A DNA stretch of 64,000 nucleotides, from contig JBAZRF010000003.1 in the NCBI GenBank assembly GCA_041663165.1, positions 11,364 through 75,363 on the forward strand, given 5' to 3'. Below, piece after piece: positions 1-64,000 of the stretch. How positions within the stretch are numbered: the stretch's first letter is position 1; every line of letters begins with the position of its first letter. A program made the translations under genes and the position numbers. The DNA is from Minisyncoccota bacterium. GTDB taxonomy: Bacteria; Patescibacteriota; Minisyncoccia; Phycocordibacterales; XYD1-FULL-46-19. The notes beneath the pieces were generated by a model. That model did not search any database and was not told where the DNA came from. It saw only the letters and a program-made list of their open reading frames with translations.

Positions 1-660
1 GATCAAGTTGTTACAATATCGCAAACGGCCTACAATACCTATGGTAATACTGGTCATTTGCGTGTTGGTGAAAAGCTTAGTGTCAAAAACCTATTTTACC
101 CACTTCTTTTATCTTCAAGCAATGATGCGGCGGAAGCTCTCGCCGAGGCGGCTGGTCGAGAGAAGTTTATTGCTGAGATGAATCGCCGTGCCAGACAAAT
201 TGGTTTAACGGACACTTTTTTTGATGATGCCAGCGGATTGTCGCCAATTAACATCTCAACCGCGGCCGATCTCGCAAAATTAGCCGGTTATCTTTATCAC
301 TCTCGGCCAGAAATCCTCGCCTTAACTAGAGAGAAAGAGCATCGTTTAGGCAAACATGTATGGGTCAACGTCAATAACATCTCCTTAATGCCTAATTATA
401 TTGGTGGCAAAAATGGTTATACTGAGGAAGCCAACCGCACCCTAGTTTCTATTTTTCAAGTTCCGATTGAGAATTCTTCGGCGGTCAGTACAACTTTGTC
501 CGAAAAAAAGAGCCGATTATTGGCCCTGGTTTTGCTCCAAAGCAACGATCGTAAAAAAGACACAAGCGGTCTCTTAAATTATCTGATGCGCTACACCTCT
601 TACTTAGGTGGTAAAAACGGTTTCGTGCCGATGGCTCCAAACCCGGTGCTTTTGAACTAA
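1..660 (+). CDS. D-alanyl-D-alanine carboxypeptidase (peptidase S11/PBP5-like), C-terminal part; 5-prime end lies outside the window
   Basis: Frame 1 is open from nt 1. Carries the SxN motif (SSSND) and a KTG-like motif (GGKNGYT). Paralogous to the C-terminal half of the next ORF. Confidence 0.7.
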   Translation, partial: DQVVTISQTAYNTYGNTGHLRVGEKLSVKNLFYPLLLSSSNDAAEALAEAAGREKFIAEMNRRARQIGLTDTFFDDASGLSPINISTAADLAKLAGYLYHSRPEILALTREKEHRLGKHVWVNVNNISLMPNYIGGKNGYTEEANRTLVSIFQVPIENSSAVSTTLSEKKSRLLALVLLQSNDRKKDTSGLLNYLMRYTSYLGGKNGFVPMAPNPVLLN

Positions 661-670
661 TAAAGACAAC

Positions 671-2086
671 ATGCTGAAAAATAGAGTGGGGAGAACGATT
701 TTGTTTTTGGTTCTGTCTCTTTTTTTATTCTTTTTGATTTTAAGTTATAGCTTTGCCGACTCTAATTTCTCTAAAGATTTTAACTTAGCCTGGGATCAGT
801 TTGGAACAATTGATTATCGTTCCTCTGACTACTTTAAAAAACAAGATTTAACTTATCGTGATCTGGCCGAAGTTGCCGGAACGGTTGATTTCATTGGCCA
901 GAATTTCATTGGCATCCCGATTAGGGGTAAAGCAGTTTTGGCTGATCTCCAAAAGATGTCCATTAGTCTCTATCAGGATGGACAAATAATAAAAATTTTT
1001 TCCATTGTTTCTATTGGCCAATCGGGATTGCCATGGGAAACGCCTCGTGGCCAGTTTAATATCTTAACAAAAGAAGAAAATCATCAGTCAACGGTTACTG
1101 ACGTGTGGATGCCATACAGTATGCAATTTTTAGGTAATTATTTTATTCATGGCTGGCCGTATTATGACGATCTAACTCCGGTTGGGTTAGGTTTTTCCGG
1201 TGGCTGTATCAGACTAAAGACGATTGATGCCGAAGAAGTTTTTGCTTTTGTCGATCGTGGTACGCCATTGATTGTTGCCGGCAATAACTTACCCGATGGC
1301 TCTCTTGGTCGCTATCTGGCCAAAGACAGAAACTTGTTGCCAACGGTTACTGCCGAAAGTTATCTGGTTGCTGATCTTGATAATGGCGCGGTTATCGTTA
1401 AAAAAAATAGCAAAAAACTTTATTCCATTGCTTCTTTAACAAAACTCATGACTGCCCTGGTCTTTCTTGATCAAGTCAATCCTATTAATCAAATTGTCAT
1501 CGGCGAAGATCATCAAATTATCCCTTATCGCGAGGTGGGTAAACTTGAGACGGGTGAGGTTTTTGTTGCTAAAGACCTGCTTTGGCCCCTGCTTTTGGAA
1601 TCAAGCAATAAGGCGGCTGAAGTCCTGGCCTCTCGCCTTGGCGAAAAAAGGTTTGTTACTGAAATGAATAACCGGGCAAAAACAATTGGTCTGATTAATT
1701 CGGTCTTTGCCGATCCAGCGGGAATTGATGCTCTTAATATTTCTTCGGCCGAAGATTTATTTCGCCTCGCCCGGCATATATTTTTTGAGAAAAATTACAT
1801 TTTTTCGGTCTCTCGTCAGAACAAAATTGCAGTTGCTAGTCATACCTGGCAAAGCTCGAATCCTTTTGTTTCTCGTCCAGATTTTCTTGGCGGGAAGAAT
1901 GGGCAAACCGAAGCGGCGAAGCAAACATCACTTAATTTGTTCGAGTTAAATTTTGGCAACGAAAAAAGGCGAATAGCGATAATTGTGTTAAAAAGCAACG
2001 ACCGCGATGGCGACACCCAAAGGCTACTGGACTATCTGACCAATAACATATACTTTGTTAAGGATGAAAAATTGCCAACCGACTAA
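671..2086 (+). CDS. Fusion protein: N-terminal L,D-transpeptidase (YkuD) domain plus C-terminal D-Ala-D-Ala carboxypeptidase domain
   Basis: N-terminal TM/signal segment. YkuD catalytic region is HGWPYYDD...GFSGGCIRL. Second half has the S11 motifs SIASLTKLM (SxxK), SSNKAAE (SxN) and GGKNGQT. Confidence 0.75.
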   Translation: MLKNRVGRTILFLVLSLFLFFLILSYSFADSNFSKDFNLAWDQFGTIDYRSSDYFKKQDLTYRDLAEVAGTVDFIGQNFIGIPIRGKAVLADLQKMSISLYQDGQIIKIFSIVSIGQSGLPWETPRGQFNILTKEENHQSTVTDVWMPYSMQFLGNYFIHGWPYYDDLTPVGLGFSGGCIRLKTIDAEEVFAFVDRGTPLIVAGNNLPDGSLGRYLAKDRNLLPTVTAESYLVADLDNGAVIVKKNSKKLYSIASLTKLMTALVFLDQVNPINQIVIGEDHQIIPYREVGKLETGEVFVAKDLLWPLLLESSNKAAEVLASRLGEKRFVTEMNNRAKTIGLINSVFADPAGIDALNISSAEDLFRLARHIFFEKNYIFSVSRQNKIAVASHTWQSSNPFVSRPDFLGGKNGQTEAAKQTSLNLFELNFGNEKRRIAIIVLKSNDRDGDTQRLLDYLTNNIYFVKDEKLPTD

Positions 2087-3119
2087 AAATTTTTGGCTAG
2101 ACCTGACCAAGCCCTTTTTTGCTTTGGCGCCGATGTATGACGTGACCGACGCGGCGTTTCGAGCGATGTTTGTAAGACACAGTAAAAGCCGTGCGAAGTC
2201 GGATCTGGCTACGCGAGATACGACTTCGCACGACCTCGTCTTGTTTACTGAATTTGTGTCCGCTGACGGTTTGGCGAGCGAAGCGGGGCGACTGAAGCTC
2301 CGCCGCGAACTTTATTACACGGAGGCCGAACGGCCGATTGTGGCCCAGATTTTTGGCTCTAAACTGGAGAGTATTGAACAGGCCATTAAATTGGTTAAAG
2401 AGCTGGGTTTTGACGGCGTGGACATCAATATGGGCTGTCCCGATCGAGCGGTGGAGAAACAGGGGGCGGGAGCTGCTTTGATTAAAAATCCCAAGTTAGC
2501 GCGAGAAATTATCGCGGCGGCGAAAAAGGCGGCTGGGAAGATGCCCGTCTCAGTGAAAACACGAATTGGTTACAATAAAATAGATTTCGATTGGATCCAG
2601 ACAATTTTAGACGCTAAACCCGATGCGGTTACTTTTCATTTACGTACTCGTAAAGAAATGTCAGACGTGCCAGCGCATTATGAAGTTGTCCCTGAAATTG
2701 TGAGAATTTTTAAAAGCAGTGGCATTCCCATCATAATCAATGGCGATGTGAAGAGTGTTGAGGAGGGTCAAGAATTGGTAAAAAAATACAGTATTGATGG
2801 AGTGATGATTGGCCGAGGGGCGTTTGGGAAGCCCTGGGTGTTCGCTAAAGACGCAGTGCGAAGTCGCATTTCAGGCTCACTTGAAAAACGACTTCGCATG
2901 GCCGTTGAACATTCTAAACTTTTTTGGGATTTATACGGAGATACTCAAACTAACCAAAAACTTTTCAACGGCCACACCAAAAACTTTGCCGTTATGCGCA
3001 AGCATTTCAAAGCCTACGCCTCTGGCTTCAAAGGGGCAACGGCTCTTCGGGCCAAATTAATGCAAGCAAATAATCCCGATGAAGTTGAAAAGATAATAGA
3101 CGAATTCTTGCTGGATTGA
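2064..3119 (+). CDS. dus: tRNA-dihydrouridine synthase
   Basis: FALAPMYDVTDAAFR and INMGCP motifs with TIM-barrel Dus layout. The ORF track starts at TTG 2055; ATG 2064 is the more likely start. Contains two in-frame palindromic inserts. Confidence 0.8.
   Translation: MKNCQPTKNFWLDLTKPFFALAPMYDVTDAAFRAMFVRHSKSRAKSDLATRDTTSHDLVLFTEFVSADGLASEAGRLKLRRELYYTEAERPIVAQIFGSKLESIEQAIKLVKELGFDGVDINMGCPDRAVEKQGAGAALIKNPKLAREIIAAAKKAAGKMPVSVKTRIGYNKIDFDWIQTILDAKPDAVTFHLRTRKEMSDVPAHYEVVPEIVRIFKSSGIPIIINGDVKSVEEGQELVKKYSIDGVMIGRGAFGKPWVFAKDAVRSRISGSLEKRLRMAVEHSKLFWDLYGDTQTNQKLFNGHTKNFAVMRKHFKAYASGFKGATALRAKLMQANNPDEVEKIIDEFLLD
2191..2231. repeat. Palindromic element, family A (GTGCGAAGTCG-GATCTGGCTACGCGAGATA-CGACTTCGCAC), in-frame within dus
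   Basis: Perfect 11-bp terminal inverted repeat. The core recurs at 31558, 33219 and 41833. Confidence 0.8.
2856..2899. repeat. Palindromic element, family B (GTGCGAAGTCGCATTT...AAAAACGACTTCGCA), in-frame within dus
   Basis: Inverted termini GTGCGAAGTCG/CGACTTCGCA. A near copy lies in prmC at 12986-13026. Confidence 0.7.
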
Positions 3120-3189
3120 TTAATCATCATTTTGTGTTATAAATAAAGACGGAAGAAACTGGTTCCGTTCTACAAGGGAGGGTTGGGTC

Positions 3190-3480
3190 ATGTTTTTAGG
3201 ACTTCGCAGTTGGGTTTGGTGCGTTCTAACGTTCTTGGCTAGGATGGCTTTGGACTGGGACAACGCTGAGCTGGTCAGTTTGTCCGAAATAATCGAAAGA
3301 CTTCACTCTGGCCAGGAGGGCGTGAATCTCGAGTTAGAAGATCGGGAATCTCTCGCCTGTCGACTCGAGGAGCAAGAAGCAGAGTTGCGTGCCAAGGTGT
3401 CTTTGCTTGAGAGGAGGTTGTCTTGGTGGAGGAAGGTTCTCTATCTTCCGAGTCTTTCCGTGACAGGTGGCGGGGTATGA
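3190..3480 (+). CDS. Hypothetical small protein (96 aa, hydrophobic N-terminus plus coiled-coil) in a GC-rich island
   Basis: SD-like GGGAGGG lies 8 nt upstream of ATG. The region is GC-rich, with several overlapping short ORFs on both strands, so coding status is uncertain. Confidence 0.25.
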   Translation: MFLGLRSWVWCVLTFLARMALDWDNAELVSLSEIIERLHSGQEGVNLELEDRESLACRLEEQEAELRAKVSLLERRLSWWRKVLYLPSLSVTGGGV

Positions 3481-3683
3481 GGGATTCTTTTTCTCGGCTC
3501 CTATCCCTATGTCTCGGTGGGGACTCGCGTTGCCCCTCCAAAGCTGAGGCTGAAACTCACAAGGGGCCCAAGATAGACCCTCTCGGTTCGCCGTCCGAGC
3601 CGCAGAGGATTCGCTCCGGCGGCGGGGGAGTTCCTGCCGCCAAGATTGTCGCCTGTTACCGGGCGACTGACCCCGTTTGCGAT

Positions 3684-3720
3684 GCCGTCACTCGTCCCGA
3701 GTGACGGCATTTCGTGATTT
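3684..3720 (+). terminator. Rho-independent terminator-like hairpin (GCCGTCACTC-GTCCC-GAGTGACGGC followed by ATTTCGTGATTT) ending the GC-rich segment upstream of dnaX
   Basis: 10-bp perfect stem followed by a T-rich tract. Confidence 0.4.
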
Positions 3721-3767
3721 ACTATCTACTACTTTTACTCCTTACTACTTGCTGTTATAATCCCCGT

Positions 3768-4805
3768 ATGTCCGAACTAGCCCTTTATCGCAAATATCGT
3801 CCCTCAAAATTTAGCGAGGTCATCGGCCAAGAGCAGGTAACCGGTGTTTTGGAATCAGCCATTAAGCAAGGCAACCTTGTCCACGCCTATCTCTTTGTCG
3901 GTTCGCGGGGCACGGGCAAAACGAGCGTAGCCCGGATTTTCGCTAAAACGATTGGCACTAGCGACAATGACCTGATTGAGATCGATGGCGCCTCCAACCG
4001 CGGTATCGATGAAATTAGAGCCTTACGCTAGGCCGTGCGCACCCTGCCGTTCGAATCCAAGTATAAGGTTTATATTATTGACGAGGTGCACATGCTCACT
4101 AAAGACGCCTTCAATGCCCTGCTCAAAACTCTTGAAGAGCCTCCGGCCCATGTCATCTTTATTTTAGCCACAACCGAACAACATAAAGTTATAGACACGA
4201 TCGTCTCACGTTGCCAAACCTTCATTTTTAAAAAACCAACCAACGAGATTCTTAAAAAAGTTGCCAAAGATATTGCTAAGAAAGAGGGCTTCACTATCGC
4301 CGATGATGTCGCCGATTTGCTCGCTTTTATGGGTGATGGCTCCTTTCGTGACACCATCGGTATTTTGCAAAAAATAATTGGTTCGTCGGCTGACAAAAAG
4401 ATCGCGCTTGAAGAGGTACAAAATATCACTGGCGCGCCACCGCTTAAGTTAGTTTATGATTTAGTCGAAGCGATTGCTGATAATAATTTAGATGGTGCAC
4501 TCACGGTCATTGACCAAACGGCTGAGGCGGGGACAGATTTTAAAATTTTCCTAAAACTCGTAATGCGCGAGATTCGCTTGGCCCTGCTCACCACCATGTC
4601 GCCCACTTTAAAAACTAAAATTTTGGCCGAAGCGGGGGATAAAGAAAAAGAATTTTTCACCACCCTCTCTACCAAACCCGGCTCGAAAAATCTTGCCACT
4701 GCCTTGCGCGAATTTCTCGATACTTATAACCTTCTCGGTGGCAGTTTCTCCCCCCAGATTCCATTAGAGCTAGCGGTGGTGAAAATTTTGGAACCAAAAG
4801 CTTAA
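3768..4805 (+). CDS. dnaX: DNA polymerase III subunit gamma/tau, interrupted by an in-frame TAG at 4029-4031
   Basis: Walker A GSRGTGKTS, then YKVYIIDEVHM and SRC motifs. Both ORF pieces (3714-4031 and 4035-4805) are in the same frame and are separated only by TAG. Confidence 0.8.
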
Positions 4806-4812
4806 GGTCCTT

Positions 4813-5208
4813 ATGAAAACATACGCTTTTAGATTACATCCCGGGCAAGATTTGCGAGAAGAGATTGATAGGTTTGTTACCGAAAAAAATATTAAGGCCG
4901 GAGCTATTTTGACTTGTGTTGGTAATCTTTCAAAGGCGATTATCAGGATGGCCGATGCTAATCTTACTAAAATTTGGGAAGGAACTTTTGAAATAGTCTC
5001 ACTGGTTGGGACAACAGAAGATGGCAATAGTCATCTGCATCTGTCAATTTCAGATAAAGATGGGAATGTTTTTGGCGGTCATCTTAAAAAAGGGTCTATT
5101 GTCGGTATCACGGCCGAGATAGTTATCGGGGAATTAGAGGGTCTAAAATTCAAAAGAGAATTCGATGAAAAAACCGGTTACGAAGAATTAGTGGTTGAAG
5201 AGAAATAA
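4813..5208 (+). CDS. PPC/DUF296 domain protein
   Basis: Shows the RLHPGQDL...FEIVSLVGT...HLHLSISD pattern typical of PPC/DUF296. Confidence 0.6.
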   Translation: MKTYAFRLHPGQDLREEIDRFVTEKNIKAGAILTCVGNLSKAIIRMADANLTKIWEGTFEIVSLVGTTEDGNSHLHLSISDKDGNVFGGHLKKGSIVGITAEIVIGELEGLKFKREFDEKTGYEELVVEEK

Positions 5209-5209
5209 A

Positions 5210-5785
5210 ATGATTGAACCGGCAACATCTTCACAAGTTTTAGAAGCAACCCCCGATGACATCAGGGGAATTTTAGATGTCCAAAATAGTGTACTGCACA
5301 CCAATAACAAGGAATTAGATCGAGGTTTCCTCTGGTATCCACTCGACACTGAGGAATTGGAGGAGATTATTGCTCATCCAGAAAGCCACGCTTTAATGGT
5401 GGCCAAGGAGGGCAAAAACGTCATCGGCTATTTTCTTGGCTATGATTTAGACGAATGGCAAAAACATAAACCCGATTGGTTTGAAGCGCTTGATGTCCCA
5501 GCTGATCTAAAAGAAAAAATCAAAAGCCAAAAAGTTTTTTATTGTCGTCATATTGCTACTGCTAACCAGCGCTCTGGCATCGGTTCTGTTTTAAGCCAAT
5601 CGTTGCAGAAAGTCGCGAAAGATCGGGGTTATAATATGGTATTGGCCGAGGTTATGAGAAAACCAATTGAGAATGTTGCCTCAATTGTCCACCATTTAAA
5701 ACAGGGTTGCCGCGAAGTTGGCTCAATTTCTTACTCCGATGGCACCGAGTGGGGAGTTTTTATACATGATTTAAAGAGCGAGTAA
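5210..5785 (+). CDS. GNAT-family N-acetyltransferase (putative)
   Basis: Q-R-S-G-I-G acetyl-CoA-binding-like motif. The ORF track starts at 5195; ATG 5210 is the more likely start. Confidence 0.5.
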   Translation: MIEPATSSQVLEATPDDIRGILDVQNSVLHTNNKELDRGFLWYPLDTEELEEIIAHPESHALMVAKEGKNVIGYFLGYDLDEWQKHKPDWFEALDVPADLKEKIKSQKVFYCRHIATANQRSGIGSVLSQSLQKVAKDRGYNMVLAEVMRKPIENVASIVHHLKQGCREVGSISYSDGTEWGVFIHDLKSE

Positions 5786-6190
5786 GATCGCTCCGAGCGA
5801 AACTAAGAGCGCACCAAGGCCGGTTTTCCAAGTGAGGGCTTCGCCGAGAAAGAGAACGGCGAGGACGAGAACAAAAACGACACTTAAGCGATCAAGAGCG
5901 GCCACGGCGGTGGCCGGGCCGTTTTTGAGCGCGCCGAAATAGAAGAACCAAGATAATGCGCCGGCGAGACCCGACAGGGCAATGAAGATCAGAGCTTTGT
6001 TATCAATTTTGCTTAAATCAAATTTACCAAGCGATAGGGCAGCTAACACCAAGGCGACAGCCATAATCACCGAGCGAATAGCAGTGGCGAGCGTAGTGTC
6101 GACATGGCTAATGCCGATTTTGCCAAAGATGGCGACTAGCGCCGCGCAAACGGCCGAAAGGATGGCATAAATAATCCACGAACTAATCAT
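5771..6190 (-). CDS. EamA-like small membrane transporter (DMT superfamily, 4 TM)
   Basis: 139 aa with four hydrophobic helices and an EamA-like pattern. Confidence 0.55.
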   Translation of the reverse strand: MISSWIIYAILSAVCAALVAIFGKIGISHVDTTLATAIRSVIMAVALVLAALSLGKFDLSKIDNKALIFIALSGLAGALSWFFYFGALKNGPATAVAALDRLSVVFVLVLAVLFLGEALTWKTGLGALLVSLGAILLAL

Positions 6191-6320
6191 GGCCCTTATT
6201 ATAACATGGGTTTCATCAAAAATTTAGAACTTAAACGGTATCATGTAGCGTAATTAAAAATATAAAGGTCGGGCAGCTTTAAATTCTTATTTATATTATC
6301 AACTTAAGACAAAAAACATT

Positions 6321-6518
6321 ATGAAAAGAATCGCTTGTAAAGATATTAATCCCGGCACCGATTGTGCTTTTGAGGTCGACGGTAAAACGGTCAAGGAGGT
6401 GGCTGACAAAATGATGGAGCATATCAAAATGGAACATCAGGATGACCTGGCCAAGATGAAGATGGATATGTCCGAAAAGGAGATTCTGAAGATGGTGGAG
6501 AATAAGGTGCACTTCTAA
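6321..6518 (+). CDS. DUF1059-like small protein
   Basis: 65 aa with CKDINPGTDCAF...H..MEH pattern. Confidence 0.4.
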   Translation: MKRIACKDINPGTDCAFEVDGKTVKEVADKMMEHIKMEHQDDLAKMKMDMSEKEILKMVENKVHF

Positions 6519-8320
6519 CTCCTTGTTAATCTTTCTAGCTCAATGATATCTCGCTCAATACCCTTTAGGCCGGCTTCGAAAAAGGCCGGCTTACTGGTGT
6601 CGATACCGATGGATTTAAAGATATCTTCCGGACTCATTGATCGGCCGGCCGAAAGAAATTGTTTTATTTTTTTCGCATAGCTTGGATCCGCTTGCCATTT
6701 TTCATAAAGCGCTCGGCTAATTAGCTGTCCATAAGCATAGGTGTAAACATAAAAGAAATTACGAATATGCGGCCAATAAACAAAGAAATAACCATCGTCA
6801 GGTGTCACCTCAACCGCTTCGCCCAGGTAAGATTTTAGATGTTTCGACATCAGGTTGGCCATTTCTTCTTTCGAAATTTGACCAGCGGCACGGATTTTTT
6901 GGTGGAGTTCTAACTCAAAATTAAAGCAGGCAATTTGGCGAAAGATGGTAGATATATCACCCATAATTTTGTTATGAAGTAAAAATACTTTTTCTTTCGG
7001 CGAAAGATGTTTTTCAACCTCGGCCGAGATAATTTGTTCAAAAAAAGTACTAGCCACCTCGGCTGTCGCGATCGAGTGCCCTTGATAAGCTGGCGGTTGG
7101 GATTTGCTTAATTCGGTATGGATAGCATGGCCCATCTCGTGGGCCAAAGTCTCAAGCGACCTTAGGTCATCAGTGTGGTTAAGGAGTAAGAAGGTCGGGA
7201 GTCGGCCACTGCCCCAGCAATAGGCTCCGCCTTTTTTACCCTTTTTCGGATAAACATCGATTTGACCATTGGTTAAAAAGTTTTCAAACAAAGTGGCATA
7301 TTCCGGATCAATTTTATTAAGCGTTGATTGAAGAATGGAGACTGAAGCGGGGAAATCGAATTTGGTTTTTATCTCGCCAATTTGGGCGCTACGGTCAGCG
7401 AGGGTAATCTTTTTTTCACCCAAAAGTTTGGTGTGCAATTTGTAAAAGCGGTGAGCAATCTTAAAGTTCTTCGAGATTAGCGTGACAAAGTTCTCAATTG
7501 CATGCTCGTCATTTTCATAACCGAGGATGGTGGAGCTATAAGGTTTCTCATAACCCCGTCGTTTATCCATCACCTTTTTGTAACTATAGACGGCATTAAT
7601 CTCGCCCTCGGCAACGTGGCTGATGGACTTTAGAACGGCATTAACTTTATTGTGGATTTCCCGGCGATCTCTTTTGGACGAGTCTGATATCTTAGCGATG
7701 GCTTCGGCAATGGGTAAATCTTTATCGTGGTGTTTAATAGTTTGTTGACTAAGCAATTTTCCTTGAACATCTATCCACATCGAATAACTTGTCTGCTTTA
7801 GTAAACTCTTTAATTGCTCTTCACCCTCTGGCAAATTAAATTTGGCCTGCTTAAAAATGCGGGTTAGGGCGTAGACATGGGGTTTTAATGGAGTATAGGC
7901 CAGAAAAGCCCTTTGTCTTTTAGGGTCAATCTTGGCAATCTCCAAACCGAAAAATTTAATCCGATTAAAAGCCTCAGTCATTCTTTGGCCATATTTGGTC
8001 GCTAGGGCGCGAGACTGGCTATCGGCCGAATCGAGGTCGGTCTTGAGAGCAAAATACCAAGCTGGTTCAAGTTGGCTGAGTCGGGTGTCTAGCTTCTCGA
8101 TGTCGTCGTAGGCGGTAGCGAGTTTTTTGGGCGAGGCCATAGAATTCTTCCCGCGATACTTTTTCTCAAAAGTTTCGCAGCGCTGCTCGATTTCTCGCAG
8201 ATCCTTCTCAATTTGCGGATCATCACCACTTTTATAAAGCAACTTTAAGTTCCAAGCAGTTTTGATTTTCATTGTCTCAGAATACCAAAAAATTAGCTTG
8301 ATGACCAATTGTTTCGCCAT
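6515..8320 (-). CDS. pepF: Oligoendopeptidase F (M3B zinc metallopeptidase)
   Basis: HEMGHAIH (HExxH) motif and M3B length. Confidence 0.85.
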   Translation of the reverse strand: MAKQLVIKLIFWYSETMKIKTAWNLKLLYKSGDDPQIEKDLREIEQRCETFEKKYRGKNSMASPKKLATAYDDIEKLDTRLSQLEPAWYFALKTDLDSADSQSRALATKYGQRMTEAFNRIKFFGLEIAKIDPKRQRAFLAYTPLKPHVYALTRIFKQAKFNLPEGEEQLKSLLKQTSYSMWIDVQGKLLSQQTIKHHDKDLPIAEAIAKISDSSKRDRREIHNKVNAVLKSISHVAEGEINAVYSYKKVMDKRRGYEKPYSSTILGYENDEHAIENFVTLISKNFKIAHRFYKLHTKLLGEKKITLADRSAQIGEIKTKFDFPASVSILQSTLNKIDPEYATLFENFLTNGQIDVYPKKGKKGGAYCWGSGRLPTFLLLNHTDDLRSLETLAHEMGHAIHTELSKSQPPAYQGHSIATAEVASTFFEQIISAEVEKHLSPKEKVFLLHNKIMGDISTIFRQIACFNFELELHQKIRAAGQISKEEMANLMSKHLKSYLGEAVEVTPDDGYFFVYWPHIRNFFYVYTYAYGQLISRALYEKWQADPSYAKKIKQFLSAGRSMSPEDIFKSIGIDTSKPAFFEAGLKGIERDIIELERLTRS

Positions 8321-8369
8321 TTGCTAAATAACGAAAAATCGTGTTAACATATAGTTGTTTTTAAACAAT

Positions 8370-8440
8370 TGCGGGATCGTCTAAAGGTAGGACATGAGCC
8401 TTTGAAGCTCAGTATCTTGGTTCGATTCCAAGTCCCGCAG
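8370..8440 (+). tRNA. tRNA-Gln (anticodon TTG)
   Basis: Cloverleaf drawn by hand. Anticodon loop CTTTGAA, T-loop TTCGATT, U1:A72 pair as in bacterial tRNA-Gln. CCA is not encoded. Confidence 0.8.
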
Positions 8441-8463
8441 CAGCGTGATAAAATAAGAGAGTT

Positions 8464-8697
8464 ATGGAACAATTAGATTTTTTTGACCAAGGATCTGAAC
8501 CAGAGACAGGGCCAGAGACGCCCGAAATTCAGGAAGATGTGTCAGTTGAATCTCTTGGGGCCGTGAGTCGATCGCCCGAAATAGTTTTTGGTCCACCGGT
8601 TAATCCAGATGATGATTGCCCTCACAATGACACCTATCGCAATTGTCCCTTTTGTCGATTTAGATTTCCATTCAAAAAGCCAAGAAAAGCCGCTTAA
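8464..8697 (+). CDS. Hypothetical acidic small protein with C-terminal Cys cluster (CPHNDTYRNCPFC)
   Basis: ORF with a zinc-ribbon-like CxnCxxC motif. Confidence 0.3.
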   Translation: MEQLDFFDQGSEPETGPETPEIQEDVSVESLGAVSRSPEIVFGPPVNPDDDCPHNDTYRNCPFCRFRFPFKKPRKAA

Positions 8698-8774
8698 AAA
8701 ACAAAAACCTTTATCCCGAGCCTGTCGAAGGGCCAAAGAAAAAGGTTTTTGTTTGGTGTAATCAAATTAACAAA

Positions 8775-8936
8775 CTAAGCAGCGAGATCCATTTCGTCGG
8801 CGGTCGGCTCATCGGACTCTGGGTCGGCCTCAGTATCGGCGGCGCTCACTTTCTCGCAGCAACCACAATTCACATCGTTGCACTTACAAGTGCAATCCTC
8901 AGTACATTTGCAGTCGCTCTTTTTATCGTCGTCCAT
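8775..8936 (-). CDS. Cys-rich small protein, metallothionein-like (53 aa: MDDDKKSDCKCTEDCTCKCNDVNCGCCEKVSAADTEADPESDEPTADEMDLAA)
   Basis: Translated by hand; it is below the ORF-track length cutoff. 10 Cys in 21 residues, arranged as CxC/CC pairs. Confidence 0.45.
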   Translation of the reverse strand: MDDDKKSDCKCTEDCTCKCNDVNCGCCEKVSAADTEADPESDEPTADEMDLAA

Positions 8937-9014
8937 ATTTAATTATTAAAAACTGATAATCCGTCAATTATAGGGTAATTGTATAATTAAAGCAATTGCG
9001 TTATACTCGGAGGA

Positions 9015-9039
9015 GTTCTCCACGGGGAGAATTTTTTTA
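9015..9039 (+). promoter_or_regulatory. Terminator-like hairpin plus U-tract in the typA 5-prime leader (possible attenuator)
   Basis: GGAGTTCTCC-ACGG-GGAGAA followed by TTTTTTT. The alternative pairing GGAG-TT-CTCC is also possible. Confidence 0.3.
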
Positions 9040-9068
9040 CCTCGAAATTAAGTGGGGTTAATCTACAT

Positions 9069-10898
9069 ATGGAAATTCGTAATATTGCCATCATCGCCCA
9101 CGTTGACCACGGTAAAACCAAATTGACCGACGCTCTTTTGCGCCAGACGGGTATGGTAGCCGAGGGCTTTAGTATGGACACTAACGCTCTTGAACAAGAG
9201 CGGGGTATTACGATTTACTCTAAAAATGCCTCGCTGTTCTATCCTTCGACGAGCTCAGGACGTCCCGTAACTAAAATCAATATCGTTGATACTCCGGGCC
9301 ACGCCGACTTTGGTTCAGAGGTTGAACGGGTTTTGCGCTCAATTGATGACGTTGTCTTGGTCGTTGATGCACAGGAAGGGCCAATGCCGCAAACTCGTTT
9401 TGTCTTAAAGAAATCACTTGAGCTTGGTTTGAAACCGATTGTGGTCCTTAATAAAATTGATAAACCGGCCGCTGATCCTAAACGGGCCGAGGAGGAGGTG
9501 CTCGAACTTTTTATGGATCTCGGCGCTCATGATGACCAGCTTAATTTCTCGGTGGTCTACGCGGTTGGTCGAGATGGTATTGCCAAATTGGACCTTGAGG
9601 ATGAGAGCACTGATATTACACCCCTACTCGACACGATTTTGGCCAAAATTCCACCCGCCAAGACCGATACGACCTTGCCATTTCGCGCTCAGCCCTTTAA
9701 TTTGGCCTACGACAACTATTTAGGTCGTTTGGCTATTTGTCGGGTTTATGAGGGAAAAATCAAATCTGGCGATACTGTTATTATTAAAAAATTAGGCAGC
9801 GCCGATTACACCGGTAAAATTACCAAGATTTTTACCTTCCGTGGTTTAGCGCGAGAAGAGGTAAGCGAAGCGACAGCTGGCGATATTGTCATGATTGCTG
9901 GTATCCCGCAAATTTATATCGGCGAGACAATTTGTGTCGAAGCCGATAGCGAATTACTTCCCGCCATTTTGGTTGATGAGCCAACCATTGCTCTTAATTT
10001 TATGGTTAATGACTCGCCGTTTGGCGGTCGGGAAGGCAAATATGTGACTAGCCGGCAGATTCGTGAACGGCTCGAACGAGAACTCGAAGTCAATGTTGGT
10101 CTTAGGGTTGATTTTTCGGGTGGCGATAAATATCAGGTTTTTGGTCGTGGCGAGCTCCATATTTCCATCTTGCTCGAGAATATGCGTCGCGAAGGCTACG
10201 AACTTTGCGTTTCTCAACCCCAAGTAATTATTAAAGAGGTTGACGGAGTAAAAATGGAACCATTTGAAGAGGTAACCATTGATACGCCAACAGAGTTTCA
10301 GGGTGCGATTATCGATCGGCTCGGTCAGCGTGGGGCAGTGATGGCGAGTCTCAAGCCAACTCACCATGGTTCGACGACGGTCCGTTTAACTTTTGAGGGA
10401 CCAACTCGTGGCCTCTTGGGTTACCGCAATCAATTTATTATTGATACTCGTGGCGAAGGGATTATGTCATTTCGCGTTCTCGGTTTCAGGCCTTACGCTG
10501 GCGAAATCCGCAAAACCAGTGTTGGCTCAATGATCTCAATGATCACTGGCAAGGTATTGGCCTATGCTTTAGACAATTTGCAAACTCGCGGCACGCTTTA
10601 TGTCGCGCCTGGTGATGAGGTCTATGAGGGTCAGGTGATCGGCAATACTTCCAAGGGTGAAGAGATGCCTGTTAATCCAATTAAAGGTAAACAGCTCACT
10701 AACATGCGGGCGGCTGGGACCGACGACAAGGTCATGCTTGCCCCACCATTTATTTTAAGTATTGAGCGGGGACTTGAGGTGATGACTGATGACGAGTATC
10801 TTGAAGTCACGCCGAAATCAGTTCGCTTACGCAAAGCGCTTTTAACCGAGACTGAACGCTCACGCTCTAAGCGTACCACCTTCAAGCCCGGAGTTTAA
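9069..10898 (+). CDS. typA: Translational GTPase TypA/BipA
   Basis: AHVDHGKT and DTPGHADF G-motifs, with EF-G-like domain order. Confidence 0.9.
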   Translation: MEIRNIAIIAHVDHGKTKLTDALLRQTGMVAEGFSMDTNALEQERGITIYSKNASLFYPSTSSGRPVTKINIVDTPGHADFGSEVERVLRSIDDVVLVVDAQEGPMPQTRFVLKKSLELGLKPIVVLNKIDKPAADPKRAEEEVLELFMDLGAHDDQLNFSVVYAVGRDGIAKLDLEDESTDITPLLDTILAKIPPAKTDTTLPFRAQPFNLAYDNYLGRLAICRVYEGKIKSGDTVIIKKLGSADYTGKITKIFTFRGLAREEVSEATAGDIVMIAGIPQIYIGETICVEADSELLPAILVDEPTIALNFMVNDSPFGGREGKYVTSRQIRERLERELEVNVGLRVDFSGGDKYQVFGRGELHISILLENMRREGYELCVSQPQVIIKEVDGVKMEPFEEVTIDTPTEFQGAIIDRLGQRGAVMASLKPTHHGSTTVRLTFEGPTRGLLGYRNQFIIDTRGEGIMSFRVLGFRPYAGEIRKTSVGSMISMITGKVLAYALDNLQTRGTLYVAPGDEVYEGQVIGNTSKGEEMPVNPIKGKQLTNMRAAGTDDKVMLAPPFILSIERGLEVMTDDEYLEVTPKSVRLRKALLTETERSRSKRTTFKPGV

Positions 10899-11003
10899 TT
10901 AGAATAAAAAAAGTTGCCGTGCGTGCTTTTTAAAAATGTCTGGCCGAAATCGTAGATTGAGGAGATCCGAGGACTTTTTAAAAAGCAGGCACAAAGCTTT
11001 TTG

Positions 11004-11711
11004 TTACCTTCCCAAATAATGTTTTAGCGTGTACAGCCAATCCTCATCTTGTTCGCCGTCTTCAAGTTTTTGTTTATAAAGCCATTCAAGATAACCGCGG
11101 TCGGTTTTGGCAATTTCTTCAAGTGTTTTATCCTTGTGCTTGCCAAACGGCATTTTTTTATAGATGGTCGGTTGGCTCGAAATTCTGATCATTTCGGCAA
11201 TGGCCGCTTCTTCATCCAAGCCTTGATCCAAGAATTTTTGCAATTGGCGGTTAAAAATCGCTTCAGTTACCAATACGTCACTAAGGGCGTCGTGGGCCGT
11301 GCCCTCGACCTCGAGATCAAGATAATAGCGTAAGAATTGCAGATTATATTCGGGGATAACTCCGTTTTCGTCTAGGTATCGGGCGATGCGCAAAGTGCAA
11401 ATAAACTTCGGCACTTTCAACCCCTCGGCCTCGAGCATGGCGATATCAAATTTGGCATTATGGGCAACCAACGCGTGATTTTCGAGCAAGTCTCTAAGAT
11501 TTCTTTGCATCTCACTGCCCTCAAATGGCGCTTTGTTCTCCACCATTTTGTTGGTGATATGAGTGATGCTCGAGGACTTTATCGAGATGGGTAGCGGGGG
11601 CTTAAAATATTCAGTGTGCGTTTTGGTCGTTGTCTTATAACAGACCTGACAGAGGCGATCTTTGGCCACATCGTTACCAGTGGTTTCGGTATCTAAGAAG
11701 AGGAGTTTCAT
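11004..11711 (-). CDS. DEDD-family 3-prime to 5-prime exonuclease (DnaQ/epsilon-like)
   Basis: LFLDTETTG Exo I motif and HNAKFD Exo II-like motif. Confidence 0.7.
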   Translation of the reverse strand: MKLLFLDTETTGNDVAKDRLCQVCYKTTTKTHTEYFKPPLPISIKSSSITHITNKMVENKAPFEGSEMQRNLRDLLENHALVAHNAKFDIAMLEAEGLKVPKFICTLRIARYLDENGVIPEYNLQFLRYYLDLEVEGTAHDALSDVLVTEAIFNRQLQKFLDQGLDEEAAIAEMIRISSQPTIYKKMPFGKHKDKTLEEIAKTDRGYLEWLYKQKLEDGEQDEDWLYTLKHYLGR

Positions 11712-12427
11712 TACTCGCTGATCGTTACGTTTTTGATAAGCACTTGGTCGATTGGGTGATCATTGGCATCAGTTTTAACATTGCCAATTTTGTTAACAAT
11801 CTCTTGTCCTTTGGTGACCTTGCCAAAAATCGTGTAATTATTTGGCAGCGGATTATCGGCTAACATAATAAAGAATTGCGAGCCGTTAGTATTGGGACCA
11901 GAGTTGGCCATCGCTACCACACCGGTTTTATAGCCAGCTTGATAAGAGGGGGTCGCCGGATTTAACTCATCAGCAAATTGATAACCGGGACCGCCCGTAC
12001 CGCAAGGGCCCTTAGAGCGTTCGGGGGTGCAATTGGGATCGCCGCCTTGAATCATGAAGCCCTTAATAATCCGGTGAAAGGAGAGACCATTATAAAAGCC
12101 TTGGCCGGCTAACTTCACAAAATTAGCCACAGTGTTTGGCGCATCTTGGTTATAAGTGGTGAACTGAATTTGACCGAGCGAAGTTTCTAAAGTAATAAGT
12201 TGCATTTTTTTGTTTTGATTAACTTGTGGTGAGCTTGTCGAACCATTATTCGAACCTGCTTGAGGAACGCTTGAGGTCGCGACATTGATCAAGACGTCTG
12301 GCGAAGTGCTGGCGACTAAAGTATCAAGGGTTGAATTGCCATTTGAGCGGGTGGCGCCCCAGCCGACAATAATTAAGCCGATAACGATTACGATCAAGAT
12401 GATACTGATTAGGGTTTTGTTCTGCAT
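11711..12427 (-). CDS. Peptidyl-prolyl cis-trans isomerase, cyclophilin type, with N-terminal membrane anchor
   Basis: FHRIIKGFMIQGGDP cyclophilin signature plus an N-terminal TM helix. Confidence 0.85.
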   Translation of the reverse strand: MQNKTLISIILIVIVIGLIIVGWGATRSNGNSTLDTLVASTSPDVLINVATSSVPQAGSNNGSTSSPQVNQNKKMQLITLETSLGQIQFTTYNQDAPNTVANFVKLAGQGFYNGLSFHRIIKGFMIQGGDPNCTPERSKGPCGTGGPGYQFADELNPATPSYQAGYKTGVVAMANSGPNTNGSQFFIMLADNPLPNNYTIFGKVTKGQEIVNKIGNVKTDANDHPIDQVLIKNVTISE

Positions 12428-12551
12428 TTATCTAAAAATATTTAGTGATAATGATAAGATTATAACTAAAGTCAGGAAATTTTTATAGTTGACGGTTATT
12501 GTTTTTTTGCGTATAAATAGACCAGGGTTCAGCAACTAAGGAGAGGTTGAT

Positions 12552-12698
12552 ATGCACACGCTGATCTTTTTAGGTGGCGCCGCAGTTGGGCTTGTCGTCG
12601 GGATAGTCGTCGGCGTCCTCTTGGCCTGTATTGTTATGGCCAAGCACGAGGAAAATGAACGTCTGCTGCGGGATCGGGTAGACAGTGATGGGGGCTAA
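12552..12698 (+). CDS. Hypothetical 48-aa membrane peptide
   Basis: SD AAGGAGAGG lies 6 nt upstream of ATG. Single TM helix. Preferred over the antisense ORF 12570-12791. Confidence 0.3.
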   Translation: MHTLIFLGGAAVGLVVGIVVGVLLACIVMAKHEENERLLRDRVDSDGG

Positions 12699-12722
12699 CC
12701 ACCCCCTTAATTTTTTAAAAAA

Positions 12723-13637
12723 ATGAAGAAAAATAATTTCGATAAAGAAATAACTTGGCTTAAACGTGATCGGCCTGATTATTATGCCCAAGGGATAAAA
12801 AGGCTAAAGACTGGCGAGCCTGTCGACTATGTCATCGGCTGGCGAGAATTTTTGGGCTGTAAAATCGATTTGTCGGCAAAGCCCTTGATTCCGCGCGAAG
12901 AGACTGAATTTTGGGTGGGCGAGGTTTTGAGAAGTTGGACTTCGATGAGCCCGAAGTCCAACTTCGCGAAACCGAACAAAGCGGCGTGCGAAGTCGCATT
13001 TAGTTCCACAAAAAACGACTTCTCACAACCGCTTAGAGTCCTCGATTTGTTTGCTGGTTCCGGCTGCATCGGCCTGGCCATTCTTAAACATATTCCTAAC
13101 GCCCATGTTACTTTTGCCGAGAAAGATCCGAAACTTTGCGAGCAAATTAAAAAAAATCTCTCTCTCTTTCCCCCGACAACCCGTAAGGGTGCCCAAGGGT
13201 TGTCGGGTCGAGCGCGGGTCATTCAATCAGACATTTTTCAAGCTTATCGAAGTCGAACTTCGATAAGCCCTAAAAAGTTGGGGATAAAGTATACAAAAAA
13301 CCCTTATTTATTGAAGTTGGACTTCGTGCAAGAGAAATTCGACGTTATCTTCGCTAATCCACCCTATGCCGCCACTAGCAAAATGAAATTAATTAGCCCA
13401 TCGGTGCTCCAGTGGGAACCGAAAAAGGCGGTGCTTGGTGGCGTTGACGGCTTAACTTTTATCAAAAAATTTCTCAAACAAGCCAAAGATCATTTAAATA
13501 CTAATGGGCGAATTTATCTCGAATTTGGTCAGGGGCAAAAAACGAAAATTGAGAAGTTGATTAAACAGTTCGACTACGCTCACTGCCGATTTCATCGGGA
13601 TCAATTCGGCAAATGGCGCTTCGTGGTGATAGAATAA
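12723..13637 (+). CDS. prmC: Release-factor glutamine N5-methyltransferase PrmC/HemK
   Basis: NPPY motif (FANPPY) and SAM-binding DLFAGSGCIG. About 25-30 aa longer than typical because of in-frame repeat inserts. Confidence 0.8.
   Translation: MKKNNFDKEITWLKRDRPDYYAQGIKRLKTGEPVDYVIGWREFLGCKIDLSAKPLIPREETEFWVGEVLRSWTSMSPKSNFAKPNKAACEVAFSSTKNDFSQPLRVLDLFAGSGCIGLAILKHIPNAHVTFAEKDPKLCEQIKKNLSLFPPTTRKGAQGLSGRARVIQSDIFQAYRSRTSISPKKLGIKYTKNPYLLKLDFVQEKFDVIFANPPYAATSKMKLISPSVLQWEPKKAVLGGVDGLTFIKKFLKQAKDHLNTNGRIYLEFGQGQKTKIEKLIKQFDYAHCRFHRDQFGKWRFVVIE
12931..13026. repeat. Composite palindromic element cluster in prmC (GAAGTTGGACTTCG, CGAAGTCCAACTTCG and a family-B unit)
   Basis: Nested inverted repeats. 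Encodes an extra about 30 aa (WTSMSPKSNFAKPNKAACEVAFSSTKNDFS). Confidence 0.7.
13245..13327. repeat. Palindromic elements in prmC (perfect palindrome TTATCGAAGTCGAACTTCGATAA, then AAAAACCCTTATTTATTGAAGTTGGACTTCG)
   Basis: The second unit is the reverse-orientation copy of the uvrC unit at 41078-41110. Confidence 0.65.
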
Positions 13638-13641
13638 AGTC

Positions 13642-13878
13642 ATGGGCGAACATAAGGTAATCGTTTATTCAACTCGGTCTTGCCCTTATTGTATTATCGC
13701 CAAAGAATATTTGGAGAGAGTTGGTGTTCCTTTTGAAAACAAAGATGTTGGCAAAGATCCGATTGCCAGCCAAGAAATGGTCGCCAAGAGCGGGCAAATG
13801 GGCGTACCGGTAATTGAAATTGACGGAGAAATTATTGTCGGTTTTGATTTTGAAACTATTGAAAAATTATTAAGCTAA
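13642..13878 (+). CDS. Glutaredoxin-like protein (NrdH/Grx family)
   Basis: CPYC active site in a 78-aa thioredoxin fold. Confidence 0.75.
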   Translation: MGEHKVIVYSTRSCPYCIIAKEYLERVGVPFENKDVGKDPIASQEMVAKSGQMGVPVIEIDGEIIVGFDFETIEKLLS

Positions 13879-13886
13879 TAAAAATT

Positions 13887-14273
13887 GTGGATAACACAGA
13901 TAACACAAAAGAGACGGGGCCGTCTAGCCAATTTGAGAAATTTCTTGGCCAGACGGTTAAGGTAAAAATTGATCGAGCTTTGGGGTCAAAGCATCCCAAA
14001 CATGATTTTGTTTACGATGCCAATTATGGTTTTGTTCCCGGTGTCATGGCGCCAGACGGCGAAGAATTAGATGCCTATGTTTTAGGTATCTCCGAGCCCG
14101 TTCAGGAATTTGAAGGTAAATGTGTGGCAATTATCCACCGCTTAAACGACGATGACGATAAATTGGTAATCGTCCCGCCCGAAGGCGAAAATATTACCGA
14201 CGAGGAAATTCGCCAAGCCACTAATTTTCAAGAGCAATTTTTTGAGTCGGTTATTATAAGGAAATATAACTAG
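13887..14273 (+). CDS. Inorganic pyrophosphatase-like protein (short form)
   Basis: DGEELDAYVLG resembles the family-I PPase DGDPLDVLV core, but at 128 aa it is shorter than canonical. Confidence 0.45.
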   Translation: MDNTDNTKETGPSSQFEKFLGQTVKVKIDRALGSKHPKHDFVYDANYGFVPGVMAPDGEELDAYVLGISEPVQEFEGKCVAIIHRLNDDDDKLVIVPPEGENITDEEIRQATNFQEQFFESVIIRKYN

Positions 14274-14309
14274 ACAAGTTTTTTAAAAGTAATAGAGTTA
14301 CAAGTGAAT

Positions 14310-14327
14310 GGTTCTTGTTGTTTCAGG
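14310..14327. repeat. Direct repeat GGTTCTTGTTGTTTCAGG; left boundary of the Cys-rich-ORF cassette
   Basis: Matches 14614-14632 (GGGTTCTGTTGTTTATGG). An ACTTCAGGA motif sits next to both copies. Confidence 0.5.
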
Positions 14328-14354
14328 TGCTTAACTTCAGGAAGGAGGCCGCTT

Positions 14355-14573
14355 ATGGCCACAGTCGAGGGTCACGTTCACGTGACCAAAGAGGAAATGG
14401 ACGCTCTTTGCCAGTGTTCATTCCAAGGTACACCGGATGAGAAGAACGCGCAGGGGACAGCCATTCTTGTTCGGATAAGAGACGAGGGCTGCGCTTCTTG
14501 CCGAACGGCCTGGCAGCGGTACATGGCCTCGCACAAGTGCTCACCCTGCCCGGCGGAGGCATCCAACGTGTGA
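14355..14573 (+). CDS. Cys-rich small protein (72 aa) in a GC-rich cassette
   Basis: Consensus SD GGAAGGAGG lies 6 nt upstream. 8 Cys (CQC...CASC...CSPC). GC-rich compared with flanks. Confidence 0.4.
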   Translation: MATVEGHVHVTKEEMDALCQCSFQGTPDEKNAQGTAILVRIRDEGCASCRTAWQRYMASHKCSPCPAEASNV

Positions 14574-14613
14574 ACCCGTTCTGCGCTCGTCCTACTTCAG
14601 GACCTGCGTGGGC

Positions 14614-14632
14614 GGGTTCTGTTGTTTATGGT
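14614..14632. repeat. Direct repeat; right boundary of the Cys-rich-ORF cassette
   Basis: See 14310-14327. Confidence 0.5.
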
Positions 14633-14644
14633 AGGATTATTAAA

Positions 14645-15901
14645 ATGAAAAAAGACGAAAACTATGAGGTAATAGTTATCGGTGGCGGGCCGTCGGGGAT
14701 GATGGCAGCGGGGATTGCCGGTGAGAAAGGCAAACGGGTCTTGTTGTTAGAGAAAAATGAAAGATTGGGCGATAAACTCAAGGCGACTGGCGGCGGGCGG
14801 TGCAATATCACTAATGCCGAGGAGGACAAGGAGGCCTTGCTTCGTCATTATGGCGAGGCTAAAGATTTTCTCCAATCGCCCTTTGCGCAATTTGGCGTGG
14901 CCGATACTTTTAAATTTTTCGAATCGCACGGCTTACCCCTCGTGGTTGAGGCACGCAAACGAGCCTTCCCGGCGACCCAAAAAGCTGAAGATGTTTTTCG
15001 CGTGCTGGAGAAATTCATGCGGGCCGGTAAAGTTACCGTTAAAACCGGCGCTAAGGTAGTGAAATTGATTAAAGATAATGATCAAAAAGTCACGGGAGTG
15101 ATACTTTCAAATCACGACAAGCACTTTGCCTCAAATTTCATTTTCGCCACTGGCGGTCTCTCGCACCCCGAACTGGGCGCCACAGGCGATGGCTTTGCTT
15201 GGCTTCGCTCGCTTGGTCATAAGGTTAAAGAATCTTCGCCCGATATTGTACCGCTCGCGGTTAAAGAGAAGTGGGCTAAGGATCTCTCTGGTGTGTCGCT
15301 CTCGTTTATGAAGATTACTTTTTTCTTAGATGGAGTTAAAAGGTTTTCAAAAAAAGGCAAAATTCTTTTTACTCATTTTGGTTTGTCGAGTCCCCTAATC
15401 CTAAATAGCGCGCGCGAGGTTAAACCGTTAATTCAAACTGGTGGTATCGTTACGGCCACCATCGACACTTGCCCCGATACCGATATCGGTTCGCTTGAAA
15501 AGCAGGTGATCAAAATTTTAGATCAAAATAAAAATAAGGTTTTAAAAAACACCTTACCGGCGCTCGCCCCTGACGGGCTCGCGCCAGCGTTAGCCCTCTT
15601 GCTTGCCAAAAAGCTCAACCTCGATAAAAAAGTCCACAGTATTACCAAAGATGAGCGTCGTGTTATTGTCGATTTGCTCAAAGCTTTGCCTCTCACCATT
15701 ACCGGCCTCATGGGCTTCGATCGTGCCGTGGTCTCCGATGGGGGAGTTGAACTGGCCGAAATTGATCTCCGCACCATGCGCTCGCGTCTCCACCCCAACA
15801 TCTACGTTACTGGCGATCTCCTCAATATCTCCCGCCCCTCCGGCGGCTTCTCTCTCCAACTCTGCTGGACCACAGGGTATGTAGCCGGGAGGAGTGTGTA
15901 A
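14645..15901 (+). CDS. FAD-dependent oxidoreductase, HI0933/BaiN-like flavoprotein family
   Basis: N-terminal Rossmann VIVIGGGPSGMMAAG with HI0933-like layout. The ORF-track start at 14498 is an upstream over-extension into the cassette. Confidence 0.8.
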   Translation: MKKDENYEVIVIGGGPSGMMAAGIAGEKGKRVLLLEKNERLGDKLKATGGGRCNITNAEEDKEALLRHYGEAKDFLQSPFAQFGVADTFKFFESHGLPLVVEARKRAFPATQKAEDVFRVLEKFMRAGKVTVKTGAKVVKLIKDNDQKVTGVILSNHDKHFASNFIFATGGLSHPELGATGDGFAWLRSLGHKVKESSPDIVPLAVKEKWAKDLSGVSLSFMKITFFLDGVKRFSKKGKILFTHFGLSSPLILNSAREVKPLIQTGGIVTATIDTCPDTDIGSLEKQVIKILDQNKNKVLKNTLPALAPDGLAPALALLLAKKLNLDKKVHSITKDERRVIVDLLKALPLTITGLMGFDRAVVSDGGVELAEIDLRTMRSRLHPNIYVTGDLLNISRPSGGFSLQLCWTTGYVAGRSV

Positions 15902-15902
15902 G
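15854..15902 (+). repeat. Repeat copy A: the 3-prime end of the flavoprotein gene (CTCCAACTCTGCTGGACCACAGGGTATGTAGCCGGGAGGAGTGTGTAAG)
   Basis: Repeated at 16682-16762, with a 31-nt internal insertion, and partly at 18393-18425. Confidence 0.85.
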
Positions 15903-15904
15903 TA

Positions 15905-15933
15905 TTGACATAATACGATACAGGCCTTATAAT
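15905..15933 (+). promoter_or_regulatory. Consensus sigma70-type promoter (TTGACA-17nt-TATAAT) driving the cassette membrane-protein gene
   Basis: Exact TTGACA at 15905-15910, a 17-nt spacer, and exact TATAAT at 15928-15933. Confidence 0.5.
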
Positions 15934-16013
15934 AATAAATAGATGTTTGCCGTAAGCCGAAGAATGTTTTCTTCGGGGCGGATTGTTTTTAGACAGGAAG
16001 GAGGACGGACTGG

Positions 16014-16610
16014 ATGTTGATTGGAAAAATGCTAGGTCTGGTGGCGGCGCTGTTGCAGACCGTCGCCTATCTTGATTACAACCAGAAGGTGCTTCGAGGG
16101 GAAACAAAGCCGAATGGTGCAACCTGGCTCATCTGGGCCTCGCTTGCGGGGCTAAACGCTTCGAGCTACCTGGTCATGACCAGCAGGGAACTTGCAACGG
16201 CTCTCTTGCCGCTTATCAACACTCTTCTTTGTATCGGGACATTTTTTCTTGCTCTCCGATTGAGAAAGTTTGATTGGCCGGATCTCTGGGATTGGCTGGC
16301 TCTGGCGACGGGACTAATTTCTGCCGTGACTTGGTGGCAGTACCAGTCAGCAGTGTCGGCCAACATGATCTTGCAGTTCGCGATATTTTTGGGTTTTATC
16401 CCAACTTATCGTCTGGTCTGGCGAGATCCTCAAGCAGAACGCCCGCGCCCTTGGTGGATTTGGGTGGGAGCCTATTGCGTCCTGACCATAACCGTAATCG
16501 TGTGCTGGAAAAACCAATGGCAAGACCTCGGCTATCCGGTAAACTGCTTGGTGCTCCACAGCCTAGTGCCCGGTATCGCGTTCGCGAGCTTCAAGCTAAG
16601 GGTTAAGTAA
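16014..16610 (+). CDS. Hypothetical polytopic membrane protein (198 aa) in a GC-rich cassette
   Basis: GGAAGGAGG SD lies 9 nt upstream. About 5 TM helices. GC-rich. Confidence 0.5.
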   Translation: MLIGKMLGLVAALLQTVAYLDYNQKVLRGETKPNGATWLIWASLAGLNASSYLVMTSRELATALLPLINTLLCIGTFFLALRLRKFDWPDLWDWLALATGLISAVTWWQYQSAVSANMILQFAIFLGFIPTYRLVWRDPQAERPRPWWIWVGAYCVLTITVIVCWKNQWQDLGYPVNCLVLHSLVPGIAFASFKLRVK

Positions 16611-16630
16611 TTGAATCATCGCCCACAACG

Positions 16631-16656
16631 AAAACCGTTGGAGGGCGGTTTTCTAT
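16631..16656 (+). terminator. Rho-independent terminator-like hairpin (AAAACCG-TTGGAGGG-CGGTTTT)
   Basis: Stem plus T-tract directly after the 16014-16610 gene. Confidence 0.4.
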
Positions 16657-16681
16657 TGTTTCAAATACGTTCGAATCTTTC

Positions 16682-16762
16682 CTCCAACTCTGCTGGACCA
16701 CGGGGTATGTGCCTTGCCGGCCGTAATCTCGATGAAGGCTGAGCCGGGAGGAGTGTGTAAGG
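16682..16762 (+). repeat. Repeat copy B: a degenerate duplicate of the flavoprotein 3-prime end
   Basis: CTCCAACTCTGCTGGACCACGGGGTATGT, a 31-nt insertion, then GCCGGGAGGAGTGTGTAAGG. Confidence 0.85.
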
Positions 16763-16805
16763 TCCAATCTTCTGTTTTGGCGCATTTGTGGTATAATGCA
16801 ATGGT

Positions 16806-18425
16806 ATGCCAGATCGCAGTTTAGACGAAACAACCCTGCCAAGTTCCTATGATTTAAGCCGGATTGATATGACCGGCACGGAGTATGAGGAATTCGAAGG
16901 TCATCAGCTTGGAGAAGTGGTCAATTATAACAATTTAAGAAAGGAGGTTATTGCCCAGTTCGATTTCAAAGAATTTCTCAACTCATACAATAAATCGATT
17001 GAATTTTTTACTGAGAAAGATTTTAAAAATTGCGAATCTGTCGCCGAGAAAATCTTAAGAATAATTACCTCGCCTAAATATCGAAATGGATCTCTGGACA
17101 CCATCAATTTAGAAAAGTTTAAAACTTTCTTTTTAGAAAAAATAAATTTCTGGGTAGAGAAGAATGAACAGATACAGTTTATGTTGCCCGCCTTCCCTTT
17201 TAAGGTTGCCAACCCGCTAAAATCTTCACGTCGAGACGCGGATCTTGCCGAAGTGGGAGCTTTTTGTAAATTTAACGAAATCAACCTACAAATAAAAGAG
17301 ATTTACTCTCCGGGAATACGTTTTATTATTTTTCATGACGGCCATTTATATTATCGGCACTTTCTCCATACCAAAGAAGATGCCGATCGCTACTTCTCTT
17401 CGTTAAATAAATTTGTTGACGCCCTTGGCCTAAAAGAGGTGGTTGAATTGCGAGACGCTTACAAAGAGTTGGAACAAATGGATAATTTTGAAGAAATCTC
17501 TCAAACCGCGAGGCAAGAAATAACTAAGCTTTGGGAGAACTCAGCTTCAAACGAAAAAATATCGCAAATCTTAGAGTCAGCTAAGCAAAATATAAATTTG
17601 TCAGATGTGCCCCTTAATCTATTACGCAAGATCGCTGAGTTTGAAGAATGGGACCTTTCCAACACCGAGAAGGAAATAAAACGAAAAATACAAGAAAAGG
17701 CCAAAAACTGTGCTTTTGAATACATGGTTGTTCAACATGCATTAGAGAAGGCCAACTTTTTTGATTCCCGTGTTCCCAATGGGATTAGGCTCACGGTCCA
17801 TCCAAAAGAGGGGCAAATAGGTATCTACCTAGTTCGGAAAAAAACCTATCTGTTGCCTTGGATGGGGGTGGGGGTTTTGAAAAACAATGGTGAAGTCTCT
17901 GTTCATTATGAAAGTGATTTGATCATGAGTGGTAAGTATCATCCCGTTTTTATTGAAGGGGAGCAATATCCTTTTTATTATAAAGAGGCCGAGATAATTT
18001 ATGAGGGGCTTGAGCAATTTAAGGGGCTGTTTGATTCTGTTGTTCGCGATCTTAAAAAAGATGATTATTATCGAGTTTTTGCTTTTGGCCCCGAATATCA
18101 CAATGTCGAGGTTAGAGAGATACTGTCCAATGTTCATAAGGCGCTAGAAGATCGCCAGATTAGTGACCAGGCTATTTGCAAAAAAGAAAATCTGGATTCA
18201 TTGTTAGAAACGTATAAAGATAATTCAAATATTGAAATAAGGCCAACCGAAGATGAAGTCCCGGTCGGAGTAATTATTTTAAGAGATCGGGTAATTAATC
18301 TTTTATGGGGTACCGAACCGGCCGCCTTTGAAATTACCGATCCTGAAATCGTGGCGAGATATAACGATTATTTTAAAGAGGTTTGGGATAAGACCACGAG
18401 GTATGCCGCCGGGAGGAGTGTGTGA
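16806..18425 (+). CDS. Hypothetical 539-aa protein; N-terminal half possibly Dit1/PvcA-like (isonitrile-synthase family)
   Basis: Segment LPAFPFKVANPLKS...DADLAE...IYSPGIRFIIFHDGH recalls the Dit1/PvcA pattern from memory. The C-terminus ends in the shared repeat (AAGRSV). Confidence 0.45.
   Translation: MPDRSLDETTLPSSYDLSRIDMTGTEYEEFEGHQLGEVVNYNNLRKEVIAQFDFKEFLNSYNKSIEFFTEKDFKNCESVAEKILRIITSPKYRNGSLDTINLEKFKTFFLEKINFWVEKNEQIQFMLPAFPFKVANPLKSSRRDADLAEVGAFCKFNEINLQIKEIYSPGIRFIIFHDGHLYYRHFLHTKEDADRYFSSLNKFVDALGLKEVVELRDAYKELEQMDNFEEISQTARQEITKLWENSASNEKISQILESAKQNINLSDVPLNLLRKIAEFEEWDLSNTEKEIKRKIQEKAKNCAFEYMVVQHALEKANFFDSRVPNGIRLTVHPKEGQIGIYLVRKKTYLLPWMGVGVLKNNGEVSVHYESDLIMSGKYHPVFIEGEQYPFYYKEAEIIYEGLEQFKGLFDSVVRDLKKDDYYRVFAFGPEYHNVEVREILSNVHKALEDRQISDQAICKKENLDSLLETYKDNSNIEIRPTEDEVPVGVIILRDRVINLLWGTEPAAFEITDPEIVARYNDYFKEVWDKTTRYAAGRSV
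18393..18425 (+). repeat. Repeat copy C (ACCACGAGGTATGCCGCCGGGAGGAGTGTGTGA) forming the 3-prime end of the 539-aa ORF
   Basis: 16/16-nt identity with copies A and B over GCCGGGAGGAGTGTGT. Confidence 0.8.
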
Positions 18426-18477
18426 TATAGGAGAAGTTATTTAAATATGCTGTGTAAAGTGCTACCATATTGGCAAT

Positions 18478-18978
18478 ATGTTTGAAAGCATATTTTGGAC
18501 CATAATCAGTGGGGTAGCTGTTTTCGTTGTCAGCCAGCTTGTTTTGGAACTCTGCATAAAACCATATAGAGAGTATCGGGATATAAAATATCGTATATCA
18601 AACAAACTAAAGTATTACTCGAACCTAATTACGAATCCTCTCAATTTGCTGGAACCCGTCGAGAATTTATTTACTACTGTTACAAAAACTCGTCAAGATG
18701 ATTTACAAGAGATAAATCGCAAAGAAGTTTTAGATTATTACTTAAAAACTTCTAGTGAAATGCGAAAACTTTCTTGCGACCTGGAAACTGGCTATTTTAA
18801 TAATTTAGATTTAATCAGGAAAATTTTTATAAAAGAGGATCTCCAGGATATAGATAAAGCCTCATCTCTCTTAATCAGAATATCAAACTGTCTTTTTGAG
18901 CCACGGATGGCTTTACAAAACGGCAAAGACATTGACGAAATCAAAAAACATCTTAATTTAAAATCAATTAATAATTAA
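18478..18978 (+). CDS. Hypothetical protein with N-terminal TM helix (166 aa)
   Basis: ORF with a hydrophobic N-terminus. Confidence 0.4.
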   Translation: MFESIFWTIISGVAVFVVSQLVLELCIKPYREYRDIKYRISNKLKYYSNLITNPLNLLEPVENLFTTVTKTRQDDLQEINRKEVLDYYLKTSSEMRKLSCDLETGYFNNLDLIRKIFIKEDLQDIDKASSLLIRISNCLFEPRMALQNGKDIDEIKKHLNLKSINN

Positions 18979-18987
18979 TAAAAAACC

Positions 18988-19311
18988 ATGGATCATAACA
19001 ACACCACTACGGCGTTTGAGTTGCCGGGGAAGAAGATTGTAAAAAATTTAGGGGTCGTGAAGGGGATCATTGTTCGCTCGCGCTCAATTGTGGGCACGAT
19101 TGGCGGGTCGCTCCAAACCATTTTGGGCGGGAATATCTCGCTCTTTACCGAACTCTGCGAAAAAACGCGCGAGGAGGCCTACGAGCTAATGATTAAACAT
19201 GCCGAAGAGAAGGGGGCCAACGCCATCATCGGCGTGCGTTACGACACCACCGAGCTGATGCAAAGCGTGACCGAAGTGCTTTGCTACGGTACGGCCGTTG
19301 TCGTCGAATAG
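18988..19311 (+). CDS. YbjQ/UPF0145 family protein
   Basis: 107 aa; [11 protein letters not shown] motif typical of UPF0145. Confidence 0.7.
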
Positions 19312-19323
19312 CCTTTCACCATA

Positions 19324-19360
19324 AAAATAACATCCTTACAAACTTGAGAATGTAAGGATG
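19324..19360. repeat. Hairpin repeat copy 1 (AAAATAA-CATCCTTACA-AACTTGAGAA-TGTAAGGATG)
   Basis: 37/37 identical to 23040-23076. Contains a 10-bp perfect palindrome. Confidence 0.85.
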
Positions 19361-19385
19361 AGAATTGATCCGAATAAACCCGCTT

Positions 19386-19751
19386 TTATTTAGTAAGTCT
19401 TTTCCGCCAATTGATGAGAAACAAAATGCCGATCAGAAAGGCTGGGCCGGCGATTATTACCGACCACGAGATCATGTACCATTCAAATCTGGGCTTCATG
19501 GCTAAGAGGAGAATATAAAGCAAGCCAGCGAGAATAAAAGCGATTCCGCCCACGATCTCATAGCGCCAAGAAATCCATAGGATGATCGCCAAAACAAAGA
19601 CCGGAATATTGTGCATGAATAGTCCAACGACGGTTCCCCAAAAACCGTAATTGCCATCAAAGATATCTAAAGAAAACATTGCTAGAAAAATAATAAAGAC
19701 AACTGAAGCAATTCTTGGCATCCAATAGATAAATTTGTTGATTTTGGTCAT
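19386..19751 (-). CDS. Hypothetical small membrane protein (121 aa, 3-4 TM)
   Basis: Hydrophobic ORF co-directional with the 942-aa gene. Confidence 0.45.
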   Translation of the reverse strand: MTKINKFIYWMPRIASVVFIIFLAMFSLDIFDGNYGFWGTVVGLFMHNIPVFVLAIILWISWRYEIVGGIAFILAGLLYILLLAMKPRFEWYMISWSVIIAGPAFLIGILFLINWRKRLTK

Positions 19752-19756
19752 CGTTT

Positions 19757-20116
19757 TTATCCCCTAACTTTTTTGTAAATGATTATTCCCAAACTGACGA
19801 AGAGAAAGATGGCACTTAAAAACCAGGTTAGAATATATTTATTTATACAAATCTCAAAAAAACCGTGGCAGTAATCGGGAGTGAAAACCTCGGCCAGAAC
19901 TGATAAGGGGATAAAGATGATGGCAAATTTACTCCATGTTTTGAATATTTGGTTAGAAAAAAACAAAAGGATGACTAGAGTTAAAATTATTATTGGTGTT
20001 GCTATAGCTAAGGGTAAACCAAGAGAAAAAGCACTAGATTTTAACCAAAAATCCGCCCAAACGTAAAGAGCTAGACAAATAGCGATAAACACCCAAATAG
20101 TTTTTTTGTGAGACAT
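19757..20116 (-). CDS. Hypothetical small membrane protein (119 aa)
   Basis: Hydrophobic ORF. Confidence 0.45.
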   Translation of the reverse strand: MSHKKTIWVFIAICLALYVWADFWLKSSAFSLGLPLAIATPIIILTLVILLFFSNQIFKTWSKFAIIFIPLSVLAEVFTPDYCHGFFEICINKYILTWFLSAIFLFVSLGIIIYKKVRG

Positions 20117-20117
20117 T

Positions 20118-22946
20118 TTATTTCAAATTATCTAATAATTGATTAAGCATTTTAACAAGAATATCTTTGTCTGATTGGGGAATTATTTGCCGGTTGCGCC
20201 AGTGCGGACGATCGGCCAGCCAAACGGTCAATTTTATTCTGCGTTCAACGTTCTTTATTTTTCCTCGCTCGATTAATTTTATCATATTATCGATCCTCGC
20301 TTCTAATAACTTTTCCACTAAAGGCTTAAGGTCAAAACTGGCGACAACCTTTTTCATCATTTGTAAGTAAAGAATTAGATCAAAACCGGTATTTGGTTTA
20401 ACGGCAAAATCATTTTTGCCATCACCATCGGCGTCGATTAATAGAGTTGTCGAAGTTCCAGCCGAGACGTTTAAACTGGCTATCGTCATTGGCGTAACGG
20501 GGATATCGGTAAATGATACAGTTGTAGTACTAACACCATCGGTTGTTTCTTCTTGCTCGTAACTAAAAATACCAAAGCTTAACCCCGCTAATTTTATCGC
20601 ATAATTAGCTGGGGCGAGCCCGTTTCCGAAGGGTAAAACAATGTATTTACCCTCGCCAAAATCAAGATATTTGCTATTAGGGATATCCTCTTCGATCAAT
20701 TGCAAATCTGAATTCGGGTTCGGATTAGGAATAAGCCCAGTGTGATTGCCTAAATTATCATAAGCATTAAGCGAGACGGGCGAATGGACGCTAATGAGTA
20801 AGTTTTTTTGCCCTGCCGTTGGAGTCGGTTTGGCTAGAGAAAAATAATTTGGTAAATCAATAGTGTTTTTGATGAGATTTGTGATTTCTTGTTGCACAGA
20901 GCTCATTTCGAAAATATCTTTATGCACCCAACTTTTATTATTAACCTCATTGTATTTCTGTATATCAAGGTAAAAATCTCTATGACTCCCCACTGCTCCG
21001 GTGGCGCTTGGCGAAACCACCGTCCCGTCGCCGTCGGTGGTGAGGAGGGGGTGGATGTCGAGCTTGTTGTCTTTAGCTAAATACTCGGTGGTTTTGAGGG
21101 TGGGGATGCCCCAACCGGCGATTTGAATTACCTCGGTCGTTGTCGGGAATTGCCAATTGTCGAGGTTATCATGAGTAATCTGACTTTTGGTGAACATTTG
21201 GGAATTTAAAATATTGGGGGTCGCCAGGTTGGTTACCGCCGGTTTGGCTCGGCCGTCAAGTTGACCAAGCGCAAATTGCTGGAGTTTGTCGGCCGATGAA
21301 ATTTCGGTGCCGTAGCTAGCCAAACCGGGCATAATTTTTACCGCTGACTGGTCGAATTTAATTACTGGTTCTTGCACGGTGGCAAAATATTTGGTTGAAG
21401 GGAGGAGATTGTAAGCTGACGGCATATTCTCAACCGCTTGGCGCGCGACCGATTGATTAAGGAGAAAGCCGTAACCTAAGGCTTGATCAGCGCCATGGAG
21501 CATGGTGGGGATAGCTTCAGGCGTGCCGAGTTGTGGTACCGCTACCAAAATTACTTTATCAATTTTGTCGACTAAATCGCTTTGGTTAGAGGTTTTCATT
21601 TCTTGTAATTTTTGCATTAAAGCCTTTGCCACCAAACCCCCGTTTGAGTGGGCAACAATTGTCACCTTGCCATTTTTGGAGCGGTTGGCTAATTTTTGAA
21701 TCTCGGCGATCATGTAGGGAAGTTGTCCGGCCGACAAGTCGGAAGTATAAGAAATACCCTTTGTTGTCGTTGCCCCGCGCGCAACCACTTTATCTAAATC
21801 AAAACGCCAATCATAAGGCAGGGGTTCAAAATCGGCAATATCGCCAGCGGCCACCATTTTATTCATTGATTTGATGAAACCATCATAAATCGGCATGAAG
21901 CCGAGAAAAGCGTTATCAATTACTTCGCGGGTGTAGATTGAAGGATCAACACTCTCGCCAGCGGTCGTCATAAATAATTTACGGGCATCATCGTTGCGGT
22001 TAGGCACCCACAATTCGTTCTCACAATTAAACAACGTGCAACCCGGTTCTTGGCGATACAAGAAGCTGGCTTCGACACCGGGGATAAAAACAACACTTGA
22101 GAAACCGAACGGCGAGGTGGTAAAAGAATTCTCATCACTTACGGTTGGCGGGATAACTGCTGGCGTTTGGCCAATCCAGGGGTCAAAAAGGACATTAGCG
22201 CCAACGATCTTATCACCTAAACCGTTTGGGTTAAGATCGACATGGTAGGGTCCGCTATTATCGCCCCACCAATTATGGCGCGCGTCCATTGCTCGACCAT
22301 AATAGTCTCGCAGGCCAGCCTCGGTATTATGATGAATTTGACTTTGCGTGATATTGGCCGTGCCGTCTATGAAACCAAAACCAACATTATTATTGGTCAA
22401 AATACTGGCGCTGATGGTGGTGGAGCCACTTTCTTGATAAATACCTAGCGGATTGTTGGTTAACTGCGAATCGGTGATCAGTGATTCGCCGCCAGCGGCG
22501 TGGATAGCCGCGCCACCAGAATAAAAACCAGCATAACGAGCGATCACGTGAGCGAAATTAAGATGACCGGTGGCGAGGACATATAATTGATCCCAATCGC
22601 GCATCGCCGGTATGGTGGTGGTGCCATCGCCGTTTGAGTCGCCACTAATCGAATCATCTTTGTAAGAAGTAAAATAAATTTCGTCACCGGTGTTGCCTTG
22701 GGCGCTAAGCTCCCCGTTGATGTAAAAAGCGGATTTATTTTTGAATTTGACAATAGTACCCGGTTCGAGGGCGAGGGTTACGCCGTTATTAATATAAACG
22801 TCATCGGTTATGATGTAGGGGCTAGCAGCTTTGGTCCAAGTGGTATTAGTGCTTAGGCTGGCACCCGAAATTATCGTCTCAGCGAAAAGTGACAGAGGCG
22901 AGCTTAATAAAAGTAACGTTATCAAAAAAATAAATCTTTGAAACAT
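20118..22946 (-). CDS. Secreted 942-aa protein: N-terminal parallel beta-helix repeats, then an alpha/beta-hydrolase (lipase/esterase-like) domain
   Basis: Signal peptide; NxxGxxF beta-helix-like repeats; nucleophile-elbow-like VAHSNGG; long C-terminal region of unknown function. Confidence 0.55.
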   Translation of the reverse strand: MFQRFIFLITLLLLSSPLSLFAETIISGASLSTNTTWTKAASPYIITDDVYINNGVTLALEPGTIVKFKNKSAFYINGELSAQGNTGDEIYFTSYKDDSISGDSNGDGTTTIPAMRDWDQLYVLATGHLNFAHVIARYAGFYSGGAAIHAAGGESLITDSQLTNNPLGIYQESGSTTISASILTNNNVGFGFIDGTANITQSQIHHNTEAGLRDYYGRAMDARHNWWGDNSGPYHVDLNPNGLGDKIVGANVLFDPWIGQTPAVIPPTVSDENSFTTSPFGFSSVVFIPGVEASFLYRQEPGCTLFNCENELWVPNRNDDARKLFMTTAGESVDPSIYTREVIDNAFLGFMPIYDGFIKSMNKMVAAGDIADFEPLPYDWRFDLDKVVARGATTTKGISYTSDLSAGQLPYMIAEIQKLANRSKNGKVTIVAHSNGGLVAKALMQKLQEMKTSNQSDLVDKIDKVILVAVPQLGTPEAIPTMLHGADQALGYGFLLNQSVARQAVENMPSAYNLLPSTKYFATVQEPVIKFDQSAVKIMPGLASYGTEISSADKLQQFALGQLDGRAKPAVTNLATPNILNSQMFTKSQITHDNLDNWQFPTTTEVIQIAGWGIPTLKTTEYLAKDNKLDIHPLLTTDGDGTVVSPSATGAVGSHRDFYLDIQKYNEVNNKSWVHKDIFEMSSVQQEITNLIKNTIDLPNYFSLAKPTPTAGQKNLLISVHSPVSLNAYDNLGNHTGLIPNPNPNSDLQLIEEDIPNSKYLDFGEGKYIVLPFGNGLAPANYAIKLAGLSFGIFSYEQEETTDGVSTTTVSFTDIPVTPMTIASLNVSAGTSTTLLIDADGDGKNDFAVKPNTGFDLILYLQMMKKVVASFDLKPLVEKLLEARIDNMIKLIERGKIKNVERRIKLTVWLADRPHWRNRQIIPQSDKDILVKMLNQLLDNLK

Positions 22947-23039
22947 TTTTTACTTTTTTATTTTACACCCAACTTGATTTTTATTAAAACTTTTGCGGAC
23001 AACCTAAGTGCCTTGCAGCAATCACGGGGGTGTCTTGCC

Positions 23040-23081
23040 AAAATAACATCCTTACAAACTTGAGAATGTAAGGATGTTATT
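23040..23081. repeat. Hairpin repeat copy 2 (15-bp stem), lying in the divergent promoter region
   Basis: AATAACATCCTTACA-AACTTGAGAA-TGTAAGGATGTTATT. Confidence 0.85.
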
Positions 23082-23094
23082 GTAAAATATAGAA

Positions 23095-23382
23095 GTGGCA
23101 GGCAAATTAAAAACAACCAAACAAATGGAGCGCCATCTCAAAGGGATGGCCAATCATTATCGAATTGGGATTTTGTTGCTGGTAGCTGAACAGCCCAAAA
23201 TCACGCTTGAGGAAATTGCCGACACACTAAAGGGAAATCCTAAAACAATTGGCGAACATACTCGGCGGCTTAATACCGCCGGCTTGATTAACAAAAAATA
23301 TCACGGAAAGTTCGTGGAACACGAGTTGTCGGCCTACGGCAAAATCTTCGTCAAATTCTTGCAATCTTTCCAACGGCTATGA
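23095..23382 (+). CDS. ArsR/SmtB-like winged-HTH transcriptional regulator
   Basis: 95 aa with an HTH core (ITLEEIADTL...HTRRLNTAGLI). Confidence 0.5.
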   Translation: MAGKLKTTKQMERHLKGMANHYRIGILLLVAEQPKITLEEIADTLKGNPKTIGEHTRRLNTAGLINKKYHGKFVEHELSAYGKIFVKFLQSFQRL

Positions 23383-23387
23383 TTGTC

Positions 23388-23425
23388 CATAATATCATTC
23401 TTACAAACTGGAGTTTGTTGGGATG
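23388..23425. repeat. Hairpin repeat copy 3 (degenerate)
   Basis: CATCATTCTTACAAAC-TGGA-GTTTGTTGGGATG. Confidence 0.6.
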
Positions 23426-23449
23426 AAACAGGTTTGATATTATAAAAAC

Positions 23450-23977
23450 ATGATTGAGATTTCTCAAGCTAAACCAGAAGATGCGGCTGGAGCCCAACAG
23501 GTTTTTTATAAAACCTGGTTGGATACTTACCCTAACGAAGAATGTGGTATTACCGCTGCTGATATCGAAGATCGATTTAAAGATCGGATAACTGATGAGG
23601 GTATTGCTAAGATGGCTGACAAAATTGCTAATCCTGAGCCTAACTCCCTATTTTTATTGGCCAAAGATGGAAACAAAATTGTCGGGGTTTGCCGGGCTCT
23701 GAAAAATGAAGAGAAAAATCAATTAACCGCTATCTACGTTTTGCCCGAATACCAGGGCAGGGGTGTTGGACAAATGTTTTGGCAAAAGGTTAAAAAGTTT
23801 TTTGATCCTAATAAAAAGATAACCGTTGAGGTGGCAACCTACAATCAAAAAGGGATAAGTTTTTATCAACAACTTGGTTTTGTTGATACTGGCCGACGTT
23901 TTTCTCCTGAAAATACTCGGATGAAAAGCGGTTCGCTTATCCCCGAAATGGAAATGGTGACGGAGAATAATTGTTGA
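23450..23977 (+). CDS. GNAT-family N-acetyltransferase
   Basis: QGRGVGQ motif and GNAT length. Confidence 0.7.
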   Translation: MIEISQAKPEDAAGAQQVFYKTWLDTYPNEECGITAADIEDRFKDRITDEGIAKMADKIANPEPNSLFLLAKDGNKIVGVCRALKNEEKNQLTAIYVLPEYQGRGVGQMFWQKVKKFFDPNKKITVEVATYNQKGISFYQQLGFVDTGRRFSPENTRMKSGSLIPEMEMVTENNC

Positions 23978-24240
23978 TGAAGACCTTTACGGAAAAAGTT
24001 TTGGCGGTGGTGGGGAGGATCCCGAAAGGGAAGGTTTTAACATATGGGGAGGTGGCGAAAAAGGCGGGCAATGCCAAGGCGAGCCGAGCTGTCGGGAATA
24101 TTTTGAATAAAAATCACGACCCAGCTATTCCCTGTCATCGAGTCATTAGATCAGACGGTAAATTGGGCGGTTATAACCGCGGCGCCAAAGCCAAAGCTGA
24201 TTTGCTCAAAAAAGAAGGGTTCAGAAAGATGGGGGGCTAA
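23971..24240 (+). CDS. Methylated-DNA-protein-cysteine methyltransferase catalytic domain only (Ogt/MGMT C-terminal domain)
   Basis: PCHRVI active-site motif in an 89-aa protein. Confidence 0.7.
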   Translation: MLMKTFTEKVLAVVGRIPKGKVLTYGEVAKKAGNAKASRAVGNILNKNHDPAIPCHRVIRSDGKLGGYNRGAKAKADLLKKEGFRKMGG

Positions 24241-24264
24241 GTGTGCTATACTTAGTAAAATAAC

Positions 24265-25173
24265 ATGTTTTTATATCGCAAAAATAGCAAATGGGAGGAT
24301 AATACCGGTCCGGCGGTTAAGGCGCTTAGGTTAGTCTTGCTGGTCTTGATTGTTGTTGGTTTAGTTCTGATCTTCACGAAAAATCTTTGGGTGCCCAAAT
24401 TGGTTGATTATATTTTGCAAACCAAGGGCCAGCCGGAGGGGGTGATCAATGCCGTAACATTCAATTGTCAGGATGAAAAAGCGATCGACGCCATCTTTTT
24501 TAAAGATCGAGCTGAGCTGACTTTAAATGATGGACGTCACCTGCTTTTGAATCAGGCTGTCTCGGCCTCGGGCGCGCGTTATGCTAACCGCGATGAGAGT
24601 TTTGTATTCTGGAATAAGGGCGATACTGCTTTTATAACTGAAAAGGATCCTTTGGCTTCGCTCGGGACAAGCAAAACGACTTTTGCTAATTGTGTGCTTG
24701 CCGAGAATAATCAAACAGGTACGGTCGAACAATATTTTAGTCAAAATCTTAAAACGTTTGTCGACGATGAAACCGGTATTACCTTTCAATATCCTGATAA
24801 AATTTTAACCAAATATATCGAAACCGTTGACTGGCCACCTAAGGTCCAAGAATTGCGGGAACCTTTTTCTTGTGTCGAAACTGGAGCTGAAACTGGCCGG
24901 GCCGGTAAAACGGCGAGGCAAATAATTAATGGGCAAGACTATTGTGTCACCAAGGAAAGCGAGGGCGCGGCTGGCAGTATTTATACCAATTATGTCTACG
25001 CTTTTCCTTACAATAATACAACGATCATTTTTACTTTTAGCCTCCGGTTCGTGCAGTGCGACAATTATGATGATCCGCAAAAAAGCGCCTGCAAACAAGA
25101 GCGATCATTGTTTAGCCCCGATAATGCCACTGATCAAATGGCGGAGAGCTTGAGTTTTCAGATCCAACAATAA
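24265..25173 (+). CDS. Membrane-anchored MliC-like (C-type lysozyme inhibitor) domain protein
   Basis: N-terminal TM helix; FNCQDE...SASGARYAN...FWNKGDTAF matches the MliC pattern. Confidence 0.5.
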   Translation: MFLYRKNSKWEDNTGPAVKALRLVLLVLIVVGLVLIFTKNLWVPKLVDYILQTKGQPEGVINAVTFNCQDEKAIDAIFFKDRAELTLNDGRHLLLNQAVSASGARYANRDESFVFWNKGDTAFITEKDPLASLGTSKTTFANCVLAENNQTGTVEQYFSQNLKTFVDDETGITFQYPDKILTKYIETVDWPPKVQELREPFSCVETGAETGRAGKTARQIINGQDYCVTKESEGAAGSIYTNYVYAFPYNNTTIIFTFSLRFVQCDNYDDPQKSACKQERSLFSPDNATDQMAESLSFQIQQ

Positions 25174-25181
25174 GTTTACCC

Positions 25182-26126
25182 ATGAAAATCTTTCGGCTTA
25201 GATTTTTTGTTGACTTGCTCATCATTTTAGCGCTGTTAGGCGCGGGCTATTATTACCGCGCTGATCTTGGCCGGATTGGGCGAGAACTGGTGAATCGAAC
25301 TGTACCTTGTTCGCAATCCATTACTTATTCTCTTGGCAACATTGACCCGCGTTTTGGTTTAACCAAGGCCGAAGTTTTGGCTGATATTAAACAAGCCGAG
25401 AAAATTTGGGAAGCGCCAGTTGATAAACAGCTCTTCGAATCCTCGCCCACCGGGGCCTTAAAAATAAATTTTATTTATGACGATCGGCAAAAAGCGACTA
25501 ATGCTTTGAAAAAAATGGGCCTAACAATCGACAATGACCGGGCGACCTACGATGCCCTCAAGGTCAAATATGACTCGCTGGTTACTTTGTATAACCAAGA
25601 TAAAGCGCAAATCGAAGCCTTGGTGGCGAATTATCAGGCCGATCAAAATGCCTATAATCAAGAGGTAAGTTCTTGGAATAGCCGCGGTGGTGCGCCAAAA
25701 GCCGAATTTAATGCCTTGGAACAAAAAAGACTAGAGTTAAATAATCAAATCGCGGTAATTAATCAGGACCAAAAAAACTTCAATAGCTTGGTCGATAGTA
25801 TTAATTCAACCGAGCTGGTACTTAACAAATTGGTTAGCATTCTTAATCTCCATGTCAGCGCCTATAATACGACCGGGTCATCAGTGGGTGAGCAGTTTAA
25901 TGAGGGAGAATATAAGAGCGACGTGAGCGGAATAGCCATCGACATTTATCAATTTAACGATAATAATCAGCTAACCAGAGTGTTGGCTCACGAACTCGGG
26001 CACGCTTTAGGACTGGACCATATCAATAATCCAAAGGCCATCATGTATTATCTTAACGAAGGTTTGAATATAAAATTAACTGCCGACGACCTTGCTGCCC
26101 TGAAAAAAGAGTGTGGAATCAAGTAA
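25182..26126 (+). CDS. Membrane-anchored zinc metalloprotease, metzincin/matrixin-like
   Basis: HELGHALGLDH (HExxHxxGxxH) plus a downstream Met-turn (IMYY). N-terminal TM helix and a coiled-coil middle. Confidence 0.65.
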   Translation: MKIFRLRFFVDLLIILALLGAGYYYRADLGRIGRELVNRTVPCSQSITYSLGNIDPRFGLTKAEVLADIKQAEKIWEAPVDKQLFESSPTGALKINFIYDDRQKATNALKKMGLTIDNDRATYDALKVKYDSLVTLYNQDKAQIEALVANYQADQNAYNQEVSSWNSRGGAPKAEFNALEQKRLELNNQIAVINQDQKNFNSLVDSINSTELVLNKLVSILNLHVSAYNTTGSSVGEQFNEGEYKSDVSGIAIDIYQFNDNNQLTRVLAHELGHALGLDHINNPKAIMYYLNEGLNIKLTADDLAALKKECGIK

Positions 26127-26175
26127 ATTTAGCGAGCTTGTATATTGGGGTAATTGCTTATAAGATAGGTATATT

Positions 26176-26460
26176 ATGGTAGACCCAAAACAAGTAGATT
26201 TTAATCAATTACCTAAGAAGTTTTGCGACGGGGCAATTGGCGCTTATGGCAAAGAACTTTTCTCGTTTGCCTTAACTTCGGGCAATAGCTTGGATTCTTT
26301 TATTACTACCCCGCAAATTATGAAGAGTATTGCCATTTGGCTAGACGGTCAGGTGCAAAATTACGAAAAGCAATTTGGCGAGATTGATATGACTCCGCCC
26401 AAAATCGAGAGTCCAATCCAGCGCGCTGATTTAGAAAAACCAAGCGACGATAGTAAATGA
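26176..26460 (+). CDS. Hypothetical protein (94 aa)
   Basis: ORF only. Could be the N-terminal part of the next gene. Confidence 0.3.
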   Translation: MVDPKQVDFNQLPKKFCDGAIGAYGKELFSFALTSGNSLDSFITTPQIMKSIAIWLDGQVQNYEKQFGEIDMTPPKIESPIQRADLEKPSDDSK

Positions 26461-26464
26461 AATC

Positions 26465-26845
26465 TTGAGGAGATTTTTTATCAAGCGATCGATTTTGCGT
26501 GGTTTTAGCCGACGCAATTATTTAAAGCATAAAGAGCTGGCAAGGGCTTTGGTTTTGGCGCGAGTTGAATATTTTAATCAAATTTATAAATTGCCCGTTG
26601 GTCGGATCAGTATTCGTAACCAACGGTCGCGCTGGGGGAGTTGCTCTAAAAAGGGGAATTTGAATTTTAATTATAAAGTCGCCCTTATCCCAGCTCATCT
26701 CGCTGATTACATTATCGTTCATGAGTTGTGCCACTTAAAAGAGTTCAATCACTCCAAAAGGTTTTGGGCGCTGGTTGGACAAAGCACCCCTAATTATTTG
26801 GAACTTAGGCGAGAATTGCGTGGCTTTACAATCCCAATCCGCTAA
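26465..26845 (+). CDS. YgjP/DUF45 (SprT-like) predicted zinc metallohydrolase
   Basis: WGSCS...IVHELCHL motifs. Confidence 0.6.
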   Translation: MRRFFIKRSILRGFSRRNYLKHKELARALVLARVEYFNQIYKLPVGRISIRNQRSRWGSCSKKGNLNFNYKVALIPAHLADYIIVHELCHLKEFNHSKRFWALVGQSTPNYLELRRELRGFTIPIR

Positions 26846-27089
26846 GTTGGGAGACATAATCGTTCATAAACATCGGGAGAACAAACATTAGCCCGATCAC
26901 CGGGATGACCAACACGACAACGGTAATAATCAGCGTCCAGAGAAAGTATTTTCGCGTTTTTTCGACCGAAAGGTAAATGTTATCAATTTTTTCTTCGAGC
27001 TTGATTAAGCGTTGTTCAAAATTTGGTTCCATAACCATAATTATAGCAAGGACGGAAAATCTTGTAAAAGGAAAAGATTTGTGGTACAA
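26826..27089 (-). CDS. Hypothetical small membrane protein
   Basis: ORF with one TM helix. Confidence 0.3.
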   Translation of the reverse strand: MYHKSFPFTRFSVLAIIMVMEPNFEQRLIKLEEKIDNIYLSVEKTRKYFLWTLIITVVVLVIPVIGLMFVLPMFMNDYVSQLSGLGL

Positions 27090-27141
27090 TTGTGGAGTGA
27101 AAGCTGACTATAAAAAGGAACAAGAGATTAACTTTGCCGAC

Positions 27142-27330
27142 ATGACGCTTGAAGGCTTCGCCAATTACTATAATAAAAATATCCCAGCCTCCTTTCCTCG
27201 GGCAACCAAAGAGGCCCTAGAAGAATTTAAGACTACCCACGCGACCCTTTTTGACACTAGCGGTCGATGGACTATCGACAAACATCGCCGCCGCCTAATG
27301 GATTGGCTACCCTCATATCGCACCAATTAA
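27142..27330 (+). CDS. Hypothetical 62-aa protein
   Basis: Internal ATG of ORF 26977-27330, chosen to avoid overlap with the minus-strand gene. A terminator hairpin follows at about 27331-27366. Confidence 0.3.
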   Translation: MTLEGFANYYNKNIPASFPRATKEALEEFKTTHATLFDTSGRWTIDKHRRRLMDWLPSYRTN

Positions 27331-27572
27331 GAAAAGAGCTCAAAAATGAGTCCTTTTCTTTTTATGGACTGGTGATAAAATGTATAGGTATGAAAAACAC
27401 TGGAAAGGTTGGTAATAAAAAGGGGCAGCCGAAGTTTCGGACGCCTTCAACCTTTATTGCCAATCAAAGTTTAAAAAATAATTTTAGGAAGGCCAACAAT
27501 TTCAAAAATCGGCCGACTAAAGTTTTTAATCGCGGTAAATAATCTCTCGACCTTGCTCGAGACAAAAAAATT

Positions 27573-28298
27573 ATGAACAAAGATTCCATTGTTTTTGCCG
27601 GCCTATTGCTCGGGCTCTGCATCATTATTTCTACGGCGGTGGGCGGCTATTCTTTTTATAACGTGCGCTCGCTCGACAATTCACTCACGGTGACTGGTTC
27701 GGCCAAAATGTCGGTAAAATCTGACACGGTTAAGTGGACTACTTTTTTTGTGCGAGCGGTTGATGTCAGTACGCTTAAAGATGGCTACGCCAAAATGGCG
27801 AGCGACTTGATTGCTGTCAAAAAGTTTTATGCCGATAATGGTTACGCTGATAAAGATCTGATTATCTCTCCGGTTTTTATGGAGGAAATTTATAATCCAA
27901 ATGGCAACGCGCAAAACAAACAATATCAATTACGCCAAACGATCGAATTAAACTCCATTACCGATTTGGAAAAAGTTACTGGCTTGTCTAAAAATACCCA
28001 AAGCCTAATTGATTCGGGTGTCGTCTTCTCAACCCAATCGCTCGAATACTATTATTCTAAATTGCCCGATCTGCGCGTTAAACTCCTTGCCGCCGCCCTG
28101 GCCGATGCCAAAGCGCGTGCTGTCGAAATTGCCAAGGCTGGTGGCCGCTCGGTTGGAGCGCTAAAGTCCGCCTCCTCGGGAGTGGTTCAAGTTTTGCCTC
28201 CCAACTCCGTAGACGTGAGCGATTATGGCAATTATGACACTTCAAGTGTCAATAAGGAGGTAATGGTTACTGCCAAGGCCTCGTTTGTGATCAAATAG
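27573..28298 (+). CDS. SIMPL/DUF541 (BP26-like) periplasmic protein
   Basis: N-terminal TM helix; LLAAALADAKARA motif of SIMPL. Confidence 0.7.
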   Translation: MNKDSIVFAGLLLGLCIIISTAVGGYSFYNVRSLDNSLTVTGSAKMSVKSDTVKWTTFFVRAVDVSTLKDGYAKMASDLIAVKKFYADNGYADKDLIISPVFMEEIYNPNGNAQNKQYQLRQTIELNSITDLEKVTGLSKNTQSLIDSGVVFSTQSLEYYYSKLPDLRVKLLAAALADAKARAVEIAKAGGRSVGALKSASSGVVQVLPPNSVDVSDYGNYDTSSVNKEVMVTAKASFVIK

Positions 28299-28347
28299 CC
28301 CCATATTTTTTGTCTATTTTTATTTGCTCCTGTATAATATGGGGCAT

Positions 28348-30810
28348 ATGGAAAAATCTAAAGCTTTCGTTATTTGGTTCAAAGATCTGGGTATCAGTGA
28401 CGTCCCGCTAGTTGGCGGTAAAAACGCCGCTCTCGGTGAAATGTGTAATAATCTAACGCAATTGGGCGTAAATGTGCCCGATGGCTTTGCCATTACCGCT
28501 TATGCCTACAGCTATTTTATTGAAAAAACCGGCCTGAAGAATCGAATCAAAGATTGCTTGGAGGGTTTAAATACCCACAACATTAATGATCTGCAAAAAC
28601 GTGGCAAACAAGTTCGCGACATGATCATTAAAGAGCAATTACCCGACGAATTAACAGTTGAGATCACTAATGCTTATCGAGAACTCTCCGCTAACTACCA
28701 TAAGCCAACTATTGATGTGGCCGTGCGTTCATCGGCGACGGCTGAAGATTTGCCTGGCGCCTCGTTTGCCGGCCAGCAAGAGACTTATCTTAACGTGGTC
28801 GGCGAAGCGATGCTTTTAGAATCGGTGAGGAAGTGTATTGCCTCGCTCTTTACCAATCGCGCCATTTCTTATCGCGTCGATAAGGGCTTTTCAATGTTCG
28901 ATATTGCGCTCTCGGTGGGCGTACAAAAAATGGTTAGGAGCGACGTGGGCGCTTCGGGCGTGATGTTTTCAATTGATACCGAAACTGGTTTTGACAAGGT
29001 AGTGGTAATTGACGGTGCTTACGGTTTGGGCGAGATGGTGGTGCAAGGTCAAGTAATCCCTGATGAATTTGTGATTTTCAAACCATCGCTCGAACGGGGT
29101 TTCTACCCGATTTTATCGAAGACACTGGGCCAAAAGGATGTCAAATTAATTTATGGTAAAAAGGGAACAGTCCGAGTCAAAGTTGCGCCTAAAGAACAAA
29201 CCAAGTTCTGCCTAACCGATGATGAAGCGACCAAAATGGCTACTTGGGCGGTCACGATTGAAAAATATTTTTCGAATCGCCGCGGTAAATACCAGCCAAT
29301 GGATATGGAATGGGCTAAGGACGGCGTAACTGGTGAGCTCTTTATTGTTCAGGCCCGACCCGAGACTATTCATGCCGAGGCTGACAAGAGTGTTTACAAA
29401 GAATGGGTACTCAAAAAATCCGCCTCCGCCAAAGGCTCCGGCGAGACAAGGGAACTAATTAAGGGAATTGCCATTGGTTCAAAGATCGCGACTGGTCCGG
29501 TGCGGATCATTCGCGACGCTAAACAAATGAACACCTTTAAGAAGGGCGAAATCTTGGTAACCGAAATTACCGATCCTGATTGGGAGCCGATTATGAAGAT
29601 TGCTTCAGCGATTATTACGGAGAAGGGTGGACGCACCAGCCACGCCGCCATCGTTTCGCGCGAGCTCGGCGTACCGTGCATTGTTGGCACCGGCACCGCC
29701 ACGAAAAAATTAAAAAATGGCCAAGTAGTTACTGTTGACTGCTCATCAGGCAAAGACGGAATTGCCTATGCTGGTAAAATTGATTTCGAAATTGTTGAGC
29801 ACCACTTAGATCGCTTGCCGAAAACGCGCACCAAGGTGATGGTGAACATCGGTTCGCCTGAAGACGCAATGCGTAATTATTATTTACCGGTCGCCGGTGT
29901 TGGCTTGGGACGCGTTGAATTTATCATCAGCTCCTATATCAAAGTTCACCCAAATGCGCTAATTGATTATGATAAGTTAAAAAAGGCTAAAGATGCTAAA
30001 ACGAAAAAGTTAATTAAGCAAATTGATGAGCTAACAACCGAATATCAAGGCCAAAAGAAGACCAATTATTATGTCAACGAATTGGCCGAGGGCGTGGCCC
30101 TGATCGGCGCCGCTTTTTGGCCCAATGAAGTAATTATTCGTTTCTCCGATTTTAAAACCAACGAATATAGCACCTTAATTGGCGGGGATTTATATGAGCC
30201 GAGGGAGGAAAATCCGATGATCGGCTGGCGGGGCGCCTCTCGCTACTATGATCCTAAATTTAAAGCCGCTTTTGCTCTCGAGTGCCGGGCGCTCGCCAAG
30301 GTGCGCAAAGAAATGGGGCTCACTAACATCGTCACGATGGTACCATTCTGTCGCACTGTTGAGGAGGGCAAAGCTGTACTTGAATTGATGGAAGATAATG
30401 GCTTGGCTCGCATGGAGGATCCGAGCTTGAAAATTTATGTGATGTGCGAAATTCCGTCGAACGTGACCGAAGCCGATGAATTCTTGGAAATTTTTGATGG
30501 GATGTCGATTGGCTCAAACGATCTAACGCAATTAACGCTCGGTCTTGATCGTGATTCAGGGATTGTCAGTCATATTGCCAACGAAAATCACCCGTCAGTT
30601 AAAAAATTAATCGAAGTGGCCATTAGTGCTTGCCGACGTCATAATAAATACGTTGGCATTTGCGGGCAGGCCCCGTCTGATTACCCCGAATATGCCGAGT
30701 TCTTAATTAAGAATGGTATTGAGAGCATTTCGCTCAATCCCGACACCGTTATTAAAACCTTGCCGATCATCGAAGCGGCGGAGAAAAAGTATCCAACGCC
30801 GAATGCGTAG
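28348..30810 (+). CDS. ppsA: Phosphoenolpyruvate synthase (pyruvate, water dikinase)
   Basis: GGRTSHAAIVSRELGVPCIVG phosphohistidine motif, PEP-utilizing C-terminal domain, and a TATAAT just upstream. The ORF track starts at 28324. Confidence 0.9.
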   Translation: MEKSKAFVIWFKDLGISDVPLVGGKNAALGEMCNNLTQLGVNVPDGFAITAYAYSYFIEKTGLKNRIKDCLEGLNTHNINDLQKRGKQVRDMIIKEQLPDELTVEITNAYRELSANYHKPTIDVAVRSSATAEDLPGASFAGQQETYLNVVGEAMLLESVRKCIASLFTNRAISYRVDKGFSMFDIALSVGVQKMVRSDVGASGVMFSIDTETGFDKVVVIDGAYGLGEMVVQGQVIPDEFVIFKPSLERGFYPILSKTLGQKDVKLIYGKKGTVRVKVAPKEQTKFCLTDDEATKMATWAVTIEKYFSNRRGKYQPMDMEWAKDGVTGELFIVQARPETIHAEADKSVYKEWVLKKSASAKGSGETRELIKGIAIGSKIATGPVRIIRDAKQMNTFKKGEILVTEITDPDWEPIMKIASAIITEKGGRTSHAAIVSRELGVPCIVGTGTATKKLKNGQVVTVDCSSGKDGIAYAGKIDFEIVEHHLDRLPKTRTKVMVNIGSPEDAMRNYYLPVAGVGLGRVEFIISSYIKVHPNALIDYDKLKKAKDAKTKKLIKQIDELTTEYQGQKKTNYYVNELAEGVALIGAAFWPNEVIIRFSDFKTNEYSTLIGGDLYEPREENPMIGWRGASRYYDPKFKAAFALECRALAKVRKEMGLTNIVTMVPFCRTVEEGKAVLELMEDNGLARMEDPSLKIYVMCEIPSNVTEADEFLEIFDGMSIGSNDLTQLTLGLDRDSGIVSHIANENHPSVKKLIEVAISACRRHNKYVGICGQAPSDYPEYAEFLIKNGIESISLNPDTVIKTLPIIEAAEKKYPTPNA

Positions 30811-30818
30811 TTAATTTA

Positions 30819-30855
30819 GAAGTCGTACTTCAAGTGAGCCCGAAGTCCGACTTCG
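30819..30855. repeat. Intergenic palindromic elements (GAAGTCGTACTTC then CCCGAAGTCCGACTTCG)
   Basis: Same GAAGTC...GACTTC motif family as the intragenic copies. Confidence 0.6.
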
Positions 30856-30945
30856 AAATTATTTAAACCTAGAAAAAAGAAAACCCGCCACACGCCAACG
30901 GTGGGTTCTCCCAGTGCGTTGATGCGGGGCGGGGACAGGCAGGGG

Positions 30946-31395
30946 CTATTTCAGGAGTTCGAAATCCAGCGATCCGTCAGGACCCATGCTCGGAGCACAC
31001 ACTTCAAGCTTTTTGAAACCGTTTGTGCTCCACGGGATGCGAATTTCGATTCGCTCGACACCTTCCACCTTCATCGCTTGCCTGATTGCGATGAGGAAAT
31101 GTCGTTGTGTCGGAGTTGGCATACCGGCATAGCGGAGGAATAGCTCCTGATTGTCGAAGAAGATATCCACGCCATTGTCGGCGGCCGGGATTCGGAAGCG
31201 TGGTTTCGATTTAGACTCGCCCCTTAGTTCTTTTTCAACACCGGGCAAATCTTCTCCTATTCCCACCTGCTGTCCGGCCCACCATCTCTTATAGAATTCG
31301 TCGAAAAGACACTCCAACACCTTACGAGTAGTAACTTGCATGACAAACTCCTTTCTTTGGCTCGAATCACTGCGCAGGATGCGTTTTGCGCTCAT
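30946..31395 (-). CDS. Hypothetical protein (149 aa), GC-richer than its surroundings
   Basis: ORF with a TTGACA-containing promoter-like sequence upstream on the minus strand. Confidence 0.4.
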   Translation of the reverse strand: MSAKRILRSDSSQRKEFVMQVTTRKVLECLFDEFYKRWWAGQQVGIGEDLPGVEKELRGESKSKPRFRIPAADNGVDIFFDNQELFLRYAGMPTPTQRHFLIAIRQAMKVEGVERIEIRIPWSTNGFKKLEVCAPSMGPDGSLDFELLK

Positions 31396-31486
31396 TCGGC
31401 CAGTTGTGCATCCGATATAATAAAACCAGTTTTAATAAAAGATGTCAAGTATTTTAAAATAAGCCGAAGTTGTATAATTAACAAAT

Positions 31487-32548
31487 ATGAAAACAATATT
31501 TTTTGAATTAGAAAATTGGGAAAAAGAGTATATCGAAGCGAGTTCGGGGTCGGATTCGCAAAGTTCGAAATCGGATCTGGCTACGCGAGATACGATTTCG
31601 AACTTTGTTTTTGTCGATGGGATTTTGGATGAGGAGACGGTTGGTAAATTAACAGACGAGCAAAAGGGCACAGATATTATTTCGATTTTTGTTGACTCGG
31701 TAATCAATGCAAAAATTTTGGCGAGTTTTCCCAATCTCAAATTAATTTGCACTCGTTCGACCGGCTATGATCACATTGATATCGAAGCGTGTAAGGCCAA
31801 GGGCGTAGCGGTGGCGACTGTGCCCAGTTATGGCGAAGAGACGGTGGCGGAATACGCTTTTGCTTTAATGCTCACGCTCTCACGCAAAATTTTTGAAAGT
31901 TACGACCGCATTAAAAAGACGGGGAGCTTTGACCTTACCGGCATGCGCGGTTTTGATTTAAATGGTAAAACTCTAGGAGTAATTGGCACGGGCAAGATCG
32001 GCAAAAATGTGATTGAGATTGCCAAAGGCTTTAATATGAAAGTGATTGCTTATGATAAATTCCCCGACGAGGCTTATAAACAAAAAATGGGTTATGACTA
32101 CTTAATGATGGACGAAGTGCTGGCTCAAGCTGATATTTTGACCTTGCATGTGCCCTACCTGCCCGAAAACCACCATTTAATCAATGCCGAAATAATTGCC
32201 AAAATGAAAAAGGGTGTTTACTTAATCAACACCGCTCGCGGAGCGTTGGTTGAGACGGAAGCTTTGCTCAAGGGTCTTAAAGGTGGAGTGATTGCCGGCG
32301 CCGGTTTAGATGTGCTTGAAGAAGAGGGGATAATTAAAGATGAGCTAAACTTCTTGACGGGTGCTCACCCGGGCGAGCACGATTTGCGGGTGGTGCTCGA
32401 AAATCACGTTCTTGTCGATATGCCAAATGTTGTCGTCACGCCCCACAACGCCTTCAACACTTGGGAGGCTCTGCAACGCATCCTCAATACGACGCTTGAA
32501 AATATAAAATCTTTCTCTTCCGGAATGCCGCAAAACGTGGTAAAGTAG
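31487..32548 (+). CDS. D-isomer-specific 2-hydroxyacid dehydrogenase (D-lactate/phosphoglycerate dehydrogenase family)
   Basis: NAD-binding GVIGTGKIG with catalytic R/E/H layout. Carries a family-A palindromic insert near the N-terminus. Confidence 0.8.
   Translation: MKTIFFELENWEKEYIEASSGSDSQSSKSDLATRDTISNFVFVDGILDEETVGKLTDEQKGTDIISIFVDSVINAKILASFPNLKLICTRSTGYDHIDIEACKAKGVAVATVPSYGEETVAEYAFALMLTLSRKIFESYDRIKKTGSFDLTGMRGFDLNGKTLGVIGTGKIGKNVIEIAKGFNMKVIAYDKFPDEAYKQKMGYDYLMMDEVLAQADILTLHVPYLPENHHLINAEIIAKMKKGVYLINTARGALVETEALLKGLKGGVIAGAGLDVLEEEGIIKDELNFLTGAHPGEHDLRVVLENHVLVDMPNVVVTPHNAFNTWEALQRILNTTLENIKSFSSGMPQNVVK
31558..31606. repeat. Palindromic element, family A variant (CAAAGTTCGAAATCG-GATCTGGCTACGCGAGATA-CGATTTCGAACTTTG)
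   Basis: Perfect 15-bp terminal inverted repeats. The core loop is identical to 2191-2231. Confidence 0.8.
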
Positions 32549-32552
32549 CGGA

Positions 32553-33848
32553 GTGAAATTCGAAATACAGAAGAAAATGCAGGCTGGTCTAGGCCGGGCC
32601 GGAGTAATTCATACAGCGCATGGCGATATTGAGACGCCGGCGTTTGTAACGGTGGGGACTAAGGCGACGGTTAAGGCGCTCACGCCCGAGATGGTTAATT
32701 CGCTCGGTGCGCAGGTGGTGCTCGCCAACACTTACCATTTATATCTTCAGCCGGGAGATGAACTGATAAAAAAAGCCGGCGGTCTCCATAAGTTTATGAA
32801 CTACAACGGCCCAGTGATGACCGACTCGGGCGGTTTTCAGGTCTTCTCTCTTGGCGCGGCGTTCGGCGAAGGGGGTATTTCGAAATTTGTTAAAAACTCT
32901 GATAATCTGTGTACAAAATCGTCAAATAAGTCTTATTTTTCGAAATCCAACTTCGAACACGAGGAGGCCATCGTCAAGTTGGCCAAAATTGACGAAGACG
33001 GTGTAACTTTTAAATCAATTATTGACGGTTCGGAGCATCGCTTTACACCGGAGCGGTCGATGCAAATTCAGCATAATCTTGGTGCAGATATTATTTTTGC
33101 TTTTGATGAATGTACTTCACCTCTTGCCGATTATGAATATCAAAAGCAAGCGATGGAGCGAACCCATCGCTGGGCGGAACGGTCTTTGGCTGAACATCAG
33201 AGATTAAACGCCGAAGCTGGTTCGAAGTCGGATCTGGCCCCCACTTCGCCAAGGCTCCGAGGGGTAAATACGCGAGATACGACTTCTAACCCAGCCCTGT
33301 TTGGTATTGTGCAGGGTGGTCGACATCAAGATTTGAGAGAAGAAAGCGCGCGATTTTTGGCCGGATTATGTCCGCCTACTGGCGGATTTGACGGCTTTGG
33401 CATTGGTGGATCATTTAATAAAGAAGACATGGGCACGGCTGTTGGTTGGGTGAGCCAGATTTTGCCCGAAGATAAACCGCGACACTTGCTGGGCATTGGT
33501 GAACCAGCCGATATTATTGAGGGTATTAAAAATGGCGCCGATACTTTTGATTGTGTCACGCCTACCCGGATGGCCCGCAACGGGACGCTAATGGTTAAGG
33601 GTGGAAGACTTAATATCTTTAACGCTCAATATCGCGAAGATTTTGGCCCGATCGAAGAGGGTTGTGGTTGTTACACTTGCCAGCTCAACTCTGATGGCAC
33701 GGCCAAATATTCTCGCGCTTACTTGGCCCATCTCTTTCGCGCGAAAGAAATTCTCGCTTCAACTCTCGCTTCGATTCATAACCTTTATTTTTTGGTAAAC
33801 TTTACAAAACAAATTCGGAGTGATATTTTAGAAAACAGACTTGGCTAA
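32553..33848 (+). CDS. tgt: Queuine tRNA-ribosyltransferase (tRNA-guanine transglycosylase)
   Basis: VMTDSGGFQVFSL, zinc site CGCYTC, ending HNLYF. About 55 aa longer than typical because of two in-frame inserts. Confidence 0.85.
   Translation: MKFEIQKKMQAGLGRAGVIHTAHGDIETPAFVTVGTKATVKALTPEMVNSLGAQVVLANTYHLYLQPGDELIKKAGGLHKFMNYNGPVMTDSGGFQVFSLGAAFGEGGISKFVKNSDNLCTKSSNKSYFSKSNFEHEEAIVKLAKIDEDGVTFKSIIDGSEHRFTPERSMQIQHNLGADIIFAFDECTSPLADYEYQKQAMERTHRWAERSLAEHQRLNAEAGSKSDLAPTSPRLRGVNTRDTTSNPALFGIVQGGRHQDLREESARFLAGLCPPTGGFDGFGIGGSFNKEDMGTAVGWVSQILPEDKPRHLLGIGEPADIIEGIKNGADTFDCVTPTRMARNGTLMVKGGRLNIFNAQYREDFGPIEEGCGCYTCQLNSDGTAKYSRAYLAHLFRAKEILASTLASIHNLYFLVNFTKQIRSDILENRLG
32876..32960. repeat. 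AT-rich palindromic insert in tgt (AAATTTCGAAATTT ... TTTTTCGAAATCCAACTTCGAA)
   Basis: A perfect 14-bp palindrome plus a CGAAATCCAACTTCG unit. Encodes an extra about 30 aa after the FSLG motif. Confidence 0.6.
33219..33291. repeat. Family-A palindromic element with an internal 32-nt insertion, in-frame in tgt
   Basis: TTCGAAGTCGGATCTGGC, then an insert, then CGCGAGATACGACTTCTAA. Confidence 0.75.
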
Positions 33849-33888
33849 AACTCAGAAAGGGGGCTAAGCCCTGAGAACGTTTATTGGA

Positions 33889-34104
33889 ATGTTTCGCTCC
33901 CTGTTGAACGGGATTGTCTTAAGTGGACGGATCACTAAGACTCAAAAGGAAGCGATTATCTGTCTCGTCTACCTTACCTCTCCTCTGGAGGTTGGTCGTC
34001 TGGGCACATACCTAGAAGATCTTCGGATATTTGATCGCCTGACAGAAGGAGAGGAGAGAGATCTCCTGGGTTTTGCCGCAGAAATGCGGAAGAGAATGAA
34101 GTAA
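33889..34104 (+). CDS. Hypothetical 71-aa protein in a GC-rich patch
   Basis: AAAGGGGG SD-like sequence upstream. A terminator hairpin (GCCAGGGCTGTCTCTGGC plus T-tract) follows at about 34127-34160. Confidence 0.3.
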   Translation: MFRSLLNGIVLSGRITKTQKEAIICLVYLTSPLEVGRLGTYLEDLRIFDRLTEGEERDLLGFAAEMRKRMK

Positions 34105-34192
34105 TCCCACGGACTTAACTCGTTTAGCAACTGCCAGGGCTGTCTCTGGCGGTTTTTGTTTTGGTAAAATTTGTGATAACATAATCCTGCTT

Positions 34193-36202
34193 ATGTCAAA
34201 TAAGATATTCAATTTAAAATCAAAATTTGCTCCGGCGGGCGATCAACCTAGAGCGATTAAAGAACTGGTGGTGGGGTTGAAAAAGGGTAAAAGGCACCAG
34301 ACGCTTTTAGGCGTGACGGGGTCGGGTAAGACTTTTACGATGGCTAATGTGATTGAGGCCTATAATAAGCCGACCCTGGTGATTGCTCACAATAAAACAT
34401 TGGCCGCGCAATTGGCGCAAGAATATCGCGACTTTTTCCCTGATCACGCCGTTCATTATTTTGTGTCTTATTACGATTATTATCAGCCCGAGGCCTATAT
34501 TGCGCACTCGGATACTTATATCGAGAAGGACGCGAGTATTAACGAAGAAATTGAACGTTTGCGCCACGCTTCAACTCAAGCTCTCTTAACTCGTCGGGAT
34601 GTGATTATTGTCGCTTCGGTCTCGTGTATTTATGGCTTGGGCAGTCCGGAGGAATATGCTAAGAGTTTTGTGCGTCTGCTCGTGGGCGATAAATATACTC
34701 GTCAGGAAATCATTGAGAAATTGATCAGTGTTTATTATGAACGAACCAACGCTGACCTCACGCCGGGTACTTTTAGGGCGATTGGTAACTCAATTGAGAT
34801 TATGCCACCGGGCGAACGCGAAATTGTAAATCTTAAAATGATCGACGACCGGATTGACCAAATTTTAATTATTGACGCGATTTCGCGCAAAATCATTAAT
34901 GAGCCAAACGAAACTTATCTTTATCCGGCTAAGCATTTTATTACGACCGACGATGAGCGTGATCGAGCAATTTCTTCGATTAAGCTTGAGCTTGAAGAGC
35001 GACTAAAAGAGTTAAATAAAAATAGTAAATTATTGGAGGCCGAAAGATTGAAGCGGCGAACCAATTATGACCTGGCAATGATTAAAGAGATTGGTTATTG
35101 CAACGGTATTGAAAATTATTCGCGTCACTTGTCGGGACGAAAGAAAGGGGAGGCGCCGGCTACTCTCTTAGATTATTTTCCCAAAACGGCTGATGGAAAG
35201 GCTGATTTTCTGACAATTATTGATGAGTCGCACGTGGCTGTACCACAAATTCGCGGGATGTTTGCCGGTGATGAGAGTCGAAAGAAAAATTTGGTGGAAT
35301 ACGGTTTTCGTCTGCCCAGCGCACTTGATAATCGACCGCTCCGCTTTCCTGAATTTGAGGAGCGAGTAAACCAGGTGATTTACACTAGCGCGACGCCGGG
35401 TGAATATGAATTTGGGCAGTCTGGAGCCGACGGTGTAATCGAACAAATAATCAGACCGACCGGTTTAATTGATCCAGAAATTGAGGTTCGTCCCATCCTA
35501 AACAATCAAATTAAAGACTTTATTAAAGAGGCGCAAAAAGAAATTAAAAATGGCCATCGCGTGATTGCGACGACCCTAACCAAAAAAATGGCCGAGGATT
35601 TGGCCGAATATTTAAAAAATGAAGGCGTTAAGGCTGAATATCTGCATAGTGAAGTAAAAACAATGGAGCGCATCAAAATCCTGACAGATTTTCGTCGTGG
35701 GGTTTTCGATTGTCTCGTCGGCGTCAACTTATTGCGCGAGGGCTTAGATTTGCCCGAAGTTTCGTTTATCGGGATTCTCGATGCTGACAAGGAGGGCTTT
35801 TTGCGCTCTGAAGTTTCGCTCATCCAAACTATTGGCCGGGCCGCGCGCAATTTGGCCGGGCGAGTAATTCTCTATGCCGATATGGTAACCGGCTCGATGA
35901 AAAAGGCGATCGATGAGACTAATCGTCGGCGCGCAATCCAGCTCAAATATAACAAAGATAACCACATTACGCCCGTTTCTATTACCAAAAAAATTCACGA
36001 TATCACTGACTCGCTCTCGACCGAACGTCATAAAGCGGTAGCTAATTTGCTGGCCATTGAAACACCCGGGCTCGATAAAAAAGGATATAAGAAATTAGTC
36101 AAAGATAAGACCAAACAAATGAATGAGGCGGTCAAAAATCTCGACTTCGAAACCGCCGCCATTTTGCGGGATGAGATCCGAGCGTTAGAAAATATAAAAT
36201 AA
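34193..36202 (+). CDS. uvrB: Excinuclease ABC subunit B
   Basis: GVTGSGKTFT Walker A, helicase motifs, C-terminal UVR domain. Confidence 0.9.
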   Translation: MSNKIFNLKSKFAPAGDQPRAIKELVVGLKKGKRHQTLLGVTGSGKTFTMANVIEAYNKPTLVIAHNKTLAAQLAQEYRDFFPDHAVHYFVSYYDYYQPEAYIAHSDTYIEKDASINEEIERLRHASTQALLTRRDVIIVASVSCIYGLGSPEEYAKSFVRLLVGDKYTRQEIIEKLISVYYERTNADLTPGTFRAIGNSIEIMPPGEREIVNLKMIDDRIDQILIIDAISRKIINEPNETYLYPAKHFITTDDERDRAISSIKLELEERLKELNKNSKLLEAERLKRRTNYDLAMIKEIGYCNGIENYSRHLSGRKKGEAPATLLDYFPKTADGKADFLTIIDESHVAVPQIRGMFAGDESRKKNLVEYGFRLPSALDNRPLRFPEFEERVNQVIYTSATPGEYEFGQSGADGVIEQIIRPTGLIDPEIEVRPILNNQIKDFIKEAQKEIKNGHRVIATTLTKKMAEDLAEYLKNEGVKAEYLHSEVKTMERIKILTDFRRGVFDCLVGVNLLREGLDLPEVSFIGILDADKEGFLRSEVSLIQTIGRAARNLAGRVILYADMVTGSMKKAIDETNRRRAIQLKYNKDNHITPVSITKKIHDITDSLSTERHKAVANLLAIETPGLDKKGYKKLVKDKTKQMNEAVKNLDFETAAILRDEIRALENIK

Positions 36203-36254
36203 TTGGCGGGAAAGAATTTGTATGGTATAATGAGAAAACCGCGAGGCGGTTTTT

Positions 36255-38021
36255 GTGTTTATGAAAGACAATACTAAAAAAACTCTAAAAATCTTTTGGC
36301 AACACGCCATCAAATATAAATGGTTGGGGTCTTTGCTAGTGGCTAGTACTGTTGCGGTTACTGTTTTTGAGATAATTGTTCCGCTCTTTTATCGGCGCCT
36401 TTTCAATTCGTTGGCCAGCGGTCAACCGGTTGATCAAATTGCTCGCGAATGTATTATCGTGTTGCTCTGGATTACCGCCCTCTACTTAATTCAGTGGGCA
36501 GTGCGTCGAGTCTCTAATTTTTCGGCTAATTATTTTGAGGCGCGCGTCATCTCCGACTTATCAAGTTATTGTTTTAATTATTTGCACCGGCACTCCTTCT
36601 CTTACTTTAACAATAATTTTGTCGGCTCGCTCGTCAAACGGGTCAAGTGGTTTACCGGCGCCTTTGAGACCGTGACCGATAAATTGCTCTGGGATATTGT
36701 CCCGCTCATCATAACCGCGATAGCAATCACGGTTATTCTTGGTTTGGCCAACATCTGGCTCGCGGTCGGCGTTATTGTTTGGATGATTATCTTTATCCTC
36801 ATCAACTTACTCTTAGCTCGCTATAAAATCCGCTATGACATTAAGCGCAATGAAGTTGAGTCGAGTAATACGGGCTTACTGGCCGACACGATTACCAATA
36901 ATGCCAACGTTAAATTATTTAATGGTTATCATCGCGAGGTAAACGCCTATGCCAAATCAAATGAAGAGGTACGTTATTGGCGGCTTTTTACTTGGAATTT
37001 GGGGAGCTTTTTTGACGCCGTTCAGGGCTTTTTGGCCGTGGTGCTGGAAGTCGGTGTCTTCTATTTTGCCATCCGCTTATGGCAACAAGGGGTGTTAACG
37101 ATTGGCGATTTTGCCATGATTCAGGCCTATCTCATCCGGATTTTTGAGCAAATTTGGAGCTTTGGTAATGTTATTCGCCGGCTTTACGAATCATTGTCGG
37201 ACGCTGAGGAGATGACCATTATTCTTGAATTGCCCCATGAAATAAAAGACACGCCCAATGCCAAAACGCTCAAAGTTAAAAAGGGAGAAATTGAATTTAA
37301 AAATGTTCTCTTTAAATATCACAAAAGTCGCAAGGTGCTTGATAATTTTAATCTTACCGTGGCCCCCGCCGAGTCGGTGGCCTTAATCGGCCCGTCGGGT
37401 GCCGGTAAAACAACCGTGGTCAAATTATTATTGCGCATGCACGATGTTACCAATGGCCAAATTTTGATTGACGGTCAAGACATTGCCAAAGTGACGCAAG
37501 AAAGTTTGTGGCAAAATGTCAGCCTCGTTCCGCAAGACCCGATCCTCTTTCATCGCACCCTGATGGAGAATATTCGCTATGGCCAGCCGAAGGCGACCGA
37601 TAAAGAAGTGATTGAGGCGGCCAAGAAGGCTCATTGTCACGAATTTATTTCGCACCTCGAGTTTGGCTACGAAACTTTTGTTGGTGAGCGGGGGATTAAA
37701 CTCTCGGGCGGGGAGCGCCAACGCGTGGCCATTGCTCGGGCGATTTTGCGCAATGCGCCAATCCTGGTCTTGGATGAGGCCACCTCGTCGCTCGATTCCG
37801 AATCCGAGCACCTAATTCAAGAAGCGCTTAACGAATTAATGAAAAACAAAACCGTGCTAGTGATTGCTCACCGGCTCTCCACAATTCGCCATGCCGACCG
37901 TATCTTGGTCATTGATAAGGGCCAGGTGGTTGAGGAGGGTTCGCACGACGATCTCACTAGTCAAACTGGTGGCATCTACGCCAAACTCTGGCAATTCCAA
38001 GCCGGCGGGTTTGTGAAATAG
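36255..38021 (+). CDS. ABC exporter, fused permease/ATPase (MsbA-like)
   Basis: 6-TM N-terminal domain; Walker A GPSGAGKTT; signature LSGGERQR; Walker B ILVLDEATS. Confidence 0.85.
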   Translation: MFMKDNTKKTLKIFWQHAIKYKWLGSLLVASTVAVTVFEIIVPLFYRRLFNSLASGQPVDQIARECIIVLLWITALYLIQWAVRRVSNFSANYFEARVISDLSSYCFNYLHRHSFSYFNNNFVGSLVKRVKWFTGAFETVTDKLLWDIVPLIITAIAITVILGLANIWLAVGVIVWMIIFILINLLLARYKIRYDIKRNEVESSNTGLLADTITNNANVKLFNGYHREVNAYAKSNEEVRYWRLFTWNLGSFFDAVQGFLAVVLEVGVFYFAIRLWQQGVLTIGDFAMIQAYLIRIFEQIWSFGNVIRRLYESLSDAEEMTIILELPHEIKDTPNAKTLKVKKGEIEFKNVLFKYHKSRKVLDNFNLTVAPAESVALIGPSGAGKTTVVKLLLRMHDVTNGQILIDGQDIAKVTQESLWQNVSLVPQDPILFHRTLMENIRYGQPKATDKEVIEAAKKAHCHEFISHLEFGYETFVGERGIKLSGGERQRVAIARAILRNAPILVLDEATSSLDSESEHLIQEALNELMKNKTVLVIAHRLSTIRHADRILVIDKGQVVEEGSHDDLTSQTGGIYAKLWQFQAGGFVK

Positions 38022-38093
38022 AATACGTGTGTTATGATCGCGCTATCACCCTATGGGCAAACCAGAGGGCCATTCATGGTGTGTATATAGAGT

Positions 38094-40697
38094 ATGGAAG
38101 AAAATAAGATTAAAATTAAGGGCGCACGAACGCATAACCTTAAGAATATTAGTTTAGAAATACCGCGGAACAAGCTGGTGGTTTTTACGGGTCTCTCAGG
38201 TTCGGGCAAATCAAGCCTCGCTTTTGATACAATTTTTGCCGAGGGACAAAGACGATATGTGGAATCGCTCTCGGCTTACGCCCGACAATTTTTAAAGCAA
38301 TTACCTAAGCCTGACGTAGACGAAATCAGCGGTCTCTCACCGGCGATTTCGATTGATCAAAAATCTCGTTCCCATAACCCAAGGTCAACAGTAGCCACAA
38401 TCACTGAAATCTACGATTATTTGCGTGTGCTTTACGCGCGGATTGGCCAGCCCCATTGTCCAATTTGCGGAGAACGGATTGAGAAATTATCGCATGAGGA
38501 GATTGTGAATTTTGTGAAAACCAAAATGGTGGAGGCTGAAACTTCCGGAGCCATCTCCCTTTTGGCGCCGATCGTACGAGGCAGAAAAGGCGAATACTAT
38601 CAGCTTCTCTACGACTTAATTGATAAGGGTTACTCCGAAGTTTTAATTGATGGTAAAAAATACAAATTGCGTGAGCGAATTATCCTGACCAAAACTAAGA
38701 AGCACGATATTGATGTTGTTATTGATGAGATTCCCTTAGCAGATTTCACTGGTCGAGGCTCAACCTCGACCGAAGTTAAACCCAAAAAACAAAAGGGGGA
38801 TTTGGGCTCTTTGGTTGCTTCCGCTAAGTCCGATTCGGCCAACGAACGCCTAACCGAAGGGGTTGAGCGGGCGCTTAAAGAATCTGACGGTTTGGTCAAA
38901 ATTGTTTTGGCGGGGGAGACTTCCCTTTTATCTTCAAAATTTGCCTGTCCAAACGACGGCTTCTCTTTTCCCGAGATTGAGCCACGTCTTTTCTCTTTTA
39001 ACTCACCTTATGGGGCATGTCCCGAGTGTCATGGTCTTGGTACTAAACACATGTGGGGTAACGAAGTCTGTGAGGTTTGCAATGGCGCACGCTTGCGACC
39101 AGAAGCTTTGCAAGTAAAGATTGCGGGCAAAAACATTGTCGAGACAGTTAATCTTTCAATCGGCGAGGCCAAGAAACTTTTTGATACTGTAAAATTAACG
39201 CCCAAAGAAAAAGCGATCTCCGAAGTTTTGTTTAAAGAGATTGGCGCTCGGCTTAAATTTTTAAACGATGTTGGATTAGATTATATCGAGTTAAGCCGGC
39301 GGGCTGATACTTTATCGGGGGGAGAAGCGCAACGTATTCGTTTGGCGTCACAACTTGGCTCGCGTTTGGTGGGTACACTTTATGTGCTTGATGAGCCAAC
39401 TATCGGTTTGCACGCGCGCGACAACGATAAGTTAATTAAGACCTTGCTTGAATTACGCGACTTGGGTAACTCGATTGTCGTGGTTGAGCATGACGAAGAC
39501 ACAATTTTCGCTTCTGATTATCTCGTTGATATTGGCCCGGGTGCTGGTGTGCATGGCGGTCATATTGTTGTGGCTGGCGAAACAGACAAGCTCTTAACTT
39601 CAAAAAAGAATGACTATAACTCGCTAACTGTTGATTATCTGCGTGGGGATATTGAGATTCCCGTGCCCGAAAAACGTCGGTCAAAAGATAAGGGGACGAT
39701 CAAAATCCGCGGGGGCAATATCTTTAATATCAAAAATCTTAATGTCGATATTCCCCTTGGCAAATTAGTGGCGATTACTGGCGTGTCAGGTTCAGGTAAA
39801 TCTTCGCTTGTTTACGAAATCTTGCATAAAAATTTGCAAGCTCGACTCGAACGACGTTATCGCACTAATGAATTGTTTAATTGCAAAGAGTTTTCGGGCA
39901 GTGAATATGTTAGTCGAGTGGTAATGATTGACCAATCGCCCATTGGTCGAACCCCGCGTTCGAATCCCGCCACTTATACTGGCGCCTTCACCTTTATTCG
40001 CGAATTACTAGCCGAAACCGCCTTGGCTCGGGCAAGAGGGTGGAAGGCATCACGTTTCTCCTTCAACGTGCAAGGTGGACGGTGCGAGGCTTGCCAAGGT
40101 AATGGCGAAGTGGCCGTTGAGATGCACTTTTTGCCGACTATTTATGTGCCGTGCGATGTGTGCCTGGGTACGCGTTACGAAAAGGATACGCTTGAGGTTC
40201 AATACAAAAAAAAGAATATCAGCCAGATTTTGCACATGACGGTGGAGGAGGCGCTTGAATTCTTTAATGATATCCCCGCCATTCATGATCGGCTTAAGAG
40301 CCTAAACGATGTTGGTTTGGGCTATCTCGAACTTGGCCAATCAGCGACCGACCTCTCGGGTGGCGAAGCGCAACGGGTGAAAATTTCGTCCGAACTTTAT
40401 CGGCCCTATACCGAACGTACCATTTATGTCTTAGATGAACCAACAATTGGTTTGCATTATGAAGACGTAAAAAAATTAAATGAGATTTTGCAAAAATTAG
40501 TCGAGAAGGGAAACACAGTGGTGGTGATTGAACATAATATGGAGGTAATCAAATGCGCCGATTACATTATTGATATGGGCCCTGAAGGTGGCTTGGGTGG
40601 TGGTAACTTGGTGGCCAAAGGCACACCTGAAGAAGTGGCTTACGCGCCGGGATCTTACACGGCAAAGTATTTGAAAAGGGCGTTAAGAAAAAAATAA
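38094..40697 (+). CDS. uvrA: Excinuclease ABC subunit A
   Basis: Two ABC ATPase modules (GLSGSGKSS and GVSGSGKSS), two LSGGE signatures, and zinc-finger Cys clusters. Confidence 0.9.
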
Positions 40698-40702
40698 CAA
40701 AT

Positions 40703-42109
40703 ATGGAGTCTCGCGACTTAAAAAAATATAGATTACCCGATAGGCCTGGGGTGTACTTTTTTAAACGTCAACGGAAAATTCTTTATATTGGCAAAGCAAC
40801 ATCACTTAAAGACCGAGTGAAGAGTTACTTTGCTGGTGATTTGGGCGAAACACGTGGGCCAAAGATTACCCAGATGCTGGCTTTGGCCAAAAAAATTGAT
40901 TGGCAAGAAACCGATTCGGTTTTAGAGGCCTTATTGTTGGAAACGGAATTAATTAAGAAGCATCAACCGCCTTACAATACCCGCGAGAAGGATGATAAGA
41001 GTTATTGGTATGTGATTATCACCGACGAAGACTTTCCGCGCATTTTGCCCATCCGTGGCCGGGAACTAGAAAACTCAAAAAACCCTTATTTTGCGAAATC
41101 CAACTTCGAATTTGGGCCGTTTCCGTATGGGGCCGAGATGAAAGAAGCGCTTAAAATAATTCGCAAGATTTTCCCGTATCGGGACAAATGTGAGCCTTGC
41201 AAACTACGCGAGGAACGACCTCGGGCGCACTTGAGGTCGCACCTCTCTCCGTTTTGCAAAGCTTGTTTTAATCGCCAGATTGGTTTATGCCCGGGTGTCT
41301 GCACTGGCGAAATTTCGAAAACTGATTATCAAAAAATCGTCAGAAACATCAAATTGTTTTTCGAAGGCAAGAAAAAAGAAGTACTTAAAAATCTTGAACG
41401 AGAAATGAAGATTCTGGCGAAAGAACAAGAATTTGAAAAAGCGAGTAAAACTAGAGATCAGATTTTTGCATTAAATCATATTAGGGATGTGTCATTGCTT
41501 AAGAAGAAAGGACGAGCGGAGAGAGGTGAATCCTCAAGTGAGCCCGAGGTCTCACCTCGCGGAGCTCGTTCTATTAGAATTGAAGCTTACGATATTGCTC
41601 ACCTATCCGGTAAAAATACCACTGGCGCAATGGTGGTGTGGCAAAATGGCGAAATGGATAAAAATGAGTATCGTAAGTTTAAGCTAAAGGGATCAAAAGC
41701 TAATCAACCTGATGACTCGGCCAATTTGCGCGAAATCCTAGAGCGACGTTTTAATCACCCGGAGTGGTCCTTACCAGATATTATTGTGGTGGATGGGAAT
41801 CAGGTGCAAAGGGATGTCGTTGAAGAGGTTTTGCGAAGTCGCATCTGGCTACGCGAGAAACGACTTCTCAAAACGGGCCCTGGCGATGTGAGAAATGCGA
41901 CTTCAAGTGCGCCCGAAGTCGTTTTTCGCACAGAGCCAGAACAAATTAAAGCCATTGCCGTGACCAAAGACGACAGGCATAAGGCTTCTAACCTCATCGG
42001 AGATTCGGCTATTATTCGGGATTACCACCGCCCAATAATTGAGGCCAATGCCGAAGCCCATCGTTTTGCACTGGCCTACCATAGAAAATTACGCCGGCGA
42101 TTGGTATAA
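40703..42109 (+). CDS. uvrC: Excinuclease ABC subunit C (short form, 468 aa, no recognisable C-terminal HhH region)
   Basis: GIY-YIG N-terminus (GVYFF...ILYIGKA), a Cys-rich region and a UvrB-interaction-like region. Carries at least five palindromic-element copies. Confidence 0.8.
   Translation: MESRDLKKYRLPDRPGVYFFKRQRKILYIGKATSLKDRVKSYFAGDLGETRGPKITQMLALAKKIDWQETDSVLEALLLETELIKKHQPPYNTREKDDKSYWYVIITDEDFPRILPIRGRELENSKNPYFAKSNFEFGPFPYGAEMKEALKIIRKIFPYRDKCEPCKLREERPRAHLRSHLSPFCKACFNRQIGLCPGVCTGEISKTDYQKIVRNIKLFFEGKKKEVLKNLEREMKILAKEQEFEKASKTRDQIFALNHIRDVSLLKKKGRAERGESSSEPEVSPRGARSIRIEAYDIAHLSGKNTTGAMVVWQNGEMDKNEYRKFKLKGSKANQPDDSANLREILERRFNHPEWSLPDIIVVDGNQVQRDVVEEVLRSRIWLREKRLLKTGPGDVRNATSSAPEVVFRTEPEQIKAIAVTKDDRHKASNLIGDSAIIRDYHRPIIEANAEAHRFALAYHRKLRRRLV
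41093..41110. repeat. Palindromic unit GCGAAATCCAACTTCGAA in uvrC
   Basis: With upstream AAAAACCCTTATTTT it mirrors the prmC unit at 13290-13327 in reverse orientation. Confidence 0.6.
41216..41250. repeat. Element copy (CGACCTCGGGCGCACTTGAGGTCGCACCTCTCTCC), inverted relative to 41518-41556
   Basis: 30/35 match to the reverse complement of 41518-41552. Also 23/25 to the reverse complement of 41897-41921. Confidence 0.7.
41518..41556. repeat. Element copy (GGAGAGAGGTGAATCCTCAAGTGAGCCCGAGGTCTCACC)
   Basis: Forms an inverted-repeat pair with 41216-41250, about 270 bp away, inside the uvrC coding sequence. Confidence 0.7.
41833..41869. repeat. Family-A palindromic element (GCGAAGTCGCATCTGGCTACGCGAGAAACGACTTCTC) in uvrC
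   Basis: Same core as 2191-2231. Confidence 0.8.
41897..41921. repeat. Element copy GCGACTTCAAGTGCGCCCGAAGTCG
   Basis: The CAAGTG(C/A)GCCCGA(A/G)GTC motif is also present at 30826-30855, 41231-41250 and 41535-41552. Confidence 0.7.
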
Positions 42110-43100
42110 TATGGGAGTGTTAGAGCCATTCGCTAATTTTTCTTTTGTTAATTACCCCAGCTTCTGGGCAATCTTGCTGATTTTCTTTGTGGCCGTTTTT
42201 TATCTCGGCCGATTTTGGCAAAGTCGCGAGAGTCATTTGCAAATTTTGATTAATGAGGCCAATCTCAAGACCCAACAAATTCAGGAGTTGGAAAAGGTGA
42301 ATCAAGAACTTGAGTCTAAAAATCGAGAGCTTTATTCTAAAGAACTCGGCCTGACTCTGGCTAATAAGAAACTCCAATCACTTGAAGAGGCCAAGTCAAA
42401 ATTTGTTTCAGTCACAACCCATCAACTAAGAACACCGCTGGCGGCGATTAAGTGGACGCTCGACATGGCGGCTAAGGGCCAGCTGGGAACAGTTACTGAT
42501 GAACAAAAAAAATATTTGTCGCAAGGACTAATAAGTACGGAGCGTGTAATCTCGATCGTAAATGATCTGCTCAAAATAGATGCCATTGACGCTGAGCGCG
42601 CTGATTACACTTTTCGTCCGACTGACTTGGTCAAATTAATTTCTAATATCATTTTCGAATTCACTAATCAAGCGGCGATTAAGAAAATAAATTTTCTCTT
42701 TCTTAAACCGCAAAACACCATTCCTTTAGTTGAGATGGACCCCGATAAGGTCCGGATGGTTTTAGAAAATCTAATTGATAATGCCATTAAATATACCTCA
42801 TCGGGCGGTAAGGTTACCATCAAGATATCTGACGAGCGAATAAATAGTGCCGAGGGGGCAATAGAAATCAAAATTATTGACTCTGGCATCGGTATTCCCT
42901 CAAGCGAGACGGACAAAATTTTCCAAAAATTCTTTCGAGCGTCTAATGCTATTAAGGCTGAGCCGGACGGTTCTGGTTTAGGGCTATTTATTGCTAGAGA
43001 TATTATTGAGAAGCATAACGGGGCCATTTGGTTTGAAAATGATCCCGGGGATGGGACCGTCTTTTCCTTCACTTTACCTTTGCACCAAAAGAAAGTATAA
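42039..43100 (+). CDS. Sensor histidine kinase (TM helix, coiled-coil, HisKA and HATPase_c domains)
   Basis: H-box TTHQLRTPLAAIKW; N/G-box DNAIKYT...GSGLGL. The start is uncertain; ATG 42108, just after a TATAAT, is an alternative. Confidence 0.75.
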   Translation: MRPMPKPIVLHWPTIENYAGDWYNMGVLEPFANFSFVNYPSFWAILLIFFVAVFYLGRFWQSRESHLQILINEANLKTQQIQELEKVNQELESKNRELYSKELGLTLANKKLQSLEEAKSKFVSVTTHQLRTPLAAIKWTLDMAAKGQLGTVTDEQKKYLSQGLISTERVISIVNDLLKIDAIDAERADYTFRPTDLVKLISNIIFEFTNQAAIKKINFLFLKPQNTIPLVEMDPDKVRMVLENLIDNAIKYTSSGGKVTIKISDERINSAEGAIEIKIIDSGIGIPSSETDKIFQKFFRASNAIKAEPDGSGLGLFIARDIIEKHNGAIWFENDPGDGTVFSFTLPLHQKKV

Positions 43101-43200
43101 TTTACCCTGTGGAGTAATGATGCTTGAGCATCATAAAATTATAAAATAATTTTTACTCAACAGGGTGAACCCTTAATTAATAACCTAACTTAAAAAGATT

Positions 43201-43581
43201 ATGGACAACGCTGAGGCTAAAAAAGTTTTAATTGTCGAGGATGATGAATTTTTACGGTCCCTAAACGCTAAACGTTTGGAGACGGAAGGTTTTAAAGTGG
43301 TGGTGGCTGTTGATGGCCAAAATGCTATTGATCTTATCCCTCAAGAAATGCCCAATTTGATTTTTTTGGACCTGCTCTTGCCGGGTATCGACGGTTTCGA
43401 GGTGTTGAAAAGAATTAAGGCGGATGAAAAAACCAAGGCCATTCCGGTTATTGTTTTCTCTAACCTCGGGCAAAAAGAGGATATTGAAAAAGCTCACAAT
43501 CTTGGGGCGGCCGACTTTTTAATCAAGGCCAATTTTACCCTTGATGATGTTGTCGTCAAAATTAAAGAAATTTTAAAATAA
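43201..43581 (+). CDS. Stand-alone response-regulator receiver domain (CheY-like)
   Basis: Acidic pocket VEDDE, phospho-acceptor D in IFLDLLLPG, and conserved K in FLIKA. Confidence 0.8.
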   Translation: MDNAEAKKVLIVEDDEFLRSLNAKRLETEGFKVVVAVDGQNAIDLIPQEMPNLIFLDLLLPGIDGFEVLKRIKADEKTKAIPVIVFSNLGQKEDIEKAHNLGAADFLIKANFTLDDVVVKIKEILK

Positions 43582-43585
43582 ACAA

Positions 43586-44563
43586 ATGGGAGCACCAATC
43601 AGGGTTGGTATTTTGCGTGGTGGCGCCGGGCACGAATATGACGTGTCGCTTAAGACTGGTGCTAGTATCCTAAAAAATCTGCCCAACGATAAGTACCAAC
43701 CAGTCGACATGCTTTTGTCGCGTGATGGCACCTGGCATGTTAATGGTTTGCCAGTACCACCAGAGCGGGCGGTGCGCAGTGTCGACGTTATTTTTAATGC
43801 CTTGCACGGTGAATTTGGCGAGGATGGCCAAGTTCAACAAATTCTTGATTATCTGGCCACCCCCTACACCGGCTCTGGCGCTGTTGCCTCGGCACTGGGT
43901 ATGGATAAACCACGGGCCAAAGAAATTTTTAAAAAAGCGGGGATTAAGGTGCCCAATGGTGTTGTAACAAAAAGAGATTATCAAACTGATGCCGAGGCTG
44001 TTGCTTACGACGTTTTTCAAAAAATTGCCCCGCCCTGGATCGTTAAGCCAGCCGGGAGCGGTTCATCGGTGGGTCTGTACTTAGCTCACTCTTACCCTGA
44101 ACTCGTTCGGGCGGTTGAAAGCTGTTTTGAGCTTAGCGACTCGATTTTAATTGAGGAATATATCAGGGGTAAGGAAGCGACTTGTGGTGTGGTGGATAAT
44201 TTGCGCGGACAAGATCATTACCCGCTTTTACCGATTGAAATTGTTACCCCTGCCAACAAATCGTTGTTTGACTACGAAGCAAAGTACACAGGTATCACCT
44301 CAGAAATTTGCCCGGGTCGTTTTACTAAAGAAGAAAAAGCCGCGCTCGAACGCTTGGCCGCCGAAATTCACAAAGTTCTCGGCCTACGCCATTATTCGCG
44401 ATCCGATTTTATTATCTCGCCACGTGGCATCTATACGCTTGAGGTTAATACTTTACCCGGCCTAACCGAAGAATCATTAATTCCTAAATCATTAAAGGCG
44501 GCGGGTATTCCCTACGACCAATTTCTTGATCATATTGTTACTTTGGCGCTAAACAGGCGTTAA
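43586..44563 (+). CDS. ddl: D-alanine--D-alanine ligase
   Basis: ATP-grasp fold; VKPAGSGSSVG; EVNTLPG near the C-terminus. Confidence 0.85.
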   Translation: MGAPIRVGILRGGAGHEYDVSLKTGASILKNLPNDKYQPVDMLLSRDGTWHVNGLPVPPERAVRSVDVIFNALHGEFGEDGQVQQILDYLATPYTGSGAVASALGMDKPRAKEIFKKAGIKVPNGVVTKRDYQTDAEAVAYDVFQKIAPPWIVKPAGSGSSVGLYLAHSYPELVRAVESCFELSDSILIEEYIRGKEATCGVVDNLRGQDHYPLLPIEIVTPANKSLFDYEAKYTGITSEICPGRFTKEEKAALERLAAEIHKVLGLRHYSRSDFIISPRGIYTLEVNTLPGLTEESLIPKSLKAAGIPYDQFLDHIVTLALNRR

Positions 44564-44623
44564 AAATTATTTAAATAAATGGTGAAGGGCCGGTAGCTGC
44601 AACACGCAGATACCGGCCCGAGC

Positions 44624-45136
44624 TTACTTTTTCTTTCGGCGGAACTTCTTTTTCTGGATCTCGGCCCAAGCCAAGATTCTGGGAGTTAGATCTGGCAAAC
44701 TCCGTTTGAAGACGTCAATGCAGTAACAGTTAGCTGCTCCTGTTACCACGAAGAGGCCGACGTTGATCCAAAACAATGTCCAGAAAGTGTGCCTGGACAC
44801 ATCCATCCACAACCATAAACTGATGGCGTAGGACAGGTCCTTGTACACCGAGATAGATATGGTGTCGAAGACCGTTTTGTGCCAGAAATTCTCCCTGTCG
44901 ACAAACTCAAGGTCGTACACTCCCTCGCGGATGAGACCGAAAGGGTATGCCAGAACAGAGTCCAGCACCCAACTGAAGAACCGAAAGCCGGCAATTCCTA
45001 GCGGGGGCAGCCCGATCAGCCATTCAATTGGAGAACCGATCGCTAATCGAAAGACACCTCCGGCATTAAGCCCCATCCAGTTGGCGAACCATGTCCAGAA
45101 GTCCTTTCGCCGCTTGGCACTTAGTCTGTATCTCAT
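44624..45136 (-). CDS. Hypothetical membrane protein (170 aa), GC-rich
   Basis: GGAAGGAGG SD lies 9 nt upstream of ATG on the minus strand. Several TM helices. A hairpin (GGGCCGGTA...TACCGGCCC) lies between this gene and the convergent ddl. Confidence 0.45.
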   Translation of the reverse strand: MRYRLSAKRRKDFWTWFANWMGLNAGGVFRLAIGSPIEWLIGLPPLGIAGFRFFSWVLDSVLAYPFGLIREGVYDLEFVDRENFWHKTVFDTISISVYKDLSYAISLWLWMDVSRHTFWTLFWINVGLFVVTGAANCYCIDVFKRSLPDLTPRILAWAEIQKKKFRRKKK

Positions 45137-45382
45137 TGACAGAAACCTCCTTCCATCAATATCCTAGCAAAGTTATCCACAGATTACCAGGCTCAAGTAA
45201 TTATTGGCTTTTAGCAAATTCCTTATTTTTCAACCCTTTCTATCGGACAAAAGTTAATTTGTCTTTTAGAACCCAAATGGCCCTATTTTGGGCTCAAAGT
45301 AAAGTCTTGACTTTGGCTTGGGGTACGCTATTTTGCCTGTAGTGAGTTTTAATTAAAAACATTATTAACCTTAATTTTATTT

Positions 45383-47137
45383 ATGAATAAGAAACTTTTA
45401 ACTAGTCTGCAATTAGGCCTAGTTTTGTTCGTTGTTTTGGCCATTTCCTCGTCGTTCTTAATTAGTAGCCCGATAAAAGCCTTAGCCGATGCCTCGACAA
45501 CCAAAATCGGCGATGGATCTGTTCCGGCTACTGAAACTGGTTACGGATCATCGTACTCAGGAGCGGGGATGATGTTAATGAGTCTGCCTTTAGTTTTGGC
45601 CCCCATACCGCCGGCCAATGCCGGTATCCTTACTTACTTAATTTCCGAACCAATTATTTCCCCGGACAATTCAACGAGTGTTGGAACCAAGGACAACACC
45701 TCAATTGATATTGCTTTCTCATCCCAGGTGGATACGGTTGATCTAGATATTGTCGACGGGTTAGATAATTTAATTAAACACCTCTACACTGGCAATAACG
45801 TCACCGATCCATTGCCTAAACCATGGGACGGAAAAGATGGATCTAGCAATTTTGTTTCTGATGGGACCTATACAATAAAGATAACTTATTCTGACGCCGG
45901 CGGAACAACGATTGATACCAGCCGTACGATTATTGTCGACAACACCTCACCCGTTGTTACTCAAGAAATTATTCCGTCAGCAGCAACGACGACCGGTTTG
46001 GTGATCGGTGGCAACTCGATTGCTCAAGCTGAAGTGGTTGAGACCGGTTCGGGCATTAGTGGCGGATGTTTCTTTACTTTTGATGGTGCTTCAACTTGGA
46101 ATTATGATCCGGCCGCCTTTGACTCAGTAACTAGCCGCTGTTCGATTGCCCATACAATAATCCCAGACGGCAGCAGTGTCGATATCAAGGTTTTTGATGT
46201 CGCCGGTAATCAGTCAACAGTCACTAATCCCTATATTAACGTCGTTTGGGATAAAGAAGCCCCGACTGTTGGCCCAATCAGTTTTAGCCCATCCGAGGTA
46301 ATTGGTTCTGATCTCTATCTTTCGCCACTAACAACAATTTCTGCAACAGCAACCGATATCGGCGGGATCGGAGTTAATCCTAACTCTTGTCGTTATTCGA
46401 TTGACGGCGGTTCTTCTTGGGTATTAGCGACGACGGCTTATAATTCGACGACTAATAGTTGCGTCATAAATAGTATTGATACTTCAATCGCTTCGGGTGT
46501 TACTGTGTCGATTGACGATTTGGCGGCCAATAGCTTTGATACCTCGAGTTCTTGGGTGCCGGTTAAAGTTGATACTGTCGTCCCAGTGATAACTTTACTA
46601 GGTGATGCCACGGTTAACCTTAAAGTCAGCGACACTTACGTTGAGGCTGGTGCCACAGCTCTCGATAGTCTCGATGGCGATATAACTTCTCGAATAGTTA
46701 CTACCGGTTTGGTTAATACTAGCGTTGTCGGTACCTATATTCTAACCTATAACGTTAGTGACGATCTGGGTAATGTTGCAACGGCAGTAACCAGGACGGT
46801 TAAAGTTGAACCGGCACCAGGCTCTTCTAGTCATACCGGCGACTATATTCCCGGTTGGGGACCGGGTCGCCAAATCAGGGGACAAGTTCTTGGAACTTCA
46901 ACTGCTAAAATTATTAGGGCATCAACAACCAATACGACCGAGTTGGCTAGGCAAAAAAAGATTCAGCAGCTGAAGAAAAAATTGAACGATCTAAAAGTTC
47001 AAAGATATAACCTTAAGCATTCTCAAGCGGCCCTAGCTGCTCAGGGGGGAGCGAATACTACAATAGATAATCCTAATCTCAAACCAACTTCGACCGCGTC
47101 AACCACCCCAGCTAAGCCCTTTTGGAAATTCTGGTAA
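45383..47137 (+). CDS. Secreted Thr/Ser-rich surface protein with Ig-like (DUF5011/HYR-like) domain(s)
   Basis: Signal peptide. Segment VITLLGDATVNLKVSDTYVEAGATALDSLDGDIT...TYILTYNVSDDLGN is typical of DUF5011 Ig-like domains. Confidence 0.5.
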   Translation: MNKKLLTSLQLGLVLFVVLAISSSFLISSPIKALADASTTKIGDGSVPATETGYGSSYSGAGMMLMSLPLVLAPIPPANAGILTYLISEPIISPDNSTSVGTKDNTSIDIAFSSQVDTVDLDIVDGLDNLIKHLYTGNNVTDPLPKPWDGKDGSSNFVSDGTYTIKITYSDAGGTTIDTSRTIIVDNTSPVVTQEIIPSAATTTGLVIGGNSIAQAEVVETGSGISGGCFFTFDGASTWNYDPAAFDSVTSRCSIAHTIIPDGSSVDIKVFDVAGNQSTVTNPYINVVWDKEAPTVGPISFSPSEVIGSDLYLSPLTTISATATDIGGIGVNPNSCRYSIDGGSSWVLATTAYNSTTNSCVINSIDTSIASGVTVSIDDLAANSFDTSSSWVPVKVDTVVPVITLLGDATVNLKVSDTYVEAGATALDSLDGDITSRIVTTGLVNTSVVGTYILTYNVSDDLGNVATAVTRTVKVEPAPGSSSHTGDYIPGWGPGRQIRGQVLGTSTAKIIRASTTNTTELARQKKIQQLKKKLNDLKVQRYNLKHSQAALAAQGGANTTIDNPNLKPTSTASTTPAKPFWKFW

Positions 47138-47153
47138 GATCCTGACTTAACGC

Positions 47154-47184
47154 AAAATCCCCCGAAAAGCTCGGGGGATTTTGC
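47154..47184 (+). terminator. Rho-independent terminator (AAAATCCCCCGAAAAGCTCGGGGGATTTT)
   Basis: 8-bp GC-rich stem followed by a T-run. Confidence 0.6.
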
Positions 47185-47398
47185 TATGATTTTTTTAGAA
47201 AAATTTCGGCAGGTGTGGGGTAGAGCACGCCCCACACCTGTGCCGGCTGGGAACCCCACACCTCGGAGATCCAGAACCAGACTAGCAAACTCGTTATTGT
47301 CCGTAAAGGGAGAATTAATTTTGTATAAAAATTTGCAAAGGGGTGGGGATTTTAGACTTCCCAAATATTGAGAAGTTTGTTATATTATCAAGCGTTAA

Positions 47399-47471
47399 GG
47401 GCCATTAGCTCACTTGGTAGAGCGCTTCCATGGCATGGAAGAGGTAAGCGGTTCGATCCCGCTATGGTCCA
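47399..47471 (+). tRNA. tRNA-Ala (anticodon GGC)
   Basis: Cloverleaf drawn by hand. G3:U70 identity pair, anticodon loop ATGGCAT, T-loop TTCGATC. No encoded CCA. Confidence 0.75.
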
Positions 47472-47539
47472 CTGCTCCGCTCCCGCTACGCAGTACACGC
47501 ACTTTCTAAATTTATCGACATAGTGCAAACACGACTACT

Positions 47540-47612
47540 GGGCCGTTAGCTCATCTGGTAGAGCGCCTGCTTTGCAAGCAGGAGGTAAGCGGTTCGAGTC
47601 CGCTACGGTCCA
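47540..47612 (+). tRNA. tRNA-Ala (anticodon TGC)
   Basis: G3:U70 pair, anticodon loop TTTGCAA, T-loop TTCGAGT. No encoded CCA. Confidence 0.8.
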
Positions 47613-47678
47613 CATAGGGCAAATTTCGAGTTTTGTGCTATAATATATTTAATTAATAATTAACCAACATTAATTTTT

Positions 47679-48713
47679 ATGGATGAAACTAATCTGGCGA
47701 CGAGAAGGGTTGTAAGAATTTCTCGCCGAAAATTGGTAGTTTTTGTTGTAATCATTTTAATTTTAATTGCTCTCGGATTTGTTGTGTTGTCGTCACTTTC
47801 CTCAGCCCGGATAAGGACGGCCAATTATGTCGGAATGTCAGCGCCAGAAATGGGCCTTGGCGATAGTTACACCGCTAAAACAATATCGCCATATTATGAC
47901 GGTGGCCAACAACCATCGATCGCTGATACCAGAGAATTTTTAAAAACCAGTTATTCCTCAACAATTAAAACCCGGGATGTCTCAGGCGTAATCAAAGATG
48001 TTAAAAGCGCGATTAAGGTGGCCGATGGCCGGATCGACAATTTGTATAGTTCCGAGAAAAGCGGTCGCATTAGTTTTGTCGTCGCCAAAAGTAAATTTGA
48101 AGATTTTAGATCTGAAATTGAAAGTTTAACCTATACCAAGTTATATACTGAGAGTATCTCGTCGCAAAATCTGCTTAGTCAAAAACAAGGAATCGAAAGC
48201 CAAACAATCAGTGTCTTAAATACGCTTGAGAGTTTAAAGAAACAAAAAGATGATCTGGGCCTTAAACATACTCAGACGATCAATTCTATTAGCAATGAAC
48301 TGGCTCGGATTCGTGCCGAGTTAGCCGATGTGAGAATAACGATTGCCGAAGAAACAGATTCCTCGACAATTACCCTTTTAAGGAATCAGGAAAATTCATT
48401 GGTTGAGCAAGAGGCTCTTCAAAGACAAAAATTGAGTGGCGAGAATAATAATTATTCAAGTCAAAATCAGAACCTCGATAGAATGATTAGTAATGCTAAT
48501 AATAACTTAACGAGTGTTAATGACCAAAGTAGCCAGTTCGCAAATAATATCGAAACAGTGAACGGAACAATTACAATCAGCTGGGTCAGCTGGTGGCAGA
48601 TAGCTAAGATCTATTCTCCAATCTCGCCAACGGTCATCGTAATTGCCATCATCATCATTCTTTGGATTTTGTTCAGGCGCAAGGGCTGGATTCCTAAAAT
48701 TATCTTTGACTAA
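47679..48713 (+). CDS. Hypothetical bitopic membrane protein with a long coiled-coil ectodomain (TM helices at both ends)
   Basis: N-terminal and C-terminal hydrophobic helices; Q/N/S-rich coiled-coil middle. Confidence 0.4.
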   Translation: MDETNLATRRVVRISRRKLVVFVVIILILIALGFVVLSSLSSARIRTANYVGMSAPEMGLGDSYTAKTISPYYDGGQQPSIADTREFLKTSYSSTIKTRDVSGVIKDVKSAIKVADGRIDNLYSSEKSGRISFVVAKSKFEDFRSEIESLTYTKLYTESISSQNLLSQKQGIESQTISVLNTLESLKKQKDDLGLKHTQTINSISNELARIRAELADVRITIAEETDSSTITLLRNQENSLVEQEALQRQKLSGENNNYSSQNQNLDRMISNANNNLTSVNDQSSQFANNIETVNGTITISWVSWWQIAKIYSPISPTVIVIAIIIILWILFRRKGWIPKIIFD

Positions 48714-48730
48714 AGCCAACTAAACTAAAA

Positions 48731-48961
48731 ATGTTTAAAGAATTCTTTGTTAAGCGTGAATTAAAGAAGATGGGCGTATCTGGTGAGCAATTAGATGCCA
48801 TGATGAAGGTGGTTAAGGGTAATCCCGGTCTCTTTCAAAAACTCGGAGCTGAAATTGAAGAAAAGGTAAGCAAAAATAAAATGGGTCATCAGGAAGCGGC
48901 TTTAGCGGTGACAACTAAATATCGAGCGGAGCTTGCTAAAATCTTTAGTCAAAAATCTTAA
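48731..48961 (+). CDS. Hypothetical 76-aa protein
   Basis: ORF only. Confidence 0.3.
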   Translation: MFKEFFVKRELKKMGVSGEQLDAMMKVVKGNPGLFQKLGAEIEEKVSKNKMGHQEAALAVTTKYRAELAKIFSQKS

Positions 48962-49380
48962 ATCGCTTGACGTGCTATCTTAGAGAAAATAAAGGTTCGA
49001 TAAATAAGATAATTGGCAATCGCCAAACCGGCGAGAATAATCACTTGATCTAGTAGATACCAAATATGCAACTGGTCGTTTAAGATGTACATGGCCAGGG
49101 CTGAGACAACGAGATTGAGGCTGGTGATAGAAAAATAAAAAAAAGCCTGTTTAAGCCAACGGGGGGACTGATCTTTAAAAGTCCAGATTTTATGAAGAGT
49201 AAAACCAATCGTGCCCGAAATTAAACTCGCACCAATCGTCCCCCAGACTGGCCAGAGGCCCAAACCGCTCACCAAAACAAAAATAGTCAGGAGCGAAGAA
49301 GCCGACGAGATACTTCCGGCGATTAAAAATTTAATGGGCTCAAAAATTGACCAATCTGGGTCATTTTTAAAATTAAACAT
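48958..49380 (-). CDS. GtrA-family small membrane protein (polyprenyl-phosphate-sugar translocation-associated)
   Basis: 4 TM helices and a KIWTF motif typical of GtrA-like proteins. Confidence 0.65.
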   Translation of the reverse strand: MFNFKNDPDWSIFEPIKFLIAGSISSASSLLTIFVLVSGLGLWPVWGTIGASLISGTIGFTLHKIWTFKDQSPRWLKQAFFYFSITSLNLVVSALAMYILNDQLHIWYLLDQVIILAGLAIANYLIYRTFIFSKIARQAI

Positions 49381-49494
49381 GAGTATTAATTGATTAACGG
49401 TCCCGCTATTATAACTCGTAATTTAGTTTGGCTCAAGTTTGGTGCAGGGGGGACTTTTGAACCAAAATGAATTATACTAGGCAATAATCTACCC

Positions 49495-50244
49495 ATGACC
49501 GAATCGTGGCAAAAAGTGTCTGGTCTAAGTTGGACGTTGGCCAAGGCCAATTTTAAATTGCGAACCGAGGGGAGCTACTTGGGTGTTTTGTGGTATTTGC
49601 TCGATCCAGTCTTGCTTTTTGCAATCTTGATCTATGTCTTTGGCTCAAATCTGGGAGCTTCTATTAAGTTTTACCCACTATACTTAATTTGGGGTCTGGT
49701 GATGTTTAATTTCTTTACGACGGTCACGAGTCAAGCAACTTCGGTTATTGTTAATAATGCCCTGTTCATTAAATCAATGAAAATTCGATCGGAGGTTCTT
49801 GTCGTCTCGATTCTACTCCAAACAATCTTTTCGCATCTTTTTGAAATCATCGTTTTGGTTGCTCTGACGGTCTATTTTGGCGCATCACTCTTAAGTTTAC
49901 TTATTTATTTGCCAATTTTTATTTTCTTTTGCGCTCTTACCTTGGGCATATCTTTTTTCTTAGCGGCTTTTGGTGTCTATGTTTCTGATCTAAACAACGT
50001 CTGGAAGTTTTTTACTCAGGCGCTCTTTTTTGCCACGCCAATTTTTTATGCCTCGGCAAAACCCTTGATCCTTTTGCTTAATCCGCTAGCTTCTTTTTTG
50101 GCGATTACTCGGGGTCTGATTATTTATCATGAGTGGCCGGGCCTAAAGATTATTTCTTTATCGGCGATAACCAGCGTCCTCGCCCTTTTTGTCGGCTGGT
50201 ATCTATTTAGTTTGGTTAAAAACAAATTTGCCGAAAATCTATGA
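49495..50244 (+). CDS. ABC-2 type polysaccharide/teichoic-acid exporter permease (Wzm/TagG-like)
   Basis: 6-TM ABC-2 layout. Translationally coupled to the following ATPase gene. Confidence 0.75.
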   Translation: MTESWQKVSGLSWTLAKANFKLRTEGSYLGVLWYLLDPVLLFAILIYVFGSNLGASIKFYPLYLIWGLVMFNFFTTVTSQATSVIVNNALFIKSMKIRSEVLVVSILLQTIFSHLFEIIVLVALTVYFGASLLSLLIYLPIFIFFCALTLGISFFLAAFGVYVSDLNNVWKFFTQALFFATPIFYASAKPLILLLNPLASFLAITRGLIIYHEWPGLKIISLSAITSVLALFVGWYLFSLVKNKFAENL

Positions 50245-50984
50245 GAATTAATTTACAGGGAGTTGGTAAAAAATTTAATCTAAATTTCAAAAAGAGGGAA
50301 GGTATCCTTGCCCGTCTGTTGTCGGTTTTTTCCTTGAGCAAAAACACTAACGATTTTTGGGTTTTTCGCGGAATTGATTTTACGCCCGCCGATGGCCAAA
50401 TTGTTGGCATCATTGGCCGAAATGGTTCAGGTAAATCAACTTTGCTTCGGGTACTGGCGGGAATTTATCAAGCTGATGAGGGAACAGTTAAGTTAAAAGG
50501 TCAGGTGGCATATTTAACCGGATTTGGCCAAGGCTTAATGCCCAAATTAACAATGCGCGAAAATATCTATCTGGTCGGTTCTTTGCTTGGCTTGGGTCAA
50601 AAAGAAATTAAACAGCGTTTTGCGGAGATCGTTGAATTTTCTGAACTGGGTGAATACATTGAAACGCCGGTCTACAAATTTTCCTCCGGCATGGTTTCGC
50701 GACTAAGTTTTTCAACCACGATTTTTTGCTTAAAACATCGCAATCCGGATATTTTGTTAATTGACGAGGCTCTCGAGGCCGGGACTGATTTAAACTTTAG
50801 GAATAAGGCTTTAAATAAGATGGAAGAAATTTTACTCACCGGTGCCAATGTCGTTTTAGTTAGCCATGATTTAGTCATGATTGAGAAGTATTGCCATGAT
50901 GTTATTTGGCTAGACAAGGGGAAAATTGTCAAACAGGGACCGGCTAGCGAAGTGGTCGAGGCTTATGTTAAGGTAAACGAGTGA
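50241..50984 (+). CDS. ABC transporter ATP-binding protein (Wzt/TagH-like)
   Basis: Walker A GRNGSGKST, a signature-like FSSGM, and Walker B LLIDEAL. Confidence 0.8.
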   Translation: MRINLQGVGKKFNLNFKKREGILARLLSVFSLSKNTNDFWVFRGIDFTPADGQIVGIIGRNGSGKSTLLRVLAGIYQADEGTVKLKGQVAYLTGFGQGLMPKLTMRENIYLVGSLLGLGQKEIKQRFAEIVEFSELGEYIETPVYKFSSGMVSRLSFSTTIFCLKHRNPDILLIDEALEAGTDLNFRNKALNKMEEILLTGANVVLVSHDLVMIEKYCHDVIWLDKGKIVKQGPASEVVEAYVKVNE

Positions 50985-53900
50985 ACGGAGAAAAAAGACA
51001 AAAAGTAATTTTGGTTCTTGGTATGCACCGAAGCGGTACCTCGGCCTTGGCCGGCATCCTACAGTTTTTGGGAGTGGACTTGGGTCCCAACCTGATGCCG
51101 GCAAGCGAATTTAATCCTCGCGGCTACTTTGAAGATCTTGATATTGTTGGGATAAACGATAAAATTCTGTCAGCTATTGGTTCTGGTTGGAATGATCTAA
51201 ACGAACTCCCTGATAACTGGCCAGTAAGGTTCCCGTCGGTATTGGCGCTTAAAGAAGATCTAAAGAAAATTATCAGTCGAGATTTTGGGTCTTCATCCAT
51301 TTTTGCCATAAAGGATCCTCGCCTTTGTTTATTGTTACCACTTTATTTTGAGATTTTTCAAGATTTAGCCATCGATTCAAGCTTGGTTCGTATCCAGAGA
51401 GCTCCGGCCGAAGTCGCTTTTTCCTTGGGGCGGTCAGAAAAATTGAATCTGGTTAAAGCGTTACAACTTTATCGTAAGTATCAAAAATATCTGGAAAAAT
51501 ACTTGGTCGGACGCCGAGTCGTTACGGTTGAATTTAACCAACTCTTGAACAATCCGGCCCAGGTAATCTCTTTGATTAAAAATCTAGTTCCCGAAATACC
51601 CTTTGATTATCAGGTACGCCAAAAGGAAATAGATGCCTTTTTAGATTATCAGTTAAAACATTTTGGCCAGCAAAGCCAAGATGATTGCCTGTTTTCGCTA
51701 TTGGATAATATTAATGAAAATGAACAGACCATCGTCTTGACCAATCAAACTATCGAACAAGATAAAAAAAGACTGAACGAGGTACTTAACCAAAGAGAGC
51801 GGTTGCAGCAAGAAAACATAAAAAAAGATGTTGAGATCGCCACCCGGCAAGAACAGCTGGAAGAATTAAAGCAACAAAATCTCGAGCGCGATATCTTTAT
51901 TGAATCTCAACATCAGGAACTAGCCACTATAAAAAGTAGCTTGACCTGGAGAATGCAAAAGGTTGTTGATCGATGGATAAGCCTTTTGCTTAGTCGAAAT
52001 GACGGCCAAAGGGGTCGTTCGCGGGAAGAAATTGCCCGCCAATATTTGATTGGTGAGGGAATTGAAATTGGCGCCCTGCATCAGCCGCTTAAATTGGACC
52101 AAAGTAGGGCCAGGGTTCATTATGTTGATTACCTCGACCAAGAGGGATTAAAAAAAGTTTATCCCGAGATAAACTCTGACAGTATCACCACCCCTGAGAT
52201 CATTGCCAAGGCCGAAGACTTGAGTCCGATTGCCGATAGTAGTCAGGATTTCGTCATTGCCAATCATTTACTTGAACATGTTTCTAATCCAGTCGAAGCG
52301 CTCTCGGAATTCTACCGAGTAACCAAAAAGGAGGGTGGAATCGTTTTTTTAACCCTGCCGAACAGTCGATCCTGTTTTGATTCAGCCAGAGAAATTACCA
52401 GATCCCAACACTTCAGAGACGATTTTGATCTTAATAACAGCGAACGAAAAGTTGTAGATCTTGGTCATTATTTAGACTGGGCAATCAACGTCTTAAAAAT
52501 TCAAAATATTGATGAGGCTAATAGAATTGCCCATGAACTAAGCGCTAAGGGGTATCCAATTCATTTCCATGTCTTTAGTTATCAATCGGCCATTGATTTT
52601 ATCAATAGTCTAGAAATTAATTATGGTTTTGGTTGGGAAATGATTTATTCGCAAGAAGACAAGGACGAATTCATATTTATTCTTCGTCCCAAAACAGAAA
52701 AGGTAGAAATAGGTTTAACTGAGAATTATCAACCTCTCGTTTTGCCAGCCTGTGTCGAACCGGAAGTTTCCATTATTATCCCCGTCTATAACAAGTTTAA
52801 ATATACCTACCGGTGTCTAAAGTCTCTCCTTGAGGCGGAACCAGGGTTAAAATATGAAGTCATTGTCGCCGACGATGGCTCGACTGATGAGACTCTAAGA
52901 ATAGGGGAATATTTTAGTCAGATCAGAGTAATCAGAAATGAAACAAATCTTAGATTTTTGAAAAATTGTAACAAAGCGGCCCTTGAAGCCAAAGGTAAAT
53001 ATTTACTGTTTCTAAATAATGACACCAAAATACTGCCTGGTGCGATCTCACACTTACTCGCCACGATCAAAAGTAATGAAACAATTGGGGTTGTCGGCGG
53101 TCGGCTAATTTTGCCTGACCAAACCTTACAGGAGGCTGGCGGTATTTTATGGAGCGATGGAACCTGTTTTGGTTATGGCCGTGGCGATGATCCTTTTAAG
53201 CCCGAGTATTCATATGTGAGAGAAATCGATTATTGTTCAGGCGCTCTTCTCTTGACACCAACTGAATTATTTTTAGGACTAGGCGAGTTTGATATCCGTT
53301 TTGCGCCCGCCTATTATGAAGATGCCGATTATTGTACCGCCGTCATTAATAAAGGGTACAAGGTAATTTATCAGCCGTTGGCCAGTGTGATTCATTATGA
53401 ATTTACCAGCCACGGCAAGAGCTCGGCCACTGAACTTCAAAAAAGAAATGGCCAACTCTTTAGAACTAAGTGGCAGGAATATTTGAATTTTAAATATCCG
53501 GCGGATTTAAAAAACACTTTATGGGCGCGAGACAATCAAAATTTTAAAAGTCGGGTCTTGATTATTGATGACCGATTGCCCAATGCTAAACTTGGCGCTG
53601 GCTACCCGAGGGCTAGGGCCATCCTAGATATTCTGCTAGAGCAAAAAAGGTTTGTTACCTTTTTGCCGACAGAAATTAACTACGAAGAGGATATTGATTG
53701 TCTCAGGGAGCTCCGACAATTAAGCGTCGAAATTCTTTGCCAGACCGAGAGAAATCCCTTCAACGCCGCTAATCTCGCAGATCTTTTGGCCAAACGGGAA
53801 GATTTTTACGATCAGATTGTGATTAGTCGACCCGCCAACATGGCCAGGCTGGGGGATCTTATTAGAGGCAAAATCAATAGGGCAAAGACTAAGATAATCT

Positions 53901-56617
53901 ATGATGCTGAAGCCATTTTTGCTCGGCGCGAGGTTTCTCGGCAGCATCTTTTGGGTGGCGGTTTATCAAAAAAGAAGGAAGAAGAAATAATCGAATCGGA
54001 GGTGGCGCTGGCTAAAGACTCAGATCGAATCATCGCTGTATCAGAGAGTGAGAAAGAAGTCTTCCAAGAATATGGCGTAAAAAACGTTTCGGTTCTTGGT
54101 CAAGCCACTGAAGTTAAACTCTCACCAAACCCCTTTGCGTCACGGAAAGATATTTTATTTGTTGGCAGTGTCCATACGGAGGGCGACGATAACCCCAACT
54201 TTGATTCACTGGTTTATTTTATTAAAGAGGTTTTCCCTTTGATCGCCTCACAACTTGACTGCAACTTGCATATTGTCGGTTTAAATAAATCTGAACAACT
54301 AAAGAAATTGCAGTCAGCGAGAATAAAAATTGTCGGTCAGGTTGATAATCTCAACGATTACTATAATAATTGTCGCGTTTTTGTTGCTCCAACCAGATTT
54401 GCTGCCGGGATTCCCTTAAAAGTGGTCAATGCCGCGGCGGCCGGTCTCCCGAGCGTGGTCACCCCCTTGTTGGGCGAGCAATTGGGCTGGGCAGATTCGA
54501 ACGAGTGTTTAATCGGAAGTTTGCCGACGGAATTTGCTGAGCGGGTGGTAACTTTATACCAAACCCCAAAATTGTGGGAAAAAATAAGAACGAACGCAAC
54601 TCTGGCCATAAGTCGGGAATATTCTCTAGAAATCGCTCGACGAAAAATTTCCGAGATTTTTGATTACAAAAGGGACCGAGACCAAACTAGGGCTAAAGAC
54701 TCCGCATTAGCTAAAAACGCCAAGGCCGAATCTTCCCATTGGGATAAAATCAAAAAAGCCATCCTTGTTGTCCGACACTATCCTTATTATGTTGTTAAAA
54801 ATCCTCTTCTGCTCCCGAGATTTTTTCGAATACTTTTTCGCCAAGGTTTGTACCAGGCCTGGCAAAATGCCTATGATTTTCTTCAACTTCAGGCTAGTAA
54901 TAATTTCTTGGCAACAGCAAGCGCTGGCCGGCCCTTCTTGCCTAGTTCTGACTATGATCAAACTGTCAAACTAAAAGAATCTGACCTCGACTTAAAAAAT
55001 CGAGCGTTCAAACAGATTAAGAACTTTTCGCATCTGCCAAAAATCAGTATCCTGATGCCCGTTTGGGACATCTCTCCCAAGCTATTATCGATTACCATCG
55101 AATCCGTTCTTCGCCAGCATTATCCTTTGTTTGAATTGTGTATCGGTAATGGCAGTCAAAATGCCAAAGTCGTCGAATGTCTTAACCGATATGCCCAAAA
55201 AGATAATCGTATCAAGGTTGTTCACCTCGAGAATAATAAAGGCATATCAGGAAACTCTAACGCCGCTTTGGCGCTCGCCACGGGAGAATTCGTTGCCCTT
55301 CTCGATTATGATGATGAATTAAGCCCAGACGCCCTGTTTGAAGTTGCTAAACTTGTCAATCGAAAACCATCGGCCGATTTGATCTATAGCGACGAAGACA
55401 AGATCAATCTTACTGGGCAGTATTGTTATCCATTTTTCAAGCCAGATTGGTCGCCAAGCCTCTTACTTTCAATGAACTATATTTGCCATCTAACGGTCTT
55501 AAGAAGATCTCTTATTAATAAACTTGGCGGGTTACGCGGGAAGTATGATGGAACTCAAGATTATGATTTAGTCCTTCGGGCGACCGAGCTAACAAACCAA
55601 ATTTTTCATATTCCTAAAGTGCTGTATCACTGGCGAATGACGCTAAACTCAACAGCCTATCGAATTGATGCTAAACCGCAGTGTTATATCTTGGCCCATC
55701 AGGCGATCGAAGAGGCTCTGGAGAGAAGAAAGCTTAGGGCCCGAGTGGCCAAAGAGTCCCTCTTCCCGTTTTTTGTCCGCTATGAAATTGCCGCTGAGCC
55801 ATTGGTTAGCATTATCATTCCCACTAGGGATAAAGCTGACTTGTTGGGCCGGTGCCTAACGAGTATTATCAGCAAAACAAGTTATAAAAATTATGAAATA
55901 ATAATTGCCGACAATGATTCGCGAGAGGAAGAAACAAAAAGGTATTTACGCTGGCTCAAAGATAACCATTCACAGGAAATAAAAGTTGTTGAGTACCATA
56001 AAAAATACAATTATTCAGGCATAAACAATTTTGCGGCCGGCTTTGCTCGCGGCGAGATCCTCTTGTTTTTAAATAATGATACCGAAGTGATTAATTCGGA
56101 TTGGCTTACGGCACTGGTCGAGCAGGCCGAATTGCCAGCGGTTGGTGCGGTTGGCGCTAAATTACTCTACGCTAATAATACGATTCAACATGCGGGAGTT
56201 ATTTTTGGTACGGATAACAACGTGACCCACGCCTTTCGTCAATTGCCGGACGGCCAGCAATCTTATTTTTATCAAGCTGAAGTTATTCGTAATTATGGGG
56301 CGGTCACGGCCGCCTGTCTGGCTATTCGCAAGAATGTTTTTGCTGAACTTGGCGGTTTTGACGAGAGTTATGAAGTGCCCTACAGTGATATTGAACTTTG
56401 TTTACAACTTAGAAAAAAAGGGTATCTGATTGTTTACACTCCGCTGGCCAGGCTTTATCATTTCGAGTCGGCAACGCGAGGACTTGAGCCTTGGTATGCT
56501 GATGCCGAGTTATTTTTTAAGCGTTGGGGAGAAATGATTACCACTAAGCCGGATCCATACTACAATCCTAATCTAAGTCTTAATCCGGAGGAGACTTTTA
56601 CTTGGCGGGGTTATTAG
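50981..56617 (+). CDS. Giant multidomain glycan-assembly enzyme (1878 aa): sulfotransferase, coiled-coil, class-I SAM methyltransferase, GT2, GT4, GT2, GT2
   Basis: Sulfotransferase-like GMHRSGTS at aa 14-21. Coiled-coil about aa 240-330. MTase about aa 340-540 (IEIGALHQP...FVIANHLLEH). GT2 VSIIIPVYNKF...ADDGSTDE. GT4 ILFVGSV...VFVAPTRFAAGIP. Third GT2 ISILMPVWD...DYDDEL. Fourth GT2 VSIIIPTRDK...ADNDS. GTG start overlaps the wzt stop (GTGA). Confidence 0.8.
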   Translation: MNGEKRQKVILVLGMHRSGTSALAGILQFLGVDLGPNLMPASEFNPRGYFEDLDIVGINDKILSAIGSGWNDLNELPDNWPVRFPSVLALKEDLKKIISRDFGSSSIFAIKDPRLCLLLPLYFEIFQDLAIDSSLVRIQRAPAEVAFSLGRSEKLNLVKALQLYRKYQKYLEKYLVGRRVVTVEFNQLLNNPAQVISLIKNLVPEIPFDYQVRQKEIDAFLDYQLKHFGQQSQDDCLFSLLDNINENEQTIVLTNQTIEQDKKRLNEVLNQRERLQQENIKKDVEIATRQEQLEELKQQNLERDIFIESQHQELATIKSSLTWRMQKVVDRWISLLLSRNDGQRGRSREEIARQYLIGEGIEIGALHQPLKLDQSRARVHYVDYLDQEGLKKVYPEINSDSITTPEIIAKAEDLSPIADSSQDFVIANHLLEHVSNPVEALSEFYRVTKKEGGIVFLTLPNSRSCFDSAREITRSQHFRDDFDLNNSERKVVDLGHYLDWAINVLKIQNIDEANRIAHELSAKGYPIHFHVFSYQSAIDFINSLEINYGFGWEMIYSQEDKDEFIFILRPKTEKVEIGLTENYQPLVLPACVEPEVSIIIPVYNKFKYTYRCLKSLLEAEPGLKYEVIVADDGSTDETLRIGEYFSQIRVIRNETNLRFLKNCNKAALEAKGKYLLFLNNDTKILPGAISHLLATIKSNETIGVVGGRLILPDQTLQEAGGILWSDGTCFGYGRGDDPFKPEYSYVREIDYCSGALLLTPTELFLGLGEFDIRFAPAYYEDADYCTAVINKGYKVIYQPLASVIHYEFTSHGKSSATELQKRNGQLFRTKWQEYLNFKYPADLKNTLWARDNQNFKSRVLIIDDRLPNAKLGAGYPRARAILDILLEQKRFVTFLPTEINYEEDIDCLRELRQLSVEILCQTERNPFNAANLADLLAKREDFYDQIVISRPANMARLGDLIRGKINRAKTKIIYDAEAIFARREVSRQHLLGGGLSKKKEEEIIESEVALAKDSDRIIAVSESEKEVFQEYGVKNVSVLGQATEVKLSPNPFASRKDILFVGSVHTEGDDNPNFDSLVYFIKEVFPLIASQLDCNLHIVGLNKSEQLKKLQSARIKIVGQVDNLNDYYNNCRVFVAPTRFAAGIPLKVVNAAAAGLPSVVTPLLGEQLGWADSNECLIGSLPTEFAERVVTLYQTPKLWEKIRTNATLAISREYSLEIARRKISEIFDYKRDRDQTRAKDSALAKNAKAESSHWDKIKKAILVVRHYPYYVVKNPLLLPRFFRILFRQGLYQAWQNAYDFLQLQASNNFLATASAGRPFLPSSDYDQTVKLKESDLDLKNRAFKQIKNFSHLPKISILMPVWDISPKLLSITIESVLRQHYPLFELCIGNGSQNAKVVECLNRYAQKDNRIKVVHLENNKGISGNSNAALALATGEFVALLDYDDELSPDALFEVAKLVNRKPSADLIYSDEDKINLTGQYCYPFFKPDWSPSLLLSMNYICHLTVLRRSLINKLGGLRGKYDGTQDYDLVLRATELTNQIFHIPKVLYHWRMTLNSTAYRIDAKPQCYILAHQAIEEALERRKLRARVAKESLFPFFVRYEIAAEPLVSIIIPTRDKADLLGRCLTSIISKTSYKNYEIIIADNDSREEETKRYLRWLKDNHSQEIKVVEYHKKYNYSGINNFAAGFARGEILLFLNNDTEVINSDWLTALVEQAELPAVGAVGAKLLYANNTIQHAGVIFGTDNNVTHAFRQLPDGQQSYFYQAEVIRNYGAVTAACLAIRKNVFAELGGFDESYEVPYSDIELCLQLRKKGYLIVYTPLARLYHFESATRGLEPWYADAELFFKRWGEMITTKPDPYYNPNLSLNPEETFTWRGY

Positions 56618-57704
56618 CCAGAGTGCCAATCAAGGCTTTGATTTTAGCGATAAAGACTTGGGTATCAAATTTTTGGGCTTGTTTTAGGCAGGCCGCTTGA
56701 TAATTTTCGGCTTGCGGGCCAATTTTTTTAATTGCTTCAATTAGCTTGTTACTGTCAATATTGTCGATTAATTTGCCAGTCTCGCCGTCAATCACGCTTT
56801 CTTTATAACCGCCTTCATTAGGGGCAATCACTGGTTTCCCAGCCGCCATCGCTTCGACGACGGTCATCCCAAAATCTTCATCTTGGGCCGTGGTAATGAA
56901 TCCGCGGCAATTGGCATATAAATCCAACAATTCCTGTCGGCTGACCCAGCTCTTGATCTCAACATTGGCCGGCTGAATCCTCTTAATATAATCGGCATAT
57001 TGCTGAAAATGCCGAGACTGTTCATAACTGCCCACTAAAATTAACTTTTCATTCGGCAAAGCGGAAAAAGCCTTCATTTGTAAATCTACTCGTTTGTGGC
57101 CAATCAATCGGTTAACGCTTAGCCAAAAATTACCATTTGGTTTGCCGTAATAGTCTTTGGTCTCAATCGGCGGATTGATAATGGTTGCCTCTCGGTTCAA
57201 GTATTTGGTCAAACGATTTTTGGTATTCTGCGAATTGCAGGCAATCAGGTCAACGCGCTTAATATACTTTCGATTGTAATAACGATTAAGTTTAACCCAA
57301 AGATCAAAGATTGGTCGCGCCCAGACCGGGACGGTGTTCTTGCGCGTATATTCATAAAGGTCCCAAATTTCACGGATCGGTGAGTGAACATACCACAAAT
57401 TGGGGTAATTATTAACTGCTCCCGCCATCGCCCAGTCGCCGCTGATAATGAAAAAATCGTATTGGTCGCGCAGGTTTAAATGGCGAAAACGCCAGAGCGA
57501 AAATTGTTGTTTAAATGGGGCGTTGACTGGTACGTGGCCAATCGACTTGACAGTTACATCGGCAAAGCCCATCTTGGCAATTTTCTCAATATCAACATTG
57601 GTTGAATAGATGTCCGCTTTAAGTTCGCGGGCCAAGGTCAGGCTCAAGATCTCGGCGCCGCCGATATTGTCCATGAAGTTATGAAAGATGGCGATTTTTT
57701 TCAT
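56598..57704 (-). CDS. Glycosyltransferase family 4 (GT-B, retaining)
   Basis: Glycos_transf_1-like C-terminal region (GFITTAQDEDFGMTVVEAMAAGKPVIA). Confidence 0.75.
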   Translation of the reverse strand: MKKIAIFHNFMDNIGGAEILSLTLARELKADIYSTNVDIEKIAKMGFADVTVKSIGHVPVNAPFKQQFSLWRFRHLNLRDQYDFFIISGDWAMAGAVNNYPNLWYVHSPIREIWDLYEYTRKNTVPVWARPIFDLWVKLNRYYNRKYIKRVDLIACNSQNTKNRLTKYLNREATIINPPIETKDYYGKPNGNFWLSVNRLIGHKRVDLQMKAFSALPNEKLILVGSYEQSRHFQQYADYIKRIQPANVEIKSWVSRQELLDLYANCRGFITTAQDEDFGMTVVEAMAAGKPVIAPNEGGYKESVIDGETGKLIDNIDSNKLIEAIKKIGPQAENYQAACLKQAQKFDTQVFIAKIKALIGTLANNPAK

Positions 57705-57706
57705 CG

Positions 57707-59050
57707 TTAAGAATTTTTAAACCCATTAATTTTTTTCCATCTCAAGACTTCTACGACCTTACTGTCCAGAAATTTTTCTTCGGGGAAGAGGGGGGCGATT
57801 TTGTAGCACTGCCCAACATCTTCCTGCTTAATGTTGGTGTAGCAACCAAGAGCTCTTTGCCCGTTTACTTTTTGATCGTTTGCCCATTTGATAGGCCAAA
57901 CGCTGAACATAAGAAAACTGCCGACCATAAAAGCGAATAAGACCATTTTAAACATCCACCCTTTTTTAAAATCGGCAAAAACAAAAAACAATCCCAAGGG
58001 GAGCAACATTGAAAAGGTTATGTAGCGATAACTTAAGCCCTGAGTAAGGCCAAAGGATGACCTGCCCAGTGCTAAGGTTAAGATAAAGAGTACCCCGAAA
58101 ATTATCAAAACTAAACCCACCAAGCAGTTCTTGTTTAGTCCGGGTTTGAATATTCGATAGATAGCCAGAACTAAAAATACCAATAAGACGAATAACAAAA
58201 TATAGTTAACAAAATCGTTTCTTAAATAAAAAAAGCCACCGCTTAGAGTGGTTGAAAAATATTTTAGAATTGGCAAAGCATCGGCGCTAAGCTTAGTCTG
58301 AAAATCCTGAACATAGCCGATAAAGTAAGAGACAATAATTAAGATATTCGCCAAACCGGCAAACATGATTACTCGCCGCTCCTTCTGATTTTTAAAATAA
58401 TCAAAGAGCGCTAGGCCGATGGTTATTAGGGGTAAGAATAAGCCATGGAAGCTAGAGTAACTGCTTAGAAAAGCGATAATTGTTAAAATTGAATATCGCC
58501 AATCGGTTGATTTTATTTTCAACATAGCGACGAGCCACAGACTGAGAAAGAAAAAGGGCAGGATGAACGAAATTTGAAAGCCCCAAATCAGATTTTCTAC
58601 CTGAAAGATGTTTAAAACGAGAAAGGGAATAAAAATATCGAGCCACTCTAATTTCTGGCTGGCTAGATATTTTGCGTAAGTAAGTAGCCCGGCCGAAGCA
58701 ATCAATAAGAAAGAGATAAATTTTATTTCAAGTAATTGGCTCCAGTTAGAAAAAGATGCCAAAAATTTAATAATGAGCAATCCCACTCCGATTCGGTGCT
58801 CATTATGCTGATAAAAAAACAATTGCCAAAAATTATAATGGGTTTTGTCAGTAATTATGTCGGCTAAACTCCACTGGTCCAAATAGGGGATATCCACGGC
58901 TCGGCTGGCGATAAAAAAGGCAAAGCTATAAACGATGGCGGTAAAACCGGCCAGCAAAAATACTTTTATAAATTTTTCTTCGCCAAACAATTCAATAAAT
59001 TGAAGGCTATATTTTTTTATTTTTTGTACCACAAGCAGCCCTGTTTTCAT
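57707..59050 (-). CDS. Polytopic membrane protein (447 aa), possible GT-C-type glycosyltransferase
   Basis: More than 10 TM helices. Sits among GT2 and GT-C genes. Confidence 0.4.
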   Translation of the reverse strand: MKTGLLVVQKIKKYSLQFIELFGEEKFIKVFLLAGFTAIVYSFAFFIASRAVDIPYLDQWSLADIITDKTHYNFWQLFFYQHNEHRIGVGLLIIKFLASFSNWSQLLEIKFISFLLIASAGLLTYAKYLASQKLEWLDIFIPFLVLNIFQVENLIWGFQISFILPFFFLSLWLVAMLKIKSTDWRYSILTIIAFLSSYSSFHGLFLPLITIGLALFDYFKNQKERRVIMFAGLANILIIVSYFIGYVQDFQTKLSADALPILKYFSTTLSGGFFYLRNDFVNYILLFVLLVFLVLAIYRIFKPGLNKNCLVGLVLIIFGVLFILTLALGRSSFGLTQGLSYRYITFSMLLPLGLFFVFADFKKGWMFKMVLFAFMVGSFLMFSVWPIKWANDQKVNGQRALGCYTNIKQEDVGQCYKIAPLFPEEKFLDSKVVEVLRWKKINGFKNS

Positions 59051-59793
59051 TGTTTTTTATAATCTCCCTGGGATAGCCATTTTTCTAATAGGCAATAAAG
59101 AATAATGAAAAAATAGCGACTGCCCATTTCCTTTATTCGCAATTTGCTCTGGCCGGCCTGGCGATTTGTCCAACAATTAGGCACTATGGCGTAAGTATAG
59201 CCACGAACAATGGCCTTAAGCGGCAGCTCAACCGTTAAGTTAAAATGGTTGCTGAGAAATGGTCTTAAACCTTCAATTACCTCTCGCCGGTAAAGTTTAA
59301 AAGCGTTGGTTGTATCGTTATACTTGATTCCAAACAAAAGTTTAATCAAGTTATTAGTCAACCGGTTCAGATAATATTTAAATTTGGGATAACCGATAAC
59401 CTGGCCGCCAGATATAAATCTTGAGCCAAAGACGCAATCGTAGCCCTCCTCAATTTTCTGATAATATTTTACCAAGTCCTCGGGTCGATCGGAAAGGTCA
59501 GCCATAACGATCGCTACGTAATTACCGGAAAAGTTATCCAAACCCTTTCTGACCGCTAAACCAAAGCCGTTAGGAAGGGGTTTATTAAAATACCTAAGCT
59601 CAATTATTTCTAGCGACAATTCCTCAAGAATTTTTTCTGTTTGATCAGTACTATTATCGTTGACGATGATAATTTCATGGTCAATAAGGGCTTTTTTTAA
59701 TTCGTCGTGAAAGGCGCGAATAGTTTTTGCAATACTGCCACTTTCGTTGTGGGCCGGGATGATGAGGGACAGTTTTTTTGTTGGGCTCGGCAT
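59047..59793 (-). CDS. Glycosyltransferase family 2 (polyprenyl-phosphate sugar synthase, DPM1-like, soluble)
   Basis: LSLIIPAHNE...IIVNDNSTD...DxD-like MADLSD. Confidence 0.75.
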   Translation of the reverse strand: MPSPTKKLSLIIPAHNESGSIAKTIRAFHDELKKALIDHEIIIVNDNSTDQTEKILEELSLEIIELRYFNKPLPNGFGLAVRKGLDNFSGNYVAIVMADLSDRPEDLVKYYQKIEEGYDCVFGSRFISGGQVIGYPKFKYYLNRLTNNLIKLLFGIKYNDTTNAFKLYRREVIEGLRPFLSNHFNLTVELPLKAIVRGYTYAIVPNCWTNRQAGQSKLRIKEMGSRYFFIILYCLLEKWLSQGDYKKQ

Positions 59794-59797
59794 AATT

Positions 59798-60943
59798 TTA
59801 ACGGTTTTTGATGCCCAGGATACTTAGCATAAAAGAGGAAAAGATAGTTTGTAAACCAAGAAAAACCAGGGTTTGCGCCACAATCAAGTTTTTGACTTCA
59901 TCGAGAGAGCTGAAGCTTGAATCATACCAGCGCCAAAAAACTAGACTCATAACAATTATTCCGACTAAGGCCAAACCGATGCCAACCAAGGAGGCCCGCT
60001 CGATACTTAGATGCTTGTAAATTTTCTCTAGCCACGGCGATGGCTCGCCTAAATGAACGTGGGCATAAGTTCGGGCAAAAACGGTGAAGATTATTAATTG
60101 ATAGCCGATGAGTAAAAGAAGTGAGGCGCCAAACATTGGGTGATAATAAAAACGTAAATTGTTCAAGCTGAGCTGGTCAAAATAGAGAAGAATTGTTGTC
60201 AGTAATCCGACCAGAGCCAAAACAATGCCCGGTAATAAGAACAAGAGGGTCGGGCTATAAAGCAAGAGAAATCTCAGGTGTCGCCAGCCGTCAGGAATGG
60301 TCCGCAGTTTGGATTCACCTTGTCGCCGGGCATAATTGATCGGCAACTCAACAATTTTCAAATTTTTCTTGCCGGCTTTAATCATCATCTCTGAGGCAAA
60401 CTCCATGCCAGTGGTTCTTAAATCTAACCGATTGAGCGCGGCGCGCGAAATAGCCCGTTCGCCCGAGTGGATGTCGTTAATCTTCAATCCAAAAAATATT
60501 TTGGTTAAGAAAGCAAAGATGATTCGGCTCAAATAACGATGAGAGGTGGGCATGGCGCCGGACTCGATTTGGCCGGCAAAACGATTGCCGATTACTAAAT
60601 CAGCGCCACTCTGCAATTCTCTTAAAAATTTTGGCAGCTCATCAAAATCATAAGTGCCATCAGCATCAGCCATAAAGATATATTGTCCGCGAGCGGCTTT
60701 AAATCCTTCAAGATAAGCATTGCCGTAACCGTCTTTGTCGTGTTTAACTAAAACCACTCCGGCCTCACGAGCAATTTGCGGTGAACGGTCGGTTGATGAA
60801 TCAGCCACAATAATCTCGGCTGATAAATTATTTTGGGCAATTACTCTCTTGGCTTTGGCAAGACAACTAGCCAATGACGTTTCTTCGTTGCGGCACGGCA
60901 AAACAATGCTAACAAGAACTTTTTCTTCAGAGAAAGTAGACAT
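59798..60943 (-). CDS. Glycosyltransferase family 2 with C-terminal TM helices (GtrB/ArnC-like polyprenyl-phosphate glycosyltransferase)
   Basis: VSIVLPCRNEE...VADSSTDRS...ADADG DxD motif, followed by 3-4 C-terminal TM helices. Confidence 0.75.
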   Translation of the reverse strand: MSTFSEEKVLVSIVLPCRNEETSLASCLAKAKRVIAQNNLSAEIIVADSSTDRSPQIAREAGVVLVKHDKDGYGNAYLEGFKAARGQYIFMADADGTYDFDELPKFLRELQSGADLVIGNRFAGQIESGAMPTSHRYLSRIIFAFLTKIFFGLKINDIHSGERAISRAALNRLDLRTTGMEFASEMMIKAGKKNLKIVELPINYARRQGESKLRTIPDGWRHLRFLLLYSPTLLFLLPGIVLALVGLLTTILLYFDQLSLNNLRFYYHPMFGASLLLLIGYQLIIFTVFARTYAHVHLGEPSPWLEKIYKHLSIERASLVGIGLALVGIIVMSLVFWRWYDSSFSSLDEVKNLIVAQTLVFLGLQTIFSSFMLSILGIKNR

Positions 60944-60945
60944 TT

Positions 60946-62433
60946 TTATTTTATTTTTACAACCGAAAAAAGACTGCTACTTTTTGACTGCCGGAGCACC
61001 TTAAGTCCCGGGCAGTCAAGGGTTTTCATTGTTCTTGGCCAATAAATGATTGTCGCCCCAGTTGATTCTATTATCTTTTGCTTCTGTTCGCAATTACTTG
61101 GCCGATAAAAATTTTCTACGGTTTTGCGGCTACCGTAAAAATTTATTGCTCCGACCGGTTCGTGGTCGGTTAGGGCAACTAGGGCTGTACCAAATGGCAG
61201 CGTCCCCATCACAATTGTTTTTGGTTTTTGAGCAAGAAATTGAATCGCTTCGTAATCATCGGAATTGATTACTTTATAGAGTCGACTTTCTCTTGGTAAA
61301 TTGAAGTAACCGGCGAAAATGGCTAGAAAACTTGTTACTATTAAAATCCCGCCGATTAATCGGGAGTACCGCTGTTTCTCTGGCCAATTAACTAACCAGC
61401 TCGGTAAAGTTTTTTGGGTGAAATAGTATAGACCATAGCCGCTAAAAAGCGGTATAACCAAGGTTAGGTAATAGAGGTTTCGTTGAAATGGGCTAAAAAA
61501 TGAAAAGCCAACAAAGCGATAGATAAGGGTTGAGAAGATAAGAACAATTGACCAAAGAAGATAAAAAGAATAGTGGCGTTGGTCTTGGTGCAAAAGATAG
61601 CTCATCCCAACTAAGGCCCAAAGCCAAGCCGGCCAGGGATAAAGCTCAAATAATGGATTATTTAGTTCAAGTACGCCCCAACCGCGAGAAAATTTTAATA
61701 GAGAAAAAATCTGCTCTAACGCGGCTATTAAACTTTTACCGAAGACCAAAGCAAAGAAACCGACACCAACAATAAAAATCAATAGAGAAAAAATCCATAA
61801 CCATTTTTCTTTTACCGCCTGACGATAATTAATTAAGTCAAAAATTGCGATGATCGGTAGGGAAAACAGAACTGATAGGGGATGGCAAAAAAGTAGTCCG
61901 AACATGATAAAAAAGCCATAAAATAGGTATCTTCTGTTTGCGGTGAGGATTCCTTCGCTTATAAAGTAGGCATAGAGAAAGATAAAAGGAAAAGAGAAGG
62001 ATAGAGGGGTAAAAAACCACAAACCTGTTAAATTAGCGTTGGTGCGAATAGCCATAAAGAAAAGTAGTGATAACCAGGCCAATAAAAAATTTTTGGAACC
62101 TTTTTGGTAGGCAACAAAAAACAGTGCTAGGCCCGAAAAAATTGCCCACAGGGCGGGGAGAAATTTGTAAATCAAAACGACATTAAAAACTTTTGACAGG
62201 AGAAGAATGATTAGTTGAAAACCGACTTCTAAACCGCTCATTGCTCGTCCCGGCTCGGCTCGCAACCAAGTAAAATAATCAGCGGGATTGGCCAAGCGTT
62301 TGGCTTCGGTCAGGTGATGCCACTCATCGACATGAAAAGGAAAAGGATATGAGAAATGGGGCCAAAAAACCAATAGCCCGAAGGATAGAAGGGTAATTGC
62401 GAGAATAGTCCATCGAAGATTGGTCATAAACAA
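60946..62433 (-). CDS. GT-C fold membrane glycosyltransferase (ArnT/PMT-like, 495 aa)
   Basis: About 12 TM helices with an HVDEW acidic motif in the first extracytoplasmic loop, as in GT39/GT83-type enzymes. Confidence 0.5.
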   Translation of the reverse strand: MFMTNLRWTILAITLLSFGLLVFWPHFSYPFPFHVDEWHHLTEAKRLANPADYFTWLRAEPGRAMSGLEVGFQLIILLLSKVFNVVLIYKFLPALWAIFSGLALFFVAYQKGSKNFLLAWLSLLFFMAIRTNANLTGLWFFTPLSFSFPFIFLYAYFISEGILTANRRYLFYGFFIMFGLLFCHPLSVLFSLPIIAIFDLINYRQAVKEKWLWIFSLLIFIVGVGFFALVFGKSLIAALEQIFSLLKFSRGWGVLELNNPLFELYPWPAWLWALVGMSYLLHQDQRHYSFYLLWSIVLIFSTLIYRFVGFSFFSPFQRNLYYLTLVIPLFSGYGLYYFTQKTLPSWLVNWPEKQRYSRLIGGILIVTSFLAIFAGYFNLPRESRLYKVINSDDYEAIQFLAQKPKTIVMGTLPFGTALVALTDHEPVGAINFYGSRKTVENFYRPSNCEQKQKIIESTGATIIYWPRTMKTLDCPGLKVLRQSKSSSLFSVVKIK

Positions 62434-62575
62434 TATTTTTCATGATAAGACGTTGTTGACAATTTGTCCATAAACTTTAAGGTTATCCACAGCTCGTTAC
62501 TAAAAAATAGTTTTTGCTTTGTTTTTTCTGATATAATGTTACCAGTCTTTATTTTTAGTCTAAATTATAATAAAA

Positions 62576-63931
62576 ATGACAAAGAAACGTTTGTTTGTTC
62601 TAGGGGCGCATGTAGTTTTAATAATGCTTTTGCTTGTTTCGGTTGCCTCGGCGCAATTTACAAGAATAGAGGGTGATCCAGACGGACTAGGCTATGGTTA
62701 TGGTTACGGATTCGGCGAAGGTTACGGCTGGGACGCCAGTCTTGATTATATGGCAGGAATCAGACTAACTTCTGAGTTGGCCAATGATGTTTATGGCTAT
62801 GGTTACGGTTATGGTTATTTGGATTCTTCGATTTATAATCCTTCTTCCGATATATTCGGTATTGATGGCGCAGACCCGTCAAGTTTCATGTTATTAATAA
62901 TCGGCGGTGTTGCAGGTGTCGATGGGCTTGAATTGTCGGTTGATCCCGAAGGGGCGCCTACTTTTACCGGGATAACCTTTTATGTTCCGGTGGAGTTCAC
63001 CATTGGCAGCGGTAGTACGGTTGAGGGGGGAGAAAACACCTGTTTCAGCTCGACTGTTCCTCTTGACCGTACTGATCCGAGCGCTAGTTTAATTGGCGTG
63101 GCCGGTATCCCGGTCGTTGATCCTCCTACTGGTTACTCAGCAATAAGCGGAAGTTCCTTGTTGTTTGGCTTACCGAGTTATGGCTTAACTGTTAGCCCGG
63201 CGATTACCATCAACATAAATGTTGGTTCCCGTTATAACGGCACGACTCTTAGTGTCCTGCATAAAGCGGTGGGTGGTCATTGGGTATTGTTAGCAACCTG
63301 TGCGGTTACGGCTAATGTTTGCTCCTTCCAGACAGCGCACTTATCATCATTTGCGGTTGCAACTTATACGGCGCCAGCAGCAGCCCGTCATCTTGGCGGT
63401 AGCGGTGGCAACAATTTGACTGTTCCCGGGGTAACCAGCTCGACAACCGCCGTTTCTATTCCCGTTATCACTAAGGTCTTAAGGTATAAAATGATAAGTA
63501 AGGAAGTTAATTTATTGCAACAACTACTAAAAGGTCTTGACTATTTGTCAATAAAAAACACCACTAATTATTTTGGAGTAACAACCCGAGATGCCCTTAA
63601 AAGGTATCAGAAAGATCGTCGTTTAAGAGCTTCTGGTATCACCGATGTTCCTACTCGAGCTTTCCTAAATCAAGATCTGGCGAATCCACTTCTAGCCAAG
63701 CACGCGGTCATTAATCAGCTCACCAAAAATCTTGCTTATAAATCTACCGGGTCAATGGTCAAGTCATTGCAGGAAAAACTGAAAAAACTTGGCTACTTTG
63801 CGGGAGAAACTACCAATTATTATGGTTTGGTTACTAAAAAAGCCGTGACCGATTTCCAAAAGAAGATGGGAATTAAACCAGCGAACGGACTTGTTGGTTC
63901 TACAACTCGAGCGACATTAAATAGCCTTTAA
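62576..63931 (+). CDS. Secreted GYG-repeat protein with two C-terminal peptidoglycan-binding (PG_binding_1-like) domains
   Basis: Signal peptide; GYGYGYGFGEGYGW and GYGYGYGY repeats; two repeats of the L..LK.LGY....T.YG..T..A...FQ...G pattern. Confidence 0.6.
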   Translation: MTKKRLFVLGAHVVLIMLLLVSVASAQFTRIEGDPDGLGYGYGYGFGEGYGWDASLDYMAGIRLTSELANDVYGYGYGYGYLDSSIYNPSSDIFGIDGADPSSFMLLIIGGVAGVDGLELSVDPEGAPTFTGITFYVPVEFTIGSGSTVEGGENTCFSSTVPLDRTDPSASLIGVAGIPVVDPPTGYSAISGSSLLFGLPSYGLTVSPAITININVGSRYNGTTLSVLHKAVGGHWVLLATCAVTANVCSFQTAHLSSFAVATYTAPAAARHLGGSGGNNLTVPGVTSSTTAVSIPVITKVLRYKMISKEVNLLQQLLKGLDYLSIKNTTNYFGVTTRDALKRYQKDRRLRASGITDVPTRAFLNQDLANPLLAKHAVINQLTKNLAYKSTGSMVKSLQEKLKKLGYFAGETTNYYGLVTKKAVTDFQKKMGIKPANGLVGSTTRATLNSL

Positions 63932-64000
63932 TTTCCCTTCTCTCTCTTTTTTCGCTAGAATCAACTGATGGGGTTATCTATCGGGATAGTTGGTCTACCA

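Follow-up and report, generated by a model that had tools for sequence, protein, structure and literature searches.

Short hairpin repeats translated in frame within housekeeping genes of a Candidatus Paceibacterota clade, similar in behavior to Rickettsia palindromic elements

Rickettsia palindromic elements (RPEs) are about 100–150 bp long, with one conserved peptide per family. To our knowledge, the question of how they spread and persist is still open. They were reportedly described by Ogata et al. in 2000 as palindromic repeats lying in frame in unrelated Rickettsia genes. RPEs are dispersed, occur in frame in many housekeeping genes, are translated, and have no associated transposase (PMC10969869), and their repeats reportedly become less identical with time (PMC6649704). 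MITEs sometimes lie within genes and then form in-frame fusions (PMC10969869). A conserved GTAG/CGTC head is described for the REP superfamilies (PMC3733652). The byp elements of fungi are skipped by the ribosome (cited in PMC6649704).

The window, i.e. the whole 64-kb stretch of DNA analyzed here, contains 12 related hairpins according to a covariance-model (CM) scan and BLAST. Eleven of them lie within five housekeeping genes and one is intergenic; the unfiltered CM scan of the window yielded no members beyond these 12. The units range in length from 33 to 75 nt and have the consensus ends GTGCGAAGTCG...CGACTTC(T/G)CAC. They were assigned to families A, B, C, D, and E, which have the arm motif GAAGTCG/CGACTTC in common and differ in loop and inner stem. 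The units are listed here together with the dus gene and one probable remnant.

2055..3119, + strand: dus (tRNA-dihydrouridine synthase; Pfam Dus, E=4.9e-59; 354 codons), host of A1 and B1
2190..2232, + strand: A1, family-A hairpin, CGTGCGAAGTCG-GATCTGGCTACGCGAGATA-CGACTTCGCACG, 12-bp perfect arms
2856..2899, + strand: B1, family-B hairpin, GTGCGAAGTCGCATTTCAGGCTCACTTGAAAAACGACTTCGCAT, 10-bp perfect arms, eleventh pair G/T
12923..12973, + strand: C1 in the prmC-like methyltransferase gene (12723-13637), GAGAAGTTGGACTTCG-ATGAGCC-CGAAGTCCAACTTC; fold −33.3 kcal/mol, z = −7.8; CM match
12986..13026, + strand: B2, second family-B copy, prmC-like gene; fold z = −3.2; CM 37.8 bits
13234..13276, + strand: D1, prmC-like gene, GCTTATCGAAGT-CGA-ACTTCGATAAGC; fold z = −6.9; weak CM match
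30812..30861, no strand assigned: intergenic C/E-type copy, GAAGTCGTACTTC-AAGTGAGCCC-GAAGTCCGACTTC; fold z = −6.4; CM 35.8 bits
31559..31607, + strand: A2 in the D-LDH-like gene (31487-32548); fold −30.6 kcal/mol, z = −7.9
32940..32958, + strand: probable decayed remnant in tgt, TCGAAATCCAACTTCGAAC, peptide SKSNFE
33218..33292, + strand: A3long in tgt (32553-33848), family A with a 30-nt nested hairpin at the apex; fold z = −3.9
41200..41250, + strand: B/E-like hairpin in uvrC (40703-42109), GAGGTC/GACCTC arms; fold z = −3.2
41510..41570, + strand: E-like hairpin in uvrC, loop AAGTGAGCCC, own outer stem GGACGAGC/GCTCGTTC; fold −34.3 kcal/mol, z = −4.9; weak CM match
41831..41871, + strand: A4, family-A copy in uvrC, read as LRSRIWLREKRLLK; fold z = −5.9; CM 66.9 bits
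41880..41932, + strand: E1, family E, directly after A4 in uvrC, read as DVRNATSSAPEVVFRT; fold z = −3.4

All 12 copies folded far better than shuffled sequences (z −3.2 to −7.9), with stabilities between −20 and −34 kcal/mol. Across the copies in and beyond the window, CM scores formed a continuous spectrum from 74 down to about 25 bits, taken as a spectrum of ages. The 33-nt A motif had three window matches at ≤3 mismatches compared with none in 100 shuffles, and GTGCGAAGTCG had eight at ≤1 mismatch, where 0.69 were expected. Every window match of the terminal 11-mer was located within a short hairpin unit and none flanked a transposase. GAAGTCG and its complement occurred 19 times in the 64 kb. 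A strict hairpin census yielded 46 hairpins in 338 kb (3 in shuffled sequence), 41 of them within open frames of at least 450 nt; k-mer enrichment under a maximal-order Markov model was uninformative for these motifs. Related genomes differed widely in copy density: the 64-kb window has 12 hairpins, and stretches of 9, 21, and 7 kb have 6, 1, and 0, respectively. The hairpins are dispersed repeats of ~35–75 nt that form one superfamily, including both dus units, and are restricted to one clade of Candidatus Paceibacterota (CPR/Patescibacteria). The B and E families have an identical loop with exchanged arms, for which no explanation was found.

A resemblance to RPEs had been proposed for the dus units in an earlier note on this DNA. 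It stands as an analogy of behavior and, judged by length and host, not as membership, the units being 3–4 times shorter and from an unrelated phylum. Both are palindromic dispersed repeats in frame in unrelated genes of a small-genome bacterium, at positions that the protein fold tolerates. No transposase is associated with either, and how they are mobilized is not known in either case. However, the units of 33–75 nt are read in up to five frames, whereas an RPE family corresponds to one peptide, and the hosts are Patescibacteria rather than Alphaproteobacteria. The families described here also differ from RPEs in being modular, with shared arms and exchangeable loops, and in containing nested elements, their stems kept by compensatory change.

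With the REP/REPIN-RAYT systems the units share the format of 20–40-nt imperfect palindromes with conserved mismatches and many copies per genome. A family-specific sequence conserved far beyond neutral expectation, with the hairpin as probable recognition unit, is common to both. REPs are extragenic by definition, whereas 41 of the 46 census hairpins lie in open frames and 11 of 12 are intragenic in the window. The GTAG/CGTC head is missing from the units, and no RAYT gene turned up among the window ORFs or in a weak tblastn search over 475 kb that did not cover whole genomes. MITEs (Correia/NEMIS, ERIC, and Coxiella QMITEs, among others) are non-autonomous repeats with terminal inverted repeats as well, but are usually 50–500 bp long, with target-site duplications and a cognate IS that shares their ends. 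These three features were not evident here, as far as the uncertain insertion boundaries and the DNA searched allow, and the units are essentially the hairpin alone.

The coding palindromes of Nematomorpha mitochondria are likewise stable hairpins in translated sequence with actively maintained arm pairing and dynamic gain and loss (PMC6649704), and in both cases template switching or arm conversion may be the mechanism. They are, however, long local inverted repeats of conserved coding sequence and not a short family dispersed across genes and genomes. The GC clusters, double-hairpin elements, and byps of fungal mitochondria are also small mobile hairpins invading the coding regions of compact genomes. 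The units described here are bacterial, chromosomal, in frame, and free of stops, a constraint indicating that, unlike byps, they are translated. DNA uptake sequences (DUS/USS), which are 9-12-mers present about once per kb on both strands and arising by point substitution rather than insertion, were rejected, as the motif-bearing hairpins are the 12 units, insertions of 36–75 nt relative to orthologs.

For dus, the earlier note had described two hairpin units within the reading frame. No stop and no frameshift was found in the 354-codon ORF, and the unit sequences were as described, with perfect arms in A and arms perfect over 10 bp in B. The Dus protein is 100% identical to P0001, annotated as "Candidatus Paceibacterota bacterium". 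A1 is read as RAKSDLATRDTTSH, a 14-residue insertion that is missing in most Dus orthologs and forms a disordered loop in the AF2 model (pLDDT <50 for residues 47–57). B1 is read as VRSRISGSLEKRLRM and is predicted to be helical (block-mean pLDDT about 86–89 in the AF2 model). Compared with empty-site orthologs, its net gain is only about 6–7 residues, and its right half occupies the position where the native helix begins in these orthologs. The description as "inserted" is therefore fully valid for A1 and only partly for B1. RNA folding placed both units far below the shuffles (A1, −30.4 kcal/mol, z = −7.4, CM 68.3 bits; B1, −27.6 kcal/mol, z = −6.5).

The A core had further been reported in four unrelated genes, and was found in dus at 2195, in the D-lactate-dehydrogenase-like gene at 31567, in tgt at 33220, and in uvrC at 41835. 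It encodes KSDLATRDT in dus, D-LDH, and tgt and RSRIWLREKRL in uvrC. Family B is translated as VRSRISGSLEKRL in dus and CEVAFSSTKNDF in the prmC-like gene, where B2 is read as CEVAFSSTKNDFS in a frame unlike that of B1. A motif search beyond the window confirmed that many further copies exist. About 37 copies of the 33-nt A core were retrieved at roughly 30 distinct places in metagenome contigs; because an exact 25-nt pattern was used, their high identity is partly due to the retrieval. Of the copies with arms (n=37), 23 were sense, 9 antisense, and 5 intergenic. Those in genes used five of the six reading frames, the unused frame containing TAG; one tgt copy in the TAG frame has CAG in place of TAG.

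At least 15 unrelated genes, their identities judged by eye from translated ORFs, contain the A core. The hosts include ComEC, TsaE, TrmH, XerC/D, UvrB, PolA, Tgt, RNase HII, TsaD, enolase, cysteine desulfurase, Fmt, UvrC, Dus, and D-LDH. Read in its various frames and on either strand, one DNA family encodes up to five different peptides, and every intragenic copy examined was in frame without a stop. SDLATRDTTSH and VRNATSSEPEVVFR are further examples of element-encoded peptides. The occurrence in both orientations, in five of six frames, and in at least 15 unrelated genes indicates a DNA repeat and not a protein motif, in line with the mobile or recombining mini-element proposed previously. 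A contig scan of species representatives, not including the window's own genome, was performed with perfect 11-bp arms and proved too strict. Only two true relatives, L003 and L006, were found; the remaining matches were attributed to chance in GC-rich genomes or to an unrelated repeat in a "Bacteroidota" MAG.

In alignments of Dus, D-LDH, and Tgt orthologs, the units appeared as lineage-specific insertions. The Dus alignment, which could have refuted the earlier proposal, supported it: distant orthologs lack the element peptides, and close relatives encode them with near-identical nucleotides. Of the 40 closest Dus orthologs, 22 carried element peptides, and beyond those 40 the number fell to about zero, which points to restriction to the clade. 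The D-LDH site of A2 is empty in ortholog P0128, and in tgt exactly 75 nt are missing in the empty ortholog in L056. A3long is a 25-residue insertion in Tgt, without counterpart in solved TGT structures, and the A core is split there by the nested 30-nt insert. Among D-LDH orthologs with 76–87% identity, a single site was found empty or carried A, long-A, C/E-type, tandem, or arms-only alleles. Hot spots turned over quickly among close relatives, where remnant and flipped alleles occurred beside empty, A, long-A, C/E-type, and tandem ones, with two turnover sites each in Tgt and Dus. In orthologous alkylation-repair genes, A was located at the same codon in opposite orientations.

The remnant in tgt sits in a second Tgt insertion of about 40 residues, and similar remnants were found at 41094-41108 (uvrC) and 13308-13326 (prmC-like gene). 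An 18-nt partial direct duplicate of the A2 left arm is located upstream of A2 at 31541-31558. Empty/filled comparisons for dus, D-LDH, and tgt revealed no evident direct repeat, with uncertain boundaries since the orthologs are 66–84% identical at the protein level, and no clean empty/filled pair within one population was seen. As neither a target-site duplication nor such a pair was seen, movement is inferred from distribution. Native GAAGT/GACTTC as a sequence directing insertion fits the D-LDH empty site and not the two dus sites, and so is not a general rule.

Between species, the elements were far better conserved than their host genes. Identities of 40/42, 40/42, and 47/48 nt were determined for host genes with 71, 67, and 76% identity, respectively, corresponding to 95–98% for the elements compared with 67–76% for the genes. 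Third codon positions of these genes were 44–53% identical. B1 matched the copy at the same dus site in P0013 at 40 of 42 nt (gene, 67%), and A2 matched the P0121 copy at 47 of 48 nt (gene, 76%). A C/T mismatch flanking the core was conserved in 30 of 35 copies. In the stems, 80.5% of cells were paired compared with 72.3% in shuffles and 30–41% in slid registers. The covariation score was 0.231 (0.101 in shuffles), a value reached by 0 of 500 shuffles. Copy-specific outer stems of at least 4 bp were present in 59% of copies and in 7% of mismatched controls. A2, for example, has compensated arms (GAAATCG/CGATTTC) and its own 8-bp outer stem CAAAGTTC/GAACTTTG. The stems are kept by compensatory changes, including copy-specific stem extensions. 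A host function could likewise account for compensatory changes in the stems combined with a 33-nt core that is almost perfectly conserved across genera.

Searches for a mobilizing gene were negative within their limits. No transposase was found among the 45 window ORFs (Pfam), and an IS608 TnpA query gave no tblastn match over 475 kb, which is a weak test since whole genomes were not covered. Viral contigs and phage and plasmid collections contained no copies. With gathering and with relaxed thresholds, the only Rfam matches were sub-threshold ones to generic hairpins of the miRNA-precursor type. Element peptides joined into one query gave no candidates in the protein database, and a literature search no report of such elements in CPR/Patescibacteria.

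The units are probably non-autonomous selfish palindromic elements that are translated in frame and are RPE-like in behavior but, judged by length and host, not related to RPEs, with an inferred mechanism of movement. The data show that the units are repeated, occur in varied frames and orientations, are lineage-specific insertions, turn over at hot spots, keep their stems by compensatory change, and are far better conserved in nucleotide sequence than the host genes. As proposed here, copies would land in many places, or be converted into them, and most of these places would be genes since the genome is about 90% coding. Survival would be limited to copies that are free of stops and lengthen the gene by a multiple of three bases, mostly in tolerant surface loops and linkers as far as this could be checked, and these would be translated as extra, mostly hydrophilic peptide segments. 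An occupied site may then become a hot spot for family replacement, apex nesting, tandem duplication, flip, internal deletion, and loss. Spread is inferred to proceed via the folded single-stranded hairpin, possibly through an unidentified trans-acting enzyme specific for both sequence and structure, analogous to the HUH/Y1 transposases that act on REP or IS200/IS605 hairpins. Template switching during replication, or gene conversion in which copies pair via the shared arms, could act instead or in addition, and arm-to-arm correction may keep the stems paired and extend them.

A more far-reaching version, which we consider unlikely but compatible with the data, is that the units represent a novel type of mobile DNA, no more than a hairpin of ~33–45 nt spreading without a cognate transposase, or moved by a novel structure-specific enzyme confined to the clade. 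Preferred entry into the apex or arms of existing hairpins would account for nested copies and hot spots, and for the swapping of families and the flips in orientation at the same codon. Arm-to-arm conversion would keep the element "alive" and extend the stem into host sequence. If this were true, the elements would continuously generate variation in loop length in the essential proteins of these ultra-small CPR bacteria.

A function for the host, either as sites bound by a conserved DNA- or RNA-binding protein (nucleoid organization, or gyrase/IHF-type as for REP/BIME) or as mRNA structures tuning stability or translation, is improbable on the present data. It would account for a 33-nt core that is 95–98% identical between species with a gene identity of about 70%, for stem maintenance by compensatory substitutions, and for the one intergenic copy, which lies directly past the ppdK stop codon and is terminator-like between convergent genes. 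However, presence, family, number, and orientation vary at one site among orthologs with 76–87% identity, so that no individual copy is indispensable. With 23 sense and 9 antisense copies, both orientations relative to transcription occur and the RNA loop sequence is not constant. The very unequal density between related genomes (12/64 kb to 0/7 kb) and the common decayed remnants also argue against it. Origin of each palindrome on the spot by template switching (quasi-palindrome correction or inverted duplication), without any mobility, is very improbable. An identical 33–41-nt core with an asymmetric loop in at least 15 unrelated genes of several genomes makes an independent origin at each site impossible. 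Such template switching can explain stem extension and maintenance but not where the copies come from, and would persist at most as a secondary process. In its favor, the outer stems are copy-specific and sometimes pair with native flanking codons, the right halves of B1 and A2 are like native sequence in empty orthologs, and template switching with arm conversion has been discussed for the coding palindromes of Nematomorpha mitochondria (PMC6649704).

Removal or skipping of the segments at the RNA or translation level, by intron-like excision or by bypass as in Magnusiomyces mitochondria, is hardly credible, even though the hairpins are very stable and palindromic bypass elements are known in yeast mitochondria (cited in PMC6649704). 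Untranslated inserts would be under no frame or stop constraint. The intragenic copies examined are all in frame and free of stops, with the TAG frame of A avoided and TAG replaced by CAG in one tgt copy, and bypass or intron-like inserts were rejected on these grounds. A shared functional peptide module, suggested by hydrophilic peptides recurring in several proteins, conflicts with three to five peptides being encoded by one DNA according to frame and strand, and with the predicted disorder of the A1 peptide. An assembly artifact conflicts with the presence of copies in independent JGI, ENA, NCBI, and Logan assemblies. We regard both as practically negligible.

As probable selfish translated repeats, the elements extend a phenomenon earlier known mainly from Rickettsia, selfish DNA inside reading frames, to a second, unrelated group with reduced genomes. 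The load of about one copy per 5 kb, in enolase, polA, uvrB, tsaD, tgt, and other genes, is unexpected for genomes that have been described as streamlined. The elements may explain part of the unexplained short insertions in CPR proteins and are relevant to marker-gene alignments, phylogenomics, and gene calling in CPR MAGs. They are also fast-evolving strain markers. Their tiny size, modular families, cross-genus conservation, and stem maintenance make them a tractable system for the spread and persistence of hairpin repeats.

Some minor observations concern the junctions and the distribution of single units. The E1 peptide and unit are also present in many Dus orthologs. The resemblance of the right halves of B1 and A2 to the native sequence of empty orthologs is anecdotal. 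Equally anecdotal, outer stems seem to pair with native flanking codons at the tgt and D-LDH junctions, which is suggestive of host-derived outer stems. In the XerC/D copies, however, the outer stems fall inside the inserted segment.

Units A1 and B1 both lie within a single unbroken ORF (2055-3119) encoding a tRNA-dihydrouridine synthase (Pfam Dus, E=5e-59), as the earlier note had claimed in describing two palindromic units that leave the dus frame intact. The repetition of their sequences was not due to chance. The 33-nt A motif was matched three times in the window with up to 3 mismatches (0 matches in 100 shuffles), the terminal 11-mer eight times with up to 1 mismatch (0.69 expected), and the 17-nt core three times (0.06 expected). 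These motif searches, together with a fourth copy in tgt interrupted by a 30-nt insert, also bore out the reported presence of the family-A core in four genes. BLAST with the units, inspection, and an unfiltered scan with a covariance model (CM) built from 35 A copies were concordant and gave 12 related hairpins in the window.

Related hairpin units in the window (A-E denote hairpin families)
2190-2232, plus strand: A1, in dus, CGTGCGAAGTCG-GATCTGGCTACGCGAGATA-CGACTTCGCACG
2856-2899, plus strand: B1, in dus, GTGCGAAGTCGCATTTCAGGCTCACTTGAAAAACGACTTCGCAT
prmC-like methyltransferase gene: C1, B2 and D1
30812-30861: one copy, intergenic, directly past ppdK
D-lactate-dehydrogenase-like (D-LDH) gene: A2
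tgt: A3long
uvrC: copies at 41200-41250 and 41510-41570, A4 and E1

Each of the 12 units formed a single strong hairpin (−13 to −34 kcal/mol, z −3.2 to −7.9). The arm motif GAAGTCG/CGACTTC (variants GAAATCG, GAGGTC, and GAAGTTG) is common to the families, and the loops differ: family A carries a TAC triloop atop an imperfect inner stem, and in B, C, and E the loop is the 10-nt AAGTGAGCCC or its complement. Over the full stretch, 79 60-nt windows reached an MFE of −25 kcal/mol or lower, compared with 12 in a codon-shuffled control. Immediately upstream of A2, an 18-nt imperfect direct duplicate of its left arm was observed (31541-31558 versus 31562-31579, AGTTCGGGGTCGGATTCG versus AGTTCGAAATCGGATCTG); it adds SSGSDSQ to the D-LDH-like protein and is absent in P0121, the closest ortholog with an A unit.

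The A unit is translated as KSDLATRDT in dus, the D-LDH gene, and tgt and as RSRIWLREKRL in uvrC of the window, and the B unit as VRSRISGSLEKRL in dus and CEVAFSSTKNDF in the prmC-like gene. Across the window and the metagenome copies, the same DNA occurs in several frames, in both orientations, and in unrelated genes, which upholds the proposal of a mobile or recombining mini-element in place of a conserved protein motif. Searching public metagenome contigs for the 25-nt A core yielded 37 loci. An arm-inclusive census with ORF context, taking in these loci, the additional locus L057, and the window, counted 37 copies, with 23 in sense orientation, 9 in antisense orientation, and 5 located in short spacers between genes. 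The A copies used five of the six frames; the unused sixth contains TAG, and in one tgt copy in the TAG-containing frame CAG replaces TAG. Hosts, named by eye from ORF translations, were ComEC, TsaE, TrmH, XerC/D, UvrB, DNA polymerase I, Tgt, RNase HII, TsaD, enolase, cysteine desulfurase, Fmt, a DNA-alkylation-repair protein, Dus, D-LDH, and UvrC. A strict hairpin census of 338 kb of related DNA found 46 elements versus 3 in shuffled sequence, 41 of them within open frames of at least 450 nt. Because this share is close to the assumed coding fraction of such genomes (∼90%), coding sequence appears not to be avoided.

Intergenic A copies at four loci (L018, about 3853-3905; L028; L049; L025) formed a subgroup with constant flanks (...TAA/GAAGTCG...CGACTTC/GGGGAAA...ATG, slashes marking the hairpin ends), the hairpin lying exactly between a stop codon and the apparent ribosome-binding site and start of the gene that follows. 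The A inner core (TCGGATTTGGCTACGCGAAAAACGA, peptide FSSIGFGYAKNEEF) was also seen without the GAAGTCG/CGACTTC arms in one gene of another, unidentified organism, present in seven assemblies (L020, L022, L031, L037, L038, L048, and L050), and may represent an ancient copy that has become fixed.

The Dus protein of the source organism, a Candidatus Paceibacterota bacterium, is 100% identical to the ortholog P0001, the nearest other orthologs being 64-70% identical. An alignment of 36 Dus orthologs revealed two hypervariable positions, both empty in distant and many close orthologs and otherwise filled by A (AKSDLATRDTTSH), antisense A (VRSRFSRSQMRLRT), E (VRNATSSEPEVVFRT), antisense E (RKTTSGSLEVAF), B, or combinations. 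The idea that the dus units are lineage-specific insertions held for A1, a 42-nt addition at the DNA level relative to the empty sites of orthologs P0013 and P0009, and placed in a disordered loop (residues 47-57, pLDDT <50) in the AlphaFold Dus model (mean pLDDT 89.8). It held only in part for B1, which lies in a helical linker of the model: about 6-7 codons were gained, but the right half stands in for the native SL-KEKL helix start. Of the 40 closest Dus orthologs, 22 contained element-derived peptides; beyond these, essentially none did, so the family is, as judged from these sequences, confined to one clade.

Other host genes contained similar sites. Exactly 75 nt corresponding to A3long were missing from an empty tgt ortholog, and solved TGT structures lack any equivalent of this Tgt segment. 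At one N-terminal site of D-LDH, orthologs only 13-24% divergent carried six allele types (empty, A, long A, a C/E-type unit, a tandem pair, and an arms-only mini-palindrome). In Tgt of five species, two hot-spot sites held composite units, nested and in tandem, with folding energies of −63 to −74 kcal/mol. In two DNA-alkylation-repair orthologs (70% identical), a whole 41-nt A occupies the same codon but is oppositely oriented (L029, about 1069, minus strand; L045, about 947, plus strand); the element was either inverted in situ or inserted independently at precisely this site.

Elements shared between species were identical at 40/42, 40/42, and 47/48 nt, compared with 71%, 67%, and 76% for their host genes, where third-codon-position identity was 44-53%. 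In the 35-copy alignment the hairpin was 80.5% paired; shuffles gave 72.3% and slid registers 30-41%. The covariation score of 0.231 (0.101 in shuffles) was reached by 0 of 500 shuffles. Double compensatory variants occurred in the core arms (GAAATCG/CGATTTC and GAGGTCG/CGACCTC). Flanks beyond the conserved core also pair, by copy-specific sequences, with outer stems of at least 4 bp in 59% of copies versus 7% of controls. At some junctions an outer-stem arm coincides with native codons, which suggests, on anecdotal evidence, stem extension by arm-to-arm conversion. The CM scores of further copies formed a continuum between 74 and about 25 bits, and decayed remnants were also present, consistent with a birth-and-death process.

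The evidence best supports a superfamily of selfish palindromic mini-elements that are non-autonomous and whose movement is inferred. Because one identical asymmetric core is scattered across many genes and genomes, neither local de novo formation nor a protein motif nor an artefact can be the sole origin. Removal of the segments at the RNA level or bypass by the ribosome is argued against by the constraint on the elements to be in frame and stop-free. A host function, for example as a protein-binding site, remains possible, but is argued against by the dispensability of individual sites and by a very uneven density among relatives (12 copies/64 kb, 6/9 kb, 1/21 kb, and 0/7 kb).

Under the mini-element explanation, selection would keep frame-preserving insertions, most of the checkable ones lying in tolerant loops or linkers, and turnover is rapid at sites already holding an element. 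The mode of copy movement is likewise inferred. The extreme core conservation suggests that a sequence- and structure-specific factor would recognise the core, by analogy with RAYT/Y1 transposases acting on REP or IS200/605 hairpins. Family swapping, apex nesting, and orientation flips at one site suggest that copies would exchange through their shared arms, with template switching; such a mechanism has been considered for coding palindromes (PMC6649704). No transposase was found among the 45 window ORFs, and no Y1-transposase-like sequence in 475 kb (a weak test, tblastn with an IS608 TnpA query). No clear target-site duplication was found in empty/filled comparisons of dus, D-LDH, and tgt, where boundaries are uncertain and orthologs diverged. 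Viral contigs and phage and plasmid collections contained no element copies, and no Rfam family matched the elements.

The closest analogue is the Rickettsia palindromic elements (RPEs), which are in-frame insertions in many unrelated genes (PMC10969869). The resemblance drawn in the earlier note stands for this property, which the present units share. It does not extend to size (the present units are 3-4 times shorter), to frame usage (several reading frames), or to the hosts, which belong to an unrelated phylum; with these differences and without sequence comparison, membership is not claimed. The present units do not fit the definitions of REPs or Nematomorpha palindromes or, as far as observed, that of typical MITEs. 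They are intragenic and lack the GTAG/CGTC head of REPs; they have no observed target-site duplication or cognate IS and fall below the usual MITE size; and they are dispersed copies, whereas the Nematomorpha palindromes are local inverted repeats (PMC6649704). No account of elements of this kind in CPR/Patescibacteria emerged from full-text literature searches.

Unrelated further families of small coding palindromes occur in the window and its relatives. In the prmC-like gene, a palindrome at 13170-13212 (CCCGACAACCC...GGGTTGTCGGG) encodes PPTTRKGAQGLSG, and "LPAGRQ/SAQGR"-type inserts (CTGCCGGCAGG-like palindrome) are present in Tgt, PolA, D-LDH, TsaD, and Dus of relatives (other coding-palindrome families: loci L033, L034, and L043; proteins P0006, P0145, and P0150). 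Very stable intragenic hairpins (−30 to −34 kcal/mol) outside the GAAGTCG superfamily lie at 5876-5935 (EamA transporter), 14566-14625 (5′ end of an HI0933-like flavoprotein gene), and 21006-21065 (large LCAT-domain protein). The MAG "Bacteroidota bacterium USDV_maxbin.037" contains a different 55-62-nt repeat, mostly outside long ORFs, which shares the 11-mer GTGCGAAGTCG with the Paceibacterota elements and also has tandem ACTTCGCAC motifs (L002, L004, L007, L010, L011, L012, and L016). The D-LDH-tgt gap is only 4 nt in the window, compared with a spacer at 6994-7274 of L056, a relative, in which a terminator-like hairpin comes after a tRNA-like 3′ end (GGTTCGAGTCCGGCC...).

Downstream of dus, the interval of about 520 nt before dnaX (3190-3713) is GC-rich and very strongly structured, with 60-nt windows down to −34 kcal/mol and a perfect 13-bp hairpin at 3682-3710. 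It contains no convincing ORF and has no Rfam match, even at relaxed thresholds, and may be an undescribed structured RNA. The dnaX gene itself (DNA polymerase III gamma/tau, 3714-4805) has one in-frame TAG at 4029-4031 (...EIRALR-stop-AVRTLPF...) separating two ORFs in the same frame (3714-4031 and 4035-4805). The L055 ortholog is uninterrupted at 345 residues; the interruption may be due to a sequencing error, to pseudogene status, or to stop-codon readthrough.

Follow-up and report, generated by a model that had tools for sequence, protein, structure and literature searches.

What does the extra sequence in the prmC gene at this locus consist of, and how did it come to be there? The gene, which encodes a release-factor N5-glutamine methyltransferase, lies at positions 12723-13637 on the forward strand (915 nt, 304 aa) of the 64-kb stretch of DNA that was analysed, called the window below. 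Its translated open reading frame contains the two motifs by which PrmC/HemK is recognised, the catalytic NPPY motif (ANPPY, aa 211-215) and the glycine-rich AdoMet motif (FAGSGCIG, aa 110-117). The protein scored 125.3 bits with the subfamily model TIGR00536, above the cut-off of 115.5, and 166.1 bits with the equivalog model TIGR03534, for which the cut-off is 199.1. In the latter match 225 profile positions were stretched over 286 residues, and approximately 61 inserted residues interrupted it. Because of the repeat inserts, scores with equivalog models fall below cut-off here, which poses a practical difficulty in annotating MAGs.

An earlier note on this DNA put PrmC at 25-30 aa longer than usual and ascribed the difference to two clusters of nested palindromic elements. 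The length estimate holds only against the E. coli and Thermotoga proteins (276-294 aa), whose N-terminal domain is longer than that of the window's clade. Within the clade the size had been underestimated: the segment from PRxETE to ANPPY is 159 aa long in the window, whereas 74 relatives have a median length of 102 aa, so that about 57 aa are extra. PrmC ranges from 216 to 334 aa among relatives, and inserts account for part of this length variation in the clade. The closest PrmC homologue, P0002 (77% identical), has the same inserts. Most of the 74-120 PrmC relatives are without the extra segments, and the syntenic locus L002 lacks exactly the second cluster; protein-level conservation of the inserts, which the note named as refuting its reading, is thus not seen.

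An AF2 model of the window PrmC had a pLDDT of 85, and its top PDB match was the E. coli PrmC-RF1 complex (2b3t_A; E 5e-18, TM 0.65/0.71), as expected of the PrmC/HemK architecture, a class I methyltransferase fold that follows a helical N-terminal domain. Low pLDDT was confined to aa 71-100, 150-160 and 173-203, the remainder exceeding 90, and values were below 50-65 in all three insert segments. The insert sites, aa 67-103, 150-162 and 172-202, are thus predicted to be loops of low confidence, the rest of the PrmC fold being modelled with confidence. There are three of them instead of two, the hairpin at 13172-13207 being a separate site.

Hairpin units within prmC

Two units lie at the first site. 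Unit 1a (12923-12973) is a long hairpin, a type-B variant, whose 22-nt arms are 91% complementary and which was matched by a covariance model at 12921-12975 (E 1.5e-7). Its perfect 14-bp stem pairs 12931-12944 with 12952-12965 around the loop ATGAGCC, folding gave a dG of -33.3 and a z of -8.3, and the unit codes for aa 67-84 of PrmC, EVLRSWTSMSPKSNFAKP. Unit 1b (12986-13026) is a type-A hairpin with the arms GTGCGAAGTCG and CGACTTCTCAC and a variant of the 19-nt loop, CATTTAGTTCCACAAAAAA. It gave a covariance-model match of 64 bits at 12980-13032 (E 3.6e-19) and a folding z of -4.3, and codes for aa 88-102, CEVAFSSTKNDFS. The same unit is present at the same prmC site in L005, L008 and L114. 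The RNA folding z for this first cluster as a whole was -8.9.

The hairpin at 13172-13207 consists of CCCGACAACCC and GGGTTGTCGGG separated by a 14-nt loop, has a folding z of -3.3 and codes for aa 150-162, PPTTRKGAQGLSG. It is common to some relatives at the orthologous site, and in L002 it carries a compensatory change from an A-T to a G-C pair (CCCGACGACCC/GGGTCGTCGGG). The hairpin had been labelled 'family-B'; the window contains no second copy of it beyond chance, nor were dispersed copies found in the data examined.

Cluster 2 (13238-13327), at the remaining site, codes for aa 172-202 and, compared with L002, adds a net 81 nt (27 codons) to the gene. It folds as a single long hairpin with arms at 13248-13266 and 13308-13326 (z -4.7). 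Within it, unit 2a (13242-13268; z -5.8, covariance-model E 0.001) reads GCTTATCGAAGT-CGA-ACTTCGATAAGC. This unit had been described as a perfect palindrome, which is not strictly so, the 12-bp perfect stem being interrupted by a 3-nt loop. Unit 2b (13293-13328, forward strand), ACAAAAAACCCTTATTTATTGAAGTTGGACTTCGTG, belongs to family F3, codes for KNPYLLKLDF and has direct copies in tgt and uvrC; by itself it folds weakly, with a stem of no more than 5 bp (z 0.05).

The motifs of the earlier note were found at 12931-12944 (GAAGTTGGACTTCG), 12952-12966 (CGAAGTCCAACTTCG) and 13296-13327 (AAAAACCCTTATTTATTGAAGTTGGACTTCG), and its description of the extra length of prmC as nested palindromic repeat units was borne out. 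Four of the five occurrences of GAAGTYSRACTTC in the window are in prmC, with 0.02 expected in the window (0/100 shuffles), and CGAAGTNNNACTTCG occurs seven times in the window with at most one mismatch, against 0.19 expected. The window has 26 hairpins whose perfect stem reaches 9 bp or more, compared with 11.4 ± 3.5 in shuffles; three of the 26 are in prmC.

Dispersed copies and the pairing of their stems

The covariance model detected approximately 10 copies in the window, located in dus, prmC, a 2-hydroxyacid dehydrogenase gene, tgt and uvrC and at one intergenic site, so that nine of the ten are intragenic. The repeat units are about 27-55 nt long, with hairpin z-scores of -4 to -9. In the main family the arms (GTGCGAAGTCG ... 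CGACTTCTCAC) are conserved and the loops are exchangeable, being 19 nt long in type A and 21-22 nt in type B. The dus gene contains a type-A unit at 2185-2237, read as KSDLATRDTTS (72.7 bits), and a type-B unit at 2850-2905, read as VRSRISGSLEKRL (39.6 bits). A type-A unit with a 15-bp perfect stem is found in the dehydrogenase gene (31557-31609, 61.9 bits), and the intergenic copy, of type B (30809-30864, 43.1 bits), lies directly 3′ of the stop codon of a PEP synthase-like gene. The type-A unit of tgt (33222-33288, 35.7 bits) has a 30-nt hairpin nested in its apical TAC loop. In uvrC two units adjoin at 41825-41937, one of type A (41825-41877, 67.2 bits), read as RSRIWLREKRLL, and one of type B (41882-41937, E 0.47). 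The same gene carries a mosaic unit at 41204-41251, in which the right half of a type-A loop is fused to a type-B loop between GAGGTC-type arms, and which forms an inverted repeat with 41517-41564.

Family F3 has forward-strand copies in tgt (32922-32957, read as NKSYFSKSNFE) and uvrC (41075-41110, read as KNPYFAKSNFE); with the prmC copy, all three in the window share one orientation and one frame. That prmC shares units with uvrC had been pointed out before and is correct, and tgt, dus and the dehydrogenase gene also carry the same families. The uvrC copy, cited then as 41078-41110, had however been taken for a reverse-orientation version of the prmC unit. Instead, prmC and uvrC carry AAAAACCCTTATTT in a single orientation and frame, and the flip is limited to the terminal hairpin (GAAGT-TGG-ACTTC versus GAAAT-CCA-ACTTC). 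A Pfam scan of the 26 window ORFs revealed no transposase, which says little because the window is less than 10% of a genome. Rfam 15 at the gathering threshold returned three tRNAs only from the window, and no family for the repeat units.

The exact 25-nt core of the type-A unit was present in 29 metagenome loci and 32 distinct contexts. Of these contexts 26 (81%) lie in frames that stay open for 120 codons or more, compared with 86% of all bases, and coding DNA is therefore not avoided. Among the 26 intragenic copies 19 are sense and seven antisense; both orientations thus do occur in coding DNA, as had been proposed from the uvrC comparison, which itself does not show it. In the sense direction the core was read as KSDLATRDTTS (13 copies), RSRIWLREKRLL (4) and EVASGYARNDFS (2), and in the antisense direction as RSRISRSQIRLR (5) and EVVSRVARSDF (2). 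Five frames are used, and the antisense frame that bears a TAG was used 0 times (P about 0.009). When the covariance model was run on 80 PrmC-selected GTDB loci, copies were obtained in the closest relatives only, and the rest of the 1.22 Mb searched gave no match at E<=0.01. The main family is confined to one Paceibacterota sub-lineage, where it occupies many unrelated housekeeping genes. Subfamilies with longer common arms recur, ACTTGTGCGAAGTC...CTCACAAGT being found in L084, L087 and L103.

Stem and flank pairing was measured by counting pairs in a fixed register, which replaced the noisy flank-flank pair counts from RNAfold (4.4 vs 3.3 pairs, P 0.009). Stem cells were paired in 88.6% of cases, compared with 77.7 ± 1.0% in shuffles (0/500) and 33-41% when the partner was slid. 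The inner stem pairs alternate between CG and UA (13/11, 16/8 and 20/4) with zero broken pairs. Flanks outside the arms differ between copies and are still complementary (81.9% vs 72.1%; 0/500). In the mRNA sense, G.T mismatches (29) were not above A.C mismatches (48); the pairing is therefore strand-symmetric, as DNA palindromy predicts. Generic hairpin density over the 80 loci was left unused, being confounded by AT-rich genomes.

Several other identities were considered for the units. A DNA uptake signal was rejected, the 6-mers of the arms being near expectation (GAAGTC 21 and GACTTC 17 per 64 kb). Intrinsic terminators do not fit intragenic hairpins that lack a T-run, and with regard to a phage origin the 25-nt core had no exact match in IMG/VR.

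Orthologous sites and the origin of the units

At L002, whose PrmC is 63% identical, cluster 2 is absent as a clean 81-nt in-frame gap. At this site, the sole filled/empty comparison, no direct duplication was recognisable and the original loop residues had been replaced; for the type-A unit neither a target-site duplication nor a clean filled/empty junction was obtained. L113 carries cluster 2 with flipped loops. Nucleotide identity between the window and L113 was 0.77 in cluster 2 vs 0.61 in the gene core, which fits constraint, recent conversion or independent insertion; only this value was used, the insert identity with L002 (0.50) being meaningless as the inserts misalign. The loop of unit 2a is CGA in the window and TCG in L113 and L005, and the loop inversions seen between orthologous copies are CGA/TCG and TTGGA/TCCAA. 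In L113 the orthologue of the dehydrogenase unit differs by three compensatory pair changes, and that of the nested tgt copy lies at L113 7343-7425. Hairpins of 30-33 nt are nested in the apical TAC loop in tgt of the window and L113 and, independently, in L092, and a 16-nt palindrome is nested in an F3-type hairpin in the prmC gene of L114. All length differences seen were multiples of three (81, 30, 33 and 12 nt).

The first PrmC site has the outer stem GGTTTTGAGA..TCTCAAAACC with differing cores in the window and L002, and a shorter GTTTTG..CAAAAC hairpin in L008. These form a series, with none in L114, a short hairpin in L008 and a long one in L002 and the window, whose polarity is undecidable because palindromes also delete easily. 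The sequence GAGGTTTTG could belong to the host or to an element, and this arm is also present in uvrC and L091. Different relatives have unrelated hairpins or none at the same PrmC site, and distant relatives carry a different repeat, CCTGCCCTGAGCGGAGCCGAAGGG, in the same PrmC loops, read as PALSGAEG or, in the other orientation, as PFGSAQG. Several inserts are found at orthologous sites across species and are therefore old and stably kept.

The extra sequence of prmC is a pile-up of short, hairpin-forming dispersed repeats at three loop sites, probably produced by selfish or mutational spread and by growth at hairpin apices. On the best reading the units would be palindromic mini-elements, selfish or mutational in nature, that resemble the Rickettsia palindromic elements (RPEs) and differ in being far shorter, in their nesting and in their translation as disordered loops. 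The frame statistics suggest translation of the units within the host protein, where they would form disordered surface loops that are tolerated and not needed, and it is the dispersed copies that suggest mobility. Spread would take place at the DNA level; copies that break the frame, introduce a stop codon or hit a structured part of the protein would be lost, and the survivors would pile up in the same few tolerant loops. Growth may occur mainly at the hairpin apices, where new hairpins nest in loops and loops are swapped or inverted. The likely routes would be events at extruded hairpins, either cleavage or a switch of template, and gene conversion among copies with common arms.

Selection for a functional structure would explain the clean covariation equally well. 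The units would then be an mRNA stabiliser or RNase site, a translation pause that aids folding, or a DNA cruciform or hairpin site for a nucleoid or replication protein, and they would have ended up in coding loops because so compact a genome leaves little room between genes. Such an explanation accounts for pairing that is strong and clean in every stem tier, for the compensatory changes in the 13172 hairpin and the orthologous dehydrogenase copy, for the persistence of inserts at orthologous sites across species, and for a cluster 2 that is conserved more than the core of its host gene. We nevertheless consider it unlikely. The units lie in both orientations to transcription, match no Rfam family, and follow the tolerance of protein loops and not gene starts, gene ends or domain borders; moreover, a given site can hold an unrelated hairpin or none in another relative. 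The mRNA sense shows no excess of G.U, which speaks against a role specific to RNA and would be compatible with one at the DNA level. Selection might alternatively act on the peptides, as adaptive lineage-specific extensions of PrmC and other enzymes that provide, for example, surfaces for CPR-specific release factors or ribosomes. Retention of some inserts at the same site across species and the strong bias to the hydrophilic KSDLATRDTTS frame (13/26) would agree with this, but one DNA unit yields unrelated peptides from five frames in different proteins, the same units occur in unrelated enzymes, close relatives (L002) and most of the clade lack the inserts, and pLDDT is low in all three segments. 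Adaptive extension therefore seems very improbable.

The palindromes could also have been born locally in each gene by template switching during replication (quasi-palindrome correction or extension), with no mobile element involved. Loop inversions between orthologues, stem extensions that go past the family arms, vary by copy and remain complementary, and the shared outer stem with different cores at the first PrmC site, together with the shorter L008 hairpin, are all features that this process would leave. It cannot, however, yield the same exact asymmetric core of loop plus arm in 32 unrelated contexts of several genomes, or the recurring subfamilies with longer arms. Local birth is thus an improbable origin, and template switching is more plausible as a contributing process. 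Palindromic chimeras do occur in amplified metagenomic DNA, and chimeric inverted repeats from assembly or amplification were weighed as well. The independent ENA assembly L001 has an identical prmC with all inserts, the inserts of relatives are found again in assemblies of different samples at JGI, NCBI and ENA, and every host ORF stays open, which leaves an artefact with a negligible chance.

Dispersed repeats that accumulate in tolerant loops, the reading that we prefer, may have a wider form, which we put forward tentatively and regard as rather doubtful. The units might represent, in CPR bacteria, a class of structure-directed mini-element that has not been described so far. Its members would be hairpins some 30-50 nt long, without coding capacity or target-site duplication, that spread into the apices of hairpins already present or by inverted flank templating, swap loops between arm-sharing copies, and build translated surface loops in essential proteins throughout the lineage. 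If true, it would add a separate mode both to genome parasitism and to the ways in which protein loops arise. The locus offers a tractable system for the spread of hairpin DNA without a recognisable transposase and for the origin of new protein loops, and the covariance model is usable as a lineage marker and to mask inserts ahead of phylogenetic or dN/dS work.

Relation to known repeat systems

Translated palindromic repeats inside essential genes are rare in textbooks, with the RPEs of Rickettsia as the standard example. No description of such elements in CPR/Patescibacteria was found in the literature searched, a limited search that is no proof of novelty.

The units resemble REP sequences, which are imperfect palindromes of 20-40 nt with high copy number, in being short palindromes present at about 10 per 64 kb. 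RAYT-mobilised REPs and REPINs form clusters through insertion into or beside existing copies (PMC3116915; PMC3733652), a habit that the units here would share. The great majority of REPs lie outside genes, and in P. fluorescens just 14 of about 1,067 16-mers overlap a gene (PMC3116915), whereas 81% of the copies here are intragenic. REPs are also tagged with GTAG or CGTC at one end. The unit ends here have no such tag: the arms start with GTGCGAAGTC and end with GACTTCTCAC, and GTAG occurs solely within the loop, on the complementary strand. No RAYT (Y1 transposase) gene was detected by Pfam among the 26 window ORFs, which cover part of the genome only. A MITE is recognised by its terminal inverted repeats, by the target-site duplication around them and by its partner IS; here the arms are themselves the inverted repeats, and no IS was seen in the window. 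The cyanobacterial SDRs of Elhai et al. (2008) are reportedly very small, dispersed and palindromic, and are said to be able to nest and to lie within genes; on that description they would resemble the units here, which are likewise very small, dispersed, nesting and palindromic.

Hairpin-forming repeats, the RHEs, have invaded compact sponge mitochondrial genomes (PMC2800124), and a similar invasion is proposed here; the RHEs, however, are organellar and mostly intergenic. In the mitochondria of Nematomorpha, inverted repeats lie within genes that are still translated to functional proteins (PMC6649704), and are embedded in coding sequence as here. Those palindromes are again organellar, and their arms code for conserved protein regions and are not dispersed families in extra loops.

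RPEs lie in frame in unrelated housekeeping genes, and the peptides that they add are thought to be compatible with the fold (PMC10969869). The units here are likewise dispersed palindromic repeats in frame in protein-coding genes, and both occur in host-dependent bacteria with small genomes. They differ in size and reading, RPEs being about 100-150 bp long with one conserved peptide per family and the present units 27-55 nt long and read in five frames, and in architecture, with conserved arms and exchangeable loops, nesting at the apex and several units stacked per loop. The host, too, is Candidatus Paceibacterota (Patescibacteria) and not Rickettsia, which sets the units apart from RPEs as these are described. 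The window shows an RPE-like phenomenon in Patescibacteria, with much smaller, modular and nesting units.

Extent and position of the prmC inserts

The host of the window DNA is a metagenome-assembled genome of Candidatus Paceibacterota (CPR/Patescibacteria), and an NCBI/JGI/ENA entry under this name has a 100% identical PrmC protein. Its prmC ORF (HemK/PrmC methyltransferase, 12723-13637, + strand) encodes 304 aa with NPPY and FAGSGCIG motifs, and prmC of identical sequence is present in an independent ENA assembly. In profile searches the protein exceeded the TIGR00536 cut-off and scored 166 bits with TIGR03534 (cut-off 199), 286 residues covering 225 profile positions. The top PDB match of an AlphaFold model (pLDDT 85, pTM 0.84) was 2b3t_A, the E. 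coli PrmC-RF1 complex. The median length of PrmC homologs in the clade, of which a short N-terminal domain is a feature, is 259 aa (range 216-334 aa, n=120).

An earlier note on this DNA had estimated the extra sequence at 25-30 aa in two palindromic clusters. This was too low: the segment from PRxETE to ANPPY is 159 aa long, against a median of 102 aa (IQR 99-106) in 74 relatives, about 57 aa over the clade baseline. The additions occupy three sites rather than two, at aa 67-103, 150-162 and 172-202, and low-confidence stretches of the model coincide with these sites only (block means 63/47/52, 54 and 64/51/47, the rest above 90).

The motifs quoted in the note were all recovered in place. 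GAAGTYSRACTTC occurs five times in the window (0.02 expected), with four copies in prmC, and CGAAGTNNNACTTCG, allowing one mismatch, seven times (0.19 expected). Cluster 1 (114 nt, units at 12923-12973 and 12986-13026) has a folding energy of -53.7 kcal/mol (z -8.9), the hairpin at 13172-13207 a z of -3.3, and cluster 2 (13238-13327; z -4.7) is a single long hairpin with arms at 13248-13266 and 13308-13326. The window contains 26 hairpins with perfect stems of 9 bp or more, compared with 11.4 +/- 3.5 in dinucleotide shuffles, and three of the 26 fall inside prmC. The palindromic signal in prmC is far beyond chance.

In the relative L002, which keeps the order BipA, RNase T, PPIase, PrmC and whose PrmC is 63% identical, cluster 2 is missing as a clean 81-nt gap. 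Site 1 of L002 retains the outer stem GGTTTTGAGA...TCTCAAAACC around a different inner hairpin, and between the window and L002 the 13172 hairpin shows a compensatory change from CCCGACAACCC/GGGTTGTCGGG to CCCGACGACCC/GGGTCGTCGGG. Alignments of 25 and 120 relatives contained from none to several loop inserts at identical positions, and the extra prmC DNA consisted of hairpins, often of other families, in all expanded relatives inspected at the DNA level. A check of whether unrelated PrmC sequences conserve the insert as protein, the refuting condition set in the note, was negative. The insert length differences observed (81, 30, 33 and 12 nt) are all multiples of three. Inserts in the dehydrogenase gene, tgt and prmC are common to the window and the related locus L113 at orthologous sites, yet have diverged; the divergence of the dehydrogenase copy includes three compensatory pairs. 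Identity between the two is 77% for cluster 2, 61% for the gene core and 43% for third codon positions.

The repeat family and its distribution

Window-wide repeat finding and a scan for shared arms defined a superfamily whose units share the arms GTGCGAAGTCG / CGACTTCTCAC and mainly have one of two types of loop. The type-A loop is 19 nt long, with variants including GATCTGGCTACGCGAGATA, CATCTGGCTACGCGAGAAA, CATTTAGTTCCACAAAAAA (in the prmC copy at 12986-13026) and GACTTAGTTACACAAAGTA. The type-B loop is 21-22 nt (for example GACTTCAAGTGAGCCCGAAGTC); the unit at 12931-12965 in prmC is a variant of this type. A third unit, F3 (…AAAAACCCTTATTT..GAAGTYSRACTTCG), is present in prmC, tgt and uvrC. 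The uvrC copy, which the note had described as a reversal of the prmC unit, is a direct one: the 14-nt AAAAACCCTTATTT agrees between the two genes in both orientation and frame, and the inversion is limited to the loop of the terminal hairpin (TGG vs CCA).

A covariance model trained on 24 type-A copies matched about ten window sites. Three of these belong to prmC, two to dus, one or two to uvrC, and one each to the 2-hydroxyacid dehydrogenase gene and tgt; a further site is intergenic and directly follows the stop codon of a PEP synthase-like gene. We also searched 80 GTDB loci (1.22 Mb) picked solely for encoding a PrmC relative. Matches were confined to the closest relatives (L004, L005, L007, L008, L013) plus L113 and L114, with none at E<=0.01 in the remainder; the family is therefore restricted to this lineage. 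In PrmC of more distant Paceibacterota the corresponding loops are occupied by another repeat, CCTGCCCTGAGCGGAGCCGAAGGG (L016 10253-10303 and 10490-10540; L038 2630-2680; L068 10442-10494), read as PALSGAEG or PFGSAQG depending on orientation. A shifted frame of such DNA in L068 gives CPERSRR, which is also found in frame elsewhere in the L068 PrmC. The loop, CCCGAGCCTGTCGAAGGGC, of a window hairpin with a 14-bp stem downstream of tRNA-Gln (8699-8754) is similar to this PALSGAEG/CPERSRR-type repeat.

The exact 25-nt type-A core, TCGSATCTGGCTACGCGAGAWACGA, was found at 29 metagenome loci, and together with the window and L005 these gave 32 distinct contexts. Of the 32, 26 (81%) fall in open frames 120 codons or longer, and such frames make up 86% of bases, so the unit does not avoid coding DNA. 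There are 19 sense and 7 antisense copies, in agreement with the note's statement that both orientations occur in coding DNA. Sense copies read KSDLATRDTTS (13), RSRIWLREKRLL (4) or EVASGYARNDFS (2), and antisense copies RSRISRSQIRLR (5) or EVVSRVARSDF (2); the sixth frame has a TAG and is used by none (P about 0.009). The type-A unit is a DNA-level entity, and the frame pattern and the insert lengths in multiples of three are the signatures that would be expected of translated units filtered only for an open frame.

A 9.2 kb metagenome contig (L092) has six covariance-model matches (2206, 6787, 6850, 8726, 8807, 9161), several forming adjacent pairs, so it seems common in the lineage for single genes to be heavily loaded, as prmC and uvrC of the window are. 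The uvrC gene (40703-42109) holds at least five units and its product is only 468 aa long; the match to the RNase H domain stops at profile position 100 of 159, and the 3' end of the gene overlaps a histidine kinase ORF (42039-43100) by 71 nt. The C-terminal part of UvrC may have been lost or remodelled.

Other repeats were also seen in the window. A block of about 50 nt, CTCCAACTCTGCTGGACCACrGGGTATGT..AGCCGGGAGGAGTGTGTAAG, lies at 15854-15902, 16682-16761 and 18392-18426. Two copies are at the ends of an HI0933-like flavoprotein ORF (ending 15901) and a DIT1_PvcA-like ORF (ending 18425), and the middle one ends at 16761 and has a 31-nt insert; the block might mark cassette or recombination boundaries. 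The DIT1_PvcA family gene (16806-18425; pyoverdine/dityrosine biosynthesis, isocyanide synthase-like) is unexpected in a small CPR genome. Identical copies of a 37-nt hairpin, AAAATAACATCCTTACAAACTTGAGAATGTAAGGATG, flank both sides of an LCAT/lipase-like ORF (942 aa, minus strand, 20118-22946); with a diverged third copy nearby, they occupy 19324-19360, 23040-23081 and 23389-23425. Upstream of the HI0933-like gene is a GC-rich spacer of about 340 nt (14296-14632; 52-60% GC vs 43.6% overall), which has no counterpart in L002, no Rfam match at E<=1 and a fold z-score of only -1.2.

Maintenance of the hairpin and changes at its apex

In the 24-copy alignment 88.6% of cells pair, compared with 77.7 +/- 1.0 in shuffles (0/500) and 33-41% with a slid partner. 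Three of the inner pairs alternate between CG and UA (13/11, 16/8, 20/4) with no broken pairs. The outer flanks of the 32 identical-core copies differ by copy and subfamily and are still complementary (81.9% vs 72.1 +/- 1.2, 0/500; slid controls 36-46%). The hairpin of the unit is maintained. In mRNA orientation there are 29 G.T pairs and 48 A.C pairs; because G.T is not in excess, the complementarity is strand-symmetric and DNA-palindrome-like, and does not look RNA-specific.

Repeat dynamics are concentrated at the hairpin apex. The type-A unit of tgt has a 30-nt hairpin nested in its apical TAC loop, a single event, since the orthologous L113 copy has it too; in L092 an independent 33-nt hairpin is nested in the same triloop. 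A palindrome, TCCGCCAGCTGGCGGA, is nested within an F3-type hairpin in L114 prmC. Cluster 2 orthologs differ by loop inversion (GAAGT-CGA-ACTTC in the window, GAAGT-TCG-ACTTC in L113 and L005), TTGGA likewise being swapped for TCCAA, and at uvrC 41204-41251 a type-A half is joined to a type-B loop in a mosaic. Within the cluster 2 ortholog at L113 1530-1585, GTCCAACCTCGTAAAAAA is repeated 2.5-fold in tandem and reads as SNLVKKSNLVKNLV, indicating that units also grow by local tandem duplication.

Origin of the inserts and relation to known elements

The best-supported reading of these sequences is that three tolerant loops of prmC were probably colonised by selfish or mutational palindromic mini-elements, translated as disordered segments. 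An artefact is excluded, as independent assemblies carry the inserts. An adaptive role for the inserted protein is contradicted both by reading in multiple frames and by the absence of inserts from close relatives, and palindromes of purely local genesis cannot explain one 25-nt core in 32 contexts. A DNA-level function of the hairpins has a low probability, and clean covariation and long retention at orthologous sites keep it under consideration.

If prmC was colonised by mini-elements, units could have moved by insertion directed to the hairpin apex, by palindrome extension through template switching, or by gene conversion between arm-sharing copies. All of these candidate routes fit the data, which do not separate them. 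None of the 26 window ORFs scanned encodes a transposase, a negative of little weight given how small a part of the genome the window is, and a full-text literature search found no account of such elements in CPR bacteria.

REP/REPIN sequences are defined by lying outside genes and by a GTAG or CGTC tag (PMC3116915; PMC3733652), and the units here do not fit this definition. The target-site duplication and partner IS of MITEs were not recognised in the window. The Rickettsia palindromic elements (RPEs) are similar in kind to the prmC units (PMC10969869). However, RPEs are about 100-150 bp long and prmC-type units 27-55 nt, and unlike RPEs the units described here use five reading frames, have modular arms and loops, nest at hairpin apices and reside in another host phylum.

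Follow-up and report, generated by a model that had tools for sequence, protein, structure and literature searches.

The DNA analyzed in this work (hereafter the window) is a stretch of 64,000 nt from a metagenome-assembled genome of a tiny-celled CPR/Paceibacteria bacterium. It contains a gene encoding an HI0933-like flavoprotein, preceded by genes for a methyltransferase and a glutaredoxin and by a pyrophosphatase-like gene, and followed by two segments of unrelated sequence (named cassette 1 and cassette 2), at the far side of each of which a further copy of the flavoprotein gene end is located (Table 1). The flavoprotein matches the PF03486 profile at 1.4e-72 and TIGR00275 at 9e-112, the latter match covering profile positions 1-401 of 401 and reaching residue 416 of 418, and it ends in the C-terminus native to its clade (...CWTTGYVAGRSV).

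Table 1 Features of the flavoprotein locus (positions in the window).
Feature	Position	Strand	Remarks
GC-rich unit of related style, upstream of the flavoprotein gene	14280..14640	+	not bounded by gene-end copies
Weak promoter and Shine-Dalgarno sequence of the upstream unit	within 14280..14640	+	same CAGGAAGGAGG as cassette 1
ORF of the upstream unit	14355-14573	+	72 aa, Cys-rich
Terminator of the upstream unit	14598-14630	+	
Target gene, HI0933-like / aminoacetone-oxidase-family FAD flavoprotein	14645..15901	+	intact; PF03486, TIGR00275
W1, attL-like functional gene end	15854..15902	+	true end of the flavoprotein gene
Cassette 1, self-contained expression unit	15900..16661	+	limits from homology with L081 1297-2056
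Promoter of cassette 1	15905-15933	+	TTGACA-17-TATAAT; 12/12 in promoter scan
Leader hairpin with T-run	15957-15990	+	
Shine-Dalgarno sequence of cassette 1	15994-16004	+	within CAGGAAGGAGG
ORF of cassette 1	16014-16610	+	198 aa, seven-helix membrane protein
Terminator hairpin and tail of cassette 1	16620-16661	+	terminator-like hairpin in scan at 16630-16653
Spacer between cassette 1 terminator and W2	16662..16681	+	20 nt, TCAAATACGTTCGAATCTTT
W2, hybrid junction	16682..16761	+	left arm 16682-16710, extra 31 nt 16711-16741, right arm 16742-16761
Cassette 2	16762..18391	+	extended -10 box and body of the 539-aa ORF
Extended -10 box of cassette 2	16789-16797	+	TGGTATAAT
PvcA/Dit1-type isonitrile-synthase-like ORF	starts 16806	+	539 aa; PF05141, 6.6e-32
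W3, attR-like displaced original gene end	18392..18425	+	in-frame codons and TGA of the 539-aa ORF

The three copies of the gene end (W1, W2 and W3) are direct repeats on the same strand, in agreement with a preliminary description of this DNA, according to which the gene end recurs twice downstream, once with a 31-nt insert and once as the end of the 539-aa ORF. They share an exact 16-nt core, GCCGGGAGGAGTGTGT (15884-15899 in W1), which occurs three times in the 64 kb even when up to three mismatches are allowed, the number expected by chance being 0.26 and none of 100 shuffles yielding three. In W1 the left part is native, and the core, the TAA stop codon and the next G adjoin cassette 1. 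The 20-nt right arm of W2, which carries the core and TAAG, shows no differences from W1, and its left arm is identical to the window's own gene at 28 of 29 positions. A 30-nt segment encompassing this left arm (16681-16710) is 100% identical to the flavoprotein gene end of a relative, L170, and the cassette would therefore have brought the arm from elsewhere. The left limits differ among copies (CTCCAAC, CCAAC, CTGCTG, GACCAC), and the duplications at this site measure 33-49 nt.

W3 matches W1 with 88% identity over 32 nt (4 mismatches) and, when read in frame, specifies the last ten codons (TTRYAAGRSV) and the TGA stop codon of the 539-aa ORF, as had been reported for that ORF. All 11 aligned homologues of this protein (531-601 aa) stop approximately ten residues earlier, at ...ELWxK(xx), and none carries the GRSV tail; W3 thus provides the isonitrile-synthase-like ORF with a foreign ten-residue tail, the end of the ORF being chimeric. 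The repeat is consequently one at nucleotide level and not a peptide signal held in common; the conserved C-terminus of flavoprotein homologues is written in varied codons. An N-terminal HTH present in 9 of the 11 homologues is missing from the window ORF, which matches PDB entries 9dhm and 3e59 at about 1e-16, and cassette 2, being without a stop codon or terminator of its own, may be a fragment left by truncation and not a well-formed element. Two substitutions in W3 affect otherwise invariant residues (G to R and V to A), a sign that constraint has been lost; a distal copy in a second relative, L001, is likewise in frame yet mutated at invariant residues (TTWYVAGSV).

Considering that the source is metagenome-assembled, strain variants sharing the gene end could have been concatenated by the assembler, and the contigs of two close relatives end 44 and 116 nt past the gene, which means that the locus is hard to assemble. 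Such an artefact is nonetheless extremely improbable, given that the copies differ from one another (the 31-nt insert of W2, the mismatches of W3, different stop codons), that W3 lies in frame within an ORF, and that equivalent arrays with other cargo, whose copies also differ from each other, have been assembled independently in other studies (L001, L170 and L166; sources NCBI, JGI, ENA and Logan).

Cassette 1 is modular and of foreign origin, and recurs as one unit in L081, an unrelated contig in which no flavoprotein lies nearby. Its left end, AAGTATTGACAT, is identical in L081 at 12 of 12 positions, its coding part is 60-79% identical per 100 nt, and its terminator is identical at approximately 31 of 31 positions, compared with 70% identity between the ORFs. 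The spacer that follows bears a weak and doubtful likeness to the inter-cassette spacer of L081, 5 to 29 of 300 shuffles being as good. The properties previously attributed to cassette 1, i.e. a high GC content and a promoter and terminator of its own, were all recovered: its GC content is 0.50-0.54 as against 0.33-0.41 for cassette 2, and both signals were retrieved by the respective scans (Table 1). The 198-aa protein has 16 homologues and matched no Pfam, PHROG or PADLOC family; its AF2 model (pLDDT 82) contains seven helices and weakly matches the KDEL receptor, cystinosin and SWEET. The GC-rich unit upstream of the flavoprotein gene sits in a 1-kb insertion (13642-14640) that is missing from L001 and L002, and the flanking repeat of which is marginal (12 of 500 shuffles as good).

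Among relatives, the site was found to be empty in L164 and L002, where no second copy is present, and occupied in L170, where a 1.1-kb insert specifying a 125-aa ORF and a DUF5680 gene separates the gene end from a 45-nt second copy (43 of 45 positions identical). Because this second copy has the same TGA stop codon and the same downstream sequence as the empty site of L164, the only genome for which the alignment extends 13 nt past the repeat, the distal copy is most probably the displaced original gene end. The gene-proximal copy would in turn take its TAA stop codon from the insert: proximal copies carry TAA joined to the insert or its promoter (the promoter abuts the stop codon in L165, L167 and L170), and distal copies carry the original TGA, which is shared by W3, the empty L164 site and the distal L170 copy. 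The target gene stays intact, with a full-length TIGR00275 match and a TAA at the insert junction as opposed to TGA in the distal copies and empty site.

L001 possesses its own three-copy array with different cargo, the cores of which have diverged from one another, and L166 keeps remnants. In L166 a cassette B is located between two 207-nt repeats of different sequence (96.6% identical). The L166 array is orthologous to that of L001, and both retain AATTCTGCT. A segment of W2, ATGAAGGCTGAGCCGGGAGGAGTGTGT, aligns with copy 2 of L001 (0 of 500 shuffles as good). The junctions W2 and L001 copy 2, and likewise the L001 and L166 arrays, share descent, and the junctions therefore represent approximately three to four independent events and not one per junction. 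No gene-end copies were detected in 160 more distant relatives (two collection scans, L001 aside), nor were cassette or array sequences found in the viral contigs searched; on the sequences compared, the phenomenon appears to be limited to a narrow clade.

Direct repeats, together with the 207-nt local duplication at this locus in L166, might also have arisen without mobile cassettes, either from a tandem duplication or an unequal crossing-over after which other DNA took the place of what lay between the copies, or as remnants of flavoprotein paralogues. This is very improbable: the DNA between copies is unrelated across intervals and genomes, the left arm of W2 matches the gene of a different genome, and no paralogue body is left, W2 being preceded by the cassette 1 terminator that L081 also has and W3 by the conserved end of the isonitrile-synthase family.

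The three copies are best interpreted, at a probability of roughly 60%, as junction scars left when two units integrated, one after the other, in the last approximately 45 nt of the flavoprotein gene. The incoming unit of 0.8-1.7 kb, presumably circular, would consist of cargo and an imitation of the gene end including a stop codon, and would undergo reciprocal and conservative recombination within the shared 16-20-nt core. The native gene body would thereby be joined to the end copy of the insert, so that the gene remains intact and stops at the insert-derived TAA, and the previous gene end would come to lie beyond the insert. In the proposed order of events, cassette 2 with its isonitrile-synthase-like gene would have entered first, leaving the original end as W3, and cassette 1 with its membrane-protein unit would have entered later at the rebuilt end, generating W1 and the hybrid W2. 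Site-specific insertion at a gene 3' end by an element that rebuilds its target, as the preliminary description had envisaged, is thus supported by the empty L164 and occupied L170 sites, the TGA/TAA pattern and the decay of the distal copies. The locus displays the traits of a 3'-end integrative element, i.e. direct repeats of the target end, an intact target and empty sites in relatives. Several observations weigh against the reading given above: the varying left limits of the copies, the diverged cores of L001, the missing stop codon and terminator of cassette 2 and, as described below, a repeat devoid of dyad symmetry, no dif-like site and no recombinase domain among the ORFs scanned.

A Pfam scan for recombinases, which encompassed the cassette ORFs, the window ORFs between 11.7 and 28.3 kb, ten further window ORFs and the L001 ORFs, recovered no integrase, resolvase or transposase domain, in line with the preliminary observation that no recombinase is visible in the window; the remaining window ORFs were judged by reading their translations. 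No integrase-bearing sister element was found at any locus, and no intI-like gene or recombinase domain adjoins the docking site. In the 63 nt surrounding W1, inverted arms of at least 6 nt with a 2-12-nt spacer are not present, and hence no dyad symmetry of a tyrosine-recombinase core, and the window yielded no dif match within 8 mismatches to the E. coli and B. subtilis references, which may not represent the dif of this lineage. A transposon or insertion sequence was rejected, since terminal inverted repeats and a transposase were not found at the array and the duplications measure 33-49 nt instead of 2-14 bp; a tycheposon was rejected because the target is protein-coding and no tyrosine recombinase or replication module was found. 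The 28-nt dif-like site of an Xer-dependent module (IMEX or pdif), with its two inverted 11-nt arms and 6-nt spacer, was not found, nor was, among the scanned ORFs, the integrase of an autonomous island, which is not required of a CIME.

Of the integron-like array that had been proposed earlier, a loose analogy is retained. Integron cassette arrays without a nearby integrase exist (CALIN), and resemble the present one in their single-gene units without a recombinase of their own, in the recurring site between them and in the position of the newest cassette at the docking site. An integron proper was rejected, however, since intI does not adjoin the site, since the junction repeats show no significant fold relative to shuffled sequence (z of +0.06 to +1.4 in the window and of -1.2 at best, for an L001 copy), since the attC consensus RYYYAAC...GTTRRRY was not found by inspection, and since cassette 1 carries its own perfect promoter. 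Integron cassettes are mostly devoid of promoters, in contrast to the cassettes described here, which have promoters and terminators and between which a copy of a host gene end recurs. An integron-like system of a new type, in which a GC-rich 3' hairpin would act as attC and the flavoprotein end as attI with a recombinase encoded elsewhere, could account for one imperfect hairpin (CCGCCCGCAGAAGCC...GGCTCTGTCGGGCGG) that is located behind three unrelated ORFs (73, 164 and 125 aa) at five loci, with a diverged variant behind a fourth ORF in L115. This hairpin has a 7-bp outer stem, a bulged T, an inner stem with a bulged A and a variable loop. The near-identity of the cassette 1 terminators, as compared with their ORFs, and the placement of newer cassettes beside the docking gene with older ones further off would also fit. 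Such a system is improbable, considering that T-rich tails follow the hairpins, which resemble ordinary intrinsic terminators, and that the junction repeats lie outside the hairpins, in addition to the lack of intI, of the attC consensus and of promoterless cassettes noted above.

A possible but doubtful alternative retains the same topology and dispenses with a dedicated recombinase, the cassettes being spread by host homologous or short-homology recombination following DNA uptake. This could occur through single-crossover (Campbell-type) insertion of a circle carrying a 30-45-nt copy of the gene end, or through a double crossover in which the flavoprotein gene body would provide the left arm and the short copy downstream of it a right arm that is portable. 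It would be consistent with the lack of a recombinase gene in or near any array, with a repeat devoid of dyad symmetry and with the variable left limits. The mosaic identity of the flavoprotein gene among clade members (86/92/81/81/91% over five segments between the window and L169, and 92/81/82/88/90% between L170 and L165) fits frequent recombination at the locus, and cassette B of L166 lies between repeats of another sequence. Moreover, in E. coli, the excision of an integrase-less island flanked by direct repeats requires neither RecA nor any of the 16 site-specific recombinases (PMC5426353). Against host recombination, identity spans only 16-30 nt, a poor RecA substrate, the origin of the first duplication is left unexplained, and the fact that at least three to four different cargos have used one 45-nt stretch, with crossover within its last 16-27 nt, suggests site specificity; the 207-nt repeat of L166 may in turn be a separate local duplication in an array orthologous to that of L001. 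We lean towards a site-specific recombinase that, by analogy with cis-mobilisable elements and integron cassettes, would be encoded at another place in the genome or supplied by a helper element.

Among known systems, phage morons share with cassette 1 an independent unit of promoter, ORF and terminator and a deviant GC content, and are likewise inserted between resident genes, yet they sit in phage genomes, and their limits are not copies of a gene end. For ICESt1 and CIME elements of Streptococcus thermophilus, accretion is known at the 3' end of fda. The island arrays of Prochlorococcus (tycheposons; bioRxiv 10.1101/2020.12.28.424599) resemble the present locus in that newcomers push earlier elements inward, in that partial target copies are scattered as remnants, and in a streamlined host genome with few classical mobile elements; they differ in targeting tRNA/tmRNA genes, in carrying tyrosine recombinases and replication modules, and in being kilobases to tens of kilobases long. 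Xer-dependent modules (IMEX, and the pdif modules of Acinetobacter plasmids with 28-nt dif-like sites of two 11-nt arms; PMC6449649) are, similarly, small accessory modules without a recombinase and with short repeated sites, thought to be moved by host enzymes, whereas the repeat described here lacks dyad symmetry or dif similarity and lies inside coding sequence. The H47 genomic island of E. coli (PMC5426353) is larger, enterobacterial, and associated neither with gene-end rebuilding nor with a serial array. Tandem accretion at a conserved gene 3' end has been described for the Dehalococcoides ssrA islands, 15 of which are without an integration module and were proposed to be cis-mobilisable (PMC3146451). 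The window shares with such tandem islands and CIME the serial integration at one gene end, units bounded by the gene or its 3'-end repeat, an intact target and units without integration genes. It differs from them in its units of 0.8-1.7 kb with one or two genes, in none of which a recombinase was seen, in its protein-coding flavoprotein target in a CPR bacterium, and in the lack of an integrase-bearing sister element at any of the loci compared. Serial conservative recombination at a gene 3' end, by a recombinase acting in trans or by host recombination, is accordingly the best reading, and the resulting scar would be of a known kind in an unusually small form, i.e. a small integrase-less variant of accretion arrays.

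The analyzed DNA derives from a metagenome-assembled genome of the Paceibacteria (CPR/Patescibacteria), in which a flavoprotein gene matching the whole TIGR00275 profile (9e-112, to residue 416 of 418) is followed by two further copies of its own 3' end, as had been noticed in the preliminary description. The three copies, named W1 (the end of the gene itself), W2 and W3, are direct repeats which enclose cassette 1, carrying a 198-aa membrane protein, between W1 and W2, and cassette 2, carrying a 539-aa ORF, between W2 and W3 (see table). Both cassette proteins are present in NCBI as MFA6253894 (locus tag WC640_01370) and MFA6253895, on a shared 84,562-nt contig. Their shared core, GCCGGGAGGAGTGTGT, is found at exactly three places in the 64 kb with up to three mismatches permitted (expectation 0.26; three copies reached in 0/100 shuffles). 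W1 and W2 terminate in TAAG, while W3 has TGA as its stop and shows two changes (G to R and V to A) at residues that are invariant elsewhere. Neither dyad symmetry nor similarity to dif was found in the repeat, and no significant attC-like folding in the junction repeats.

Coordinates of the features in the window and on contigs of other genomes (nt; minus strand marked (-)).
Feature	Contig	Position	Description
Flavoprotein gene	window	14645-15901	HI0933-like / aminoacetone-oxidase family, intact
W1	window	15854-15902	last ~49 nt of the flavoprotein gene, recurring twice as direct repeats
W2	window	16682-16761	29-nt left arm (1 mismatch), 31 extra nt, 20-nt right arm as in W1
W3	window	18392-18425	88% identity to W1 across 32 nt
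Cassette 1	window	15900-16661	
Cassette 1 promoter	window	15905-15933	score 12/12
Cassette 1 hairpin	window	16630-16653	terminator-like
Upstream insertion	window	13642-14640	
Non-homologous DNA	window	15902-27061	relative to L001/L002
GC-rich unit	window	30850-31450 (-)	
GC-rich unit	window	3150-3710	
tRNA-Gln	window	8370-8441	
77-aa ORF	window	8464-8697	
dnaX-like gene	window	3768-4805	in-frame TAG at 4029-4031
37-nt palindromic repeat	window	19324-19360, 23040-23076, 23389-23425	
37-nt palindromic repeat	L001	8414	
37-nt palindromic repeat	L105	109/446	
37-nt palindromic repeat	L150	12251	
~190-nt unit	L166	4054-4259, 4637-4843	
~190-nt unit	L164	11545-11739	
~190-nt unit	L008	15982-16165 (-)	
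~190-nt unit	L002	11398-11544 (-)	
~190-nt unit remnant	L001	3684-3729	
Defence islet	L001	4210-6351	

The flavoprotein neighbourhood is syntenic on both sides with contigs L001 (87% aa identity) and L002 (85%), relative to which the window contains an additional 1 kb upstream and, downstream, 11 kb that lack homology. The exact core or copies of the gene end were sought in 80 genome-collection and 80 metagenome-collection relatives, mostly 57-75% identical, and extra copies were present in none of these 160 except L001 (for the metagenome collection, all of this refers to the matches listed); the close clade (84-92% aa) was drawn from a protein search and a cluster look-up, not from the metagenome scan. 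Contig L164 represents an empty site, in which the gene terminates in ...GTGTGATAAAATATAAT and is directly followed by the next gene, and L002 is likewise without a second gene-end copy. Contig L170 represents an occupied site, in which the gene terminates in ...GTGTAA and is immediately joined to a promoter (ATTGAC...), followed by a GC-rich 125-aa membrane ORF with its hairpin, a DUF5680 gene and a second gene-end copy. The latter is 43/45 identical, in frame (QLCWTLGYVAGRSV) and closed by a TGA stop, after which comes TAAAATGTAAT, the sequence that also flanks the empty site in L164. The blastn alignment of this distal copy (on the far side of the insert) with L164 extends 13 nt past the repeat, whereas matches of L170 to other loci end at the end of the repeat or earlier. 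In L001 three copies surround a 73-aa ORF and a remnant made up of promoter plus terminator, with the distal copy again in frame (CWTTWYVAGSV*), and L166 retains truncated gene-end remnants.

From the empty L164 site, the occupied L170 site and the other close-clade loci it follows that the distal copy is the original gene end, moved away by the insert, and that at least the stop codon of the proximal, gene-adjoining copy is insert-derived. The stops of the three window copies and the substitutions in W3 fit the pattern of the relatives. The first interpretation previously put forward, namely insertion at the 3' end of a gene by an element that rebuilds its target, is supported by these empty and occupied relatives; that the copies are remnants left by a paralogue is unlikely, as is their origin from misassembly.

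The 539-aa protein of cassette 2 resembles isonitrile synthases of the PvcA/Dit1 type (PF05141 at 6.6e-32; PDB entries 9dhm and 3e59 at ~1e-16). An N-terminal HTH is present in 9 of its 11 aligned homologues (531-601 aa) and missing from the window protein, and all 11 finish in ...ELWxK(xx), beyond which the window protein extends by ~10 residues, TTRYAAGRSV, corresponding exactly to W3. By this alignment, the tail arose as a chimeric by-product of the junction and is no shared signal.

The perfect promoter, the terminator and the high GC content ascribed earlier to cassette 1 were all recovered, its GC content being ~0.52 versus 0.33-0.41 for cassette 2. Cassette 1 recurs in L081, an ENA contig showing no flavoprotein, where the homology begins at AAGTATTGACAT (12/12 identical), spans promoter, leader and ORF (70% aa identity) and stops at the terminator, with ~31 nt identical there. 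The L081 homologue adjoins a second GC-rich unit, whose 3' hairpin is homologous both to that following the 73-aa ORF of L001 and L166 (an ORF unrelated to that of the second L081 unit) and to that following the 125-aa ORF of L165 and L170, with a diverged variant located behind yet another ORF in L115. Furthermore, a 30-nt segment including the W2 left arm (16681-16710) matches the L170 gene end with 100% identity, compared with 28/29 between this arm and the window's own gene, and the right part of W2 has ATGAARGCTGRGC-GGGAGGAGTGTGT in common with copy 2 of L001 (matched by 0/500 shuffles). Taken together, these findings indicate that cassettes move between genomes along with an arm that mimics the end of the gene. 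The 31-nt insert of W2 may, as a guess, be a promoter remnant (TTGCCGG) of the ncRNA-like unit described below; the weak resemblance of the W2 spacer to the spacer between the L081 cassettes was dropped as evidence.

No family could be assigned to the 198-aa protein, whose structural model (pLDDT 82, seven helices) bears a weak likeness to KDEL receptor, cystinosin and SWEET (PQ-loop-type) folds. PHROG and PADLOC returned nothing for the cassette ORFs, and a 166-aa ORF downstream of the array matched one PHROG family of unknown function. Among viral contigs, neither the two hairpins nor the core had a match, and no member related to the 198-aa family was confirmed; a phage origin is therefore unsupported.

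In relatives, the DNA on either side of the flavoprotein gene is variable. The 1-kb upstream insertion, positioned between a methyltransferase gene and the flavoprotein gene and not present in L001 or L002, carries, besides a glutaredoxin and a pyrophosphatase-like ORF, a GC-rich unit that encodes a 72-aa Cys-rich ORF and in which the ribosome-binding sequence (CAGGAAGGAGG) and the terminator style are both as in cassette 1. Two more GC-rich promoter-ORF-terminator units encode a 149-aa ORF (minus strand, not in L002) and 96- and 75-aa ORFs at GC 0.61-0.64, respectively, and a 77-aa acidic Cys-containing ORF lies directly 3' of tRNA-Gln, with a non-significant partial tRNA repeat downstream (55/500 shuffles as good). 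Flanking repeats were not significant for the units at 3.1, 8.4 and 30.8 kb of the window or on contigs L082 and L083, and marginal for the 14.3-kb unit. In relatives, a conserved ~190-nt unit with promoter and terminator, no ORF and the appearance of a non-coding RNA gene sits downstream of the flavoprotein gene; in L166 it is duplicated (96.6% identity) on both sides of the 73-aa cassette. It corresponds to no Rfam family and is missing from the window, where Rfam returned no family across 13-20 kb, and L166 gave only sub-threshold chance matches. The contigs of two close relatives at 91-92% aa, L167 (2289 nt) and L169 (1719 nt), break off 44 and 116 nt past the flavoprotein stop, with a consensus promoter beginning right after that stop in L167; this hot spot seems prone to assembly breaks. 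Directly after the L001 array lies a defence islet, in which a Bsp6I-type restriction endonuclease adjoins a 525-aa LexA DNA-binding domain/S24 peptidase/C5 cytosine methylase fusion, with DUF3644 and AbiU2-like genes next.

Elsewhere in the window, there are two perfect copies and one diverged copy of a 37-nt sequence that includes a palindrome with 12-bp arms (AAAATAACATCCTTACAAACTTGAGAATGTAAGGATG). These copies flank a 3.7-kb block with three genes on the minus strand (DUF7670, a membrane protein and a 942-aa LCAT-like lipase) and an ArsR-type HTH gene. The L001 copy of the sequence is joined to a truncated start of ybjQ. The sequence may represent another type of module bounded by repeats, an operator or a terminator. 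The in-frame TAG of the dnaX-like gene (...GIDEIRALR*AVRTLPFESKYKVYIIDEVHML...) could reflect a sequencing error, a pseudogene or read-through.

The arrays are most simply explained by conservative reciprocal recombination between the end of the chromosomal gene and a mimic of that end carried by a small, probably circular unit, with the crossover falling within the last 16-27 nt. For cassette 1 the crossover must, on sequence grounds, have taken place in the 20-nt right arm, because W1 is without the 31-nt insert of W2, and for L170 it would lie within 27 identical nt. Cassette 2 would have entered first, giving rise to W3, and cassette 1 would then have entered at the rebuilt end, giving rise to W1 and W2. 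We lean towards a site-specific recombinase encoded elsewhere as the responsible agent (probability about 0.45). The same 45 nt have been used by at least three to four different cargos, and no recombinase domain was detected in the cassette ORFs, in those between 11.7 and 28.3 kb of the window, in ten other window ORFs or in L001, the rest of the window's ORFs being housekeeping by reading; the earlier statement that the window has no visible recombinase gene is borne out for the ORFs scanned for domains. Host homologous or short-homology recombination following DNA uptake is a serious, if somewhat unlikely, rival, which is favoured by the mosaic identity inside the flavoprotein gene and has a precedent in an island without an integrase whose excision needs neither RecA nor known recombinases (PMC5426353).

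In overall anatomy the locus is like accretion arrays at conserved gene ends, such as the Dehalococcoides ssrA islands, which are flanked by ssrA or by a 20-bp repeat of the 3' end of this gene and 15 of which, being without an integration module, were proposed to be cis-mobilisable (PMC3146451), and the Prochlorococcus tycheposon islands, where newcomers shift older elements inward and partial tRNAs are scars (10.1101/2020.12.28.424599). It differs in its small units (0.8-1.7 kb, 1-2 genes), none of those seen having a recombinase, in its protein-coding target gene, in cassettes with their own promoters and shared hairpin modules, and in its CPR host. By their defining tests, the locus does not qualify as an integron, Xer/pdif module, tycheposon or transposon, and a limited literature search found no description of arrays of this type in Patescibacteria.

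Gene acquisition by CPR/Patescibacteria, whose genomes are tiny, is poorly understood, and to our knowledge reports of classical mobile elements in them are few. The locus represents a concrete and recurrent route of acquisition, in which a conserved gene gathers single-gene units, some common to several genomes, in a stack at its end and is left undisrupted. For annotation, caution is advisable, as the mechanism yields chimeric ORF tails, as in the 539-aa protein, and assembly breaks at the locus. Should the responsible agent be a trans-acting recombinase, the site on which it acts is now narrowed to 16-45 nt. As a long shot, Paceibacteria might possess a dedicated cassette system, not yet described, in which micro-cassettes devoid of a recombinase, each bringing a promoter, a conserved hairpin module at the 3' end and a ~45-nt imitation of the flavoprotein gene end, would use the gene end as a docking site and would be captured, stacked and exchanged by a trans-encoded recombinase; if true, this would be a functional analogue of the integron in CPR bacteria.
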